Assembly: GCA_022009935.1 (NCBI GenBank)
Contig: CP091731.1
Coordinates: forward strand, 1,222,212 to 1,286,211
Origin: Candidatus Melainabacteria bacterium
GTDB taxonomy: Bacteria > Cyanobacteriota > Vampirovibrionia > Gastranaerophilales > Gastranaerophilaceae
Direction of reading: 5' to 3'
DNA length: 64,000 bases
Shown: positions 1 to 64,000 of the stretch, piece after piece
Layout: the number at the start of each line of letters is the position of its first letter
How positions within the stretch are numbered: position 1 is the first letter of the stretch
Program-made: the position numbers and the translations under genes
Notes under the pieces: model-generated
Databases searched by the model: none
What the model saw: the letters and a program-made list of their open reading frames with translations, nothing else
What the model was told of the DNA's origin: nothing

Positions 1-443
1 TGAACATCAGCCGCGTATACTTCCTTAAATTTTTCAGGCTCTTCTTTTGCTAGGATAACTACATTGCGAAGCCCTGTAATATTCCCCTCATAAACTTGTG
101 CATCAATCCCCAACTCATTATTTTCTATGTACTTAACAAGTTGTTTTGTATTCATAGTAGCAATGCTACGGGTGTTTATTTCTTTACCGCTTAAGTCTTC
201 AATATTAGTAACAGCATAAGTTCTGACAGTTTTAAAGTTTGGATACTTCTTTTTCATCATGTGATAAATACTATCGCATTGTTTGATAAGGCTGGTTTTA
301 AAAATTGATAGGGCGTTTGGATACACTTGTGGAAAAACTACTTGTAATTCATAGTCTTTCACTTGCTCTGATTGTTCTTTGTTGCCTGTGTAATATTGTC
401 CGGCAAAAGTGTATTTTACACCATTATTTTTCGTACTTGTCAT
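1..443 (-). CDS. hypothetical phage protein (N-terminal part; gene runs off the left window edge)
   Basis: Uninterrupted minus-strand frame from position 1 to ATG at 441-443 (MTSTKNNGVKYTFAGQYYTGNKEQSEQVKDYELQVVF...). AGGAG lies about 9 nt upstream. Missing from the ORF track only because no stop lies inside the window. Confidence 0.5.
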   Translation of the reverse strand, partial: MTSTKNNGVKYTFAGQYYTGNKEQSEQVKDYELQVVFPQVYPNALSIFKTSLIKQCDSIYHMMKKKYPNFKTVRTYAVTNIEDLSGKEINTRSIATMNTKQLVKYIENNELGIDAQVYEGNITGLRNVVILAKEEPEKFKEVYAADV

Positions 444-460
444 TTTTGAGATCTCCTAAT

Positions 461-476
461 TTTTTGTGTTCGACAA
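461..476 (-). promoter_or_regulatory. phage 16-nt box TTGTCGAACACAAAAA (copy 1, minus strand)
   Basis: Exact 16-mer, 17 nt upstream of the ATG at 443. One of five copies, all just 5' of start codons in the element. Confidence 0.5.
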
Positions 477-1225
477 AATTATACTTTTATTTTCATTATT
501 AAACTTTTTAAAAAACTTATCAATATTTTTTTAAGTTTCTTTGAGTTACGTTCATTAGCGTGATATTAAAGTTTAAATTTTTTTGGTGGTGTTTTTTTAT
601 TAAGTCCCCAACCTACTTTTGTTCTAAAAATAACATGGTTATAAAAAACAGAGGGGCCCCCACCTGATAAACGGCCACGAGGCCACGGGGTCGCTATAGG
701 GGTAAAAAACAAGGGGCCCCTTAGCATTTCGGCATTTTTTCTTTAATAAACTGTTCACGTTTTTGCATCCCATTTTTACATAATGGGAAAAATAACTAAA
801 AACCTTGTTACACAAAGATTTACACCGTTTATATGTTTTTAGATATATAACAATTGTTCTAAATAAAAAGCGCTGTTTTATGGCATTTTAGTAAATATTT
901 TCTATCATTAAGAATTATACCGATAATAAAAATTATGTAATACAAAGAATTGGGGTTAAAAACATATAACAAACCATTTTAAACCTGTTAAAACGGATTT
1001 TGAAGCGCGCAATTTTTTAACAAGCGGCTAATACTATCAAGTATGTATATACTAACAATACACATTTGAAAGCAAAACTATTTTTTAAAAAGATAAACAT
1101 AATCAAGGCAAAAAAGTTAAAAACATAAAAACGTGTGAAAAATTATTTTCAACCTTCAACGATTAAAAAAGCAACAATAAAAAAATAATCGCATAAAGAA
1201 AACATCACTTTCAAGCCTTAAAAAA

Positions 1226-1576
1226 TTTTCTTACCTCATTACCCCAAGTAATTTTAAGTGGGTGTAAGACCTAAAAACCAATAATATTAAGCATTTATTA
1301 TAGTTTCTTACCATCTTACCCCTGATATATAAAAAATAAAAAATAAAAAAATATATTTATCTCTCTATATATAATATACTATATAATAATATATTATTAT
1401 ATATAATATAATGTAAGATAGGTAATATATATATATAAATAGTTATTATTATTGGGTTTCAGGTCTTACCCTTTTTCTTACCCATTGGGCTATTTCTCAC
1501 CCGATTTTGGGGTGAGATTTGATTAATATCAAGACATATGTCTTTACACAGTATGCGGGATGAGAAGGGTAAGAAT
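1226..1576. other. candidate replication origin / iteron region of the element
   Basis: CTTACC(C) iterons at 1230, 1307, 1315, 1465 and 1477 (forward) and 1264 and 1568 (reverse). They flank a ~120-bp pure A/T block (about 1325-1450). Hairpin TCTCACCC-N6-GGGTGAGA lies near 1494-1516 and palindrome AAGACATATGTCTT at 1531-1544. Confidence 0.35.
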
Positions 1577-1706
1577 GTTAAAACATAACTACCATTTTTT
1601 AACAAGGTTTAAAATTACAAAAACACAAAGGCCATCACCCCCAAGGTCCTTTACTTTATATAAGTTTATATAAGTTTATATGCGTTTATCAGAATTTATA
1701 AAAGTA

Positions 1707-1735
1707 TTGACAATAAACAAATGTTTTTGTATTAT
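1707..1735 (+). promoter_or_regulatory. sigma-70-type promoter (TTGACA-17-TATTAT)
   Basis: TTGACA at 1707-1712, 17-nt spacer, TATTAT at 1730-1735. No ORF follows before the terminator at 1851-1915. Confidence 0.45.
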
Positions 1736-1741
1736 AAATTA

Positions 1742-1915
1742 TGTTATAAATAAAAATAAATATAATAAAATACAAATTGTGTGTTTGTTTTATGCTTGGT
1801 GTAATCGGTTATAATCCGGCTAGTGTGAAATAAACAGGTTAAATAAATTTAAAGCACAAAGTTATTTTATAATCGGTTATAATCCGTTTATAGTATAACT
1901 TTGTGCTTTTTTATT
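1742..1915 (+). ncRNA. candidate phage small RNA (promoter-to-terminator unit without ORF)
   Basis: About 170 nt between the consensus promoter and a 15-bp stem (1851-1865 / 1895-1909) followed by a T-run. Contains two copies of AATCGGTTATAATCCG. Prediction only. Confidence 0.3.
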
Positions 1916-1973
1916 ATATAGTTTTTTATTAATAACAAAAAAAGTACGCAGAGTAAAACCCCACGTACAAAAA

Positions 1974-1989
1974 TTGTCGAACACAAAAA
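1974..1989 (+). promoter_or_regulatory. phage 16-nt box TTGTCGAACACAAAAA (copy 2)
   Basis: Exact 16-mer. Followed only by a 9-codon ORF (ATG 2001). Confidence 0.4.
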
Positions 1990-2070
1990 AACGAGAAAAA
2001 ATGGAACAAGCCCATTTTTTGCGCTTTTCGTGATTAATTACATAATAGCATGCTTATATTAAAAAATCAA

Positions 2071-2100
2071 CGTTAATGAACGTTAATGAACGTTAATGAA
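2071..2100. repeat. 3 x 10-nt perfect tandem repeat CGTTAATGAA
   Basis: Three exact head-to-tail copies in the non-coding region downstream of the XRE gene. Confidence 0.8.
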
Positions 2101-2267
2101 TAATAAAACATGTTGTATGTATAAAGTGCAAAAATTATGATAGTGCTGTTTGTACATTGAAAATTTAATAAAAGTAAGAACATACATATAATGAATTTGT
2201 AAAAAAGCTTGTGTAAGTGGGAAAATATTCACACACACTTGCGCAAGCTTTTTACTCACACATTAAT

Positions 2268-2510
2268 TCAGTTAACTATTTTATCCCATATAATTTTATA
2301 GTTTAATAACTCAGCTATTTCTAACACTTCCGCATACTTAATTGAGCCGCGTTTAAGTTTTTGTGAAAAGCTTTGCGCACTTTCAGGGCGACCACATTTT
2401 TTTGTTATCAGTTCTGCTAACTGCGTTGCACTTAATCCAGAAGCCGCGATAACCCCTCTTAGTTGATTTTCAATAGCCTTTGCTCTTTCGGGTTGTGTAA
2501 TAGGTTTCAT
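2268..2510 (-). CDS. XRE-family helix-turn-helix regulator (repressor-position gene of the element)
   Basis: Intact 80-aa ORF with GAGGA SD. HTH-like segment SATQLAELITKKCGRPESAQSFSQKLKRGSI. Divergent from the early + strand operon. Confidence 0.65.
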   Translation of the reverse strand: MKPITQPERAKAIENQLRGVIAASGLSATQLAELITKKCGRPESAQSFSQKLKRGSIKYAEVLEIAELLNYKIIWDKIVN

Positions 2511-2526
2511 TTGTCCTCACTTTCTA

Positions 2527-2544
2527 GGTGATAACTTAATCACC
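2527..2544. promoter_or_regulatory. palindromic operator candidate GGTGAT-N6-ATCACC
   Basis: Perfect 6-bp arms just upstream of the XRE gene SD, in the divergent control region. AACATTATC is also repeated at about 2603 and 2635. Confidence 0.35.
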
Positions 2545-2623
2545 TTTATATTTATAGTAAATGATAAAGTTTAAAAAGTCAATGCTAATATTAAGATTTG
2601 TAACATTATCATTAATGATACGC

Positions 2624-2652
2624 TTGACATTTTAAACATTATCGTTTATTAT
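2624..2652 (+). promoter_or_regulatory. early rightward promoter (TTGACA-17-TATTAT)
   Basis: TTGACA at 2624-2629, 17-nt spacer, TATTAT at 2647-2652, 22 nt upstream of the ATG at 2675. Confidence 0.5.
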
Positions 2653-2674
2653 TTAAACATAAAGGTTATTAGGA

Positions 2675-2848
2675 ATGCAAAAAACTAATTTAAAAGAGTT
2701 AATAAAGCAAGTAAACCGGTACTCGATAAAAATCACGACAACGACCGGACAAACAACGGTCAATGCATCGGATTTTCTCCGAACCGGATTGATTAACCTT
2801 GGTAAAAAAGAAAATGTTTTAAATATTAGTTATTACAAAAAAAAGTAA
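2675..2848 (+). CDS. small hypothetical protein in the cro position (57 aa)
   Basis: ATG at 2675 and TAA at 2846-2848 (MQKTNLKELIKQVNRYSIKITTTTGQ...). First ORF after the rightward promoter. Below the ORF-track size cutoff. Confidence 0.35.
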   Translation: MQKTNLKELIKQVNRYSIKITTTTGQTTVNASDFLRTGLINLGKKENVLNISYYKKK

Positions 2849-2871
2849 AAAAGGAAAGTGAGGAAACAAAA

Positions 2872-3129
2872 ATGGTAAACTATTTTACGAATTGCAAAAA
2901 CGAAACAGAATTAAAAGCAACTTACAAACAACTTGTTAAGAAGTACCACCCGGACATTTACGGAGAAAAAGGCAACGAAATTTTAAAAGAAATTCACAAT
3001 CAACTCGAAAAAGCCGTTAAAACTGCTATAAAAGACAGAAACACATTTTTTTCTGATTATATTAATACTGATATAGCGGAAACTCCGGAAGAGTTGGAAC
3101 GTAAAAAAAGAATTATTGCAAGAGGCTAA
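2872..3129 (+). CDS. J-domain (DnaJ-like) protein
   Basis: ELKATYKQLVKKYHPDIYGEKGNEILKEIHNQ contains the HPD tripeptide of J domains. GAGGA SD. Confidence 0.7.
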   Translation: MVNYFTNCKNETELKATYKQLVKKYHPDIYGEKGNEILKEIHNQLEKAVKTAIKDRNTFFSDYINTDIAETPEELERKKRIIARG

Positions 3130-3603
3130 AAATACACGTTCCCGGAAGGTGCCCTGTTTGCTTTATATTGGGAAAACGGTTTAAAGCCTGCAAACCACCG
3201 TAACCCACTAACTAAACATAATTTTAGCGGCTGGAACGTTTGGAATTTTGAAATAAAAAAAGACTTGAAAGCGGTTATACTTCCTGCTTATGGTCAACTT
3301 TTGCTCAATACAAAACCGCTAAAAATTCAGTTAAAAAGGGCGAAAAATCAACTTATTTAACTTTAGCTATTTTCAGCAAGCAAAAAAGAAGACGACGAAA
3401 GCGACGAGCCACAAAAAACAAAAGTTTATTATAAAGGTTATAGCGTTTTTAATTCTGAACAAACTAGAACAAGCGAAAGCGACGAACCCGCAGCAATTCC
3501 AGAAGTTAAACAAATCCCAATGAAAAGACTTCAAAAGATTATCAACAAAAACATTAAATCTATGGCAAGAAAAATATCAAACAATAGCGTAAACGGGGCA
3601 TAG
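3130..3603 (+). CDS. ArdC-like (DUF1738-type) ssDNA-binding domain protein, frame-disrupted, no start codon of its own
   Basis: NPLTKHNFSGWNVWNF... then, after a frame change, GYTSCLWSTFAQYKTAKNSVKKGEKSTYLTLAIF...YKGYSVFNSEQT. This matches the ArdC N-terminal pattern as I recall it. The first part is in the same frame as the J-domain ORF across TAA 3127-3129. Confidence 0.45.
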
Positions 3604-3639
3604 CTCCCACCCTTACGGGGCCGGAAAGGATTTTAAAAA

Positions 3640-4294
3640 ATGTTTGAAAAAGAAATAAACGACATCATGAGCAAATACAAAGAGTCTTTAAAACTCGTTA
3701 ACAAATTATAAGAAATCTATAACCCGTATGAATACGGAACCAAAAAATGGGACGATATTTTTTATCTTGATATAAGAATTGAAAGCCCCGAAAATGTTAA
3801 AAATAGAGCGTTTAACCTTTTAAATAGTATTATGACTTCAAGAGAATTAAACTATAATTTAAAAGAAAAAAAGACACTTCAAGAGCCGGAAGAATTAGCA
3901 AGAATAATAAAGCGTGTAGGCGTGCAAGATTTTTTGAATCAATAACACGATATAACGCATGGGGTGAGCAACGCGGCAAAGAATGGGAATTTATAAAAAA
4001 CAGATATATTGAATTGCGTAGCAGCTCATATCGTAATATTAGAATTTTAGAGGCTTTACAAGTTCTTAAAACGGGTGAACCTTTGATCGTGCGACAAAAA
4101 ATAAAATTGATAATGTTGATGCCGGGACCTTTATTTTTCACGGGTGCAAAATTCAATTATTTAAAAATGGGAAAATGATTATAGAATTTTCTGACGCTGA
4201 ATTTTTAAAAGAATTTAAAAAGCAATATGAAAAGGGCGTTACAAAGTCCCGCGAGCGTTACGAACTTGAAAGAAAAGCAAGAATGGAGGCATAA
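3640..4294 (+). CDS. hypothetical phage protein(s), several frame changes
   Basis: ATG at 3640 after GGAAAGGA. Coding-like segments in three frames (MFEKEINDIMSKYKESLK..., YNAWGEQRGKEWEFIKNRYIELRSS..., GTFIFHGCKIQLFKNGKMIIEFSDAEFLKEFKKQYEKG...) end at TAA 4292-4294. Confidence 0.3.
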
Positions 4295-4295
4295 C

Positions 4296-4444
4296 ATGAA
4301 AAGACTTGAAATAAAATGTATATTGACATTGACGAAAGCAAAACAGACGCGGAAGACATTACAAAAGCATTACAAAATGATTTTGAATTTTTAATAGAAT
4401 GCGACGTTAAAAGAGTTGATTTAATAGACGAAACAGAACAATAA
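4296..4444 (+). CDS. small acidic hypothetical protein (frame change)
   Basis: ATG at 4296 directly after the preceding stop. The reconstructed reading is ...DIDESKTDAEDITKALQNDFEFLIECDVKRVDLIDETEQ*. Confidence 0.25.
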
Positions 4445-4473
4445 AACCGCTGATGAGTCTTTGAAAATTAAGA

Positions 4474-4500
4474 CGAAACACCCCTCGGGGTGTTCGGTTT
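4474..4500 (+). terminator. intrinsic terminator candidate
   Basis: GAAACACCCC-TCG-GGGTGTTC stem followed by GTTT. Confidence 0.5.
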
Positions 4501-4527
4501 ATAAAATGTAAATAGGAGAATGAAACA

Positions 4528-5097
4528 ATGGCTAAACAATACGTGTATAAACTTAATAAAGGAGCAGATTATTTTATTAATCAAAAATGGTTGACGGATA
4601 AATCTATGATAATAAATAGATATTTATTGACAACTAATTCTGAACTACTTAACGATAGGTTGAAAACCAATGAAAGTTTTAAATATACTAGTTTACATGG
4701 GATAAATAAAGATATTCAAGTGTCCGACTTAGATAAAATTGTGTATCAATCAAAATCACTAATCAAGGATGACAATAAATTAATAAAAACAGATTTAAAA
4801 CTTGATATATGCAAAACAACATGTAATATATTCTTTAATACAGTTCAAAAACATTTTATTTTTGTTGATATCACTTATATAAATCTATTTGAAAATATTG
4901 CAAAACAATTAAAAGCCGATATAGCATTTTATAACAGTACCCCATTGGGTACCATTGCTGTTTTATTCAACCAAAAACAAGTGGGTATTATTATGCCTGT
5001 ACAAAAGAAACAGGGTATTCTACCTTCGGATTTGGTTGTAATATCGAATGGGGATATTAAAGATAGTGACTTAAAAAATAAAATTATTATATTATAA
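4528..5097 (+). CDS. hypothetical phage protein (189 aa)
   Basis: Intact ORF with AGGAG SD. No family recognised. Confidence 0.55.
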   Translation: MAKQYVYKLNKGADYFINQKWLTDKSMIINRYLLTTNSELLNDRLKTNESFKYTSLHGINKDIQVSDLDKIVYQSKSLIKDDNKLIKTDLKLDICKTTCNIFFNTVQKHFIFVDITYINLFENIAKQLKADIAFYNSTPLGTIAVLFNQKQVGIIMPVQKKQGILPSDLVVISNGDIKDSDLKNKIIIL

Positions 5098-5110
5098 GGA
5101 GAAGGAAACC

Positions 5111-5269
5111 ATGTATACTATTTATGACTTTGAAATTGAGTACGATACCGCACAAGGTAAATATTATTTATTAAAAAATTGTGGTGATTTAATTAAATCT
5201 TTTTATGACACGTGGTCATTAAAAGAGTTTTTAATGGATGAGTACGGGCTAATAGATTGCACAAGTTGA
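5111..5269 (+). CDS. small hypothetical protein (52 aa)
   Basis: ATG at 5111 after AAGGAGAAGGA. MYTIYDFEIEYDTAQGKYYLLKNCGDLIKSFYDTW... Confidence 0.35.
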   Translation: MYTIYDFEIEYDTAQGKYYLLKNCGDLIKSFYDTWSLKEFLMDEYGLIDCTS

Positions 5270-5297
5270 AAGCGCAATATATAACGCTTAGTATAAA

Positions 5298-5313
5298 TTG
5301 TCGAACACAAAAA
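5298..5313 (+). promoter_or_regulatory. phage 16-nt box TTGTCGAACACAAAAA (copy 3)
   Basis: Exact 16-mer, 21 nt upstream of the ATG at 5335. Confidence 0.5.
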
Positions 5314-5334
5314 ACGAGAAAAGAGAGGGAAAAT

Positions 5335-5475
5335 ATGAAAAACGTTGTAATTTTTATTCTATTGATATTTATTTGTTATTTAGTTATAGGACTCGAAAAT
5401 GTGAATAACGAGTTAAAGCAGGTACAAGAAGAATGTTTAAATTTGCGTATATGCATAGAAGAGGGTATTGTTTAG
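5335..5475 (+). CDS. small membrane protein (46 aa)
   Basis: MKNVVIFILLIFICYLVIGLENVNNELKQVQEE... has one hydrophobic helix. SD GAGAGGG. The ORF-track start at 5257 lies upstream of the box and is less likely. Confidence 0.4.
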   Translation: MKNVVIFILLIFICYLVIGLENVNNELKQVQEECLNLRICIEEGIV

Positions 5476-5507
5476 AATTTATATTTTTTAACAATATCAG
5501 ACGAGGG

Positions 5508-5541
5508 CATCCGTAACAGTTTTTTAAAACTGTTACGGATG
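5508..5541 (+). terminator. intrinsic terminator candidate (perfect 15-16 bp palindrome)
   Basis: CATCCGTAACAGTTTT / AAAACTGTTACGGATG followed by TTTCAT. Confidence 0.55.
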
Positions 5542-5596
5542 TTTCATATTACTATAAAAAATTTACTGGGTATATAAAAGTAATGGAGGAACCAAT

Positions 5597-5954
5597 ATGG
5601 CACAAAAGGATTATGGGGCACAACGACAGGACTATAAAACCCCGACAGGCATTAAACTAGACGGTGGCAAGCCAAGAGTTGCGGAAATGATACAAGATTT
5701 TTCAATCCCGTTGCAATATGTAGCAAAAGTATGGGCTTTTTGGGGCCGATAAATACTCAAAAGGCAATTGGAAATGGGTAGAGAACGGTTTTGATAGATA
5801 CAGTAATGCCATGGTAAGGCATTTAATGGCAGAAATAGACGGTCCCGGAGTTGATAGTGAAAGCAAATTATTACACGCGGGCCACGTTGCATGGAACGCT
5901 TTAGCTAGATTGCATTTTTTACTTCGAGCACAGGAGGTGGATAAATGCGAATAA
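5597..5954 (+). CDS. DUF5664-like phage protein (dNTP pyrophosphohydrolase-like domain), one frame change
   Basis: ...KLDGGKPRVAEMIQDF...VWAF(G)ADKYSKGNWKWVENGFDRYSNAMVRHLMAEIDGPGVDSESKLLHAGHVAWNALARL. The family name is from memory. The break is at the T5 run 5737-5741. Confidence 0.45.
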
Positions 5955-7184
5955 GAAATGTACTAAGTCTCTTTGACGGTATGCGTTGGCGGTGCTATTG
6001 CTCTTGAAAGAGCGGGGATAACTTACGATAAGTATTTTTGTAGCGAAATTGACAAATACGCCAGAAAAAATTGAAACAAGAATTACCCTAATGCTATTGA
6101 GCTAGGGGACGTAAACAACTACGACATGTGGGAGTTTATAGACGGTTTTTCATGGGATTCCATAGATCTACTTATCGGCGGAAGTCCATGCCAAGATTTG
6201 AGTATAGCAAAACAAGATAGAAAAGGGTTAGAGGGCGAACGTAGCGGACTGTTTTGGACTTATGTAAAAAATTCTTGAAAAGGCTAAACCAAAATACTTT
6301 TTACTTGAAAATGTAGCAAGTATGAGAGATTGCGACAGGGATAAGATAAGCGAAATATTAGGCGTTGAGCCTATTATGATAAATTCCGCACTAATGTCAG
6401 CTCAACAACGTAAAAAGGTATTATTGGACTAATATTTGGGTAACACAACCGAACGACAAGAAAATTTTTCTACGAGATGTAATAGAAAGTGGTAACGCGT
6501 GGAGTCATAAAGCATACACACTTACGGCTAGTTATAACGCGTGGAGTCATAAAGCATACACACTTACGGCTAGTTATAACGGCGCGTGTTTCCCGCACGA
6601 CTTTTTAAGAAAACAAAGACAAATGATAGCGGAGCCGATACCATGTGCCATTAGAACATGGCCACGTAAGAAAACAGAGGGCGTTCCTCGAGTATCACGT
6701 CCAGAAATAAAACATGACGGTAAAGCCCATAGTCTTACATCAGTAGATAAAGACGCTATGGTAATGTTTCAATTACCAAGAGGCAAAAAATAAGGGCGGA
6801 ATCCACACAGACAAAGCCCCAACAATGACGGCTAACTCATTGGGAATATAACAATTTGCTATTTGATACACCTGACCGTATAGGGAATGTCGGCAATAGT
6901 AGATCACAGGGTAATCGTGTTTATTCTGTTCGTGGTAAAAGAGTATCCCTTAGTGCGAACGGGGGCAAGGGGCTAAGACTGGTTTATATAAAATAGATTT
7001 ACCAGACGGTGATTATATTGTTAGAAAATTAACTCCGCTTGAATGTGAACGTTTGCAAACTGTACCAGAGGGGTACACAGAGGGCGTAAGTAACACGCAA
7101 CGTTATAGAATGTTAGGAAATGGTTGGACTGTTGATGTTATTGCACACATTTTAATCGGTATAAATTTAACAGATCTTGTTTAA
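5945..7184 (+). CDS. DNA (cytosine-5)-methyltransferase, several frame changes
   Basis: C5-MTase motifs in order: SLFDG...GG, GGSPCQDLS (PCQ), LLENV, SAQQRKR.YW, and C-terminal RKLTPLECERLQTVPEGYT...QRYRMLGNGWTVDVI. Confidence 0.8.
6499..6582 (+). repeat. 42-bp in-frame tandem duplication inside the methyltransferase variable region
   Basis: GTGGAGTCATAAAGCATACACACTTACGGCTAGTTATAACG(C/G) occurs at 6499-6540 and 6541-6582 (41/42 identical). It duplicates AWSHKAYTLTASYN. Confidence 0.85.
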
Positions 7185-7202
7185 CATTTTTAACAAAACC
7201 CC

Positions 7203-7231
7203 TTGCAAAAATTATAAGATATGGGGATAAT
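7203..7231 (+). promoter_or_regulatory. promoter TTGCAA-17-GATAAT ending 8 nt before the ATG at 7240
   Basis: TTGCAA at 7203-7208 and GATAAT at 7226-7231. No SD between the -10 element and the start codon. Confidence 0.35.
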
Positions 7232-7239
7232 ATGTATAT

Positions 7240-7683
7240 ATGAAAAGATGTTTACTTGCTATTTTAATTTTATTGTTATCGCAACAGGTCTTTGCGGATG
7301 GGAAGATACACAGTGCTAACGATTGGAGTGAAAACTGGTGCCAAAAGCATTTAGAAAAAGCGGAAAGTTTAATGGCACAACCTACCAATAACCCTATAAA
7401 AAAGACATGGCGTAAAATTGTTCTTTGGGATGCTAAAAATGCAGTAAAAGCCCAAGGGGTATTGGCGCCGAGCGTTGCAAGTGCAGAAGAATTTAATAAA
7501 ACACTGACAGATAGTATTGGTACCGACACAGGTTTTTACTACTTGCTTTTACAAAATGCTGTTAGTGATGCAATAAGAATGAGCAGGCCTTTATATATAC
7601 CACAAACACGTTATGGGATAATACACTATCCGCATATCGGTGAAACATACACATACGAGTATACCCAATACATACCATATTGA
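7240..7683 (+). CDS. secreted hypothetical protein (signal peptide), moron-like
   Basis: Intact 147 aa. MKRCLLAILILLLSQQVFADG is signal-peptide-like. Sits between the MTase and the replication genes with its own promoter. Confidence 0.55.
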   Translation: MKRCLLAILILLLSQQVFADGKIHSANDWSENWCQKHLEKAESLMAQPTNNPIKKTWRKIVLWDAKNAVKAQGVLAPSVASAEEFNKTLTDSIGTDTGFYYLLLQNAVSDAIRMSRPLYIPQTRYGIIHYPHIGETYTYEYTQYIPY

Positions 7684-7762
7684 TTTTTGTAAATCTTAAT
7701 TTTAGTACTTGACAAAACTTTATGTGCGTGGATAATAGTTTATATAGGTTTTTAAGCCTATT

Positions 7763-7778
7763 TTGTCGAACACAAAAA
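7763..7778 (+). promoter_or_regulatory. phage 16-nt box TTGTCGAACACAAAAA (copy 4)
   Basis: Exact 16-mer, 29 nt upstream of the ATG at 7808. Confidence 0.5.
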
Positions 7779-7807
7779 TAGAATTTAACTTTTCGGAGGT
7801 AGAGAGA

Positions 7808-8023
7808 ATGGCGCGAATTATAAACGGCGTTACCCACTATTTGTCTTCTGAAATGGCCAAACTAAAAGGTGGAACATGTTCTGCATGGAGTCATTATGCA
7901 AGAACAGGAAAGATACCGGCCATAAAATGGATTGACGGCAATTGGTATTTCGATCCACAAAAGGTGGACGCATTAGCAATAGCGAATAAATATGTGGAGT
8001 GGCCAAATGGTGACACTAAATAG
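7808..8023 (+). CDS. excisionase/MerR-type HTH DNA-binding protein
   Basis: ATG at 7808 after GGAGGT. THYLSSEMAKLKGGTCSAWSHYARTGKIPAIKWIDGNWYFD fits the excisionase-family HTH pattern. Confidence 0.5.
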   Translation: MARIINGVTHYLSSEMAKLKGGTCSAWSHYARTGKIPAIKWIDGNWYFDPQKVDALAIANKYVEWPNGDTK

Positions 8024-10144
8024 AAATAGTTTGATAGAAGGGTACATTGATAACCGTTATACTTTAATACCGTTAAACGGCAAAACACCGACTATAAAGG
8101 ATTGGGTAAAAACAGAATATGATCCTCTAGCACAAGCGTGTGATTTTAATGGAAATTACGGTGTGGTTTTACGCAGTGATGACTTGGTTATTGATGTGGA
8201 TCCGCGTAGATTTCCCGATGGTGAAAACCCCTTAAAAACCTATTTAGAGATTTTAATTTTTCATCTGAAAATACTTTTGTTGTAAAAACCGGTGGCAATG
8301 GTTTACATATATATTTAAAAAAACCTGCTAATATCCCTATTAAAAATGCTTTAAAAGAATACCCGGGGATTGAATTTAAAAGCGTTGGTCAACAAGTTGT
8401 AGGCGCAGGCAGTATTCACCCGGAAACGGGGGAAAGTATATAAAGTAGTATCAAATGCCTTTAAGCCTATTAAAGCACCGGAAGCTTTACTCAATGCTAT
8501 TAAAAGGCAAGAAATTGAGCTTACTAAAAAGCAAATAGTTTTTTCTGATGAAGAACAAAATATAAGAAGGTATATAACATATTTACAAACCGCCCCGGCA
8601 GCTATTGAAGGTGAAGGCGGTGACATTACAACTTTTAAAACTGCTTGTCGAGGAAGAGATTTCGCATTATCAGAAATGAAAACTTTTGAACTTATGTCTG
8701 AGTATTGGAACACCCGTTGCCAGCCGGAGTGGGAACTTGAAGATCTTAAGAAAAAAGTCCATAATGCGTATACTTACAATGTTGATAACGTTGGTAAAAG
8801 AACAGCTGAAAACGATTTCGCTGAGTTTAACAATTCTGATGAGGACAATATAGGTGAAAATGCTGAAAAACTTATATGGGATATTGACAAAAATAATGCT
8901 ATCAAACCCACACTTAGAAATGTTGTTAATTATTTGCTATGCAAGGATTACCCATTTTTAGGAATTCTAAAATATAATGAATTTACAAATGATGTAACCT
9001 TTGTTAAGCCTGCACCTTGGCATAATGGTAAAAAAATAAGCGCGTGGACTGATTCTGATGTTATTAATCTTAAGTATTGGTTAAGTAAAAACAGATTTTT
9101 TAATGTTTCAACACCTTTATGTCAAGAAGCGGCTATAATTGCTGCAGAAAAGTTTCGGTATCACCCCGTAAGAGAATATCTAAAATCGCTCACTTGGGAT
9201 TGTAAACCGCGTTTGGACACATGGCTTATAGATTTTGCAGGTGTTAACGATAGCCCATATACAAGAGCCGTCGGTGCAAAAGTTCTTATTGGCGCAGTAC
9301 TCGTGTTTTTAATCCCGGCATAAAATTTGATACAATGCTCGTTTTGGAAGGTGAACAGGGCATAGGTAAAAGTACACTTATAAGTATTTTGGGCGGAGAA
9401 TGGTACGGAGATGTTTCTATAACTGATAGTGACAAAGATACTATAGATGCTATGAGAGGGAATTGGATTATAGAAGTGTCAGAAATGGTGTGCAGTAGAA
9501 AAGTAGATACCGACAGGTTAAAATCCTTTCTTTCAAAAACCACCGACCGTGTAAGATTGGCATATAGAAGAAACGCGGAAGATTACCCAAGGCAAAGTAT
9601 TTTTTATAGGCACTATTAATCCGGAAGATGGTGTTGGGTATTTAAAGGATACTACAGGTAATAGACGTTTTTGGCCGGTAACTTGTAGAAAAATAGATAT
9701 TGAAGGCTTAAAAGTCGTAAGAAATCAGTTGTTGGCCGAATCTTGCGACAGATATTTTAGAGGTGAAAAATTGTATTTAGATGATAGTATCGCAAAAATA
9801 GCTCATGAAGAAACAGAAAAACGAAGACAACAAGACCCTGGTTAGAACCTATAAAGGATTGGTTATCAAAACCGGATATTGAATTGGGAGTCGCAAGAAC
9901 CGTGGTTACAAGCAGGGAAATACTTGACGAGTGCATCGGGATTACGTTAAGTCGAACAACTAACAAAGAATTAAGTAGAGTCTCTCATATTATGGTTAAA
10001 GAATTGGGATGGGAAAAGGGAAAATTTTATCATAAAAAGCAAGGGCGGACTACAAACGCTTTTAGACTTCCAAACTATGCTAAAGAATTACAAGCTTTTA
10101 GGCCTAGACTAATTAATATTGATAAAAAACAGGAAAACAGATGA
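8007..10144 (+). CDS. bifunctional primase-polymerase / VirE (D5-like) helicase-primase, many frame changes
   Basis: PrimPol-like N-terminus (LIPLNGKTPTIKDW...VIDVDPRRF...GGNGLHIYL...VGAGSIHPETGE). PriCT-like middle (GEGGDITTFKTACRG). VirE part with P-loop (FDTMLVLEGEQGIGKST...NRRFWPV). Confidence 0.75.
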
Positions 10145-11483
10145 AACAGTTAAAAGATTTTCAAAAAACAGGTGTAAAATTTATGATAAATAGGAGTACG
10201 GCATTATTAGCTGATGACATGGGGCTTGGAAAAACGGTACAAGCTGCAACGGTAATCAAAGAACTAAAATGCAAAAGAGCCTTAATACTTACACTTGCTA
10301 CATTGAAAATAAACTGGGAAAGAGAACTTAAACGTTGGATTAACGAAAAATTAAAATGTCAGGTCGTTTTACATGTTGCAGATAAAATAGATAAAAGCGC
10401 TGATATTATTATATGTAACTATGATTTGATTATTTATAAAGAAATCCGTAAACAATTACGTGATTTGGATTATGACGTAGTTATACTGGATGAAGCACAT
10501 ACATTGTCAAACAAAGATGCAAAAAGAACAAGAGCTGTCTACGACTCAAAATATGGGATTATCAGAAGTGCCAAAAGAGTTTATCCACTAACAGGTACAC
10601 CGGTTAGAAACCGCCCAAAAGATTTTTTATATTATGCTAAAAATATTGCCTACATTGCATAGAACCATATTTAAGTTATGAGGCATATGCGCAAAGGTAT
10701 TGCGGTGCTTATTATAATAGTTATGGTGTCTTGAATGACAAAGGGGCATCGAATATAGAAGAACTTGCGGAAAAAATTAAACCGTTTATGCTAAGACGTA
10801 CAAAAGATGAGGTACTAACGGAACTCCCACCTTTAATAGAAAAAACAATACCTTTAGAATTAACCTCGGAAATTGAAGGTGTGATAAATAAGGAACAGGA
10901 GCTTTATGAAAATATTAATGGATATAGCGAAAATTGCGAATTAGGAGTGCAGGCAACAACTAGAAGGCTTTTAGGGCTTGCAAAACTTCCACAAGTGATA
11001 GAATATGTACGGAATTTACTTTTAACACAACAAAAACTGGTGATATTTGCATATCATAGAGAGGTTATAAATAGAATTAGGAAAGAATTAAAAGGCTATG
11101 GTGTAAGAGTTGTTGCCGGTGGGCTTACACCTAAATTAAAGCAAATGGAAGTCGATTTATTTATAAAAGATGCTAATAGTCGTATTTTTGTAGGACAGTA
11201 TACAGCGGCAGGTTTTTGGGCTGGATGGTTTACAAAAGCCGCAAGCCATATTGTTTTTTGCTGAAATTGATTGGGTGCCGGGGAATATTGAACAAGCCCG
11301 CGACAGAATAAGACGTATAGGACAAATAAACCCCGTAGTTGCCCACTATTTAATCATACCCAATACACTTGAAGATAACATGCTACAAGCAGTTATCAAG
11401 AAAAAACAAGTTATAGAGAAATTAATCTCAAAAAATGAGAATATATTGTCGGACATGAAAAAAAAAAGGGAGAAAAAGCATGA
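10141..11483 (+). CDS. SNF2-family helicase, frame changes
   Basis: DDMGLGKT (motif I), VILDEAHTL (DEAH), C-terminal QARDRIRRIGQ (motif VI). The end is inferred as TGA 11481-11483 overlapping the next ATG if the A10 run 11458-11467 is miscounted. Confidence 0.75.
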
Positions 11484-11951
11484 CAATCGAAGAAAACTTA
11501 GAAAAAATCGCAAATTCGTTGGAGAAATTGGTTAAAGTCCAAGAGGCTATGATTTGTATGGCTAATCGTACAAAATCAGAATATAGCCCTTCTGTTGAGC
11601 AAGCAAAAGAAGAGCCCAAAAGAAAACAACAAAAAAATCGGCAACTAAAAAAATGAACCACAATCAGAAGTTATCGAGCCGATTGTTGAAGCCGAACCGA
11701 TTACAACTGATGTTGATGATTTTATGGCAGAAGTTGAAAATGTACCGGAACCAACCAGAGTCTATACCCAAGATGATGTAAGAACCGCTTTTAGTCAATT
11801 TATAGCCAGATATAGCCAAGATAGAAACATTTCTATAAGTAAAGCAAAAGAAATCCTTACACAACATGGATGTCAAAAAGTGAATGAAATACCGGAAGAA
11901 AAATTTGAAATTATTATTAAAGAGCTTAATAACACAGGGAGGGATGAATAG
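11480..11951 (+). CDS. hypothetical phage protein (one frame change)
   Basis: ATG at 11480 after GGGAG (MTIEENLEKIANSLEKLVKVQEA...). Continues after an A-run as ...EPITTDVDDFMAEVENVPEPTRVYTQDDVRTAFSQFIARYSQ... Confidence 0.4.
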
Positions 11952-13255
11952 TGCCACCGATAACACATAGTAAAGTTGGTGCATCTTCATGTGAACGTTG
12001 GTGGAATTGTCCGGGGAGTAATGCTTTAATAGCAAAACTCCCACCGGCGGACTCTTCAAAATACGCGGCAGAAGGCACCGCGGCGCATAGTTTATGCGAA
12101 CATGTTCTTACAAATAAAATACATTTTAAAGCAAAATGGGATGCGCTCAATAGGATTGGGGAAAAGCTTGAAGTCGACGACTTTATTTTTGAAGTAACCG
12201 AAGAAATGGCGAACGCTGTAAATTTGTATGTAAAAACTATCATTGAAGATGCCAAACGCATAGGCTGTACTATTTATAAAAAATTTCAAATAGACAGTAA
12301 AATATATAATTCATCCGACAAAGGCATAAGGATTTTCAAGGGATATATATACCATGGGTAAATATTGAGCAAGACTTTCAGCTCACAAACATTGATAAAG
12401 GAAGCAAGAGGAACTAACGATGCTTCAATATTAGTGCCGGGTGAAACGCTTATTGTTTACGATTTTAAATATGGGGCAGGCATCCCGATTGAAGCAGTGG
12501 AAAATAAACAAATGCTTTATTATGCTATAGGAGCTGCAGGGGATAAACTGATGGACTTCAAGACTATTGAACTGGTGATTATTCAGCCAAGAGCAGAGCA
12601 TCCGATCGGCTCTATAAGACGTTGGGTAACAACACCTGAATATGTGGCTAAGTTTGGTGAAGAACTAAAAAACGTATTGCTGAAACAAGAAACCCGAAAG
12701 CTTTAACATTTGCGGGGAAATGGTGTCGTTTTTGTAATGCAAAACTTATATGCCCTTCTATGCGAGATAAGTCCTACGAACTTGCGAAAATAGATTTTCA
12801 AAAGCCCGTTAGTGAAAATAAAGTAAAAGCCCCAATGAATTAAGCAAGGGGAACTTAAATTATTTTTGGATAACGCCCAATTATTAGAAAATTATATTAA
12901 AGAAGTTAGAAATTATGCAGAAAAATTACTTGAAAGCGGTAAATCTATAGAAGGCTATAAACTTGTAAAATCTACTAAAACACATAGAAAATGGAACGAT
13001 AAAGATGAGAATATTGCCTCGATGCTCGAATTGGAATTGGGTGTTGATTATAACAGTTTATTTAATAAAACATTAAAAACCCCTTCTCAAATCGAAAAGA
13101 TGATAAAAGGTTCTAAAGAGATTTTAGCGAGTTATTGGTTTAGGCCGGAAGGCAAAAACATTCTTGTAAAAGAAGAAGACCAAAGAGAAAAGCAAGCACC
13201 GTCAGCTATTGCGGATTTTCAAAATTTTCAAAATATTGAAGATTTAGGACTATAA
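11951..13255 (+). CDS. DUF2800-type PD-(D/E)XK (Cas4-like) nuclease, frame changes
   Basis: GASSCERWWNCPGS...KYAAEGTAAHSLCE N-terminus, DFKYG core and C-terminal Cys cluster GKWCRFCNAKLICP. Usual partner of DUF2815 and PolA in this phage module. Confidence 0.65.
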
Positions 13256-13264
13256 AATAGCTAA

Positions 13265-13280
13265 TTGTCGAACAGAAAAA
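13265..13280 (+). promoter_or_regulatory. phage 16-nt box, variant TTGTCGAACAGAAAAA (copy 5)
   Basis: 15/16 match, 20 nt upstream of the ATG at 13301. Confidence 0.45.
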
Positions 13281-13300
13281 CACAAAAAGGAGAAAAGACC

Positions 13301-13858
13301 ATGGCAAATGGAAGAAAAATTGTTACGCCTGTTTTTAGGGCAAGTTTTGTGTATGTTTTACACCAAGAAAAAATGAACAAAGCGGAAAAGATGAATATTC
13401 AATCAAAATGATATTTGATAAAGACGCGGATTTATCAGAATTGAAAGCTATTATTAAAGAGGCTATCACGGATAAATGGGGCAGTAACCCACCAAGAGGG
13501 CTAAAATTACCGCTTAAAGACGGAAACAACAATGATACAAGCAAGTATCCGGAAGACAAAAGACAAATATGTTGCAAACGCAAAAACTACTATTGCACCG
13601 CCTGGGGTTGTAAATTCGCAAGTTCAACCAATAATGGATCCAAATGAGGTATACAGCGGTTGCTATATGAGAGCTACTTTAACCGCATACGCTTATGATA
13701 AAGGTGGTGGTAAAGGTGTATCTTTTGGGCTTCAAAACCTTATGAAAGTAAAGGACGGTGAGCCGTTATCATCAAGGGCGACCGCTGAAAATGATTTTGC
13801 GGCATTCGTTGGTGAAACCGTTGAGGATGAAGCGGATATCATGGGGGAAATAATTTAA
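13301..13858 (+). CDS. DUF2815-family protein (phage SSB-like), frame changes
   Basis: MANGRKIVTPVFRASFVYV...IFDKDADLSELKAIIKEAITDKWG...VYSGCYMRATLTAYAYDKGGGKGVSFGLQNLMKVKDGEPL. Confidence 0.6.
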
Positions 13859-15893
13859 TGATAAAAGTTCACTTAGACTTTGAAACGCGAAGTGAACTCA
13901 GTGTTGTGGATGTGGGCCTTGGCGTTATAGCCTTGACCCCTCAACCACAGTGCTTTGTTTATGCTACCAAATAGAATATCCGAATGGACAAACCCAATTT
14001 GCTACTATAACAAAGGATTTGTTCAACTGTTGGTTTGATAACTATGTTATGAGTTGTGTATACCCCGACCACAGAGCGGATATCGTTTGTATAGAAAAAA
14101 TTATCGAACTTGCAAAAGATAAAAATGTTAGATTTTTTGCTCACAATTCAATGTTTGAATATTGCATGTGGAATAACATACTGGCAAAGTCTTATCGCTT
14201 CCCTGAACTAAAGGGTTTCAACCGTTGGGAATGTACAGCAAGTAAAGCAGCTGCTCACGCATTACCTAGAGCGTTGGGAAAATGTGCTATAGCTTTACAT
14301 CTTACCCAGAAAAAAGATGAAGCCGGTAAAAGAATAATGATGAAAATGTCTAAACCAAAAAAATCAGTGCTAAAGATAAAACTATTTGGAATGATAAAAA
14401 CGAGGACTACGAAATTTTATACGATTATTGTAAACAAGATGTGGTAGTTGAGTCCGCTATTGATAACGCATTACCGCCTCTTATTCCGCTAGAGCGTGAA
14501 GTTTGGAAACTAGATCAGATTATTAACGCTAGGGGCGTAAATATTGATAGAGCGGCGTTAGATAAAGCAATAAAATTCGTAACGATATTTAAAGATAAAC
14601 TTAATAACGAATTGCTTGATTTAACTAGCGGTGCCGTTTCCAAAGCAACGGAAGTAGCAAAACTCACTCGATACATCAGGGACTTTGTGGACGAAACGGA
14701 ACTACCAAACTTAAACGCTACGAACATTACGGAATATTTAAAAGTCTGTACAGATTCTAAAATACGTAGAATATTAGAAATTCGTCAACAAGCGGGTAAA
14801 TCGTCAACATCTAAACTGGAAACAATGAAATTGTGTATATGTCCCGACGGAAATATACGCGATATTCTCATGTACCACGGAGCCTCTACCGGACGTTGGA
14901 GCGGTAAGGGGATACAAGTACAAAACTTCCCTCGAGGCGATAAGTCCTATGATAGCGACAAAGTTATCGAAGACTTAAAAACTCTTGATTATGATACATT
15001 TGAGTTTATATATCCTAATGTCGTGGACGCGATAAGTACGGCACTTAGAGGCTTTATCAAAGCAGAGGACGGGGAAGACTTAATCGCCGCGGACTTTTCT
15101 GCAATTGAGGCCCGTGTAGTTTTATGGCTTGCTGGGGCAGAAAAAGGACTAAAAGCCTTTTAGAGAGGGGGCAGATATTTATTGTGAACTCGCTTCCGAA
15201 ATATACAAACGCAAAATTACCAAAAGGATAAAGATGAACGACAATTAGGTAAAACCGGTGTTTTAGGTTGTGGGTACCAGATGGGGCCGGATAGGTTTAA
15301 AGCACAAGTAAAGGCGCAAACAGGTTTAGATATTTCAAGAGAAACCGCTGACTTAGTTGTAAAAACATACCGTGCGACGTATCCGGAAGTAGTAGCCTTT
15401 TGGTATACCCAAGAAAAAGCAGCTATAAAAGCAGTAAGAGAAGCAGGGCGTATTATTAAAGAAGGTCCTGTTATGTGGAAAGTTCAGGGCAAATTTCTAT
15501 ATTGCCGACTCCCGTCAACACGGTGTATTGCTTACTATGAGCCGATTGTTAAACCTATAGAAACAAAATGGGGGAGGTTAAAGAACAGCTGACTTTTATG
15601 GCTGAAAATTCCGTAACACGCAAATGGGAACGTCAACACACATACGGCGGTGCTATTGTGGAAAACATTGTACAGGCAACAGCTAGAGATTTAATGGCTT
15701 GGGGCATCTTAATCTTGAAAAACACGGATATAAAATCAGAATGACTGTACATGATGATGAAGTTGTAGCATCTTGTAAAAAAGGAACCGGGGACGTTAAA
15801 GAGTTTGAAAGACTTTTATGTACTACTCCGAAATGGGCGACTACATGTCCAATTGTTGCTGAGGGTTGGATCGGCGAGAGGTATAGAAAATGA
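13858..15893 (+). CDS. family A DNA polymerase with 3'-5' exonuclease domain, many frame changes
   Basis: Exo motifs HLDFETRS and FFAHNSMFEY. Pol motif A IAADFSAIEARVVLWLAG, motif B RQLGKTGVLGCGYQMG, motif C MTVHDDEVV. Confidence 0.8.
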
Positions 15894-16026
15894 TACAACA
15901 ACGTTAGTTTGTAAATCAAAATATTATTAAGAATATAGTAATTAAAAAGATATTTAACTAAACAAATGACACTAATCCCACATATACACTAGCAAGAAGC
16001 ATTAACGATTTTGACAATAGCAGATT

Positions 16027-16084
16027 GCGGGGCATCTCCTTAATATTCTAATACCCATTAAGCGTATACCGCCCCGCTTTTTTA
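16027..16084 (+). terminator. intrinsic terminator candidate after the polymerase gene
   Basis: GCGGGGC...GCCCCGC outer stem with inner CTTAAT/ATTAAG pairing, followed by TTTTTT. Confidence 0.5.
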
Positions 16085-16102
16085 ACAGAAAAGGAAAAAG
16101 AA

Positions 16103-17180
16103 ATGACAAAACCAAAAAAAGAAAAAATAACAGGCTATAAAGTTTTTTAACCACGATTGGACTTGTCGAGGTTTCAAGTATGAAATTGGCAAAACTTATA
16201 CACACGAAGGTGAAATATCCTTGTGTAAAGAAGGTTTTCACTTTTGTAAAAATTTAATGGATTGCTTTGAATTTTACGATTGTGTAACTTGGAACAAAAT
16301 TGCCAAAGTTGAAGCCTTAGGAGAAGTCAAAACAGACGATAAAAAATGCGTAACAAACAAGATAAAAATATTAGAAGAAATACCACTTGACAAAATTGGG
16401 GAGTATGTTCAAACTGATTTAAATACTGCTGTCAACGAGTCTTATGGTGTTAACCAGTCTAATGGTGTCAATTTGTCTGATGGTGTCAATTTGTCTGATG
16501 GTGTCAATTTGTCTAATGGTGTTAACGAGTCTGATGGTGTTAACCAGTCTAATGGGGTTAACTGTTCTGATGGTGTTAACTATTCTTATGGGGTTAGCAG
16601 GTCTAATGGTGTTGACGAGTCTTATGGCGTTAACCAGTCTAATGGTGTCAATTTGTCTGATGGTGTCAACGGGTCTTGTGGTGTCAACGGGTCTTGTGGT
16701 GTTAACAGGTCTGATGGTGTTAACAGGTCTTATGGTGTCAACGGGTCTTGTGGTGTTAACGGGTCTTGTGGTGTTAACAGGTCTTATGGTGTTAACTATT
16801 CTTATGGCGTTAACTGGTCTAATGGTGTTAACTTGTCTTATGGAATATTAAACTCTTATGGAGTTTCAAATGCTTTATTTTTAGCAAACAAACCACAAAC
16901 ATACACAATTTTTGGTAAAAATGTAACAAAAGAAAAGTTTAATGAAGTTTGGCAAATATTTCATAAAAAGCTTAACGGCTGGACACCAACATTTAACAAT
17001 TTAAAAAGTTTATACCTTAAATCCAGTTCTGATTGGAAATTGACCCCAATACCAAACGCAGAAGAGATAAGCAAAAAAGAAGCTTGGAGAAGTATGCCCA
17101 AAGAAGCCATTGAGTATATCAAATCACTTGAAGAGTTTGATAAGGATATGTTTGAAGAGATTACAGGAATTGAGGTATAA
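16103..17180 (+). CDS. phage protein with Cys/His N-terminal domain (DUF7666-like, from memory) and about 20 tandem 7-residue GVNxSxG repeats; one frame change near the start
   Basis: MTKPKKEKITGYKVF(N)HDWTCRGFKYEIGKTYTHEGEISLCKEGFHFCKNLMDCFEFYD, then NGVNLSDGVNLSDGVNLSNGVNESDGVNQS..., then a non-repetitive C-terminus. Confidence 0.6.
16431..16866 (+). repeat. 21-nt coding tandem repeat, about 20.8 units
   Basis: GGTGT(T/C)AAC-NNN-TCT-N(A/G)T periodicity. Variation is concentrated in two codons per unit. Confidence 0.9.
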
Positions 17181-17184
17181 AAAA

Positions 17185-17400
17185 ATGCGTAACCGTTGCA
17201 GAATTTGCCAAAATGTAATTGCAGAGCTGGAAAAATATGAAGATATTATCGAATTTGCAGAAAGAAACATAGAAGGTTGTTTGGGTTATTTAAAAAACAA
17301 TCCGGCAGTTCCCTGTGGTGCAATATATTTGCTTAAGGAAATACGGAAAAGTTTAGAAGAAAATAAAGGAGTAAAATGCAAATATCAAACGAAGTTTTAA
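17185..17400 (+). CDS. small Cys-containing hypothetical protein (71 aa)
   Basis: ATG at 17185 after GAGGT (MRNRCRICQNVIAELEKYEDIIEFAERNIEGCLGYL...). The ORF-track start at 17110 overlaps the previous gene. Confidence 0.4.
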   Translation: MRNRCRICQNVIAELEKYEDIIEFAERNIEGCLGYLKNNPAVPCGAIYLLKEIRKSLEENKGVKCKYQTKF

Positions 17401-17519
17401 TGCTTGGTCAAATAGATGAGCTGAAAAAGCAAAATAAAAGCCTGCAAAAAGAAAATCAAATTTTACGTAAAATGCTGTTTGAAGAAATGAACAAAACGTT
17501 CAATCAGGCAAAAAGTTAA
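17376..17519 (+). CDS. small coiled-coil protein (47 aa)
   Basis: AAGGAG SD. MQISNEVLMLGQIDELKKQNKSLQKENQILRKMLFEEMNK... Confidence 0.35.
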   Translation: MQISNEVLMLGQIDELKKQNKSLQKENQILRKMLFEEMNKTFNQAKS

Positions 17520-17543
17520 GAGAATTATTGGGGAATTGAGAGG

Positions 17544-18025
17544 ATGATTGAGAAATTAGTAATAGGAATAGACCCTGGCAAACATGGCGCAATCTCCTTT
17601 GCTTCTTTAAATGGTGATTTTAGAAAAGTTTTTGGTTTCAGTAAATACACAGAGCATGATATAAAAAACATAATTTTGGAGCATAAAGAATTTTTAGGAT
17701 ACAAACTAACCGCGTTTATTGAAGACGTACACGCAATGCCAAAAGACGGAAAAGTGCAAGCGTTCAGTTTTGGTAAAATTATGGTTTTGGATTGGTTTGT
17801 TAACAGGATTGGGCATCCCTTACCAAAAAGTTACCCCTTTAAAATGGCAAAGTGCACTTAATTTTAAAAAGTAGAGGGCTTGAATATAAGCAAAAGAAAA
17901 ACGTTTTAAAAGGCCATGCTCAAAGACTTTTCCCGGAACTAAACCCCACTTTAGAAACCTGCGACGCTCTGTTAATTGGTGAATACGGAAGACAAACGAT
18001 TATAAAGGAAATTAGAGGTTTGTAA
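17544..18025 (+). CDS. RuvC-like Holliday junction resolvase (phage type), frame changes
   Basis: LVIGIDPGKHGAISF...AFIEDVHAMPKDGKVQAFSFGK..., then in another frame GIPYQKVTPLKWQ...CDALLIGEYG. Confidence 0.55.
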
Positions 18026-18215
18026 TTGTGCATTTGTTAAAAATAAAAATGTATCTTATGAAAATACCTTAAAAGCTTTTCAAACATTTTATGATGAGCC
18101 ATTAAACAAAGATGATGCGCTAAAAATTCAAAAAAAATTTAATCGGGTTTTATATATATTAAGTAGGAGTAAATCTAAAATATCACAAATAAAAGATTTA
18201 TGTTAAAATTTTCTT

Positions 18216-19687
18216 ATGAAAAAAGTAGTTATTTATGCAAGAGTCTCCTCCAAACGACAAGAGGAAGAAGGGTATTCCATCCCGGCACAATTAAAATTTT
18301 TAAATGAATATGCAGCTAAAAAATGGTTTTGCAGTAGTCAAAGAATTTATAGATAGTGAAACCGCAAAAAAAGCCGGCCGCACAAATTTTAACGAAATGA
18401 TTAATTTTTTAAAAAGAATAGAACTGTAAACGCAATACTTGTAGAAAAAACGGATAGACTCTACCGCAATTTTAAAGACTACGTTTTGCTTGATGAATTT
18501 AAAAACCTAGAAATCCATTTAGTCAAAGAAGGTGGGATTATAAGCGAAAATTCCCGCTCACATGAAAAATTAGTGCATGGCTTTAAGGTATTAATGGCCA
18601 AAAATTATATCGATAATCTATCCGAGGAAATAATGAAAGGGCAGAAACAAGCCTGCGAACAAGGAGATTATCCCAGCAAACCACCTTATGGGTATTACCG
18701 ACCTAAAAAACAAATTTTAATCGACCCTAAAACATCAGGATACGTTCTAAGAGCTTTTAATTTATACTCCGAAGGCAATATATCTTTGGATGATTTATGT
18801 CAAAAAATGTTTAATGAGGGGTTTGTATATAGCGAAATAAGCCCCAAAATTCATAAAAAGTCAATTGTCAAAAATACTTAAAACCCTTTTTTATACGGGA
18901 AATTTTTTGTACAAAAATGTATTATACAAAGGTCGGCATGAGCCTTTAATCAGCATGGGTTTATTTGAAAAAGTGCAACTTGCTTTTAAAAAGACGGCAA
19001 GCCTGAAACACGCAGAAAACATCAATTTATTTATTCAGGTCTTTTTACATGTGCAAAATGTGGCTCGGCTATTGTTGGCGAAATAAAAAAAGGCAAATAT
19101 ATTTATTATCATTGTGCTGATAAAACCAAAAACTGTCCAAATAAAGGTATAAGCATAAAACAAGAGCAACTTGATAAGTATTTTGAGGAGTCGATTAAAA
19201 GAATTCAAATAACGCCCCAGCATAAGAAAGCTATTGTGGAAGCTTTAAAAGAGAGTCATAAAGATGAAGAAGAATATAATAAGTCTGAAATATTAAGGCT
19301 TACAAATAGGGCGGAGGTGCTTCGTAGCCGATTATCAAAAATATATGTTGATAAATTAGATGGTAAGATATCAGAAGATTTTGGGTTGAGAAAAATAACG
19401 AGTGGACGTTGGAGCATGCCAAAATTTTACGAGAAATTGAAGCGCATTCAAAAGCAAACGTGAATTACATGGCACAAGGCGCAAATCTGGTAGAACTTCT
19501 CGAAAACCTTTACACACACTACATTGAGCTCGACGACGCAGAAAAAACAAAAATACTAAAATATATCTTCTCGAACTTTTTGATAGACGGCCGAAACGTA
19601 AGCTATGAGTACGAAAAACCCTTTGACATTTTCGCCAAAGGACTGTCTCGTCTATTAAACTGGAGGATAGGAGATTCGAACTCCTGA
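18216..19687 (+). CDS. large serine recombinase (integrase), several frame changes
   Basis: MKKVVIYARVSSKRQEEEGYSIPAQ (catalytic Ser region), VEKTDRLYRN, recombinase domain PPYGYY, zinc-ribbon FTCAKCGSAIVGE...YYHC, coiled-coil C-terminus. The last 27 nt overlap tRNA-Ala in antisense. Confidence 0.8.
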
Positions 19688-19733
19688 CCCCCTGCGTGCA
19701 AGGCAGGTGCTCTACCAGCTGAGCTAATCCCCC
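19661..19733 (-). tRNA. tRNA-Ala (anticodon UGC)
   Basis: GGGGGATTAGCTCAGCTGGTAGAGCACCTGCCTTGCACGCAGGGGGTCAGGAGTTCGAATCTCCTATCCTCCA. Cloverleaf with a G3:U70 pair. CCA is not encoded. Confidence 0.9.
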
Positions 19734-19755
19734 AAGGAATTCACTTACATGTTTA

Positions 19756-19784
19756 ATTATAACATCAGCAAAAAAATTATGCAA
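19756..19784 (-). promoter_or_regulatory. promoter for tRNA-Ala (TTGCAT-17-TATAAT on the minus strand)
   Basis: The -35 element is at 19779-19784 and the -10 at 19756-19761, about 22 nt upstream of the tRNA 5' end. Confidence 0.55.
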
Positions 19785-19811
19785 CACTTTTTTTGGTTTA
19801 TATTAAATCGC

Positions 19812-20395
19812 TTTTTATATAAACCTAGCACAAAAAAAAACAAAGAAGTCCAATGGCTGACACTGCTTTATCTATAGACTTATGTCACAAGTTGCTTGAT
19901 TTTTTCTTTTTTTATATAAACCTAGCACAAAAAAAAACAAAGAAGTCCAAACTTGACTCTTCCTTGTTTTTTCGACTTTCTTAGCTAAATCTTTGCTTTT
20001 CTTCTTTTATATAAACCTAGCACAAAAAAGCAAAGAAGTCCAATGGCTGACACTGCCTTATCTATAAACTTATCCCACAAGTTGCTTAGATTTTTCTTTT
20101 TTTATATAAACCTAGCACAAAAAAAAACAAAGAAGTCCAAACTTGACTCTTCCTTGCTTTTTTCGACTTTCTTAGCTAAATCTTTGCTTTTTCTTCTTTT
20201 ATATAAACCTAGCACAAAAAAAACAAAGAAGTCCAAACTTGACTCTTCCTTGCTTTTACGACTTTCTTAGCTAAATCTTTGCTTTTCTTCTTTTATATAA
20301 ACCTAGCACAAAAAAAAACAAAGAAGTCCAATGGCTGACACTGCTTTATCTATAGACTTATGTCACAAGTTGCTTAGATTTTTTCTTTTTTATAC
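19812..20395. repeat. tandem array C: six 94-97-nt units with a common head and two alternative tails (order a-b-a-b-b-a)
   Basis: TATATAAACC unit starts at 19816, 19913, 20008, 20103, 20200 and 20294. The common head is TATATAAACCTAGCACAAAAAAAAACAAAGAAGTCCAA. The tails copy gene 3' ends (see findings). Confidence 0.9.
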
Positions 20396-20921
20396 CTTAG
20401 TCTTGTTGAAAGGTTGGTTATTGCACAAACAAAAAATCCCATAACACCAATACTAAACATAAATGGAATTAATGTTATTAACGATTTTTGCTTGATAAGT
20501 TTCTTATATTCATTTTTATATCTGTATTATTTTTGTCTGCAAGATTTTTTAGCTAATTTATTAAGTTCTGTAAATTTTACGACTTCTAAATCATTTTTAA
20601 GTGTTTCTTTGCATTTGCCGTTTTTTTTCAATATACGCTTAAATCCATTTTCAAAAAGTTCACTTCCCGATATAACATACAATCCGACAATCGGGTAACG
20701 AAAAGTGTTTCTATAAAATTTTCTTTCCCACGGTCATAAGCAGCACCAAAATATCCTAATCCCCTATTAATACACAAGATGTCAACTGTCCTTTGCTCAA
20801 ATTCAACTTTCCGTTTTCACTTGTATAATCAATACAAAAATATTTATTTATAAAATTTTTATATTTTTATTATTTTTGAAATTTTATCACCAGGTGAAAG
20901 TATAAATTCAGAAATATTCAT
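20374..20921 (-). CDS. hypothetical protein with C-terminal membrane helix, several frame changes
   Basis: ATG at 20921 overlaps the upstream stop (TAATG). Fragments are MNISEFILSPGDKISKII..., GLGYFGAAYDRGKENFIETLF..., ...LIPFMFSIGVMGFFVCAITNLSTRLRYKKEKI*. The stop at 20374-20376 lies inside the last array unit. Confidence 0.35.
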
Positions 20922-21536
20922 TATTGTCTTTGACTTACTTCCTTTTTAGCAAGCAAAATAGCACTCAAAATACTTAAAATCGATGCAATAAAAGCACGAA
21001 TTAAGTTTTTATATGCACTATTTTTTACTTTGTTAATTTTATTTTTATCTTCTTCTTTTTTGTCAAGTGATGCAATATTTACAAAATCACTTTGCTTGAA
21101 TGCTTTAATTGTAAGCAAATTCTTTGAAATAATTTAACGTAAAAACAAGAATTGGTATAATGAGTGATGTAAGTGCAATAGCTGCTTTTATTGGTATGAT
21201 TTTATTTTTAGTCGAAATCTTTTTTAATTTTTCATAACTTTGAGCTACTAATTTTTTTTGTTCAGAGGTTAACTTTTTTGAAAAAAGTTTGCGAAATATT
21301 TTCTCTCCCAATATTTGTGGTAAAAAATAAACAACGGCACTCTCTGCTGTTTCCAAAAATGTATTTTCAAATAAATCAGCCTTGCTTCTTGAAAATGCTG
21401 CTTTGGGAATAAGTTGTGTAGTTGTGTCCTGAATAAATCTTGATGTTGATAAGCCCGATGCACTTTCGTTGTGTGCAATAAATTTCCCAGCAAGTTTTAA
21501 TGGTAATGGTAATGTATTCAATAAATTATTTGTCAT
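20921..21536 (-). CDS. hypothetical membrane protein (one frame change)
   Basis: MTNNLLNTLPLPLKLAGKFIAHNESASGL... starts at the second ATG (21536) after AAGGAAAAAA. The C-terminal part ...FIASILSILSAILLAKKEVSQRQ* is in the adjacent frame. Confidence 0.45.
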
Positions 21537-21811
21537 ATTTTTTCCTTTTTTGTTAAAACTAAAAAACCTGTACATAAAGTGCAGGTTTAATTTATATTAA
21601 AATATAACAAATGTTACTACAGCCTGCACAATAATTATGCCAAGCTACGCCAACTTTTATTGATTTTATACATTACATTACTCATACTTTTATTATAATA
21701 GCAAATAAATATTATTCAATACCTATTTTATATTTATTAAGTTTTTTAAAAGCATAATTAATAAATCTGTCGAATTTAGAAATTCGACTAAAAACTAAGA
21801 CCTATTCTAAT

Positions 21812-22380
21812 ACATGCTTGTCTTCACTTCATCGTTCCAAATTATTGACAACTTTTTAAATAACGGACTTTGTGCGTCCAACAATTTGACTTTATCCACC
21901 AATGTGAATTGACTTTTGTTTGATTATAGCGTTGAAGTTCAATTAATACTTTTGTTAAACATTTTTTGTTTTTTCCGCCTGGGGCAGCGGATTCTACCCT
22001 AAAGGGCACCCTCCCTTGTACGGCTCGATTGCCATCTCGCCTACAAGAGGAGCTGTTGGTAGGGCGGAGTCGAGCGTTAGCGAGCGAGCCCGTAACAAAA
22101 CTAAAACAATGATTAGACTAAGAATTTAAAAAACGGGCTGCAATATAAAAAAAATCCGCTGGAGTGGAGCCTTGAAAAGGCGAAACGGAATGCAAGGATT
22201 GCGCTAAGCCAAATAATTTGGTATAACTAATTTTGAACAAATAACAACCCGACGTAATCCAAGAATCTGCCCTCATTTTATTCGGGCATCTGTCCTACGG
22301 CGGATTTTTTTATATACATGATGGGGACGGCTTCGCCGTCCCCACACTGCAACCCTCTTTGACATTCATAACTGAAAGTG
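21812..22380. repeat. non-coding mosaic of repeat modules (L, family-A core, GC-rich hairpins, K, M, H1)
   Basis: Modules are shared with 26126-27060 and 60224-60388: L 21812-21852, A-core 21897-21968, long GC hairpin 21975-22068, K 22153-22202, M (reverse) 22248-22303, H1 22323-22343. Confidence 0.8.
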
Positions 22381-22386
22381 TGGAAT

Positions 22387-22430
22387 AAAAAAAAGCAAAA
22401 GAAGTCCAAACTTGACTCTTCCTTGCTTTT
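22387..22430 (-). terminator. intrinsic terminator of pnp
   Basis: On the minus strand: AAGCAAGGAAGAGTC...GACTTCTTTTGCTT stem followed by an A/T-run (T8 in RNA sense), 10 nt after the pnp stop. Confidence 0.6.
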
Positions 22431-22439
22431 TCAATTTTC

Positions 22440-24572
22440 TTAGTTAAATCTTTGCTTTTCTTCTTCTGAAACACCTTTGATTGTCAAATTGACACGACCT
22501 TTGTCATCGATTTTAATAACTTTGACAATAACTTCATCGCCAATAGACAATTTGCTTTCAACGGTTTCAATACGTTCATTTGCAACTTGAGAAATATGCA
22601 CCATACCGTCTTTTCCGGGGGCAAGCTCAACAAAAGCTCCGATTGGTATAATTCTTACAACTTTTCCACGGCGAACCATACCCTCAACCGGTTTAAAAGT
22701 CGCATCTTCAATCATACGCATTGCTATATTAGCACCCTCGGCATCATTGCTTGTAATTGTAACATGTCCGTCATCTTGTATATCAATTTCAGCACCGCTA
22801 CATTCAATAATATTTTTAATATTTTTGCCTCCCGGACCAATAACAACACCAATATCATCAACATCAATGTTCATTGAATAAATGCGAGGTGCAAACGGTG
22901 ACATCTCTTTAGCAGGTTCAGTTATTACTTCACGCATTTTGCCAAGAATGTGCAAACGACCTTCTTTAGCCTGGTTTAAAGCTTGACGCAAAGTTTCATT
23001 GCTTATGCCTTTCACCTTCATATCCATCTGTAAAGCAGTAATGGCTTCGTCATTACCTGTAACCTTAAAGTCCATATCGCCCAAAAAGTCTTCAATACCT
23101 TGAATATCAGTCAGTACAACAGTTGCATCATCTTCTTTGATTAATCCCATAGCAACTCCGCCAATCATACATTTAACAGGAACACCCGCATTCATTAAAG
23201 CCATTGAGCTGCCACAAGTTGAAGCCATAGAAGTTGAACCGTTTGATTCCAAAACATCAGATGTAACACGGATTGTGTAACCAAATTTGTCCATATCAGG
23301 CAAAGCAGGAACATTTGCACGTTCAGCCAAGTTTCCATGACCTATTTCACGACGTCCCGGGCTTCTCAATGCCTTTACTTCACCTACTGAAAACCCAGGG
23401 AAAATGTACTTGTGCATATACGTCTTTTTAGTCAATGGGTCAACACCATCCAATTCAAGTGCCATTGAAGGTCCTGCAAGTGTTGCAACAGAAAGAACTT
23501 GAGTTTGCCCACGAGTGAATACGGCTGAACCATGAGCACGAGGAATTACCCCAACTTCACACCAAATCGGTCTGACTTCTGTTATTTTACGTCCGTCTGC
23601 ACGAACTCCCTCATCGATAATCATTCGACGCATTATTTTCTTTTCCAAATATTTAAACTCTTCAGCTATAAAATCAATGCCCGATTCATTTATCATTTTA
23701 TTTATTTCATCTTCTTCGCCTAAGGCTGCAACTTTTTCCTTAACAAGCGTTTTAGCTTCTTCAAGCTTATTTTGACGGTACTCACGGTCAAAATTATGAT
23801 AAGCATCATAAATCATATCATAAGCTGTTTCTTTTATTATTGAAGCCAAACGACTTGTGTCATAAGGATTTACAAATTCAGGTTTTTCAACCCCACACAT
23901 TTTAGCAAATTCAATTTGTGCTTGAACTTGTTTTTTATCTCAACTTGAGCAAACTCAACTGCGTGCATAATGTCATCTTCGGTCACAAAATTGCAACCGG
24001 CTTCAACCATAATAACACTGTTTTCAGTACCTGCAACAACTATATCCAAATCAGATTCTTTTGATTGTTGGTGAGTCGGGTTTGCAATATATTCACCATT
24101 AATACAAGCTACACGAACGGCACCGATAGGGACCTTCAAACGGAGCTTCTGTCAACATCAATGCAAATGAAGCACCCAACATTGCAAGAGTATCTGCTTG
24201 GTTTTCTTGGTCATAACTCATAAGTTGAGCCACGATTTGAACATCATTTCTATATCCTTTAGGAAATAAAGGACGAATTGGTCTGTCTATCAATCTTGAT
24301 ATTAATATAGCTTTTTCACTCGGACGTCCTTCATTTTTGGTAAATCCACCGGGAATTCGTCCAATAGCTGACATACGTTCTTCATAATCAATAAGCAACG
24401 GGAAAAAATCAATACCTACACGTGGTTCTTTTGCAACTGTTGCATGCACAAATAACATTGTATCACCACAACGTATTGTTACAGAAGAGCTTGCACTTCT
24501 TGCATATTTCCCTGTTTCTACTTCAACAACTTTTCCACCTATGGTAAGTTGTATTTTTTTACTTTCAACCAT
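22440..24572 (-). CDS. pnp: polyribonucleotide nucleotidyltransferase (PNPase), two frame changes
   Basis: Three ORF-track fragments (24099-24572, 23870-24139, 22440-23900) give a colinear PNPase: two RNase PH domains, KH, and S1 (GKVVRIIPIGAFVELAPGKDGMVHISQVA). One break is at the T6 run 23931-23936. Confidence 0.9.
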
Positions 24573-24721
24573 TTTTTCTTCTTTCTTTCTTTTTTATTTT
24601 CTACCCTTTTGTATTCATCTAAAATTATACAACAAATTGTTTTTAATGTAAAAAAAGGACGTATTTAATAAAAACACGTCCATTATTTAATTATATGTAA
24701 AATTAGTTTGTTGCTTATTAA

Positions 24722-25016
24722 TTAAGCTGAAGCAAGATTTTCAGATTCTGCTTTATGTTTTTGATAACAATCTTTACAAAATACTTCTTTACCTTCAACA
24801 GGCTTAAAAGGTACTTTTGTCGTAATGCCACAATCACTACATTGAACTTCATACATTTTTTTGTGACGACTTTTGCTGCGGCGACGTTGTTTACGACATT
24901 CACTGCAACGTTTTGGGGTGTTAACTAATCCTTTTTGAGCATAAAATTTTTTCACCGGCTGTAAATACAAATTCACAACCGCAATCTTCACAGATTAGTT
25001 TTTCATCTTCGTACAT
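24722..25016 (-). CDS. zinc-ribbon protein (CxxC...CxxC, zf-trcl-like), one frame change
   Basis: MYEDEKLICEDCGCEFVFTAGE(Q)KFYAQKGLVNTPKRCSECRKQRR...VQCSDCGITTKVPFKPVEGKEVFCKDCYQK. AAGGAG SD upstream of the ATG at 25016. Confidence 0.6.
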
Positions 25017-25240
25017 CGGGTGTTTCTCCTTTTATTTTGTAACTTTAAGCAGATTTATAACAGTCATTTTAGTTTAATTTATTTAAAATGCAATAGTTAA
25101 TTTTTCTACTTTTTTACATTCTAACTTTTTTTTTATTTTTTGGCAAGAATATATATTTATGTTTCATAAAACAATTATACTATTTTAATTATCAATGAAT
25201 TATGGTATAAATAAAATAAATAATTAAAAGGCATTTTAGT

Positions 25241-26002
25241 ATGATAAAGAAAAAAATATTAAGTATTATTTTATTAGTTATATTATGTTTTACGCTAAAT
25301 CCGATTGCTGTTTTGGCAAATGAATATGATAATGATGGGGATTCTAACGGTTATGACCCTGTTGAGTTTAAATTTGAACATATAAACAATGGAAAAACGT
25401 CATCGCCAATGGATTTAATAAAAGTAACAGATGACGGCACACGAGTTATTGTTAAGAATAACCTTATCCCTATTGCCTTTAACGACCATTTTACGACTAA
25501 GAAATACAAGGATTTAAATGTAGTCGAGTTTTACATCCCTTGTGATATAACAACGAATAATGCAAAATGCTTAATTCCTGCCAAATCACTTGTTTTAGGT
25601 GAAATAAGCTGTATACAACAACCCAAATGGGGTAATCGTAATGCAAAAGTTTATATTACTTTAAAAAAGCTTATCTTCCCAAATGGGCGCCAGTTTGATA
25701 TATGCGCTAAACCATATGAAAATGGTGGTGTTTTGAAAAAAAGTGGTTGGACAAATTTTGGAAAAGCGGCAGCATATACAGTTGGCGGTTTTGGATTAGG
25801 AGCCGGTAACGGTGCTTGGATTGGGGCTTGTGCAGGCAACGCTTGGACAGGCACTTGGTTGGGCATGGCTATTGGCGGTGGCGCCGGGCTTTTGCTTGGA
25901 CTTTTTACACCGGGAATGCATTATAAGGCAAAAAAAGGTAAAGTCATTTATATGCGACTCTGTGAAGATATTATTATATCTCCTGATTGTTGTTGCGACT
26001 AA
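25241..26002 (+). CDS. secreted hypothetical protein with C-terminal glycine-zipper segment
   Basis: Intact 253 aa. Signal-like N-terminus KKKILSIILLVILCFTLNPIAVLA. C-terminal GGFGLGAGNGAWIGACAGNAWTGTWLGMAIGGGAGLLLGL. Confidence 0.6.
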   Translation: MIKKKILSIILLVILCFTLNPIAVLANEYDNDGDSNGYDPVEFKFEHINNGKTSSPMDLIKVTDDGTRVIVKNNLIPIAFNDHFTTKKYKDLNVVEFYIPCDITTNNAKCLIPAKSLVLGEISCIQQPKWGNRNAKVYITLKKLIFPNGRQFDICAKPYENGGVLKKSGWTNFGKAAAYTVGGFGLGAGNGAWIGACAGNAWTGTWLGMAIGGGAGLLLGLFTPGMHYKAKKGKVIYMRLCEDIIISPDCCCD

Positions 26003-26040
26003 ACAAAGAATTTGAAGTGAAATAAAATAAATTGATTTCA

Positions 26041-26125
26041 TTCACCATTGTGGATTGATTTTTGTTTACTTTTTGCGTTGAAGTCCAATTATTTTATTTT
26101 CCTCCAAATACTTTGTTTTAGTTTT
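26041..26125. repeat. single family-A repeat unit (degenerate)
   Basis: CACCATTGTGGATTGATTTTTG...GCGTTGAAGTCCAATTATTTTATTTTCCTCCAAATACTTTGTTTTAG, followed by TTTTATATGACGGGCT. Confidence 0.75.
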
Positions 26126-26514
26126 ATATGACGGGCTGCGGATTCGTCGTTGGCCGTCTTGGATTTCTTTCTAGCTCACAGAGCCGTGCCTTATGTGCCT
26201 TGCACAAGCCGGCACGGTCTGTTCGCTCCCCGGACTACGCCCGTTCAGAAATCCGCTTGCCTGATTGTGAGGAGAAAAGCGTTGCATCCGTGCGGAGCTT
26301 TAGACGAGGAAGCGACCCAGCTTCCGAGTATAAAGCGAAGTAGTTAATGACCGCCGTAGGAAAGACGACCGAATGAAATGAGGGCGGATGCCCCAGGCGG
26401 TAAAAAGCGTAAGCCGTGCGTAAAACAAAGCCAAAACGGCTCAGTTTTGGATTTGTTTGTAGCAGTTAATAGGCGACGGCGGATTCGCAGTTGGCCTTGC
26501 CTGATTGTGAGGAA
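26126..26514. other. GC-rich non-coding segment with long imperfect hairpins and module M copy A
   Basis: Much higher GC than the flanks. Extended hairpin 26167-26212 (AGAGCCGTGCC...GGCACGGTCT). M at 26351-26400. TTGCCTGATTGTGAGGA is repeated at about 26258 and 26497. The ORFs here have no SD and implausible composition. Confidence 0.6.
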
Positions 26515-26812
26515 CTGAACGGAGTGAAATAATTTTGTAAAAAAATTATGAAACGGAGTTGCATAGTTCCGAACGCTGCGTAATCCAAGATAAAAGAGTT
26601 TTCTTCGAAAACTCCACAGGAGCGAAAACTGAACGGAGTGGAACAATTTTGTAAAAATTGTGAAACGGAGTTGCATAGTTCGAACGCTGCGTAATCCAAG
26701 ATAAAAGAGTTTTCTTCGAAAACTCCACAGGAGCGAAAACTGAACGGAGTGGAACAATTTTGTAAAAATTGTGAAACGGAGTTGCATAGTTCCGAACGCT
26801 GCGTAATCCAAG
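26515..26812. repeat. 2.7 tandem units of 114/111 nt, each with two perfect 7-8 bp hairpins
   Basis: CTGAACGG unit starts at 26515, 26629 and 26740. Hairpins are ACAATTTT-GTA-AAAATTGT and GAGTTTTC-TTC-GAAAACTC. Unit 1 has the compensated variant ATAATTTT...AAAATTAT. Confidence 0.85.
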
Positions 26813-27060
26813 ACATGCTGTCTTCACTTCATCGTTCCAAATTATTGACAACTTGCAATCCTGCATTCCGTTTCGCCTTTTCAAGGCTACACTCCAGCGG
26901 ATTGCTGCGAACTTACGTGCTGGGTGTGCTGACGCACACACGGCGCACTAGTCAAAATTTGGCTAACCACGGCGGATATTATTTAATGCAGGGGGACGGC
27001 AAAGCCGTCCCCCTGCACCCCTTGGATATTCACAACTAAAAATGTGGAAAACAGAGCCAA
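26813..27060. other. GC-rich mosaic segment (modules L, K inverted, H1)
   Basis: L at 26813-26854 (same as 21812-21852). K at 26855-26905 (reverse complement of 22153-22202). H1 hairpin at 26988-27016, preceded by CCACGGCGG plus an AT spacer. Confidence 0.7.
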
Positions 27061-27096
27061 ACAAATGAGTGAACATTTCACGGGTTGCAAGGGGTT

Positions 27097-27371
27097 TTAT
27101 ATAACGGGCTAACGCGTGACAACTGATGCAGTCATTCACCAACGTGGATTGACTTTTACTTAATTATAGCGTTGAAGTCCAATAATGCTTTTTGTTAAGC
27201 ATTTTTGTTTTAGTTTTATATGACGGGCTAACGCGTGACAACTGATGCAGTCATTCACCAACGTGGGTTGGCTTTTGCTTAATTATAGCGTTGAAGTCCA
27301 ATTATTTTATTTTCCTCCAAATACTTTGTTTTAGTTTTATATAACGTGCCGTGGAATAACTAATTTTCACA
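27097..27371. repeat. family-A tandem units (2.3 copies) abutting the ispG stop
   Basis: TATATAAC / TATATGAC starts at 27097, 27217 and 27338 (120-121 nt period). The core is CACCAACGTGGATTGACTTTT...GCGTTGAAGTCCAAT. Confidence 0.85.
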
Positions 27372-28429
27372 CTACTTCAAACCAACAAGATAATTAGTAA
27401 GTATTGCTTCAAACTCGTTTAATAAATCTTCTTCTTTTACTTTTTTAATTATCTCGCCTTTTTTAAAAATATAACCTTCACCAATACCGCCTGCAATTCC
27501 AAAATCAGCATGTCTGGCTTCTCCCGAGCCATTGACGGCACATCCCATAACCGCAATTGTCAAAGGAGTTTTTATATTTTTAAATCTTTCCTCCACTTTG
27601 TGAGCAAGGTCAATCAAGTTTATTTTACACCTGCCACAAGTAGGGCAAGAGATAAAATTTATACCTTCATCACGAAGTTTTAAAGCTCGTAGTATATTAA
27701 ACCCTGCATAGACTTCTTCAATAGGGTTTTCACTTAGCGAAACACGTATTGTATCACCTATACCGTCAAGCAAAAGCGGTGAAAATGCAAGAGATGATTT
27801 TATTAGACCGTTTTTAAAGTACCTGCTTCTGTCAAGCCCAAGTGTAGCGGGTAATCTACTTTTTTGTCAATAAGCCTGTATGCTTCAATTGTTGTTTTAA
27901 CATCAGAAGATTTTAAAGACACTTTTATTTGGTCAAAATCGTTATCTTCTAATATCTTTATGTGTTCCATTGCCGACTCAACCATTTTTTCTGCAAGCGT
28001 TAAATCGTCACGGTTTGCATATTTTTTATCCAATGACCCCCCATTTATCCCGATACGGATTGGAATGTTGTGTTTTTTTGCACATTCGACAACTTTTTTA
28101 ACATTCTCTTCTTTTCCAATATTCCCAGGGTTCAATCTCAAAGCATCAACACCCATATCAATAGCGGTTAAAGCAAGCCTATAGTCAAAATGAATATCCG
28201 CAACAATTGGTATTGGTGATTTTTTCTTTATATCTTTCAAAGCGCTTGCCGCATCTTTATTTAAAACAGCTAAACGTATTATTTCACAACCGGCTTCGCT
28301 TAATTTAAAAATTTGGTTTAAAGTAGCGTTAACATCACAAGTATTTGTCGTACACATTGATTGGACAGCTATTTTATTTCCGCCACCGATTTTTACATCA
28401 CCTATTTTTATTACCTTTTTCATAGCCAT
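27372..28429 (-). CDS. ispG: 4-hydroxy-3-methylbut-2-en-1-yl diphosphate synthase (IspG/GcpE), one frame change
   Basis: Fragments 27803-28429 and 27372-27773 are colinear: ...HLGLTEAGT / GIGDTIRVSLS...CPTCGRC...GCAVNGSGEA. The break is at the T5/A3 run 27811-27818. Confidence 0.9.
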
Positions 28430-28432
28430 TTT

Positions 28433-29269
28433 TCATCCTTTATTTTCAATCTCAATCGTTTGAGTCGGGTATGCAAATTCTATATTATTTTCATTAAATT
28501 TGTTATAAATATTCAACAATAAGTCACTTTTTACTTTTATATACTCACTATACAAAGTTTTGTTTGAATACGCCAACACAAGCAAATTTACAGAATAATC
28601 ACTTAAACTTTCAAGTACAACATTTATATCTGATTTATCAATATTCTCATTTGATTTTAAAATATCATAAATAATGTTTATAACCTCTATTATTGTTTCT
28701 TTATTTGCCTTATATGTTAAAGTTATTATTTCACGAATAAGTCGTTTGTTTCTTCTTGAAATGTTTGAGACAACTTGGTTGGCTGTCACGTTGTTTGGGA
28801 TAATAATAAGTGAATTATCCATTGTTCTAAGTTTTGTTGAACGTAAATTTATATCAACAACAGTTCCTTCAACATTTTTACCCATTATATCCTGACTTAT
28901 ATAAATATAATCACCAACTTTATAAGCATTATCCAAAATTAAAGCAACTGAACCGAAAAGGTTTGCTATAGTTTCTTTTGCAGCAAAACCAATTGCCAAC
29001 CCCCCAATTCCTATCCCTGCAAGCAAAGATGTCGCTTCAATTCCATAACGTTTCAAAAATATTATCACTATAAAAAACAAAAAAACAACTTTTATTATAT
29101 TATCCAAAAGTGGCATAAATCGCAAAAGAAGACTATTTGTGTCTTTGAGTTTCAATGCGTGAGTTAAATGTTTTGTAAGTTTGCTTATAAAATTTAAACC
29201 TAATGAAACTATAATAATATAAAATATTATTCTTATTATTTCGCTTATATGTGTTTGTAAAAATGTCAT
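28433..29269 (-). CDS. MscS-family mechanosensitive channel
   Basis: Intact 278 aa. TM helices followed by GFAAKETIANLFGSVALILDNAYKVGDYI...GTVVDINLRSTKLRTMDNSLIIIPNN. Confidence 0.8.
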   Translation of the reverse strand: MTFLQTHISEIIRIIFYIIIVSLGLNFISKLTKHLTHALKLKDTNSLLLRFMPLLDNIIKVVFLFFIVIIFLKRYGIEATSLLAGIGIGGLAIGFAAKETIANLFGSVALILDNAYKVGDYIYISQDIMGKNVEGTVVDINLRSTKLRTMDNSLIIIPNNVTANQVVSNISRRNKRLIREIITLTYKANKETIIEVINIIYDILKSNENIDKSDINVVLESLSDYSVNLLVLAYSNKTLYSEYIKVKSDLLLNIYNKFNENNIEFAYPTQTIEIENKG

Positions 29270-29901
29270 ATTGTTTTATCCTTTTTCATTGTTAAGTATA
29301 ACACAAAAAAAGGTTGACTTTTTAGTGTCAACCTGAAGTAAAATAGTTTACGAGTGAGAGTGGAATATGTATTTATAGAATTATTATAGACATTTAAAAT
29401 GGTATTCAAATTCCCCTATTGTTTAGATTGTTTTTCCACATAGGCTATTATACTTTTATAAAATATTAAGAAATTGTAATAATTTAATAAATATTCTAAA
29501 GTTTTTGAAAAAAACATGTCGTAATTAAAAATATAAATAAATAGACAATTAGGGAAAATTAATGTATAAGTCATCAAAAACAAAAATGTTAAACAACATA
29601 TCACAAGGTGTAGAATTCATATTAAGAGGTGCGAAAAAAAGGCGGTCAATGGCTATAGCAGAAGCAAAAGCAGTGAACAATCAAAATTATAAATTGCAAA
29701 AAAAGCCATCTTATCGCTATTAAATAAAAGAATGAGAGTGTCAGTTTTTTTAATTTTATCTTTTAGGTTTCAAAAATATTTTATTTTGGAACCTTTTTTG
29801 TTGTTAAATTTTCGTAACAATTAATTTACATTGTTTCATATATTTATTTATCTGGTAAAATAATTTATATAAGTATTCATGTATATTAATTGTTTATAAA
29901 T

Positions 29902-32900
29902 ATGTTTGAAAATAATGAGGATAATGATAATTTAAATGAGTTTCTAAATGACGATAACTATAACTCGTCAGATACAGAAAAAATAATAAATGCCGTTTCT
30001 AAAGTTGAAGTCGGTATAATTTCTGCAGTTGCAGGTTTTTTTGAAAATATTTCCTTTATTGAAGAAACTCAAGCCATTGAAGATAATATAACTATAAACA
30101 CTTTAAACGTTATAAATGAAATTCAATCCTTGCGTGAAATTCTTATTAAACTGCCTTCAATAAAAAATATTAATTCAAATAGTGAAACTAATGACAACCA
30201 AAGTGAAGTTATTGAAAAATTAAATAATATTATTGAAACTTTAAAAGCTGTTTCAAACAGACCACAAGCACCTATTGAACCTAAAATAAATATTAATATT
30301 AATGAAGCATTAAAACCTTTAAATCAACAATTAGAGTCAATTAATTCTTATATAAATGAAATAAATTCACAAATCCAAACTTTAAAAGCACAAAATACAG
30401 AAAATATTTTAAATAAAGAAAATATAGAAGAAATTTGTAATGTTACCGAGGCAAATGGCAGTAATGGCAATATAATTGAGTCTTTAAATTTTCTTAATAA
30501 AAACCTTAGTCAAAAATTGCAAGAGGTGAAAAGCTTTGTCCAAAGCGAAAATAACAACAAACAAATTAGTGATTCTTTAAGCAATCTTAACCAAAACTTA
30601 CAAGAGGTGAAAAGCTTTGTCCAAAGCGAAAATAACAACAAACAAATTAGTGACTCTTTAAGCAACCTTAACCAGAACTTGCAAGAGGTGAAAAGCTTTG
30701 TCCAAAGCGAAAACAAAAACCAAGAAATTTGCGATTCTTTAAGCAACCTTAACCAAAACTTACAAGAGGTGAAAAGTTTTGTTCAAAGCGAAAACAAAAA
30801 CCAAGAAATTTGCGATTCTTTAAGCAACCTTAACCAAAACTTACAAGAGGTGAAAAGCTTTGTTCAAAGCGAAAACAAAAACCAAGAAATTTGCGACTCT
30901 TTAAGCAATCTCAACAATAATTTGCTTGAAATAAAGGATATAGTTGACACATACGAAAGTCAAACATGCGATAGGCTTAGCAATGATATACAAAATCTAA
31001 TAAAAGCTATTGAAATTAATGAAGATATTTATAACAATCAAACCCAAAATGATATTTTTGAAGCGTTAAATACTCTAAACAGTAAAATTAGTATAATTAC
31101 ACACACATATAATGAAACTGATGAAAATGACGTAAAAAACTTATTTGTAAGTATTGACGAAATTATAAATCATCTAAATTCACTTGATTTAAATATTAAT
31201 ACTATAGAGCAAAACCAAAATTCAATTGATGTAAAATATGAACTTGATAGTTTAAAAGAAGAACTTTCACAAATTATTGACGAAAAAACATCCCTTGTTG
31301 ATGAAAACCAAAGCTATAACGTTAATGAAATATTGACTGCTATAAACAATATAAAAGATAATATATCAAATTTAGATGATAAAATTAATGATGAAAGCAA
31401 AAATGAACAAGATGTCGCTTTTCGTGAAGAAATAAAAACAAATTTGACAAAATTATCACAACTTGTCGAGTATTCTTCCTCAACATCTTCAAGTACAATC
31501 CAAAACGAAATAAAAGAAGTCAAAGATACAATTATTGAATCCGTTGCCGGATTTTTTGCAAACTTTAATTTTGAAGAAGAACAAGAAACAATACAAAATT
31601 TTATTGTTGAAAATAAAAATGATATAAATGACAAACTAAACCAAACATTTATAAAACTTGATGAAAAATTAACACCAATTACATCAACAATACAAAACAT
31701 TGATATACTTAAAGAAAACGTAAGTCGCATTAACGAAATATTTTCAAAATCATCTAATGAATTGGATGACAACAATGACACATACAATTATACTTTTATC
31801 GACCTTGAAAATGATATTATAAAACTCAATATGATGTTGAATGATTTAACAACATCATTAAACCAAAATTTAGACGAAAACAAAACTACAATAAAAAATG
31901 AATTATCCAATGTAACAGAAATAGTAGAGTCATTCAAAAACGAAAATACGTCTTTCATTAAAGACGAAATATCAAACTTGTCCTCGGTTGTTGAGTCAAC
32001 AAATGATGACATTTCAAGCATTTCGAAACGAACAAATAAACTTATAATCTTAGCCGATGAAGCACAAAATGCTTATAATAATAATGTTGAAAAATTCAAA
32101 AATCTTACATCACAAATAATTGCTCAAATCAACAATCTTACAAAATTAGGACAGGATTTTTCAAATATAATAAACAAACAAAACCTAACATTAAACAATA
32201 TTAACAATCTAAACGAAGCTTTTATATACCTTGGAACTTGGATTGATGAAGTTGATGTAGTATTTAAAAATATACAAGAAAACGTTAAAACAACGGTTAA
32301 AAACGAAGATTTAAACCTTGTTCGTGTATCGGTTGAAGATAGGCTTAATAGCATTGAAAATGTTGTTTCAAATATTGAAAACTCCATAAATGATATGACG
32401 TTAAAACTTAATTCTTATGAAGAAATAAATGTTAATGTCGAAGATAAAATAGGCAGCTTTGATGAAATATTTGAAAATATTGAAAACAATATTAACGATA
32501 ATAACTTTAAAATAAATAATTTAAGCGAACAAATCGCTGATGTTGAAAATTCGTTTAATAATAATCTTATCTCAAAACTTGATAGGGTTAATGAAGTTAT
32601 TGAAGAACTTCAAAATTCATACGAAGAAACAAACAACAGCATCAATGAAAAAATTGAAACCATTGAGAATAATCTTAATAATAATGGTGATTATAGCGAT
32701 AAATTCAATGAAATTCTTGAAAAATTAAAAGAAAATGAAGAAAAGAATAACGAAATATCAAGAAAATTAGAAGAAAAAGAACAACTTTTTGAACAAATGA
32801 AAAACGATATGGACAATGTTCACAAGCTTAATGCCAAAGTTAACGGAATTGAAGATGTAATTTTACGCCTTGATAAAAAAATAACACGGATTGTTAATTA

Positions 32901-32916
32901 TATTGATGAAGACTAA
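29902..32916 (+). CDS. giant Asn/Glu/Ile-rich coiled-coil protein (about 1000 aa), hypothetical
   Basis: Single uninterrupted 3-kb ORF (track 29890-32916; ATG at 29902). Heptad-like low-complexity sequence with an internal 27-aa repeat block. Confidence 0.7.
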   Translation: MFENNEDNDNLNEFLNDDNYNSSDTEKIINAVSKVEVGIISAVAGFFENISFIEETQAIEDNITINTLNVINEIQSLREILIKLPSIKNINSNSETNDNQSEVIEKLNNIIETLKAVSNRPQAPIEPKINININEALKPLNQQLESINSYINEINSQIQTLKAQNTENILNKENIEEICNVTEANGSNGNIIESLNFLNKNLSQKLQEVKSFVQSENNNKQISDSLSNLNQNLQEVKSFVQSENNNKQISDSLSNLNQNLQEVKSFVQSENKNQEICDSLSNLNQNLQEVKSFVQSENKNQEICDSLSNLNQNLQEVKSFVQSENKNQEICDSLSNLNNNLLEIKDIVDTYESQTCDRLSNDIQNLIKAIEINEDIYNNQTQNDIFEALNTLNSKISIITHTYNETDENDVKNLFVSIDEIINHLNSLDLNINTIEQNQNSIDVKYELDSLKEELSQIIDEKTSLVDENQSYNVNEILTAINNIKDNISNLDDKINDESKNEQDVAFREEIKTNLTKLSQLVEYSSSTSSSTIQNEIKEVKDTIIESVAGFFANFNFEEEQETIQNFIVENKNDINDKLNQTFIKLDEKLTPITSTIQNIDILKENVSRINEIFSKSSNELDDNNDTYNYTFIDLENDIIKLNMMLNDLTTSLNQNLDENKTTIKNELSNVTEIVESFKNENTSFIKDEISNLSSVVESTNDDISSISKRTNKLIILADEAQNAYNNNVEKFKNLTSQIIAQINNLTKLGQDFSNIINKQNLTLNNINNLNEAFIYLGTWIDEVDVVFKNIQENVKTTVKNEDLNLVRVSVEDRLNSIENVVSNIENSINDMTLKLNSYEEINVNVEDKIGSFDEIFENIENNINDNNFKINNLSEQIADVENSFNNNLISKLDRVNEVIEELQNSYEETNNSINEKIETIENNLNNNGDYSDKFNEILEKLKENEEKNNEISRKLEEKEQLFEQMKNDMDNVHKLNAKVNGIEDVILRLDKKITRIVNYIDED
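30520..30924 (+). repeat. 5 x 81-nt near-identical coding repeats
   Basis: CAAGAGGTGAAAAGCTTTGTCCAAAGCGAAAA... starts at 30520, 30601, 30682, 30763 and 30844. It encodes LQEVKSFVQSEN(N/K)N(K/Q)(Q/E)I(S/C)DSLSNLNQN. Confidence 0.9.
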
Positions 32917-33075
32917 TTTAAAAAAATTTATATATTAAAAAACCTTGAAACATAAAAGCAAGAATCCAACTTAAGTTTCTTTTTTAGATTTAAAATATCA
33001 TTATCATTATTAAATTTTGAGTTAATATAAATGATTTTTGAAATTTTTTCACGAATTGTATAAAATTCATTCATA

Positions 33076-33678
33076 TTAGCACATTTTATTAAAAGTTCTT
33101 TTTAAATCATTATTTAACTTAAGGTCTAAATGACTAAGAGCTTCTAAATTCCAGTATAAAGCAAACATTTGTTTATTTATTTTATAACCTTTTTTTGTTT
33201 CGTTTAAATTTTCATTCTCTAAAATTTCAAAGCTTTTTTTTATTATATTAGTTTGCAATAATTCTTGAAATTTAAATTTATCTAATGTTCCAATAACAAA
33301 ACGACAAATTGATGGATTTATGTCAGTTATTGACTTAAGAATAATGTTTGTAGCATTTTCATTTTCTGTCAAAATTGAAAATGCAGCTTTATTTTTATTA
33401 TTTTCGCATAAAAACTCATCCAGTTTAAAAGCACACGCTTCTCTAATATCATTTGGATAACAGGTCAAATGTTGCCATAATAAATTTGCATCTTCTTTAG
33501 TTTTTAAATCGTTTAAGTTTAAAATATAAATAGCTTTATATTTATCATCATTGGATTTTAACTTTTCAATAACTTCATTATATGAAAAAGTTTTTGAAGC
33601 TAACTTTATAGCAATATTAATTTCATTATCAGAAAGTATAATATTATCATCGTTTATCATACTTTTAAATATTACCAC
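33076..33678 (-). CDS. hypothetical protein (helical repeat-like)
   Basis: 200-aa ORF. A further 52 open codons in the adjacent frame down to 32928 suggest a C-terminal extension lost to a frame change. Confidence 0.4.
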   Translation of the reverse strand: MVIFKSMINDDNIILSDNEINIAIKLASKTFSYNEVIEKLKSNDDKYKAIYILNLNDLKTKEDANLLWQHLTCYPNDIREACAFKLDEFLCENNKNKAAFSILTENENATNIILKSITDINPSICRFVIGTLDKFKFQELLQTNIIKKSFEILENENLNETKKGYKINKQMFALYWNLEALSHLDLKLNNDLKRTFNKMC

Positions 33679-33789
33679 AAACGGGTATAATTAAAAGTTA
33701 AAATAGTTTTAAAAGGTGATAAAATATTTTATTTATGATAAATAATAAGTATTATTAAAGAGATAATAAAAAAGGGAACTAATACATAA

Positions 33790-33963
33790 ATGGAAGCAAT
33801 AAAAAACTTTTTTATGGAAATATTAATGCTCAAAGAAGAAACAAAAACTCACATTGGTCTTTCAAGTTTCAAGTCAAAAAAAAGCTATAAAATAACTGAG
33901 CCCAAAATAGCTAAAAATAAAAAAGATATAAAACTATCGGACTTAATGAAAGGTAATCTTTAA
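33790..33963 (+). CDS. small hypothetical protein (57 aa)
   Basis: [57 protein letters not shown]. Below the track cutoff and convergent with prfA. Weak call. Confidence 0.2.
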
Positions 33964-35047
33964 GCTTCAATTTGAGATAATTTTTCAAGTTTGAGTTTTT
34001 GGTCGTGTTGAATAAGCAACTCAAGCAAGTCATCCAAATCGCCATCAATAGCGGTCCAAACATTTAAATTTTGTCCTATACGATGGTCAGTCAAACGTCC
34101 TTGAGGGAAGTTGTAAGTTCTGATACGTTCAGAGCGGTCACCTGTACCAACTTGTGAGCGTCGAAGGTCAGTAATTTCCTGCATTTGTTTTTGAACTTCC
34201 ATATCATAAAGCTTAGCTTTTAATATTTGAATAGCACGCTCTTTATTTTGAAGTTGCGATCTTTCTTCTGTACAAAATACCATTAAATTTGTAGGCTTGT
34301 GAACTACACGAACGGCTGTTTCAACCTTGTTTACATTTTGTCCGCCTGCACCACCTGAACGACAGGTTGATATTTCCAAATCATTTGGGTTTATTTCCAC
34401 TTCAACATCATCAACTTCAGGCATAACAGCAACAGTAGCTGTAGATGTATGCACACGTCCTTGTGATTCCGTTTGAGGTACCCTTTGCACACGGTGAACT
34501 CCTGATTCATATTTTAAACGTGAATAAACAGCGTTACCACGTATTGAAACTACAACTTCTGAAAACCCACCGGCTTCACATTCTGTTTTTTGAAAGTATT
34601 TGTGTTTGCCAACCCATTTTGTCTGCATATTTTAAATACATTCTCAACAAATCACCGGCAAAAATGTTTGCCTCATCACCACCGGCTGAACCGCGAATTT
34701 CCAACATAATATCCTTGTCATCCATTGGGTCACGCGGAAGCAAAAAGAACTTTCATCTTTTCTTCATACTCTTGAATTTTCTTTTCGTTTGTTTCTATTT
34801 CTGATTTCAAAAAAATCTCTCATGGTTTCATCAGTTTCACCTTTTAGAAGTTCATTTGCATCTTTTATTGCTTCATCAGCTTCTTTAAATCGGTTATAAA
34901 GATTAACTGTTTCTTCCATTGATTTTCGCTGTTTTGATAAATCACGAAATTTGTTATAATCCGCTATTGTCTCAGGTTTTGACAATATCTCACCAAGTTC
35001 ATTATATTTTTTTCTATATCAAGTATTTTATCTAACATTTCTTTCAT
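33960..35047 (-). CDS. prfA: peptide chain release factor 1, at least three frame changes
   Basis: [29 protein letters not shown] (PxT type, hence RF1 not RF2). [21 protein letters not shown] (GGQ). N-terminus [13 protein letters not shown](K)[20 protein letters not shown]. Confidence 0.85.
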
Positions 35048-35092
35048 ATTTTATATAATCGGTTTGTGTCAAACCTTTCCTTTCATTTCTTT

Positions 35093-36232
35093 TTATTCTT
35101 TTTTAGCATCTTCTTTTAGCTGAACAGGCATAATCAAACAAACATAATCATCATCATTAATAGGAGTGAACATTGTCGCAGACAAGCTTCCATTCAAACC
35201 TATCTGTATATTTTCACTATCCATATTCTTTATTGATTCTATAATATACTTGTAATTAAAGGCAATATCAAGGTCATCATCTTGATATTTTATTTCAATT
35301 TCATCATTAGATTTCCCTTCTTCAGGAGTTTGTGCAAGCATTTTTAGCTTATTATGTATAAAACTAAACTCGATGATACTTGTTCTGTCACTCACCATAG
35401 TTGAGACGCGATCTAAGGCGTTTAAAAATTCTTCCCTATTAACTATAGCATTCTTAGGAAAACTCTTCGGGATAAGCTGGCTATAGGGCGGAAAATCGCC
35501 TTCTAATAATTGACTCTCAAGTACAAAATTTTCGGTTTTGAATAAAACTTTTTACCTTCGATATTATTACTTTTACTTTTTTATCCTCGGTTATTTGGCA
35601 AATACGTGCAAATTCGTTGAAAGCTTTTGAAGGGATAATAATAGTTATGTCTTCTTCAATATCTTTCTCAGCTATTGGCTGAATAAGCCTTGTTAGTCGG
35701 TTTCCATCTGTCGCAGCCATTTCTATGTTGTCTTTTCTAACTTTTGTAATTACACCGCTTATCACATTTCTGCTTTCCGGAGATGCACAAGCAAATACCG
35801 TATGCTCTATCCCTTTTATTAACGGCTCTGTTTCTATATCAAATTCATTTACCTGATAAATATCACGAAAGACTTTTGGAAAATCTCCAGATTCCATACT
35901 TATCACTTCAAACTTTGTACTTCCGCAGCTAATTTGCATAATTTGTGTTGATGAGTCAAGCTCAAAAAAGTATTGGTTTGTCCGGCAATTTATTCACTAT
36001 TTCTATAAGCTTTTTTGCCCCCATTGTTGTTGCACCTGCAACTTCAACACTTGCAACCTGTGTTGTTTCAACTGACATATCCATATCTGTTGAGGTTAGT
36101 TTTATTTTATTATCTTCACACGCTTCTATTAATATATTTGATAATATTGGATTTATCCCACGCATTGATGCTATTTTTTCAACGACTTTTTAAACGGTTT
36201 AGTAAATACCCTTTTTCTATTGAAAATTTCAT
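35093..36232 (-). CDS. dnaN: DNA polymerase III beta sliding clamp, at least two frame changes
   Basis: MKFSIEKGYLLNRLK... / MRGINPILSNILIEACEDNKIKLTSTDMDMSVET / ...SCGSTKFEVISMESGDFP...AATDGNRLT / ...LNGSLSATMFTPINDDDYVCLIMPVQL. Confidence 0.85.
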
Positions 36233-36239
36233 GTTTTTT

Positions 36240-36650
36240 TATATCCCTTTCAAAAATATTTTCAATTTTCTCAAATCTAATTCTTATCTTAATTTTAACA
36301 TAAATAAATTTTTGTGTTTTGGATGTTATTTTTTTATTATTAATTATTATTTTATTATATATAAATAATAATAGTAGTAGTAGTGTATGTAGAAACTGTA
36401 GAAAACTTTTTTAAACCCTTTATTTACAATACTTTTCGCTTCTTTTAACATGTAGAAAACTATGTAGAAAGTATGTAGAAAAAAATTAAAAAATGTAGAA
36501 AACTTTTTTATTTTAAAAAATTTTGTGAGTTTTCTACATTTGCCTTAAAGTTTTGAACAGGTTTTATACATAGTTTTCTACATTTTTATCGGAGTTTTCT
36601 ACAATTTTCCATATAATTTTCTACATGTTTATCATTGCTTTGCGTTTTTA
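36240..36650. other. candidate chromosomal replication origin (oriC): ten TTTTCTACA boxes plus an AT-rich stretch, directly upstream of dnaN
   Basis: TGTAGAAA(A/C) at 36388, 36397, 36451, 36463, 36474 and 36494. TTTTCTACA at 36530, 36574, 36595 and 36617. The two sets are in convergent orientation. An almost pure A/T tract lies at 36290-36380. Confidence 0.6.
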
Positions 36651-37093
36651 TAATTATCATAATATTCACAAAAATTGTATAAAGCGTTTAAAAGAACTCT
36701 ACCTGATTCACTTTTTGCAATAAAAAAAAGCAACCAAGATTGTTGGTTGCAATGTATATCTCCTATGTAAAATTTTGTCAATATTATTTACACAAGGCGA
36801 CTCTAATTTGAGTCGTAACCATTGAGTTAATGCAACTATACTAGGTTTACAATCTTTTGATTTATTCGTTTTTAAATATTGTGCAAATTCCTCAATGAGC
36901 ATAATTATATTATATATAAATAAAAAATAAATTACAAGTTATTCAGTTTTTGAATTAAAATTTAAAGATGTATTTTACTAAATTTTATGCTGTAGATATT
37001 ATGCAAAAATTTTAATAAAACCTCTATTAATATTATCTGCAGAATATAACTAAAACTATAATAAAAAAGAGCCTTTCGGCTCTTGATTTTAAA

Positions 37094-37169
37094 TGGTGGG
37101 CTTGGAGGGATTCGAACCCTCGACCAATTGATTAAGAGTCAACTGCGCTACCAGCTGCGCTACAAGCCC
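37094..37169 (-). tRNA. tRNA-Lys (anticodon CUU), CCA encoded
   Basis: GGGCTTGTAGCGCAGCTGGTAGCGCAGTTGACTCTTAATCAATTGGTCGAGGGTTCGAATCCCTCCAAGCCCACCA. Confidence 0.9.
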
Positions 37170-37324
37170 TTTTTATATATTTTTTACGTTTATTTTAGCA
37201 TAATATAAAAAAAAGAACAACTAATTAATAATAAAAATAATGTTTTAGAAACTTTTTTAATGTTTAAAAAAATAAATAAATATGTTAAAATATAAATATA
37301 AATTGTACATTTAAAATTGAATAT

Positions 37325-37729
37325 GGGGACGCTTTTGGATTTGACAGGGCGATTGTTGCATTTAAATTGCGAGTCGAAGCGCTGTTCTTCGTAAAAACGA
37401 GCAAATTAAAATAAACGCTACAGATAATGTTGTAGTTGCTGATTTTTCACGTGCTCGCGCACGTAAAGCTGCTTAATCAAAATAGCAGTTCAGCCACCTC
37501 AATTTGTCCAGCTTGCCGATAGTTGGGGTAAATTATGCAAGTTGCGGTTGTTTGTTTAAAGGGCATTCAGCTTAAGTTTTTTCCTTTAAGCTTGTAAACA
37601 GCTTATAATTTACTTTAAGTTATCCTAAGTTTGAAAGTTTGACATTATAACTTGAACTCTAAACTTTACACACTCGTAGAGGTTTAAGTGTTACCGTTTT
37701 GGACGTGGGTTCGACTCCCACCGTCTCCA
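37325..37729 (+). ncRNA. ssrA: tmRNA (SsrA)
   Basis: 5' GGGGACGCTTTTGGATTTGACAGGG and 3' GGACGTGGGTTCGACTCCCACCGTCTCCA form the tRNA-like domain. Candidate tag frame 37417-37473 reads (A)ATDNVVVADFSRARARKAA, then TAA. Confidence 0.9.
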
Positions 37730-37756
37730 GTTTATGACTTAAAATCAAAGTTAATA

Positions 37757-37795
37757 AAAGCCTGTAAAATTAATACTTTACAGGCTTTATTATTG
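37757..37795 (+). terminator. intrinsic terminator candidate after ssrA
   Basis: AAAGCCTGTAAA...TTTACAGGCTTT 12-bp stem followed by a T-rich tail. Confidence 0.5.
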
Positions 37796-38090
37796 TATAA
37801 ATGAATAACAAAACTTGTATTATTTGTCAAAATCCTTGCCATTATTCTGTTTTATGAGTTTGACTCCCTTTAAGACATTCTCCATAATATTTTATCTACA
37901 ATAGGTTTCGAAAGCCCAACGAGCAAGAGTATTGTAGAATTTCGATTATCTTTCCTCAATTTCTTCGGGTGATGCTTGTTCAGTTGGCATTTTGATAATG
38001 AGTCCGATTTTCTTTGTCATAATTGATTCCTTTCTTGTTAAAATACACAAATACAACTTTTATGCTATAATCCTTTAAAAAGGTAAAAGT

Positions 38091-38944
38091 ATGAAAAAAG
38101 AATTAATTGTTAAATTGAGAAAAACATTTGAAGAAGCTGCATTTGATTATCAAGGTGTGGAATGTTGGTCAGCAAGGGAATTACAAAGTTTATTAAACTA
38201 TAAGGAATGGCGAAATTTTGAAAATGTAATCAATAAAGCTAAAGATTCCTGTAAAACCGCCAAACAAGATATAAACGACCATTTTGTTGACGTCAACAAA
38301 ATGGTTCAAATAGGCTCAGGAGCTGAAAAAGGTATCTCAGACATATTGCTTACAAGATATGCTTGTTATTTAATTGCCCAAAATGGTGACCCAAAAAAGA
38401 AGAAATTGCATTTGCACAAAGTTATTTTGCAATACAAACAAGAAAACAAGAAATTCTTGAAGAACGTATTTTATTAGCCGAAAGATTAGAGGCAAGAGAA
38501 AAACTTACTGCAACCGAAACAGAATTATCCGAATTAATATATGAAAAAGGTGTTGATAATAATGGTTTTGGAAGAATCAGAAGTAAAGGTGATTGTGCTT
38601 TATTTGGTGGAAAAAATACTTCAGAAATGAAAAGAAAATTAGGCATACCTGATAATAGACCATTGGCAGATTTTTTACCTACAATTACAATTAAAGCAAA
38701 AGATTTAGCTACTGAAATAACTAATTTTAATGTAAAGAAAAATGATTTATATGGTGAAAATTCTATCACAAATGAACATATTAAAAACAATAAAGAAGTA
38801 AGAGAATTATTAGGTAAAAGCGGAATAAAACCAGAAGAATTACCACCGGAAGAAGATATCAAAAAACTTGCAAGAAGAGTTAAAGCTAATGAAAAAGAAA
38901 TTGCTAAAACAAATTCTTTCGGCAAAATATCTAAAAAAGACTAG
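38091..38944 (+). CDS. dinD: DNA damage-inducible protein D homologue, frame change(s)
   Basis: Colinear with E. coli DinD as recalled: ECWSARELQSLLNYKEWRNFENVINKAKDSC...DHFVDVNKMVQIGSGAEKGISDILLTRYACYLIAQNGDPKK.IAFAQSYFAIQTRKQE... Confidence 0.75.
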
Positions 38945-39045
38945 ATGGTTTATGTATATTTTCTATATTCACAAATGCGTGAAATAAAGACAAAATCAGA
39001 TAATGAATAAATAAATTGTTGAAGTAAAAATTTCTATTTTTGTGA

Positions 39046-39059
39046 CACCGTCTCCACCA
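39046..39059 (+). repeat. displaced copy of the tmRNA 3' end (CACCGTCTCCA + CCA); att-like direct repeat
   Basis: CACCGTCTCCA at 39046-39056 equals 37719-37729. Here it is followed by CCA, which the resident ssrA 3' end lacks. Confidence 0.5.
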
Positions 39060-39063
39060 TTCT

Positions 39064-39598
39064 TTATACTGTTTCTTCTTTTGTTGTTGTTTTTGTTGTT
39101 TTTATTATTTTATTGCCGTCTTTATCTTTTGTAGCTATTAATATACCATCAAAATTGTCTTCGTCTAAATCTTTGGCAGATTTATTTTCTTCATTATCTG
39201 TTTTATCGTTATTATCTTCACTTATTTCATCAATTTCATCAATTTCATCTTCGATAACTTCTTCTTTTTGTGCTTCTGTATTTTCCTTTTTCTTCTTTTT
39301 CTATTTCTTCAAAAGATTTAGTGCGAGTAATGCCAATATTAAACATAAAAGCAAGTTCATTTTCTTCACCTGAAAAACTTATATCATAAGTTTCTTCTTT
39401 TACGTCCATATATTTTGACAAAACTTTTATCAAGTCGCATTTAAGTTTTTCTGCAGATATTGAGTCAAGTTTCATTCTATCTTGCGTTAAAACAAGTTTT
39501 AATCTGTTATACGCTACATCTTTTGCATTTTCTTCTTCGTTTTCATTTTGGAAGAAATTTACCATTCTATTATAAATATCTGTTAATATATCTTTCAT
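39064..39598 (-). CDS. minE: cell division topological specificity factor MinE, possibly with a long acidic C-terminal tail (one frame change)
   Basis: AKDVAYNRLKLVLTQDRMKLDSISAEKLKCDLIKVLSKYMDV matches MinE. The track ORF stops at 39245, but about 80 more open codons (ENTEAQKEEVIEDEIDEIDEISEDNND...) follow in the next frame to TAA 39064-39066. Confidence 0.7.
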
Positions 39599-39636
39599 TT
39601 TTTTTACATAACGGGCTTGTGCCCCTCATCCTTTCT
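39599..39636 (-). promoter_or_regulatory. conserved intercistronic hairpin element (GAAGGATG..GGGC-N4-GCCC-GTTAT(A/G)TAAAA) between minD and minE
   Basis: Gene strand reads GAAAGGATGAGGGGCACAAGCCCGTTATGTAAAAAAA-ATG(minE). It closely matches the element in front of atpE (62634-62672) and in each family-A unit. Confidence 0.5.
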
Positions 39637-39641
39637 ATCAA

Positions 39642-40445
39642 TTATTTATTACTTGAAACAAAAAAGTGTTTTAATTTGCTTAAAAAACCTTTTTCTTCCA
39701 AATCTAAAAATGGCACATCTTCACCTAAAATTCTTCTTGCCACATTGTTATAAGCAATGCCTGCTTTGGCTTTGGCTTCGTTGACAATAGGCTCACCCTT
39801 GTTTGTTGAAGTAATAATGCCTGTATCTTCGGGAATTATACCGATAATTCCGCAAGATAATATTTCAGAAACATCTTCAACGCTCATCATTTCTTTTGTT
39901 TTTATCATATTTGGGCGAACTCTGTTAATAAGAAGTTTATAAGATTTTATTTCTTCTTTTGCTTCCAAAAGTCCAATAATGCGGTCAGCATCACGCACCG
40001 CACTCATTTCAGGAGTAGTGACTACAATCGCTTCGCTTGCACCTGCCACTGCATTTTGAAACCCTTGTTCAATACCTGCAGGGCAATCTACCAACACAAA
40101 ATCAAACTCTTCTTGAAGTTTTTCGCATATTTCTTTTAACTGGTCTTCACTAACTGAAGTTTTATCACGTGTTTGAGCTGCAGCCAATAAACACAAATTA
40201 GGACATTTTTTATCCTTCACAAGTGCTTGTTTTAATTTACATCTTTCTTCCACTACATCTACAAGTGTATAAACTATGCGGTTTTCAAGCCCCAAAAGTA
40301 AGTCCAAATTACGCAAACCGATATCTGTATCAATAAGTGCAACCTTTGCTCCTGTTTTTGCAAGAGCTGTTCCTATATTAGCACTGCTTGTTGTCTTTCC
40401 AACACCGCCTTTTCCTGATGTTATTACTATTACTCGTCCTGACAT
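39642..40445 (-). CDS. minD: septum site-determining ATPase MinD
   Basis: Intact 267 aa. VITSGKGGVGKTTSSANIG deviant Walker A motif. C-terminal amphipathic helix. Confidence 0.95.
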   Translation of the reverse strand: MSGRVIVITSGKGGVGKTTSSANIGTALAKTGAKVALIDTDIGLRNLDLLLGLENRIVYTLVDVVEERCKLKQALVKDKKCPNLCLLAAAQTRDKTSVSEDQLKEICEKLQEEFDFVLVDCPAGIEQGFQNAVAGASEAIVVTTPEMSAVRDADRIIGLLEAKEEIKSYKLLINRVRPNMIKTKEMMSVEDVSEILSCGIIGIIPEDTGIITSTNKGEPIVNEAKAKAGIAYNNVARRILGEDVPFLDLEEKGFLSKLKHFFVSSNK

Positions 40446-40665
40446 TTATTATTATTCCTTCTTTTTTATTTGTATTTGTTCCCTATTTGTTTTGTGTTAA
40501 ACCGGAGTTATTATTTTATCCTAAAATTTTTTGTTTCACCATAAAAGTATATGCAAGAGTGCAAAGGCACCATTTTAACTCTTTAGAGTTGTTAATTTAT
40601 TGATTTTAACTTCAATTTTTTCATTTTTTACCTTCTTTTAGTTATTGTCAACTAAGGAGAAAAAT

Positions 40666-41550
40666 CTAACTCATCTCGACAACTCGAATTTCATCGTCAA
40701 TAATCATCGCTTCTTCAACACATACTATATTGCGTTTTTCTTTTAGGTCTATATTTACACCATCCGGTTTTCTTGTGTATAAATTAGCTATACGAATTTG
40801 TATGGGATTTAGATTTAAAGCTCGAATGCGTGCTTTTTTATTGCCATTTTTACCGGCATGACAAACACCCAAAAGTTTTCCCCAAACAGTAATGTCACCA
40901 CTTGCTTGCACTTCGCTTCCTGCGTGGCAATCACCCAAAACAAACACATTGCCGTCAAAACTTAAAGATTGTCCGGACCTTAAGGTTTGTTTGACATACT
41001 TTGTTTGCATGTTTAATATTTCCATGTCATCTTTTGTTACGATTTGACGACCAAATGGTTGTTCATTGTCTGAAGTGTCGTTTAATATTTCTTCAAGTTT
41101 TTTTATTGCTGAAGCTTCCAATGCTTCTTCATTATACTCATCAGGTATTGGTGATTGCGATAATTCTTCTGACTTACTCTTATCAACTATAATACCTATA
41201 TTATCAATAGCTTCTTTTGTCTTTATGGATAATGTGTTTATTTTGTTTAATATACAATCATTAGTTTCGATAATTAATTTTATACTTTCAAGTTGATTTA
41301 CATTTAAATCAATATTTGACAAAATCAAATTAATTCTCTTAAACTTATTTTCATTTAGTTCAAGTTTTGAACAAATATGAGCAATTATTGAATTAGCGGA
41401 ATTGACGTCACTTAAGTCGATATCAAGTTCGTCATTGCTGATATTTAATTCTAAATTGTTAGAAGTATTTATTTCATTATTTAACATATCCCGCATATTC
41501 CCCAAAAATTTATCAAAGTTACTTATTTTAGAATATATTAAAAAGTTCAT
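40666..41550 (-). CDS. minC: septum site-determining protein MinC
   Basis: Intact 294 aa. C-terminal beta-helix domain LRSGQSLSFDGNVFVLGDCHAGSEVQASGDITVWGKLLGVCHAG...IRIANLY. Confidence 0.8.
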   Translation of the reverse strand: MNFLIYSKISNFDKFLGNMRDMLNNEINTSNNLELNISNDELDIDLSDVNSANSIIAHICSKLELNENKFKRINLILSNIDLNVNQLESIKLIIETNDCILNKINTLSIKTKEAIDNIGIIVDKSKSEELSQSPIPDEYNEEALEASAIKKLEEILNDTSDNEQPFGRQIVTKDDMEILNMQTKYVKQTLRSGQSLSFDGNVFVLGDCHAGSEVQASGDITVWGKLLGVCHAGKNGNKKARIRALNLNPIQIRIANLYTRKPDGVNIDLKEKRNIVCVEEAMIIDDEIRVVEMS

Positions 41551-41574
41551 TTTACAATAATAGATTAAATAATA

Positions 41575-41896
41575 TTAAGCTTTTTTTATTTTTAAAATTT
41601 TATCATCAACTTCAAGTTCGGCTTTGTCTGTTTCGGGATTAATATCAATTAACTCCAAAATAGTTTGTGACATAAATAAAGAATAACCGCCACCTCTTCT
41701 TGTAAATTTTTTTATTAAAGCATTTTTTATATTTTTCACTATCATCTATGGATTGTATACGGGTTACGTGTAAAACTTTGTTTTTTATTTCAAATAAAAC
41801 TTTTGTGTCAACAGGGTTTATATTTAAAAGTTTTAATATAGGTTTTGGAATATGAATTTCCCAACCGTTGCCGTTTGATGTTAATGACTTTTTCAT
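41575..41896 (-). CDS. AbrB/SpoVT-family DNA-binding protein (two looped-hinge segments), one frame change
   Basis: MKKSLTSNGNGWEIHIPKPILKLLNINPVDTKVLFEIKNKVLHV..., then GGGYSLFMSQTILELIDINPETDKAELEVDDKILKIKKA*. Confidence 0.45.
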
Positions 41897-42186
41897 AAGG
41901 TATACCAATTCTAATAAATCTATTCAGTTATATATTAAATTGACTAGTTGATAATAAATATAGGATATTATATGCACATTAATGGTATTATTTTTGTTGA
42001 CAAAATATTGTTTATTATTATAAAATATAATTATAGTTAATTATTCCGTTAATTAGAGGGGATTTTAATTATTTCATACTTTGTTTATTTTAAGTATGTA
42101 TTTATCAGTACTTAAAATAAACATTTTTTTTAATTGATATCGACGTTTTGTTGTCTTTTGCAATATTTATGATAAAATTAATTCAT

Positions 42187-43178
42187 ATGAATTTTTATTT
42201 GGAACAAATACAAAGATTTGATGAGTCAATAAAATCAGCAAATGATATAGCTATATTTACCCATATATCACCTGATGGTGATGCATTGGGTTCCTCTCTT
42301 GCTATTTTCAAAGTTATACAAGAACATTATAAAAAAAAATGTAACTATATTTATTTCAGATAAAATTCCAAAAGTTTATGAATTTTTACCCTGTTTAGAC
42401 TGTTATAAACGTACGGATGACCCACACTATGAAAACAAGATTTTTGATTTGGCAATAGCGACTGATGTTGCAACTTGTGAACGTATGGGTAAAGGGGTTT
42501 GTTTTATACAAAAAAAGTAAAGTCAAAATAAATATCGACCATCATAAATCAAACAATAATTATGGGGATATAAATATAGTAAATCCTCATTCATCATCGG
42601 CTTCAGAGGTTGTTTTAGATATTCTAAATGACTTAAAAATAGAATTAACAAAAGAAATTGCGACTTTTATTTATGTTGGAATATTGACTGATACAGGTGG
42701 TTTTCGCTATGATAACACATCGCAAAAAGTTCTTGAAAAAGCTGCAAAACTTTTAAATTATGGCGTAAGTCATAGTGAATTGTGTCAAAAATGTTTTATG
42801 ACAAAAGAAAAGAAAGCACTTTTGTTGACAGCCAATGCTATTTTAAATGCAAAGTTTTTGTTGTCTGACAAAATAGCTTATACTCCAATAACCTTGAATG
42901 ATATGAAAAAGTATAATGCTAAAAATGAACACACAGACAGAATTGTTGAAACATTAAGACAGATTGAAACTTGTGAGGTTGCATTGTTATTTAAAGAAAA
43001 TTTAAACCAAACAACTAAAGTTTCTTTGCGAAGTAAAACGTTTGATGTTTCAAATTTTGCTGCTAAATTTGGTGGTGGTGGGCATAAATTTGCTGCCGGA
43101 CTTACTATACAAAAACCTCTTAATATAGCTATGGATTTGGTTTTGGGCGAACTTAGTAAAGCAATGAAAAATGATTAA
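42187..43178 (+). CDS. DHH/DHHA1 phosphoesterase (NrnA-like), frame changes
   Basis: IAIFTHISPDGDALGSSLA, NIDHHKSNNNYG (DHH), GILTDTGGFRY, GGGGHKFAAG (DHHA1). Confidence 0.75.
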
Positions 43179-44013
43179 GAAATACTCAAAAAATATTATA
43201 ACTCGTATTATTGATGACGATTTTCCGGGAATGGCTGCTGAAATGGCTTTTATGTTTGTTTTGGGGATTTTTCCTTTTCTTCTTGTTTTGATGTCATTTT
43301 TTGGTTGGATGGGAAAAAAAAGCATTTATCAACAAGATTTTCATTTTCTTGGATATTATTGCTCCACCTCAAATTTCAAACCTTATTAATTCCGTTATGA
43401 ATGAAATTATGATTTTTTCTCAAGGAAAGCTTGTTGCTATTTTTGGCTTTTGTATCACTTTGTTTCTGGCTTCAAATGCTATTTTTGTGATAATAAAAGG
43501 TCTAAACCGTGCCTATGGCATTATTGAAACAAGAAACCTGCTTGTCACAAGACTTTTATCTGTTTTAATTGTTTTTGCAAACGGGCTTGTTTTGTTTTTA
43601 AGTATTAATTTAATAATTTTTGGTAAGATAATCCTTGAAATGATTTTAAGTTTTATCCATTTGCCTTTAAACGTAGTCAACATGATACTTATTTTTAGAT
43701 GGCCTGTTTCGTTTTTGGCTTTGTTTGTTGTTGCGTATATGAATTACTATTTTTACCTGATATAAAAGAAATGACAAAAGCGCGTCAGGTAAGTTCTTTG
43801 TTTGGAACGTTATTCTTTTGCACTTTTTGGTTGCTTGGTTCTTGGCTTTTTTCTTTGTATGTTGGCAATTTGAATACATATAACTGGGTTTATGGTACAA
43901 TCGGTGCTTTTGCTATGCTTATGGTTTGGTTATATTATACTTCGCTTCTTATTTTAATTGGAGGTGAAATAAATTCACAAATTTTAGATAAACTTACCGA
44001 ACGAAATGAGTGA
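43171..44013 (+). CDS. YihY/BrkB-family membrane protein, frame changes
   Basis: FPGMAAEMAFMFVLGIFPFLLVLMSFFG...LNRAYGI...YYTSLLILIGGEINSQI are typical YihY features. Confidence 0.65.
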
Positions 44014-44025
44014 GAAAGGTTTTTT

Positions 44026-44496
44026 ATGGGACAAATATTAACTAAAAATGTTTTAATTGAGGTAATTAACGATTTAAAAGAAAATAATGTTAAAATAGCT
44101 GCTACAAATGGTTGTTTTGACATTTTGCATGTTGGACATGTTAAATATTTGAAAGAGGCTAAAAAATGTGGCGATGTTTTGGTTGTTGGTTTGAATTCAG
44201 ATGTATCGGTTAAGATGTTAAAAGGCGAAACAAGACCTATAAATCCTCAAAGCGATAGAGCTCAAGTTTTGGCGGCTTTAAATTGCGTTGATTATGTAGT
44301 AATCTTTGACGAAATTTCACCGATTGAACTTCTAAAAAGTATTAAACCTGATGTTTATGTTAAAGGTGCCGATTATACTCTTGAAACTTTGCCGGAAGCC
44401 AAACCGCTTTTGACTTTGGGAATTGATATTAAATTTGTTGATTTGGTTTTGGGTAAATCAACTTCAAATATTATTAAAAAATCACAAAATAATTAA
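44026..44496 (+). CDS. D-glycero-beta-D-manno-heptose 1-phosphate adenylyltransferase (RfaE domain II-like cytidylyltransferase)
   Basis: Intact 156 aa. ATNGCFDILHVGHVKYLKEAKKCGDVLVVGLNSDVSVKMLKGETRPINPQSDRAQVLAALNCVDYVVIFDE. Confidence 0.8.
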   Translation: MGQILTKNVLIEVINDLKENNVKIAATNGCFDILHVGHVKYLKEAKKCGDVLVVGLNSDVSVKMLKGETRPINPQSDRAQVLAALNCVDYVVIFDEISPIELLKSIKPDVYVKGADYTLETLPEAKPLLTLGIDIKFVDLVLGKSTSNIIKKSQNN

Positions 44497-44574
44497 TTTA
44501 CTGCGTAAATTTATATTTTTAACGATTGTTCTTTAGGGAACTTATTTTGTTGTGCAATATTGTATTATTTTAAT

Positions 44575-44851
44575 ATGCAAACAATAAGTCAAAATGATGT
44601 AAAAAAGGTCTTAAAAATTTTTGGTGAAATAATTCGTGAAGAGAGGCTTTTTGCAAAAAAAGTCTCTTCAAACACTTGCCTATGAATATGATCTATATAA
44701 ATCTTTTTTAAGCAGGATAGAAAATGGTAAAAGAGAGCCTAAACTAATTTCTATTTTGACGGTTTGTGAGGCTTTGTGCATTGAACCCGAGTACGTATTT
44801 AAAAAGCTAAAGGAAAAATTGCCCAATGGCTTTTCTTTTATTGATTTATAA
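44575..44851 (+). CDS. XRE-family HTH regulator (one frame change)
   Basis: MQTISQNDVKKVLKIFGEIIREER.., then KKSLQTLAYEYDLYKSFLSRIENGKREPKLISILTVCEALCIEPEYVF. Confidence 0.6.
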
Positions 44852-44889
44852 TTTATATCCTAATCTGAAAAATACAACAGATACTTACA

Positions 44890-44918
44890 CTGATATATAA
44901 ATATATCAGTTTTTTTTT
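44890..44918 (+). terminator. intrinsic terminator
   Basis: CTGATATAT-AA-ATATATCAG stem followed by T9. Confidence 0.6.
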
Positions 44919-44954
44919 CTTTATATTTTAATATTTTATGGTAAAATTTAAAGT

Positions 44955-45616
44955 ATGAATAGTCAAAAAATAAAAAATTTAATAGGTTTAAATGTAATAA
45001 AAAAGTTAGTAGCAATACTATTTAAGATATCTTCACACACAATTGACTTTAGACCTGTGAATGCACCACATTTAGACAATTATATTATTGCTCTGTGGCA
45101 TGCACATCAGTGTTGCCTATATGCAGTTCCAAATCGTGAGAAGGTTAATGTAATGATATCAAACTCGCGAGATGGTGATATAATAGCCCACGCGACCCAA
45201 ACAATGGGGCTTAAAGTAATACGTGGTTCAAAAAGTCAAAAAGCTATCCAAGCTACCATGGGGATGATAGAGTGTCTTCAAAATGGTGAAATAGGGGCTA
45301 TTACGGTTGATGGCCAAGAGGCCAAAAGGCATTGTGCATAAGGGGATAATTTCAATAGCCAAAACAACAAACGTTCCTATTGTCCCTTGTTGCTTATTAT
45401 TCTCCGCAAAAAAACTTTCTTAAATTCAATACTTGGGATGAGTTCAGATTCCCTTTGGGATTTTGCAAACCTGTTGTAAAATTTGGTGAACCTATTTATG
45501 TTGATAAAGATATTACAAATGAAGGCATAAAAGAACTTCAAAATGTCATTGCACAAGCTATTCAAAATTTATACGACGACATTAAAGCAAATTATGATGA
45601 ATATTCAAAAATGTAA
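44955..45616 (+). CDS. DUF374-family (lysophospholipid acyltransferase-like) protein, frame change(s)
   Basis: IIALWHAHQCCLY...MISNSRDGDIIAHATQTMGLKVIRGSKSQKAIQA...ITVDG, then NTWDEFRFPLGFCKPVVKFGEPIYV. Confidence 0.6.
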
Positions 45617-45715
45617 GTAATTAATACTTATGTTTTTTTAAAACATATTTATAAAACCACTTACTATATTTTGTTAAATACATGTTATTATTAACTTTTT
45701 AAGGTTAAATATTGA

Positions 45716-46117
45716 TTAGTTGTTATCAAATTTAGCAAATTCTTTTGAATTTTCAAGCCAGACTTCACGTTCTATTTTTAAAGCATGGTTCCAAAATTTT
45801 TCAAGAGCATACAACTCACGTTCTTCATTATGGAGAATATGGACAATGACATCACCATAATCAAGAAGATTCCATCTGTTTTTTTTGTCGGATTCATCTT
45901 TTGAAACGTTAACATTCAAATTTTTTTTGATATTTTCACGAACATAGTTTGTTAATGCTCGCACTTGATTTTGATTATCTGCTGATGCTATTACGAAATA
46001 ATCGCCCAAAACCGAAATATTTGAAATATCTAAAATTACAATATCTTTGGCTAAGTTATCATCCAAAACACGAGCAACTACCGAAGCAAGTTTTAATGAT
46101 GTTATGTTTCTTTCCAC
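45716..46117 (-). CDS. rsfS: ribosomal silencing factor RsfS
   Basis: Intact 133 aa. LAKDIVILDISNISVLGDYFVIASADNQNQVRAL...WNLLDYGDVIVHILHNEERELYALEKFW. Confidence 0.85.
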   Translation of the reverse strand: MERNITSLKLASVVARVLDDNLAKDIVILDISNISVLGDYFVIASADNQNQVRALTNYVRENIKKNLNVNVSKDESDKKNRWNLLDYGDVIVHILHNEERELYALEKFWNHALKIEREVWLENSKEFAKFDNN

Positions 46118-46546
46118 TTAATTTTCTCCTCAAAATAAAATATATAAACTATTTTACATTAAAAATCAATTTTATTAAAGTTATTGGGGATTTTTGTATT
46201 GTAAAATACGCATTTTCTTTCATTATATATGTTGATACTAGTTTTTATAGTCAAATTTCTTCTTATTATTATAGTTTTTTTTTTGCAATTATGAAAAAAA
46301 ATTGTATTTATTTCCTGATTGTTAACATTTTCTCCGTAAACACACAGTAAACCTGCATTTTGTGCTATTTTTACTGCTTTTCTAATTATGCCAATTGATT
46401 TTTTTTATTTTTCCTTTTTTATATGTAAAAAAGGAATTAAAGGCACATCTTGACTAATATTTTTAACAATCCGTTCATCTTTTTATATTTCATGTTATTA
46501 TATTATAATTTAACTTATAAAAAAAATAAAAAAGGAATTATTTTTT

Positions 46547-46897
46547 ATGACAACATTTGAATTTTCTTTCACAATTTCATCAAAAGGATTTGGGGAAGTT
46601 ATTGATATAACTGACAAAATTGAGTCGTATCTTTTAAGCCGAACTTCTAATAATGGTATAATATATATTTATAACAACTCAAATGATGTTGCAATAAAAA
46701 ACATTGAAATAAAAAAATTTAAACAAAAAATGACAGATGAAAACTTTCAAAAACTTCTTCTGTCCGGTAATAACAACATGCTTATTTTACCTATAATTGA
46801 CAAAAAATTGTACATAGATGAAATGGCAAGAATTTTATTTGTTGATTTTGAAAAAAGTGCTAATATAAGAAAAATTATTGTTATGTGTGTGTCATAA
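46547..46897 (+). CDS. hypothetical protein, weakly YjbQ/UPF0047-like
   Basis: Intact 116 aa. FEFSFTISSKGFGEVIDITDKI...LILPIIDKKLYIDEMARILFVDFEKSANIRKIIV loosely follows the YjbQ pattern but lacks its conserved His motifs. Confidence 0.35.
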   Translation: MTTFEFSFTISSKGFGEVIDITDKIESYLLSRTSNNGIIYIYNNSNDVAIKNIEIKKFKQKMTDENFQKLLLSGNNNMLILPIIDKKLYIDEMARILFVDFEKSANIRKIIVMCVS

Positions 46898-46992
46898 TAT
46901 TTCAAATTTTTATACTAATATTATAATGCCATATTGACAACATTTTTTATTTTTACTATCCTATATTCGTAGAAGTATAGGAAAAATAAAAA

Positions 46993-48468
46993 ATGAATAG
47001 AACATTAACACCTTTAAAATCAAATACAACACCTAAAATTTATGCAAAAATGAATGCAGTTACACAACCTTATTTACCGTGGAATTTAAGCTATGCAATG
47101 CCACAAGATTCTTTTACCAGAACAAATCAAACTCCAACTCAAAAACTAGAAGAGGAATATTATCAAAATTCGGAGATAATTAATGAAACTTCCTCCTTCA
47201 AGTTTAGTAAAAAGTTTAGATGAACTTGAAACAGCTAGAATATTAAAACTTAGTAACACTAAAATAACATCTTTGCCTAATTTAAAAAATGTTAGAGAAT
47301 TATGGGCACCAAGAACATTGAAATATTTAAATAATCTTCAAACGGCTAAAATTATAAATATTTATAACACCAAAATTACATCCTTGCCTAGTCTAACTGA
47401 AGTTAAAAGAGAGTTTTTTGGCCAAGAACTTTAAAACAAATGGATAAGCTTGAAACTGCCGGTTTTTTTACATATTAATCAAACTCAAATTGAATCTTTA
47501 CCTAGCTTGAGGGAAGTTAACGGGCTGTGGGCACCATGGACATTAGGTGAGGATATTTTAAAAGTAGGTTGTCCTAAGTTGACTAACGTTAAGTCAATAT
47601 TAATTTTAAATAAGTCTAGTTTAGCATGTAAAGATTTTCCAAGTTTAATTCAAATTGGTGATGATGATAAATTATTTCAATTTCAAGGAAATCAATATAT
47701 AAAAACAATGGGTAATTTATTGAAAATAATAAATAAAAATCGCCAAGAAAAAGATTTGCTCCCATTAGAAGCTCAGCATATAAAAAAGAGATCAATATAT
47801 AATTATTTATCCTGAAGAAAATCCAAAATATAATAAAAGAACAGATATGTTATCAGAAAGACCAAATATTTCAAATATACAAAAATCGAACTATTATCCT
47901 CAAATGAATTCAAGATTAAACGATTATAGTTTTGATAAACAAAACCCAACATATAATGAAAAGAACAGATATGTTATCAGAAAGACCAAATATTTCAAAT
48001 ATACAAAAATCGAACTATTATCCTCAAATGAATTCAAGATTAAACGATTATAGTTTTGATAAACAAAACCCAACATATAATGAAAGAACAGATATGTTAT
48101 CAGAAAGACCAAATATTTCAAATATACAAAAATCAAACTATTATCCTCAAATGAATTCAATATTAAACGATTATAGTTTTGATAAACAAAACCCAACATA
48201 TAATAAAAGAACAGATATGTTGTCAAACAGACCAAATCTTTTAAATATGCAAGAACTAGATTATAATTTAGAAATAAATCCAAGATTAAACGATTATAGT
48301 TTTGATACAATAAACCCAACATATAATAAAAGAACAGATATGTTGTCAGAAAGACCAAATCTTTTAAATATGCAAGAACTAGATTATAATTTAGAAATAA
48401 ATAATCCTTTTAGTAGAACGTTTGAATATAACAATCAAAATAAAAAAAATATTAATTATTTTGGATAA
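46993..48468 (+). CDS. repeat protein: LRR-like TKI(T/E)SLP(S/N)L segments plus five 41-aa tandem repeats; several frame changes
   Basis: Track fragments 46993-47223, 47183-47434, 47450-47815 and 47932-48468 abut each other. The motif T(K/Q)I(T/E)SLPSL.EV..LWAP.TL recurs three times. Confidence 0.35.
47820..48440 (+). repeat. 5 x 123-nt coding tandem repeat
   Basis: AGAACAGATATGTT recurs every 123 nt. The unit encodes NPTYN(K/E)RTDMLSERPNISNIQKSNYYPQMNSRLNDYSFDKQ. Confidence 0.9.
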
Positions 48469-48623
48469 AATAATTAATATCATAACTTTTAAAAAGTAAA
48501 ATTAAATTTATTTTATGCCCCTATTGATTATAGTTATAAGTAAAGATAGATGTTGCTTGAAATAAAAGCAAAAATAAAGTATAATCACTATATTCAGGAA
48601 AATGGGGGTATAAAATAAAAAAA

Positions 48624-49649
48624 GTGTCAAGTGAACGTTTTTCAATAAAAAATATACTATTGGTTTTGCTGGTTATAATAATAGCGTATTTAATGTATAA
48701 AATAGTTGATATAATGTTAATACTATTTGCATCGTATGTTCTTGCTTGTTCTTTTTAATCCGATAGTTGATAAACTTGAGAAGAAAATGCCAAGAAACGT
48801 TGCAACAGGGCTTGTTTTGACAATAGCAGTAATAATAATGCTACTCATTTTAACACCTGCATTGATTATAGCAATAAAAGAAATGTATGGATTTTTGATG
48901 GATTTGCCTGACACATTAAAACAGGTGAGCCACTTTGTTGAAACCTCAAAAATTGGTGCAATAAGTTTAAAATCGTTCATTGATGTTGATGCTTTAATAA
49001 ACAATGTTTCTGCAACAAGTAAAAAATATGCTTGGTGGTTTTAAGGATTTTACAGCAGCACTTTCTCAATGGATTACGGTTATAATTGCCGTTGCTTTAA
49101 CTACATATTATTGGGTTAGTGAAAAAAGTTTATGTAAAAAAACGGTTTTTGATGTTTTTTCCAAATGAAAATAAAGGTAAAGCAGATAAAATAACTCACA
49201 ATTTGTCAACACAAATTGGTGGATATATAATAGCACAACTTTCTGTCATGTTTGCGGCAGGATTGTTTACATCTATTGGTTTGTTGCTTATTGGAGTAAA
49301 AAGCTGGTTTGTGCTTGGGCTTATGACTGCAATATTTGATATAATCCCTATAATAGGTCCTATAATAGCAGGTGTCATAGCTTTGCTTATGAATTTTCAA
49401 AGCGGACCAATAACTGCAGTTTTGATAGTTGTTGTGTTTTTTGCTGCACAATGGTTGCAAAACGCTTGGGCCAGACCAATTGTCTACAGCAAATTCTTGG
49501 ATATAAATCCCGTAATCATCGTTATGGCATTATTAATTGCTGCAAAGTTTTTAGGCTTTTGGGGCGTGATATTGGCTCCTGCCATGGCGGCTGTCGTTTG
49601 CACCTTGATTGATGAATTATACATTAAACCTATTAATGAGCGAGTATAA
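48624..49649 (+). CDS. AI-2E family transporter (PerM/UPF0118), frame changes
   Basis: LILFASYVLACSFNPIVDKLEKKMPRNVATGLV...; C-terminal part FDIIPIIGPIIAGVIALLM...FLDINPVIIVMALLIAAKFLGFWGVILAPAMAAVV. The GTG start at 48624 is tentative. Confidence 0.65.
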
Positions 49650-49675
49650 GACACATTTTGTGAAGTGGAGAAAAT

Positions 49676-51250
49676 ATGGATTGTGATAATTTAACAACAT
49701 CACCAAATAATAAAGAAAAAAAGAAATATTTCTATATAATAAAAAAATAAAAAACAACACAAATTATAATATTTGGCTTGCGTTTCCTCAAATATACAGT
49801 TTTGGAATGTCATCGCTTGGGTTTGTGTCAATTTTTCAATCCATTGATGAAACGTTTGATGATGTTTATATAGAACGAGTTTTTACAGACAGTAAAACAA
49901 ATCTAAAAAATATTAATGAAATAGACTTAATTGCTTTTTCGGTGTCATTTGAGCTTGATTTTCTGTGTATTTTTAAAATAATGGAAAAATATAAACTTCC
50001 GTTTAAAGCCTCTGAGCGGGATGAAAACTCTCCACTTATTTTTGCAGGCGGCTTTGTTGTAAGTGCCAATCCTTGTGCTTTTGAAAAGTTTTTTTGACTT
50101 TATGCTTATTGGCGATGGGGAAGATATGAACGTCAAAATTGTTGAGTTTTTAAAAGAAAACAAAGATTTAACTAAAAAGAAGCTTTGCAAAACTTTCAAC
50201 ATTTGAAGGTGTTTATGTGCCAAATGTGTCAGAAAAAGTTAATAAAGTGACTTCAAAACTTGATAAGTGCGTTTATAGCGGCATACTAAGTGAAGGTAGT
50301 TTTTTTGCCAATACTTTTATTATCGAGTTAATTCGTGGTTGTGGCAATCGTTGCGGATTTTGCCTTGCTTCTTATTTAAATTTGCCTGTACGTTATATAG
50401 ATTATAATCAGATTGTTGAAACTATTGATTTAGGCTTAAAATATACAAATAAAATAGCATTTTTTGGGAGCTTTGATTGCAGCACATCCAAAATTTAATG
50501 AAATATGTGATTATATTTATCAAAAATCAAACGAAATTGAGAATTTGGAATTGTCTGTTTCGTCGTTAAAGCTTGACAGTTTGAACCCTAAAATAGTCCA
50601 AACACTTGTCAAACTTGGTCAAAAAACACGTTACAGTCGCTATTGAAGCAGGGTCAAACAGGTTAAGAAGAGTTATTAACAAAAATTTAAATGAAGATGA
50701 AATATTAAATGGTGTTAAAATAGCAATTGAAAATGGCTTAAAAGGCATGAAATTCTATACTATGATTGGACTGCCGACTGAAACTTGGGATGATATTTAT
50801 GAACTTGTTAATCTTGCAAAGAAAATAAAAATCTTGACAAAACTTTTGATGTCACCTTTAGTTTTTTCAACTTTTGTGCCAAAAGCCCACACACCTTTTG
50901 AGTTTTGCCAAAGGGAAGAAACCAAATCGTTGGAGAAAAAATACGAATATATAAAGCGAGAATTTCATAAACTCGGGGTGAAAGCAAGGTGTTCAAGTGT
51001 TAAATGGGATGATGTGCAAACGCTTATTTCAAAAGCCGACAACTCTTTTGATGACTATTTTATACAAGTTTATAAAAAAGGTGGAAATTTAGGTGCTTTT
51101 AAATCCTGTTTTAAAGAGTGTCTTGAAGAAAAAACAGGCAAATCCTTTAATGACTTTATTACTTCTAATCCAAATTATGATGATGTTTTGCCGTGGGATT
51201 TTGTTAAAATAAATCATCCGGTTAAGGATGAAAAAAATGTTTTTGGTTAA
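49676..51250 (+). CDS. radical SAM protein with B12-binding-like N-terminal domain, frame changes
   Basis: IELIRGCGNRCGFCLASY (CxxxCxxC), VAIEAGSNRLRRVINK, FYTMIGLPTETWDD. Confidence 0.7.
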
Positions 51251-51343
51251 GGAATGTAAACGACTTTTATCTATCAATTGAAGTGGTATAATTTTTTTAT
51301 ATAATCAGAAATAACAAATATTTAAAAAAGAAGAGGTTAAGTT

Positions 51344-52767
51344 ATGTACAATCCAAAATCAACAAAAGCCAGTGAGTTTATAGACCATCAAGAAATACTT
51401 GAAACATTAAAATATGCAGAAGAAAACAAAAATAATATAGAGCTTATCGACAAAATTCTTGAAAAAGCAAGGCAAAAAAAAGGTTTATCACATAGAGAAG
51501 CGTTATTGTTGTTGGATTGTGAAGATGAAAAGAAAAATGAAGAAATATTTGAGTTGGCAAGACAAATAAAAAAGGATTTTTACGGAAATAGAATAGTTCT
51601 TTTTGCACCTTTATATCTTTCAAACTATTGTGTAAACGGTTGTGTTTATTGTCCTTATCACTTGAAAAATAAACATATACCAAGAAAGAAATTGACCCAA
51701 GAGGAAATCCGAAACGAAGTTATGGCACTGCAGGATATGGGGCACAAACGAATAGCCATTGAAGCAGGTGAAGACCCACAAAATAACCCGATTGAATACA
51801 TTCTTGACTCGATAAAAACAATATATTCAGTTAAAAATAAACATGGAGAAATTCGACGTGTGAATGTCAATATAGCGGCAACAAGCGTTGAAAATTATAA
51901 AAAACTCCACGAAGCAGGTATTGGCACATATATTTTATTCCAAGAAACATATCATAAAGAAAGCTATGAAAAATTACACCCAACGGGTTCCAAAGCACAA
52001 CTATGCATACCACACAGAAGCAATGGATAGGGCAATGCAAGCCGGAATTGACGATGTGAGCTTGGGTGTTTTGTTTGGGCTTGAGTTATATCGTTATGAG
52101 TTTGCAGGGTTGCTTATGCATGCTGAACACCTTGAAGCAACTTATGGCGTTGGACCTCATGCTATTTCTGTTCCGCGGATTAAAAAAGCTGATGATATAG
52201 ACCCCAATGTTTTTGATAATGGGATAAATGATGACACGTTTGCTAAAATCGTTGCTTGCATTCGCATTGCCACACCTTATGTTGGCTTAATCATTTCAAC
52301 ACGTGAAAGCGAACAATGTCGAAAAAGGCTTCTTGAACTTGGAGTTTCACAAATATCAGGCGGTTCAAAAACCTCTGTTGGCGGATATTTTAACCCAATG
52401 CCCGAAGATGAAGACTCCGCTCAATTTGATGTAAGCGATAGACGTCCTTTAGATGACGTTATCAAATGGCTTATGGAACTTGGTTATTTGCCAAGTTTCT
52501 GTACGGCTTGTTACCGTTCCGGAAGAACAGGCGAAAAATTTATGGAAGTTTGCAAAAGTCAGCATATTCACAACTTCTGCCACCCTAATGCCATTTTAAC
52601 CTTGAAAGAATATTTGGAAGACTATGCTAGTGATGAAACTAAAAAAACTCGGCTTGAAACTTATACAAAAGGAACTTCAATCTTTTAATGAAAGCCAAAA
52701 AGTTAAGGATACTGTGGTTGAAGATTTGGTTAAAATCGAAGCCGGACAACGAGACTTTAAGTTTTAG
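51344..52767 (+). CDS. hydG: [FeFe]-hydrogenase maturase HydG (radical SAM tyrosine lyase), two frame changes
   Basis: YLSNYCVNGCVYCPY radical SAM cluster. HydG-specific C-terminal Cys motif FCTACYRSGRTGEKFMEVCKSQHIHNFCHPNAILTLKEYLEDYA. Confidence 0.8.
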
Positions 52768-53151
52768 TTTAATTTAATTTCATTATTCCAAAATTCAAAA
52801 CACTTGCAAAAACAAACCCACAATAAATATGGAATAAGCAATAAAGCTGCTCGTTTTGATACTTTATAAAAAGATATAATATTTAACACTATAAATATTA
52901 AAAGCAACATTATTACAAAAAACTCAATAAAATATTGTGTCTTATAAAAAAAACATAATACCACAAAAAATTCAATAAAATTTGAAACGAGAAGAAAATA
53001 TATCCTGACAATTTGCCTTGCTTTTTGTAAGTATAAAAAATATAAGCGACAAAAATATGAGAAAATATAAAACACTCCAAACAGGTGCAAATATCCCACC
53101 ATTTGGAGTGAAACTTGGTTTTACAAGATTTTGATACCAAATTCTATCCAT
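52764..53151 (-). CDS. tspO: TspO/MBR family tryptophan-rich sensory protein, frame changes
   Basis: MDRIWYQNLVKPSFTPNGGIFAPVWSVLYFLIFLSLIFF... Three overlapping track fragments are all hydrophobic. Confidence 0.65.
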
Positions 53152-53302
53152 ATAAAAATTATTTATTAAGATATAATAAACTACAATAGGCAAGTGGTTA
53201 TATTTTTTGATAATATAAAAAATATTAAACGGTTGAAGTCAAAGTATGTATTGAACTAGGACAAACAGTTGTAATTAGATTAAAGATAAGTTATAATAAA
53301 AA

Positions 53303-53547
53303 GGTAGGGCGTTAAATTCGGTTGAGAGCCGATTTAACATTTAGTTTCTACAATTGTTAATTTTTTAGAGTTTTGATTATCAGTAATATGATAATCAACT
53401 CTATACTATTTTTCTTTGTTAAAAATATTAACAAGATAAAAAATAATAAATCATTAATCATACACCATCCCTCCTTTCTTCATTTTTTATTTAACAAATA
53501 AGATGTAAGAAGAGGAGTTTTTGTGTTTGTAGAAACTAAACCCTACC
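53303..53547. other. 245-nt element closed by a 20-bp inverted repeat, with three internal hairpins (structured RNA or MITE-like element)
   Basis: GGTAGGG (53303-09) plus TTTAGTTTCTACA (53340-52) pair perfectly with TGTAGAAACTAAACCCTACC (53528-47). The left arm is split by hairpin 53311-53338. Further hairpins lie near 53369-53401 and 53470-53517. Confidence 0.5.
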
Positions 53548-53690
53548 TTATAAATCTATTATTAAATTTTGAATGTGCTATAAAATAATTATATCGAAAA
53601 TATGTACAAATGTAAAACAAAATGTGATATAATGATGTGGTGAACAAGCACAATTAAAAATTTTCTTTTATATCTTAGGCTTTCAAAATT

Positions 53691-53779
53691 CGGAGAAAGT
53701 GGGATTTGAACCCACGGTGGAGTTTGAGCCCCACAACGACTTTCGAGGTCGTCACCTTAAACCACTCGGACATTTCTCC
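53691..53779 (-). tRNA. tRNA-Ser (anticodon CGA)
   Basis: GGAGAAATGTCCGAGTGGTTTAAGGTGACGACCTCGAAAGTCGTTGTGGGGCTCAAACTCCACCGTGGGTTCAAATCCCACTTTCTCCG. Long variable arm. Confidence 0.9.
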
Positions 53780-53821
53780 TTATTATTTAATATTATATCT
53801 TAAAAATGCTTATTAAGATAA

Positions 53822-54225
53822 CTAAATAATATTTTCCATTGCTATTTGGATTTTATCTTTTAAACTTTTTTCAAAAAAATTTTTATATTTAAATTTTTTT
53901 GTTTGTTTAAATAACTCCTCTTGTATGTATTTTTCAATATCAAAATCATCATAGACCGTTAAAAGCACTATATCCGGTTTTAAATTTGCAATTTCAAGTG
54001 GAGAAATTTTTTAAACCCAACATCTGTATCAACATTCGGATTTGAAAATTTTTTATCTGCTATCGCTATTATATTCAACTCTGATAAGTCATAATGCTTT
54101 TGTATTGCTTGAAAATATAAACTTGCGCCATATAAAATTATTTTTTTATTCTTGTATTTCTTCTTCAGTTTTATAAATTGCTTTTCATATTTTTCTATAT
54201 GATAATTAATTTGTGTATTTAGCAT
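53822..54225 (-). CDS. hypothetical protein (one frame change)
   Basis: MLNTQINYHIEKYEKQFIKLKKKYKNKKIILYGASLYFQAIQKHY..., then ..PLEIANLKPDIVLLTVYDDFDIEKYIQEELFKQ... Confidence 0.35.
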
Positions 54226-54291
54226 TGTTCCTCTTTTATGTATTTTTCATATTTACTTACAATAAAATCAGTGTTATTGTTAATATAAAAT

Positions 54292-55644
54292 TCACTTTTT
54301 TAATAAAGGTAAATTTTTATTAAAGTATTTATTAAATATTAATCGGTATAAATTGACTAAAGATGTTTCATCTTGATTATATTCCAACTTTTGTTTATCC
54401 GGTGTATAAATAGCAAGTAAGATGTTATGGGCAAATTCTTTTGTTCGCACAAACCCATGATCGCTATGAAGTATTATAATTGAATTTTTTTCATCTTTTT
54501 CATAATTTGTTTTAAATTATTTATTGTTAATTTATTTATATATTTTTGATAAGGTAAATAATATGCAGGATTGGTAAAGTTATTTTCACTATTCAAGTTA
54601 CCTTTTTCATTACAATAGTATGGGGGATGTGGAGCAAGCAAATGTATATAGTGAAAGTTTTTCTTATTTATGTTTAATGGTAATTTTGAATAATGTTCTA
54701 AAGTATTTTTTATCTGACTGGTAAAATTATTACTATACTTTATAAAACAATAGAATAATAATTCAAAAAACTGATTTCCGGTAGTAAAATTTGAAGTATT
54801 TTTAAATAAAAAATTAAAATATTTACTTTTTATAACAGTTTTAACATCATAACCATTTTGCATAAAAAATTCAAAAACACGATTGTTTTTATAAAAAGGT
54901 AATATCATTTCAGGTAAAATAATATTCGTTTTTTCTTTTATTAAATTGTGAACATAATCATAATTTAAAAATGAACTTACAGATAAATTTGTTGTCATAT
55001 AATTACTATAAAAGTTTTCATAAATATTAAATCCCAAATTTATTAAATTTTCTTTAAATTCTAAATCACATAAATCTTTACGACTAAAACCACTGTGTGC
55101 ATCTAGAATAATATGATAAATGTCGGGTGTATCGTCATTATTTATAATAATATTTTTTTATTTTTAATATCATCGGTTTTTAAATGAGTGTTAAATGTTT
55201 TGTGACGTTTTATTGTATCTTGAATAATGATCAAGTTTAAAAAGGCTAGGGTATAAAATCCAATTTTTGAAATGAATGACAAATCAACTTTTCGCAAGAT
55301 GAAAGCTAATAATAAAGAAATAGTAACAGTTATAGAAAAAGTGAGTGCAAGATAAGTTATTTTATTTTTCATTAGGCTTCGTTGATATTTTGAATATAAT
55401 GCAACAAAGATTGTATTAATATTTGTCATAACAAAAATAAAAAAGTCGTTATTAAAGCACTTAAATGTATATTTGAAGTTAGAAGGAAAATAAATGCCAG
55501 AGAAGCTGTAAAGAATAATTCCATAAAAAATAATGTTTTAAAGTAATCTTTCTCACTAATTTCAGTAAGGTTTTGTGCATAAATAGATGTAATATAAATT
55601 AAAACTAAAAGTAACGGGTAAAAAGCAATAAACGACATAATCAT
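54292..55644 (-). CDS. membrane-anchored sulfatase / alkaline-phosphatase-superfamily protein (LTA-synthase-like), frame changes
   Basis: Two hydrophobic N-terminal fragments (55426-55644, 55142-55429), then DIYHIILDAHSGF..., HYIHLLAPHPPYY, IIILHSDHGF. Confidence 0.55.
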
Positions 55645-57036
55645 TTCCTTTTTAACAAATATAATATTCTATCTGATTGATATAGATGTTGTTTTTGTTC
55701 GATATTAAAATATTTAGAAAATTGTAACTCAAAATTTGTTTCACTATAATTTTCAAATATATCTTCTCTAGTTGCCAGCAATATTTTAACTTTTGAATCA
55801 GTTTTGGTACAAATTCGATGATAAGATAATGACATAAATTAGAGAAAAATTCAGCAATGTTTTCAAAAGGTAGATTGTTTGATATTGCAAGATGATGAAT
55901 TAAAGCTAAAGCCATGCCAATATCACATTTAAAACGAGCATTTATGTCATCTCGTTCTTTGTTCATAAAACCGATTGCAGGTGATGGGTTGAGCAAATCC
56001 TGTATTAAGGGCAATATTCTTGGTTCTCGGTTTTCTTTCATTTGTAGATAATTTTTTTCCACTGCTTGAGCATCTATATCCAAAGCTATTGTTGAAATAT
56101 TATTTTTAGACAATAATCTTGAAAAAGTGCCATCATTTGCTCCAAAATCACAACCTTTGCTGATATTTTTATTACTATCAACTATTTGATTAATATAATT
56201 TTCGACTATTTCAAACTTTTGTTTTTGGGATGTTTGTGTGTAGTTTGTATTTGTATAATATTTTCCCCATTCTGTTTTAATTTTTGGGAACTTTAAAGCA
56301 CTAATAGTTGAATATAGAGAGTCAATGAGTGCTTCCAGTTGAATTTTTGATATTTTTTGATTTTTTATATTAATGTTTGAATTAGTTTCATTTTGTTTAT
56401 TAAATTTATTATGCAAAACAAGATGCATAAAAATACCGCTATTGAGCTTTGCTTTAAAAGGTAAAAGCTTGCAACACAAGTCAAGAGGTATGCCATCAAT
56501 GTTAGTTTTTAATAATTGATTTAAAGATATATCTTTATAAGCCATAAGAGCCAAAGGAGCTAAGAAATGTTTACAAAACTGAAAATATGCAATCCAAGGG
56601 CTGCCTTTTTCATATTCTTCAAATGAAAGAGTGTCAATAAAAATAGGCTTACCGTTTCTAAATTGAATATTATATGCATTTGCATCCTTTAAAGTCATTG
56701 AATGTTCAAGGGCAATTTTTGTATTGTAAGAGTACACAATGCAGCATCTTTTAACTGTGAAAAACACCATTCATAAGGATATGTGATATATTCCAATTTT
56801 TCAGGTTTAATGATTTTATACTTATCTTTAGTTATACTATCAGAATTAAATTCTTGACACTCAACATGAGAAACAAGTAATCCTTGATTAACCAATGTGG
56901 TATATAAATTTGAGTTTAATAATTTATCATAATGTTTTTTATATAGATGATTTACTTGTCTATAAATATCATTATTATGCATAAATACAAATCCTGATGG
57001 GTCTTTGTATGAAGTATAATGCATTATTTTATGCAT
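55641..57036 (-). CDS. class I SAM-dependent methyltransferase with N-terminal extension, frame changes
   Basis: GCDFGANDGTFSRLL (motif I), ALDIDAQAV, ALALIHHL. The stop overlaps the next start (ATGA at 55641-55644). Confidence 0.6.
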
Positions 57037-57220
57037 ATTTATCCTTTCTTATTGGTTAGAGCAAAACCAAGTGCGGTTTTTGTCTTATTCAACAACCTTA
57101 AATGTCCTTACTTTTTGTGCTTTTCCCATATTTAGGTAGTAAAAAAACAGATACCTTTGGCAAAACTATAGTAATTAATTTTTAAAATATTTATTTTTTT
57201 TATTTGGAAGAATTAATTTT

Positions 57221-57372
57221 TTAAAGAAATACCCAACGCTTAAAAAACCATCCGATGACAGTTTGCACAATATAACTTCCGGAGCCCGGGTTTATATATG
57301 CATAAGCTTCTTGATTAATCAAAAGACGTAAAGTATTAATAATAAAACCAAAAAATGACAAAACTTATTCAT
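57221..57372 (-). CDS. possible small membrane peptide (frame change)
   Basis: MNKF(L)SFFGFIINTLRLLINQEAYAYINPGSGSYIVQTVIGWFFKRWVFL* is reconstructed across one indel. Weak call. Confidence 0.2.
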
Positions 57373-57522
57373 AGTTTAACTCCTCTCAAATATAGTAACA
57401 TATAAAGCAAACTATAGCAATAAAATGTCCTGTTTCACCAACATGGATTAAGTTAAAAATTGAACATGCGGTAGTCCGTTATAAAAAAATTTAATATGAG
57501 TTTACTCTGGAACATAAAAATT

Positions 57523-57611
57523 CGGAGAGAGAGGGATTTGAACCCTCGGTGAAGTTTGACCCCCACACAGACGTTCCAGGTCTGCACCTTAAGCCACTCG
57601 GACACCTCTCC
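57523..57611 (-). tRNA. tRNA-Ser (anticodon GGA)
   Basis: GGAGAGGTGTCCGAGTGGCTTAAGGTGCAGACCTGGAACGTCTGTGTGGGGGTCAAACTTCACCGAGGGTTCAAATCCCTCTCTCTCCG. Confidence 0.9.
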
Positions 57612-57619
57612 TTGTTTTT

Positions 57620-58565
57620 TTAAATAGCATTTGCACCACTTACAACTTCGTTTATTTCTTGAGTAATGGCACCTTGACGTGCTTTGTTATAGTCAACACT
57701 TAGTTTATATATCATGTCCTCTGCATTTTTGCAAGCTGATGACATAGCTGTCATACGAGAAGCCAATTCAGATGCTGTTGCTTCAAGCAAAGCATGGTAT
57801 ATCATATTTGTAATAAACATCGGAACAACTTTTTGCAAAATAACGTGTTCATTTGGCTCAAATGTCATCAAAGCATCTATTTGTGTTGCTTTGTTTGGTT
57901 TTTGTTCATCGGATTCATTGTTTTCTTTCATTTCGTCTAAGTTCATTGGCAAGATAGTCCAGTCAACAACTTTATATGACATCATATTTTGAAAACGTGT
58001 TGTTATGATTTCAATGTTGTCTATTTTGTTATCAACAAAACAACTTGTCATATCTTCAGCTATAACAATTGCCTGACCTGATGTAGGATTTTGCGGAATG
58101 TTTAGATATTTTTTTTCAATTTCACAATTTAAGCTTTCACACTTGCGACGCAACCCTTGATAACCTTTTTGTCCAACGATAAACAATTTGACTTTAATAT
58201 TTTGTTTATTATATTCTTCAATACGCTTCAAAGTAAAGCGAATAACATTTGCATTATAAGCTCCGGCTAATCCTTTTGAAGAAGTGACAATAAGCATTCC
58301 TGCAGTTTTAAGCTCTCTTGGTTTCAACAACTCAGCATAATTATCCAAAGCTCGTTTCACCTTTAACCCACTCATTGAATATTTGCTTACAGAGCGTAAA
58401 GCCTGCTAAAAACAAACGCAACTTCTTTGGCAAAAGGTCTTGCGGCTTTCACTCGGTTTTCAGCTTTTTTACTTTTGCAGCTGCCACCATTTTCATTGCT
58501 TTTGTTATTTTTTGTGTGTTTTGAATACTTGTTATTCTGTCTTTTATATCTTTTAAATTTGACAT
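57620..58565 (-). CDS. atpG: ATP synthase F1 gamma subunit (one frame change)
   Basis: [36 protein letters not shown]... joined to track ORF 57620-58375 (...[20 protein letters not shown]). Confidence 0.9.
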
Positions 58566-58608
58566 ATTTATTTTAACCTATATTATTTATTCGCCACAAA
58601 AACCCGAC

Positions 58609-60109
58609 TTAAATGAACTTATGTTTTTTCTTTAATGTTTCAATATCTTCGTCATTCATTTTTTCACCGGAATTTAGTTTATCATTAAGTTGAGGCATAT
58701 TGGATTCAAAATAATCAAACCAACATTTTTTAAACTCAGGGATTTTAGTATTTTTTATATCATCTAAAAACCCATTGTTAGCGGCAAAAAGGATAGATAT
58801 TTGTTTTGCGACACTCAATGGTGAATACTGTGGTTGTTTCAAAACTTCAGTTAATTTTTCACCTCGAAGAAGTTGGTCTCGAGTAGCTTTATCCAAATCA
58901 CTTGCAAACTGTGCAAACGCTTCAAGTTCGTGGTATTGTGCCAAATCTAAACGAAGTTGTCCTGCAACTTGTTTAATACCTTTTGTTTGTGCAGCACCAC
59001 CTACACGAGAAACAGAAATCCCTGCATTTATTGCAGGACGTACACCTGAATTAAATAAATTGCTTTCCAGGAATATTTGTCCGTCAGTTATAGAAATAAC
59101 ATTAGTGGGGATATAAGCAGAGACGTCGCCGGCTTGAGTTTCAATAATAGGCAAAGCAGTTATACTTCCACCACCTAATTCATCATTCAGCTTACAAGCA
59201 CGCTCAAGCAATCTTGAATGTAAATAAAAGACATCACCAGGGTAAGCTTCACGTCCCGGTGGGCGTTTCAACAACAAGCTCATTGCACGATATGCTTGAG
59301 CGTGCTTTGTCAAATCATCATATATTATTAAAACTGATTTTCCCTCTTCCATAAACTCTTCGCCAATTGCAACACCCGCAAATGGTGCTATATATTGCAT
59401 TGGAGCCGGTGAGTTCGCAGAAGCGTTCACTATTATTGTATAATCCATAGCATCGTGTTCATTCAACGTTTTGGCTAGTTGAGCAACTGTTGAGTTCTTT
59501 TGACCGATTGCAACATAAATACATATTACATCACGACCTTTTGGTTGATGATTGTGTCAATAGCGATAGCTGTTTTGCCTGTTTGTCTATCTCCAATAAT
59601 CAACTCACGTTGTCCTTTTCCAATTGGTGTTAATGCATCAATTGCAGTCAAGCCTGTTTGAAGTGGCTCTATGTACTGATTTTCTTGTTACAATCCCCGG
59701 TGCAACACGTTCAATGGCTCGAGTTTTTGTATATTCGATATTGCCTTTACCGTCAAGTGCAACCCCTGTTGGGTCAATTATCCTTCCTATCAGGCCTGTA
59801 CCAACCGGTACTGATGCAATTCGTCCTGTCGTTTTTACTTTAGTGCCTTCTTTTATTTCTTTATAATCACCCAAGATTACAACACCAACATTATCTTCTT
59901 CTAGGTTTAACACAAGACCCAAAGTTTTATTTTCATCTTCAAACTCGACAAGTTCACTTTTGCATGGCATCTTTCAAACCATATATTCTTGCTATGCCAT
60001 CGCCTGATTCAAGCACCTGACCTTGTGTGTTTATTTCAACTCGACTTTCATAATTCTCTATTTTTGAACGTATTATATTTGTGATTTCGCTTGGATTTAT
60101 TGTTACCAT
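58609..60109 (-). CDS. atpA: ATP synthase F1 alpha subunit (frame changes)
   Basis: [23 protein letters not shown]..., ...[15 protein letters not shown]..., [13 protein letters not shown] (Walker A region in a shifted frame), ...[19 protein letters not shown]... Confidence 0.9.
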
Positions 60110-60780
60110 TTTTTATATAATCCTTCCTTGTTATATTACATCAAGTCCAATCTTGACACTTCTTCAATCTCTAATTATACTACTAAACCATTGATTTTCT
60201 GTTTTATATAACCCTTCCTTGTTTAATTTTGCTATTGTTTGTTTACTTTTTTGGGGGTTGCAGGGAGGCTTTGCCTCCCCTGCTGTTATAAAATCCGCCG
60301 TAGGAAAGACGCCCGATTGAAATGAGGGCGGATCCCTCAGGCGGAAAAAAGAGTTTGGAATGTTTGTATCTATTTAATTTTTATTTGGTTTATATAACCC
60401 TTCCTTGTTATATTACATCAAGTCCAATCTTGATACTTCTTCAATCTCTAATTATACTACTAAACCATTGATTTTCTGTTTTATATAACCCTTCCTTGTT
60501 ATATTACATCAAGTCCAATCTTGACACTTCTTCAATCTCTAATTATACTACTAAATCATTGATTTTCTGTTTTATATAACCCTTCCTTGTTATATTACAT
60601 CAAGTCCAATCTTGACACTTCTTCAATCTCTAATTATACTACTAAACCATTGATTTTTTTGTTTTATATAACCCTTCCTTGTTATATTATATCAAGTCCA
60701 ATCTTGACACTTCTTCAATCTCTAATTATACTACTAAACCATTGATTTTCTGTTTTATATAACCCTTCCTTGTTATATTA
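60110..60780. repeat. tandem array B: 91-92-nt units (five full, two partial) filling the atpH-atpA intergenic region
   Basis: TATATAAC starts at 60114, 60205, 60391, 60482, 60573, 60665 and 60756. Each full unit carries TTGACA-17-TATACT on the + strand (first copy 60153-60181). Confidence 0.9.
60224..60388 (+). other. 165-nt GC-rich segment (H1 hairpin + module M) replacing most of array-B unit 2
   Basis: H1 GCAGGGAGGC-TTT-GCCTCCCCTGC at 60260-60283. Spacer TGTTATAAAAT. M CCGCCGTAGGAAAGACGCCCGATTGAAATGAGGGCGGATCCCTCAGGCGG at 60295-60344. Confidence 0.7.
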
Positions 60781-61323
60781 CATCAAATTATTCTTTAATC
60801 GTTCATATCTGCTTTTTATACTACCATCAATTATTTTATCATTAGTTTTTATAATTAAACCACCAATGATTGATTTATCAACGGTATAATTTAATAGTAT
60901 TGTCTTTTTAAATTTGTTTTCCAATTTATACTTTAAACGTTCTTTTGTTTCATCGTTTAAAACTATAGCTGATGTTACGCTAACTTTAAGTTTATTTTTA
61001 ATCTCATCATCGAACTCGCAATACCAATGTGCTATATCTTCAAATATATCCATCCGACGTGCTTGAATTAACATTCTTAGAAAATTTAGTGTTTTTTCTG
61101 ATATTTTAGATGCAAAAATTTCACTAATAATTTCTTCAACTTTTTCTTCATTAAATGTTGGATTTATAAGCACATTCTTTAAATCTGAAGATGATTTTAT
61201 TGTTTCATTTATTAAGCTCAAATCATTACGTATAACATCAATATCATTTCCTGCACTTTCAATTAATGCACGTGAATATCGTTTTGCTATTGTTTCATTT
61301 TTATAACTCATGTTTTTCATCAT
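60778..61323 (-). CDS. atpH: ATP synthase F1 delta subunit (OSCP)
   Basis: Intact 181 aa. IAKRYSRALIESA... and C-terminal DKSIIGGLIIKTNDKIIDGSIKSRYERLKNNL. Confidence 0.85.
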   Translation of the reverse strand: MMKNMSYKNETIAKRYSRALIESAGNDIDVIRNDLSLINETIKSSSDLKNVLINPTFNEEKVEEIISEIFASKISEKTLNFLRMLIQARRMDIFEDIAHWYCEFDDEIKNKLKVSVTSAIVLNDETKERLKYKLENKFKKTILLNYTVDKSIIGGLIIKTNDKIIDGSIKSRYERLKNNLM

Positions 61324-61824
61324 AATGATAACCCGTCTATACTATTTATGCATTCATCAATATATTTTTGATGTAATTGTGGATTTTGACTTAGAGTTTG
61401 TTTTATATTTTCATAACTTAATGCTATTGATGCTTTTGATATTGAACTTGTTACATCGTTATATGTATTTTGTACTTCACGGTCAATATCCTTTATTAAC
61501 GTTTTTTCCAAATGGTCTTTTATTTCTTCTAATTCATCTTGAGCTTTTTCTTCAATGTTCTCCAAAGTTTTTTGAGCATTTTTAACTATCATATCTGTTT
61601 CGATATGTACATTCTCCAAACTTTTTTTGCTTTTTTCATATTTTGTTAAAGCAACTTTAACATCATCGTTAGATTTGTTAATTTTTTCAACTATTTTTTT
61701 ATGATTATTATCAATAATACTTTTTTACATCAAGTCTTCTTATAATTAAAGCAATAAAGCCTATCATAATTAGGAAGTTTATTACGTTTGAATGTATTAT
61801 ATTTGTATATGAAAAATCAAACAT
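61320..61824 (-). CDS. atpF: ATP synthase F0 b subunit (one frame change)
   Basis: MFDFSYTNIIHSNVINFLIMIGFIALIIRRL (TM helix), then a charged helix (track ORF 61320-61619). The start overlaps the upstream stop (ATGTTTGA). Confidence 0.75.
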
Positions 61825-62290
61825 TTCTCATTACCTCATCAACTTTATTTTCATCAAATGATATATTGTCAATATTTTCTCCAAGGATTTTTGTTGCAAT
61901 ATAATTGGATAATGATTTAACATCCTCTCGCACATTTTTATATATATCATTTTTTTGGTTTTCTAAGTCATTTTTTGCATTAGTTAATTTATTAGCTATT
62001 TCATTTTTTTTATTTTTTATTTCAACATCTTTTTGGTTTTTCAATTTATCTTTGCCATTTAAAATAATATCATTAGCGTTTTGATTTGCCTTTTGTATGT
62101 TAATATTATGTTGATTAATGCATTCTTTTTCGTTTTGGTTGTGGGTATTAACTTTTGTTTTATTATCATCAAGGAGCATATTACGTTTTTCAATAATATC
62201 ATTAATTGGCTTGTATAATATTTTATTCATAAGCAAAGTAAATATTATAAAGCTAATTGTTGCTATTAAAAAAGTTCCGTTAAATTCCAT
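61817..62290 (-). CDS. atpF2: ATP synthase F0 b-prime-type subunit (second b paralogue)
   Basis: Intact 157 aa. MEFNGTFLIATISFIIFTLLMNKILYKPINDIIEKR followed by a long charged helix. Confidence 0.75.
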   Translation of the reverse strand: MEFNGTFLIATISFIIFTLLMNKILYKPINDIIEKRNMLLDDNKTKVNTHNQNEKECINQHNINIQKANQNANDIILNGKDKLKNQKDVEIKNKKNEIANKLTNAKNDLENQKNDIYKNVREDVKSLSNYIATKILGENIDNISFDENKVDEVMRNV

Positions 62291-62323
62291 TTTATACCCT
62301 TTAACCTTTCATTCTATTTATGT

Positions 62324-62350
62324 GAAAGCAGTTAAAATTAAACTGCTTTC
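62324..62350 (-). promoter_or_regulatory. 10-bp stem-loop between atpE and the b-prime gene (mRNA stabiliser/attenuator candidate)
   Basis: GAAAGCAGTT-N7-AACTGCTTTC, a perfect stem in the 81-nt spacer after the c-subunit gene. Confidence 0.45.
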
Positions 62351-62371
62351 AAGCATAAAAGAACTTTACTA

Positions 62372-62623
62372 TTATCCTATCATACCGCAAAGTTTCATAG
62401 CAATAAATAAGCCATAAATAGCACAAGCTTCAGATAAAGCAGCACCAAGAAGGAAGAACCCCACAGCCTTACCGGCTATTTCAGGTTGACGAGCTATTGC
62501 TTCAAGCAGACCCTTTGTTGCCACACCAATACCAACACCTGCACCTATTGCACCAAAACCGATTGCAATACCTGCACCTAAGTTGCTTAATCCCTGTACT
62601 TCGTTTAACATTTCTGTTACCAT
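62372..62623 (-). CDS. atpE: ATP synthase F0 c subunit
   Basis: Intact 83 aa. GAGIAIGFGAIGAGVGIGVATKGLLEAIARQPEIAGK...LSEACAIYGLFIA. AAGGAG SD. Confidence 0.95.
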   Translation of the reverse strand: MVTEMLNEVQGLSNLGAGIAIGFGAIGAGVGIGVATKGLLEAIARQPEIAGKAVGFFLLGAALSEACAIYGLFIAMKLCGMIG

Positions 62624-62633
62624 ATTTTTCTCC

Positions 62634-64000
62634 TTTTTTATATAACGGGCTATCGCCCTACATCCTTCTTATTCTACCACCAACGTGGAATGACTTTTGT
62701 TTAATTTTTGCATTGAAGTCCAATTATTTCATTTTCCTTCAAATACTTTGTTTTAGGTTTTATATAACGGGCTATCGCCCTACATCCTTCTTATTCTACC
62801 ACCAACGTGGAATGACTTTTGTTTTGATTTTGCATTGAAGTCCAATTATTTCATTTTCCTTCAAATACTTTGTTTTAGGTTTTATATAACGGGCTATCGC
62901 CCTACATCCTTCTTATTCTACCACCAACGTGGAATGACTTTTGTTTTGATTTTGCATTGAAGTCCAATTGGTACTTCCTAATATCGTTTATCATAATAAA
63001 CTTAAATTTGTGCAACCCATACGCAGTCGTGAACAATTATCACTTAACGAAACATCGTCAAAGCCAAGTTTGTTTGAACATTGGGCTTTGCCCAATGTGA
63101 GTTACGCAGGCTCGAGTTGAGTTTAGTGAAAATGTGAACGACAAGTCGGGGACTGAGTTTTTGTGCAACTTTGCCACCAAAAGTTGCCCCGTCCGGAGGA
63201 CATTATATTTAATTTAGTTTTATTAACCTTTAATTTTTTATTTTCCATTTTTTCCTTTTTTATATAACGGGCTATCGCCCTACATCCTTCTTATTCTACC
63301 ACCAACGTGGAATGACTTTTGTTTAATTTTTGCATTGAAGTTCAATTATTTCATTTTCCTTCAAATACTTTGTTTTGGGTTTTTATATAACGGGCTATCG
63401 CCCTACATCCCTTCTTATTCTACCACCAATGTGGAATGACTTTTGTTTAATTTTTGCATTGAAGTTCAATTATTTCATTTTCCTTCAAATACTTTGTTTT
63501 GGGTTTTATATAACGGGCTATCGCCCTACATCCTTCTTATTCTACCACCAACGTGGAATGACTTTTGTTTTGATTTTGCATTGAAGTCCAATTGGTACTT
63601 CCTAATATCGTTTATCATAATAAACTTAAATTTGTGCAACCCATACGCAGTCGTGAACAATTATCACTTAACGAAACATCGTCAAAGCCAAGTTTGTTTG
63701 AACATTGGGCTTTGCCCAATGTGAGTTACGCAGGCTCGAGTTGAGTTTAGTGAAAATGTGAACGACAAGTCGGGTGCCGGTTTTGTGCAACTTTTGCCAC
63801 CAAAGTTGCCCCGTCCGGAGGACATTATATTTAATTTAGTTTTATTAACCTTTAATTTTTTATTTTCCATTTTTTCCTTTTTTATATAACGGGCTATCGC
63901 CCTACATCCTTCTTATTCTACCACCAATGTGGAATGACTTTTGTTTAATTTTTGCATTGAAGTTCAATTATTTCATTTTCCTTCAAATACTTTGTTTTAG
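62634..64000. repeat. higher-order tandem repeat upstream of atpE: 622-bp blocks of three family-A units plus a 289-nt X segment; continues past the window end
   Basis: TATATAAC starts at 62639, 62761 and 62883, then 63261, 63384 and 63507, then 63883. X segments at 62970-63260 and 63595-63882. Block period is exactly 622 nt. Confidence 0.9.

Follow-up and report, generated by a model that had tools for sequence, protein, structure and literature searches.

Short GC-rich hairpin modules in an AT-rich Gastranaerophilales genome resemble the mosaic repeat families of other bacteria

Introduction

The described systems closest to the repeats reported here are the BIMEs, BOX elements, NIMEs and PATEs. 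In the BIMEs (REP/PU) of enterobacteria, extragenic GC-rich imperfect palindromes and short motifs are combined into mosaics. The BOX elements of Streptococcus pneumoniae are assembled from boxA, boxB and boxC modules in variable composition; they are non-coding and intergenic in a low-GC genome, are predicted to form stable hairpins and possess no transposase of their own. The repeat units of the NIMEs of Neisseria are separated by 20-nt dRS3 repeats. The non-autonomous PATEs derived from IS200/IS605, like other hairpin-guided single-strand transposons, lack terminal inverted repeats and depend on hairpins. Some REP and BOX elements have been reported to protect upstream mRNA or to direct processing.

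Gastranaerophilales, an order within the phylum Melainabacteria, are common uncultured relatives of cyanobacteria in the human gut and are known almost only through metagenome-assembled genomes (MAGs). No description of such repeats in Melainabacteria was found in the literature, and the repeat family reported here for these uncultured gut bacteria was apparently not previously described. The analyzed window is a 64,000-nt stretch of contig CP091731.1. A preliminary description of its sequence had pointed to a compact GC-rich module, consisting of a hairpin (H1), an AT spacer and a second motif (M), that recurs at three loci.

The family of this module shares features with each of the above systems. 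With BIMEs it has in common the mosaics of extragenic GC-rich imperfect palindromes and short motifs, the location after genes and between convergent genes, the lineage specificity, the copy number of tens to hundreds and, in M, an invariant GTAG, which was required by the search patterns. However, the sequences show no similarity, M has three helices and, at about 50 nt, exceeds a REP in length, its neighbouring copies are arranged directly and not as inverted pairs, the palindrome of H1 is perfect and its loop flips, and no RAYT was found in 0.78 Mb. Like BOX elements, the repeats are short, modular, non-coding and intergenic, are found in a low-GC host, vary in their modules, contain hairpins and have no transposase of their own. 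Unlike BOX elements, with which they share neither sequence nor host phylum, their modules nest in each other's hairpins at fixed positions and are embedded in intergenic tandem arrays of the host. As in NIMEs, there are unit-junction-unit arrays: in the MAG BRZ_DS__bin68 (bin68), H1-M and other units are separated by a recurring motif of about 22 nt, CCCCGTCCGGAGGACATTAAAT. This motif is unrelated to dRS3, is absent from the window copy in the atp operon (copy A) and has a putative role as a recombination or integration site. The resemblance to PATEs lies in the lack of terminal inverted repeats, the hairpin dependence and a nested element, T, with a fixed insertion point, a single orientation and no target duplication. 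Nevertheless, 0.78 Mb of DNA yielded no TnpA (Y1), a hairpin common to the left and right ends is missing, and the block of copy A is flanked by a 21-nt duplication, which is not made by the PATE mechanism.

Results

The window has a GC content of about 30%. It carries a cyanobacterial-type atp operon on its minus strand, as well as pnp, ispG, tmRNA and tRNAs, and its genes have matches of about 75-80% in Candidatus Gastranaerophilales MAGs. Frameshifts interrupt many of these genes in the window, atpA, pnp and ispG among them, whereas strain contigs have them intact, and the window is therefore regarded as an error-prone assembly. Contigs of other metagenomes encode an AtpH protein identical to that of the window.

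The module of H1, AT spacer and M was confirmed at 60260-60344 (plus strand), 22344-22265 (minus strand) and 27017-26967 (minus strand). When the window was scanned, ATCCGCCGTAGG with up to 2 mismatches gave 5 matches against 0.69 expected, and the 19-nt core of M with up to 3 mismatches gave 3 matches against 0.00 expected. A covariance model of M scored 85 bits at 60291-60349 (plus strand), 85 bits at 26347-26405 (plus strand) and 41 bits at 22300-22259 (minus strand). The features of the window copies, A to D, are as follows.

60203-60223, plus strand: left 21-nt direct repeat TTTATATAACCCTTCCTTGTT of copy A, perfect, starting a 91-nt array unit
60224-60388, plus strand: copy A, whole inserted block of 165 nt (AT-rich left arm, H1, spacer, M, A-run, AT-rich right arm)
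60260-60283, plus strand: H1 of copy A, arms 60260-60269 and 60273-60283, loop TTT
60295-60344, plus strand: M of copy A, outer helix CCGCC/GGCGG, middle helix AGG/CCT, 11-nt loop GATTGAAATGA, 85 bits
60310-60314 and 60326-60330, plus strand: inner helix of M in copy A, CGCCC and GGGCG
60389-60409, plus strand: right 21-nt direct repeat TTTATATAACCCTTCCTTGTT of copy A, flanking the block
22322-22355, minus strand: copy B, G-run/GGGTTGCAG (22355-22347) and H1, arms 22344-22335 and 22331-22322, loop GAA
22265-22303, minus strand: copy B, 5' part of M, TGCCC/GGGCA variant, cut after GGGCAGAT, 41 bits at model positions 8-51
21986-22264, minus strand: copy B, nested insert of 279 nt, starting with TCTTGGATTACG, with module N reversed inside, ending with GAATCCGCT
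21975-21985, minus strand: copy B, 3' remainder of M, GCCCCAGGCGG, followed by an A-run and a reversed array unit; 12.6-bit match at 21994-21970
26987-27021, minus strand: copy C, GGGGTGCAG and H1 (27017-26987), TGCAGGGGGACGGC-TTT-GCCGTCCCCCTGCA, 14 bp
26967-26975, minus strand: copy C, outer-frame start CCGCCGTGG, resembling the alternative core "M2" of loci L041 and L083
26295-26350, plus strand: "P" module (GAGCTTTAGACGAGGAAGCGACCCAGCTTCCGAGTATAAAGCGAAGTAGTTAATGA) preceding M of copy D, an alternative upstream partner of M
26351-26400, plus strand: copy D, complete M with an A.G mismatch in the inner helix (CGACC/GGGCG), 85 bits
26143-27093, strand unassigned: GC-rich mosaic block with copies C and D, module N and 2.7 tandem T units
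26513-26813, minus strand: tandem 111-nt T units (2.7 units), beginning with TCTTGGATTACG; the T element nests inside M elsewhere
62968-63205: another module, of about 240 nt, ended by the CCCCGTCCGGAGGACATTAAAT motif

Several details of the preliminary description had to be revised. The M of copy B, which had been drawn as far as 22248, ends with GGGCAGAT at 22265 and is split by the 279-nt insert (22264-21986). Because this nested element sits inside M, M appears cut and an orphan GCCCCAGGCGG is left at 21985-21975. Copy C had been taken for a truncated form; it has no closing GGCGG in the window, but it starts like the second core variant and may not be a simple truncation. The motif thought to stand alone at 26351-26400 is indeed M, but the recurrent P module lies directly upstream of it. 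Likewise, GGGTTGCAG is present upstream of H1, but it comprises just the G-run and the base of the H1 stem and is no separate motif. The single bulged G in H1 of copy A turned out to be an assembly error. In the strain contigs, this H1 is a perfect 12-bp stem (GCAGGGGGAGGC-TTT-GCCTCCCCCTGC), so the bulge is a homopolymer miscall, and the arm lengths of this H1 in the window are distorted by homopolymer errors.

The distribution of the repeats was then considered beyond the window. A scan with an exact pattern, covering one genome per species, returned 57 loci, 51 of them in Gastranaerophilales-type assemblies, and a second scan of metagenomes, in which both stems were left free, added 16 gut-metagenome loci with real copies. 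The covariance model of M recognized 82 copies in 0.47 Mb of retrieved DNA. About 50 M copies reside in bin68, all outside long ORFs, and fewer in HGM07904, UMGS1657 and UMGS1995. Many copies lie within 100 nt of contig ends, as expected for repeats, which break short-read assemblies. Six matches in other phyla were devoid of the remainder of the motif, and nine loci of other taxa reached at most 15.7 bits in the covariance model; the matches in Caballeronia, Microvirga, Anaerohalosphaeraceae, Oscillospiraceae and Clostridia were dismissed as chance, since they had GC-rich surroundings without the flanks of M. Scans of viral contigs, phage records and plasmid records gave zero matches, and a phage, plasmid or viral origin was rejected because no match occurred in those collections. 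Thus, in the scans made, real copies were met only in Gastranaerophilales-type assemblies, and they are not confined to the window, many of them lying in other genomes, which speaks for the observation.

Six strain contigs with an identical atpH gene were compared at the atpH-atpA spacer. Block A (60224-60388) was carried by L002, L003 and L006 and lacking in L001, L004 and L005, in which the empty spacer of the same species measures 118 nt. The segment polymorphic among the strains is exactly the one that had been suspected of being an insertion. The recent gain or loss of block A is therefore directly shown by empty and filled sites. Moreover, the C/D mosaic of about 1 kb (26143-27093) is missing in L065, L066 and L070, whose spacer is 157-277 nt compared to 1370 nt in the window. 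In bin68 and HGM07904, H1-M lies beside the same orthologous gene in opposite orientations. Further empty or filled sites were sought in additional strains, and three of the four look-ups gave no exact protein match, the window genes being frameshifted. Gain and loss of the mosaic blocks take place on a strain-level time scale.

The stem of H1, a GC-rich palindrome, pairs perfectly over 10-16 bp and encloses a 3-nt loop; a G-run lies upstream. Its lineage variants change both arms together, near the loop (...GAGGC/GCCTC..., ...GAAGC/GCTTC..., ...GACGGC/GCCGTC...) as well as at the stem base (ATAT/ATAT, TGCA/TGCA, TTGAA/TTCAA). The loop was TTT in 19 copies, AAA in 14, TTC in 6 and GAA in 1, and bin68 alone contains otherwise identical H1 hairpins with either a TTT or an AAA loop. 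Since a loop is swapped for its own complement, palindrome inversion or template switching between the arms is suggested. Furthermore, the lengths of the G-run and C-run arms were correlated (rho 0.62), being equal in 18 of 35 copies compared to 9 expected. The loop flip and the tracking of arm lengths point to arm-to-arm copying in DNA, and the perfect pairing of H1 appears to be at least partly a DNA-level property. Given the TTT/AAA flip and the G/C-run tracking, the compensatory changes ascribed to H1 count as weak evidence that a structure, or an RNA fold, is selected.

M consists of three nested helices, CCGCC/GGCGG, (A)GG/CC(U) and CGCCC/GGGCG, with a loop of 11-12 nt, GAATGAAATGA. Intact copies had fold z-scores of -3.7 to -5.3 (about -4 and -4.6 for copy A), RNAalifold independently yielded the identical nesting, including that of copy A, and the fold was the same and equally good under DNA parameters. 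The inner-helix covariation proposed earlier (CGCCC/GGGCG versus TGCCC/GGGCA) held, and with more copies four of the five pairs were found to change on both sides. In an alignment fitted to the model, among copies that are related to each other, C-G was replaced by U-A in 14 of 48 distinct M rows and G-C by A-U in 3 of 48. In one row (the L026 sequence, twice in tandem) C-G was replaced by A-U, which repairs the A.G mismatch of eight other rows, and the loop-closing pair changed from C-G to U-A in 2 rows. Eight of the 48 rows have a mismatched pair midway along the inner helix. These substitutions lend moderate support, short of proof, to a maintained inner helix. Pairs of the G.U type (13) were not clearly commoner than those of the A.C type (8), so that the folding strand of M is not singled out. 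Conservation extends to the 11-nt loop and the GTAGGA internal loop, where it is in part forced by the search patterns. GTAG, between the outer and middle helices, is invariant, but this invariance is ascertained because both search patterns demanded it. A short ORF starting from the ATG in the M loop was, by eye, not conserved across copies and was discarded.

The gene context of the copies was then taken into account. Among 25 copies fully flanked by a long ORF on each side, 15 lay between convergent genes, 3 between divergent genes and 7 in co-directional contexts; the latter were 3 sense and 4 antisense, with no orientation bias in this small sample. Of the window copies, A lies antisense to the atp operon, in the atpH-atpA spacer, copy B is sense to pnp, just after the canonical hairpin-plus-T-run intrinsic terminator of pnp itself, and copies C and D are between convergent genes.

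With most copies downstream of genes, copy B straight after pnp and copy A within the atp operon, H1 and/or M could act as RNA, either in cis as 3'-UTR or intercistronic hairpins (protection from 3' exonucleases, processing) or as a small RNA, mobility being the vehicle only. The four covarying pairs of the inner helix and the conserved loops agree with such a role; conserved unpaired nucleotides together with covarying stems suit a functional RNA equally well, and RNAalifold gives the same M structure. However, the co-directional copies are divided between both orientations, as are copy A (antisense to atp) and copy B (sense to pnp), G.U pairs do not clearly exceed A.C pairs, the loop conservation is in part imposed by the search patterns, the middle of the inner helix is mismatched in 8 of 48 rows, and the H1 loop flip is a DNA event.

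The Rfam comparison bears on the same question. At the gathering threshold, the window and 16 related loci yielded tRNA and tmRNA only, and matches to LhrC and hammerhead in permissive scans were judged to be noise. There was a sub-threshold likeness to Clostridiales-2 (RF02937), which reached 27.7 bits (E 7.5e-05 on 221 nt) in the error-free strain copy and 19.6 bits in the window against a gathering threshold of 58.6, and identity with that family was rejected. The alignment of copy A covers both model ends, with the G-run, the stem of H1, the CCGUUAUAA spacer and GCCGUAGGAAAG; 27 nt of the middle of the model are lacking from it. This likeness is limited to the copy of the window species, and none was seen in seven rescanned loci of other lineages. 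The alternative of an ncRNA raised by the preliminary description thus received no positive evidence from the sub-threshold Rfam scores, the orientations in the small sample or the pair counts (G.U 13, A.C 8), and we consider a function as RNA unlikely.

The modules combine in several ways. M is joined upstream by either H1 or the 56-nt P module, with an identical boundary; P, which among the alternatives to H1 is the one most often joined to M in other genomes, lies before M in L011, L012, L016, L022, L041, L048, L051, L055, L060, L087 and L091. In L041 and L083, a second core (M2) occupies the same outer frame, CCGCCGT...CCYCAGGCGG. The H1-M unit of bin68 is bounded on both sides by the CCCCGTCCGGAGGACATTAAAT motif, which contains a small palindrome and also terminates another module of about 240 nt; copy A of the window is without this motif. 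The other modules of the family are P, T, N and X, in addition to the 22-nt junction motif. Distinct short repeats (H1, P, M2, T, N, X and the junction motif) hence occur in variable order, and the BIME-like mosaic character proposed for the module was upheld by about 80 copies combined with differing neighbour modules.

The T element (TCTTGGATTACG...GAATCCGCT) sits inside M directly after GGGC[AG]GAT, and M then resumes with NCCNCAGGCGG. Five such copies of different subtypes were found (window copy B, L029, L050, L078 and L091), always in the orientation of M. The end motif GAATCCGCT is shared by L050, L078 and L091, whose 3' junction is on the contig; the contig of L029 stops 21 nt into the insert, where the entry point alone is visible. 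All four copies with the 3' junction on the contig were free of a duplication. Judged from these junctions, the fixed-site, one-orientation and duplication-free entry of T into M looks enzymatic and structure-guided. Hairpin modules also contain or adjoin IS1-like copies; the loop of a CCCTCTCCC/GGGAGAGGG palindrome holds several of these, one lies directly next to H1, and in L083 an IS3-like end adjoins the 3' arm of H1.

It can be speculated that H1, M, T, X and the junction motif form a guild of non-coding elements without terminal inverted repeats, which enter each other's hairpins at fixed nucleotides and are driven by a putative hairpin-recognizing enzyme (HUH/Y1-like, IS110-like or another structure-guided recombinase), with the conserved loops and the covarying stem of M as its recognition site. 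This proposal is a tentative one and probably not correct as it stands. If true, it would represent a mobilization system without a described counterpart in this phylum.

A perfect 21-nt direct repeat, equal to the start of the host 91-nt array unit, flanks block A, and its left copy (60203-60223) contains the ribosome-binding site of atpA on the opposite strand. The block has no terminal inverted repeats, its ends aligning with a score of 8.0 compared to 8.9 +/- 1.8 for shuffled sequence, and terminal direct repeats were not above chance either. By eye, the right arm of the block bears some resemblance to a piece of another array unit, which, if real, suggests a chunk copied from a donor mosaic and not a precisely bounded element. 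The search for RAYT/IS200-like transposases found none: in 0.78 Mb of retrieved DNA, which is part of the genomes, tblastn with IS200 TnpA and E. coli RAYT queries gave no Y1/RAYT hit better than an E of 0.2. About 50 M copies in bin68 agree with the many-copy extragenic imperfect palindromes of REP/RAYT systems; in contrast, no inverted doublets were seen, every close pair of M being direct (L008, L012, L016, L026, L028, L040 and L091). The REP/BIME-like label of the preliminary description therefore stands for the mosaic, but not for membership in REP/RAYT, given the direct arrangement of close M copies and the negative Y1 search in 0.78 Mb. The multi-copy ORFs near the copies were an IS1-like transposase and a 122-aa ORF without a Pfam match, and there were no others. 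An IS1-derived MITE was ruled out, as IS1-like ends (GGAATTGTTAACATTTCATTG) occur only on the IS copies and not at module ends; a weak resemblance of ATTAACTTTCG to such ends was also rejected. A classical MITE is disfavoured, since there are neither terminal inverted repeats nor a parent IS with matching ends.

As the 21-nt flank is the start of an array unit, unequal or homologous recombination between array units would explain block A as well as transposition does. More generally, the modules may be passive passengers of hyper-recombinogenic intergenic DNA, moved by homologous or illegitimate recombination and by gene conversion via array units and junction motifs, with palindromes persisting by template-switching repair. 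This would be in line with the 21-nt array-unit start around block A, with all window copies lying within or next to tandem arrays that differ in unit number from strain to strain, with the reversed array unit that forms the tail after M in copy B and HGM07904, and with the reshuffled combinations of modules. However, about 50 near-identical copies lie at unrelated loci of one genome, including AT-rich unique flanks without an array, and T enters M at a position fixed at the single-nucleotide level, in one orientation and with no duplication, which looks enzymatic. Recombination as the whole explanation is accordingly regarded as quite unlikely.

Finally, although the GC-rich stems of H1 and M lie after genes, and in copy B, read on the opposite strand, TTTTTTTAT comes after a small 7-bp partial stem of M, an intrinsic transcription terminator is extremely improbable, as the terminator scan found no terminator-like site at copy A (59900-60900) on either strand, in keeping with the earlier claim that the module is not a terminator, the sequence after H1 is an A/T mixture and that after M an A-run, with no U-tract, and the canonical pnp terminator is already upstream of copy B.

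Discussion

We assign a probability of roughly 0.6 to the reading that the H1-M repeats are a BIME/BOX/NIME-like, non-coding, non-autonomous mosaic repeat family of one lineage, i.e., a new family of a known kind. The repeats are multi-copy, lineage-restricted, insertion-polymorphic and modular; nesting occurs at a fixed site, M covaries and H1 flips at the DNA level. The H1-M module is an ordinary kind of bacterial genome feature, with no evidence for a new RNA gene or terminator.

In such a mosaic family, H1-spacer-M would be the conserved core of short GC-rich interspersed repeats that have multiplied in the AT-rich genomes of a narrow group of gut Gastranaerophilales. H1 and M are two separate hairpin modules, M also being paired with another upstream module, and with P, T, N, X and the junction motif they make up mosaic blocks. 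These accumulate where they cause little damage, namely downstream of genes, between convergent genes and in AT-rich tandem arrays. The hairpins may be kept since a putative trans-acting mobilizing or recombining enzyme recognizes folded DNA, and the mosaics may grow by the repeated entry of modules into, or beside, the hairpin of another module. We speculate that the family spreads by transposition-like mobilization rather than by recombination alone.

High-copy mosaic repeats of this kind explain why Gastranaerophilales assemblies break after genes. The family marks intergenic regions that are not to be taken for RNA genes, and it supplies strain-level insertion markers for typing. Block A puts two very stable hairpins inside the atp operon and may affect its expression. 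Moreover, the fixed-site nesting in the hairpin of another element provides a concrete handle for finding the mobilizing enzyme in this phylum.

Frameshifts and the left part of the window

Many genes of the window were found to be broken by frameshifts, while the same genes are intact in other strains, and the 64 kb contained just 22 ORFs with a length of 180 aa or more. Examples of genes split in this way are as follows.

pnp, 22440-24572
ispG, 27372-28429
atpA, 58609-60109

Errors in homopolymer length also distorted the perfect GC-rich hairpin H1 in copy A, the copy in the atpH-atpA spacer, where G5 became G4 and C5 became C3.

The segment 1-19000 resembles a prophage or another integrated element. 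A 189-aa protein is common to this segment and the strain contig L093, which carries Prim-Pol/VapE and SNF2 helicase genes. At 16439-16843, 22.5 copies of an 18-nt repeat were observed. The GC-rich island at 644-721, with palindromes (GGGGCCCC...GGCCACGAGGCC...), is isolated amid AT-rich DNA and has no sequence kinship with H1 or with the three-tier hairpin M.

Insertion sequences beside the hairpin modules

An IS1-like element and an IS3-like end were located in the fetched loci.

IS1-like element, approximately 675 bp: L038, 3784-4458; L061, 2193-2867; also L018 and L009
IS3-like end (GTCCACTTTTT[AG]G[AG]GGA[TC]AGTTCA): L083, about 12020-12090; L089, about 200-270

The IS1-like element, which has an InsA-type zinc ribbon and the ends GGAATTGTTAACATTTCATTG, was inserted within or adjoining hairpin modules; several copies occupied the loop of the palindrome CCCTCTCCC-TTTA-GGGAGAGGG, one copy in L018 directly adjoined H1, and one or more copies, among them that of L061 at its right end, had an AT-rich flank of unrelated sequence. 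The IS3-like end adjoined M in L089 and the 3' arm of H1 in L083, and the translation of the sequence preceding it was similar to a transposase C-terminus. L089, a gut Gastranaerophilales-like contig, also gave an AdoCbl-II riboswitch match at 559-636 (42.6 bits vs. a gathering score of 36.5), which has no relation to the H1-M module.

Other recurrent modules

Module of approximately 240 nt (GTGCAACCCATACGCAG...GTTGCCCCGTCCGGAGGACATTA): 62968-63205 and 63592-63827, an insertion into the 122-nt arrays that separate atpB from atpE
Module N (AATCCGCTGGAGTG.AGCCTTGAAAAGGCGAAACGGAATGCA), a 42-nt pair: 22153-22194 and 26862-26903, in mosaics B and C (mixed-module blocks holding copies B and C), respectively

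A module related to the 240-nt one was present in the atpB-atpE arrays of the strain contigs L003 and L004, in reverse orientation relative to the window, and was absent from those of L001 and L002; the Gastranaerophilales MAG BRZ_DS__bin68 was rich in the window's form. The two copies of module N were 98% complementary, their orientations in the two mosaics being opposite. A type III hammerhead candidate at module N (18 bits, E = 5) looks like noise and was rejected.

Tandem units at pnp and in the atp operon

pnp units, 97/190 nt: 19813-20331 and 22389-22488
atpH-atpA units, 91 nt: 60104-60223 and 60389-60786

The pnp units are copies of the final pnp codons and the pnp intrinsic terminator (AAAGCAAGGAAGAGTCAAGTTTGGACTTCTTTGCTTTTTTT), and their count 3' of pnp varied among strains when the window was compared with loci L064-L073. 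In the window, the first unit was parted from the remaining ones by approximately 2 kb, a segment holding copy B and one gene. Each 91-nt unit duplicates the stop region of atpH together with the ribosome-binding site of atpA; the window has more than 5 units, and some strains as few as 1.3. Every 91-nt unit contained TTGACA-17-TATACT on the + strand, matching 11 of the 12 consensus positions, antisense to the atp operon and directed into the H1-M block.

Follow-up and report, generated by a model that had tools for sequence, protein, structure and literature searches.

BOX elements of S. pneumoniae (boxA-boxB(n)-boxC) are modular intergenic repeats with a variable number of tandem internal subunits and a predicted stable RNA structure, which lie near gene starts and can affect expression. 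ERIC/IRU sequences and the Correia elements of Neisseria are intergenic, long imperfect hairpins of 100-200 nt that occur in either orientation in transcribed spacers and can bring promoters or processing sites with them. Enterobacterial BIMEs, which are clusters of REP sequences, are extragenic, often lie within operons, occur singly or as variable tandem arrays, and are dispersed and strain-variable (PMC2817692, PMC3333891).

The locus described here is a repeat array directly upstream of atpE in a 64,000-nt stretch of Gastranaerophilales DNA (the whole of which is called the window). It consists of units (U) and a structured RNA-like element (X). Like BIMEs, it has a small GC-rich hairpin with linker motifs, forms variable tandem arrays, and has relatives at many loci. 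Unlike BIMEs, its modules in the window have one orientation, its units are AT-rich and 122 nt long, some of them with a structured cargo of ~200 nt, and neither a GTAG/CGTC-tagged REP nor a RAYT gene was seen. The REP/BIME class is recognized by GC-rich palindromes of 20-40 bp in alternating orientation, typically GTAG/CGTC-tagged, together with a RAYT (Y1 transposase) in the genome; the 12-nt GC hairpin GGGCGATAGCCC of the array recurs always in one orientation, has no GTAG/CGTC head, and no Y1 transposase was seen next to copies. The likeness to BOX lies in a modular intergenic repeat with variable tandem subunits and predicted RNA structure next to a gene start. The array shares no sequence similarity with BOX, however, its subunits are ~3 times longer, and it includes an independent structured element in either orientation. 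Like ERIC/IRU and Correia elements, X is intergenic, has a long imperfect hairpin fold and occurs in spacers in both orientations, but it has no clear terminal inverted repeats (TIR) with target duplications, its fold is branched and, through G-U pairs, strand-specific, and it is carried inside a larger direct-repeat cassette. Sibling sRNAs such as cyanobacterial Yfr2 and E. coli Sib resemble X in their near-identical intergenic copies, upstream promoter-like sequence and 3' hairpins, whereas the putative RNA X is longer, far more structured, and matches no Rfam family. None of these systems is a family match, and they are the closest analogues only.

Our main reading, to which we give a probability of roughly 70%, is that the spacer between the genes for subunits a and c (the a–c spacer) was colonized by a BIME/BOX-like dispersed mosaic repeat, which was amplified by unequal recombination and contains a nested small-RNA-like X cargo. 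The locus is real but ordinary in kind, as intergenic mosaic repeats go; more novel are the covarying X family and a dispersed module, Y.

Architecture of the array upstream of atpE

The first gene downstream of the array is atpE (62372..62623, minus strand), which encodes the F0 subunit c of 83 aa (ORF list; Pfam ATP-synt_C); a terminator-like hairpin follows it at about 62300-62340. The atpE leader (62624..62660, minus strand) is the 3' end of the last unit, as the initial annotation had claimed, with the hairpin GGGCGATAGCCC (from the RNA fold), GTTATATAAAA and the SD sequence AAGGAG directly before the ATG. The gene strand at this start reads GGGCGATAGCCCGTTATATAAAAAAGGAGAAAAATATG, and the first unit abuts it.

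Unit starts are marked on the plus strand by TTTATATAACGGGC at 62637, 62759, 62881, 63259, 63382, 63505, and 63881, and full units are 122-123 nt long. Block 1 opens with two units of 122 nt (62637..62758 and 62759..62880, both minus strand). The first contains CCACGTTGGTGG, an extended -10-like TG-n-TAGAAT, the hairpin module and GTTATATAAAA. The third unit (62881..62969, minus strand) is truncated to 89 nt at the X junction; in each block this unit ends after GAAGTCCAATT, and the segment that comes next measures 289 nt in block 1 (62970-63258) and 287 nt in block 2 (63594-63880). Within this segment, the first X core (63009..63210, plus strand) was delimited by cmsearch, folding, and family covariation. 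It is RNA-like in structure, antisense to the atp operon, and has two terminal hairpins. A consensus scan alone placed a promoter-like TTGGTA-18-CATAAT before it (62968..62997, plus strand); the -35 of this site is made at the unit/X junction and its end lies 11 nt before the X core. Downstream of X is an AT-rich linker (63211..63258), in which the atp strand (minus) presents a pseudo gene start (AAGGAAAAAATGGAAAATAAAAAATTAAAG) preceded by GTTATATAAAA.

Block 2 repeats this layout with units of 123 and 123 nt and a truncated third unit (63259..63593, minus strand), a second copy of the promoter-like site (63592..63621, plus strand; consensus scan), and a second X core (63633..63832, plus strand; cmsearch). 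The two X cores are 95% identical and differ in a multi-base patch near 63775. The first unit of block 3 (63881..64000, minus strand) is cut by the window end, where the array runs off. As assembled, the array comprises at least seven units and two X copies. Tandem Repeats Finder reported periods of 122 and 124 nt, and motif searches counted 7 in-array copies against 0.00-0.03 expected from shuffled sequence. All that was first described is there, namely units of 122 nt, an X segment of 289 nt and a block period of 622 nt, which occurs twice, and the array is far beyond chance. The blocks had also been said to recur exactly and in phase. The phase is kept, but the identity is not exact: 608 of 625 aligned columns agree (97.3%), with 11 mismatches and 6 gap columns, and unit variants differ between the blocks (GTCC/GTTC; TTTTGATTTT/TTTAATTTTT).

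Subunit a and the conspecific strains

A search by tblastn found no subunit-a homologue anywhere in the 64,000 nt, which bears out the earlier remark that none lies within 1.4 kb of atpE and rules out a location elsewhere in the window. The exact AtpE protein was present on 22 contigs with Pfam ATP-synt_C. Ten AtpE-matching metagenomic contigs from other samples, taken with 10-kb flanks, served as the conspecific set (~98-99% nucleotide identity to the window). In all ten, the order is ATP-synt_A, array, atpE, and a 231-aa ATP-synt_A gene stops right before the first hairpin module of the array. Because ATP-synt_A lies directly upstream of the array in every one of these contigs, the subunit-a gene of the window strain is most likely located just past base 64000, and the loss or displacement that the initial annotation implied does not hold.

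Array length differs among these strains, in agreement with the proposed number polymorphism. The conspecific a–c gap measures 164, 286, 467 (with an N gap, in L001), 597, 719 or 963 nt and contains one to five full units and zero or one X, counts that are possibly too low since short-read contigs may collapse repeats. In the direction from a to c, the arrays are built as U; U-U; U-X-U; U-U-X-U; U-X-U-U; and U-U-U-U-X-U, and in L037 the atpE leader is directly adjoined by X. Arrays of equal length carry X at different positions (L006 vs L009), for which collapse alone is insufficient as an explanation. In a set of 26 full units from 11 strains, just a few positions are variable, in keeping with recent amplification or homogenization, and the view of a recently expanded, near-homogeneous array is upheld.

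Origin and spread of the unit family

In sister species, the a–c spacers are ~100, 35, and 84-126 nt long and lack the unit (the a subunit is 92%, 80%, and 71% identical, respectively). The species with 92% identity has unit-like pieces (CCACATTGGTGGA; CATTGTTATATAAAAAGGA) inside its 345-nt c–b' spacer. Unit-family copies or hairpin modules also occur elsewhere in the window, at 26040-26140, 27095-27345, and 39602, all intergenic. In another species, hisS is preceded by the right-hand module (CATTCCACATTGG, hairpin, GTTATATAAAAC), and the interval from tonB to exbB contains related cassettes. The leader type of the window, with GTTATATAAAA and the pseudo-start, flanks X in other species as well. 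That units would be found elsewhere in the genome or lineage is borne out by these copies. The sister-species spacers without the unit, together with the family copies at other loci, indicate at the sequence level that the unit is an acquired dispersed repeat and not an ancestral atpE leader; the idea of the unit as the operon's own leader is accordingly given up.

Two motifs, TTGGACTT and TTATATAAAA, are common to the unit and to two other arrays of the window, one in the delta–alpha spacer with units of 91 nt, the other ahead of tRNA-Ala with units of 97/190 nt.

The basic cassette is the 122-nt AT-rich unit, bounded by direct repeats of a hairpin module of ~35 nt (AGGATGNAGGGCGATAGCCCGTTATATAAAA); cassettes are placed head to tail, have boundary modules in common, and are polymorphic in copy number, position and cargo. 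A mechanism can be proposed as follows. As tandem cassettes share modules, unequal homologous recombination would readily alter copy number. Recombination between 122-nt units or ~35-nt modules, the putative amplifying mechanism, could both amplify and delete cassettes. Some cassettes carry the GC-richer cargo X, with promoter-like sequence upstream and two 3' hairpins. In the window strain, an X cassette of the antisense type may have entered the array, after which the block [U-U-U'-X] of 622 nt would have been amplified as a higher-order unit to two copies and part of a third at the least. The X-adjacent variants (GTCC, TTTTGATTTT) have spread to the neighboring unit in block 1 and not in block 2, which fits local gene conversion.

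Further repeats in the operon and the window

The atp operon has the order a, c, two b-type genes (b', b), delta, alpha, and gamma, with beta and epsilon not adjacent, an order that matches the cyanobacterial arrangement. The cluster (57620-62623) ends at a tRNA-Ser (57523-57611). A second variable array of the same operon occupies the atpH (delta)–atpA spacer (60130-60790, minus strand). It has 91-nt units, whose boundary takes in the final codons and the stop codon of atpH. The array is interrupted by an insert, Y, that is GC-rich (about 60230-60370; CCGCCTGAGGGATCCGCCCTCA...CGGCGG plus GGGGAGGCAAAGCCTCCC). In conspecific strains, the delta–alpha gap ranges from 117 to 746 nt, and Y is present in six of the nine contigs that cover the spacer and absent from three.

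A third array (19813-20331) lies upstream of tRNA-Ala (19660-19734, minus strand) and alternates two unit types of ~95-97 nt, giving a 190-nt period with 2.7 copies; it has TTGGACTTC and GGTTTATATAAAA in common with the atp arrays. A good tRNA-Ala promoter (TTGCAT-17-TATAAT) is located downstream of it. At 25980-27420 (minus strand), a non-coding island of 1.4 kb has unit-family copies at both ends. Between them lie a module resembling Y (about 26330-26400), a tandem repeat of 111 nt (26513-26813), and further GC-rich hairpins. In this island, no Rfam family reached its threshold (Hammerhead_3 and Fusobacteriales-1 were weak and not significant), and its 111-nt module recurs at 91% identity on a contig of another species (L035). 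A single hairpin module (AGGATGAGGGGCACAAGCCCGTTATGTAAAA) lies right before a gene start at 39590-39640 (minus strand), which suggests that the module is a general intercistronic element of this genome. Other tandem repeats are probably coding: 18 nt x 22.5 at 16439-16843, 81 nt x 5 at 30502-30915 (in a 1008-aa ORF), and 123 nt x 4.5 at 47818-48375.

Fold and family of the X element

Covariance model searches scored the two X cores of the window at 189.3 bits (E 2.6e-41, copy 1) and 192 bits (E 6e-42, copy 2). The model recovered 35 strong matches (130-227 bits), in four MAGs and in gut metagenome contigs, and exactly two in the window. The predicted fold of copy 1 has -59.6 kcal/mol and a z score of -2.34. 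RNAalifold on 16 X copies gave 39 pairs, 16 of them with compensatory changes. In the larger alignment A4, 98.0% of the cells are paired, vs 25-46% when the partners are slid by 1-3 columns. Double changes occur in 20 of the 39 pairs, and the observed value was reached in 0 of 500 shuffles; A4 was fitted to the model and many X copies are paralogues from one genome, which inflates these shuffle statistics and leaves the slid controls unaffected. A 3' hairpin outside the model covaries as well (GGGCAC/GTGCC, GGTTAC/GTAACC, GCAAC/GTTGC, GCAGC/GCTGC). The fold is specific for the named strand owing to G-U pairs that are frequent or invariant. Two hairpins close the core, and A/T-rich sequence comes after them.

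With one genome per species, a 19-mer scan found the X core in four Gastranaerophilales MAGs, one of which has at least 11 copies, and a degenerate family pattern added ten human-gut metagenome contigs. The 19-mer matches on L011, L015, L021-L023, and L027 were discarded as chance, as flanking similarity was absent. Viral contigs gave one chance 19-mer match and none to the X family pattern, and BLAST of the X segment against phage and plasmid collections gave no match. Exact-protein look-ups with three spurious ORFs inside X found no window-type block on record. A conserved leader peptide reading into X was considered and rejected: the frame is kept in several sense copies and not in L032, bin68, or the window.

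Rfam 15 returned nothing for the X region at gathering thresholds, and in E-value mode the best scores were 17-19 bits vs thresholds of 41-55. The bin68 X copies were likewise sub-threshold (40.9 bits to a miRNA precursor model with a threshold of 500; 23 bits to RAGATH-7, threshold 111.8), and nothing meaningful was found on the window array, a conspecific array, the bin68 X/Y clusters or the 26-27 kb island. A literature search found no paper on repeats or ncRNAs in Gastranaerophilales. In the supplementary files of Fremin and Bhatt (2021), of which the first 200 were covered, X motifs did not occur.

X is an element of ~190-200 nt with a conserved multi-helix fold and would, most simply, be either the gene of a small structured RNA or a mobile module with such structure. 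An undescribed structured RNA-like element of ~200 nt in gut Gastranaerophilales, and thereby a candidate for a new RNA family, is well supported. We infer that X is transcribed. In the window and in bin68, the X core is preceded by promoter-like hexamers that end 5-11 nt upstream of it and are unrelated in sequence, and a promoter scan of the region found no more sites than in shuffled sequence.

Insertion and orientation of X

The window X is 78-80% identical to copies in other species (L018, L034, L026) and at most ~73% identical to the conspecific sense copy (L002), which has the opposite orientation and different junctions. The conspecific sense X in turn shares 94% identity with a copy that another species carries at a different locus. 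The window core shares a 23-mer and overall similarity with the insert in four conspecific arrays, where it has the opposite orientation. The antisense arrangement, with reverse-complement units on both sides, recurs in other species (L013, L031, L034), UMGS1657 included. Sense and antisense X in different contexts point to at least two cassette types, one for each orientation, and an X-bearing cassette fills the slot between two hairpin modules exactly like a plain unit. One and the same spacer contains, in conspecific strains, differing cassette types with another X subfamily in opposite orientation. Judged by these alignments, the X insertions into the array are independent.

In the MAG BRZ_DS__bin68 (L028 5880-7190; L012, L014, L024, L025, L030), X forms convergent and divergent pairs of two paralogous subfamilies, Xa and Xb, each with a promoter-like site. 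The copies are interleaved with Y, which is multicopy in this genome and adjoins X copies, and with other GC-rich modules. The X cluster of L028 comes after a 283-aa ORF (4809-5660).

X might instead be selfish non-autonomous mobile DNA of the REPIN/MITE/ERIC kind, with its fold kept for recognition of single strands by a transposase and the array as a by-product. X is multicopy and dispersed with near-identical copies in one genome, its presence and orientation are polymorphic at one site, and its fold is largely a long imperfect palindrome; compensatory change is also known from REPINs (PMC3116915). We nevertheless consider it rather unlikely. TIR with target duplications at a fixed boundary were not found, and no Y1 transposase, RAYT, other transposase, recombinase or other mobilizing protein was identified near X copies. 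The multi-helix junction and invariant G-U pairs of the fold, the unrelated promoter-like sites at a similar distance before the core in two species, and the two 3' hairpins, which resemble a transcript end, also speak against it. A MITE (TIR plus target site duplication, TSD) was rejected because the units are bounded by direct and not inverted repeats of the hairpin module, and the X junctions are context-dependent with no common TIR or TSD. X has no constant protein partner, its neighbors being diverse housekeeping genes; for this reason, and since its 5' and 3' ends are constant within a genome, a TnpB/IscB omega-RNA or an IS110 bridge RNA, which would be encoded beside its nuclease or recombinase gene and have a variable guide segment at one end, was dismissed. 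A CRISPR array was excluded because the 'spacers' between hairpin modules are near-identical and the neighborhood has no cas-like ORFs. An integron array was excluded because GTTATAT/ATATAAC do not fit the R' and R'' core sites of attC (GTTRRRY / RYYYAAC) and an integrase gene is absent from the 20-kb conspecific loci.

Possible effects on atp expression

Besides the mosaic repeat with its X cargo, an expression device has to be weighed, in which unit promoters, 5' hairpins, unit number, and X orientation tune or switch expression of the c subunit or of the whole operon. In F0, subunit c is needed in large excess over a. The unit motif TG-n-TAGAAT, a putative extended -10 promoter of atpE, is invariant except for n in the 26 full units of 11 strains, and in the last unit 49-50 nt separate the start of this box from the atpE ATG. 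The c-subunit mRNA may be protected at its 5' end by the hairpin, as a putative stabilizer. Copy number and X orientation vary among conspecific strains, and the delta–alpha spacer of the operon is similarly variable. Transcription of X in the window strain, if it occurs, would be directed against read-through coming from the a gene.

Almost all unit positions are invariant, however, which makes the conserved box uninformative. The unit is absent from this spacer in sister species, which do without it, the homologous cassette on L016, from another species, has not conserved the box, and 122-nt repeats are unlike classical phase-variation tracts. On balance, we regard such a device as unlikely. 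Two smaller candidates were also dropped: a mini-ORF ATG-AAA-TAA in the unit, as its ATG is polymorphic (A in 12 of 26 and G in 14 of 26 units), and TTGGAC with TATATAAA as a promoter, as the spacing is at least 25 nt.

Assembly quality and block number

A comparison with the conspecific contig L003 over 8.4 kb showed 23 indels in the window, nearly every one of a single base in an A/T run. Many genes of the window are split by frameshifts, for example atpA (58609-60109) and 55641-56770. The one-base indels in A/T runs mark the window as an unpolished long-read-type assembly. The frameshifts in atpA are thereby accounted for, and resolution of a longer array than in the other contigs becomes plausible; pseudogenization of the atp operon was rejected, the frameshifts being homopolymer errors by comparison with L003. 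Gene calls in the window are unreliable for the same reason.

A long-read assembler could have over-expanded a short array, the real locus having one block or a few units. Homopolymer errors are numerous in the window, the conspecific contigs reach at most 963 nt and one X, and the window-specific X hairpin and variant had no match in the JGI metagenome collection. We still find such an artefact quite improbable. Between the blocks, 17 of 625 columns disagree (11 substitutions and 6 indel columns), among them the multi-base X patch and distinct unit variants, so that the blocks are not a trivially duplicated assembly loop. Moreover, short-read contigs are expected to collapse repeats of this kind, one of them has an N gap, and five full units plus X were reached in conspecific contigs.

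Tandem type I toxin-antitoxin or LDR-like modules, with a small toxic peptide and an antisense RNA in each 622-nt block, can be set aside as extremely improbable: the block size and tandem arrangement are comparable to those of E. coli LDR repeats, and an SD-ATG pseudo-leader flanks X, which is antisense to it in the window, but where a conserved small hydrophobic ORF would belong, the ORFs through X change frame and length from one window copy to the other and from species to species, the short peptide in some sense X copies is Lys-rich and not hydrophobic, the bin68 copies have ATG-TAA only, and the elaborate conserved fold of X is unlike simple antisense RNAs.

Significance

The mosaic-repeat reading removes a false alarm, as the subunit-a gene is neither missing nor displaced. 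Mosaic repeats on the kilobase scale, which differ from strain to strain, are tolerated between the cistrons of an essential and normally compact operon in an uncultured lineage of the human gut. Such arrays are natural strain-typing markers and, at the same time, a hazard for short-read assembly. The covariance model of X is clear, so the family is searchable, and X can be synthesized and probed. Sense and antisense X in one spacer of conspecific strains provide a natural experiment on the balance of a–c expression.

A bolder proposal is put forward tentatively, as one that we doubt somewhat: X, perhaps with the co-occurring Y, may be a new class of structured ncRNA specific to gut Melainabacteria, carried as cargo of hairpin-delimited cassettes that shuffle, invert, and amplify between operon spacers, possibly by an RNA- or recombination-based route. 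If this is true, insertion of X cargo cassettes would rewire the expression of essential operons such as atp.
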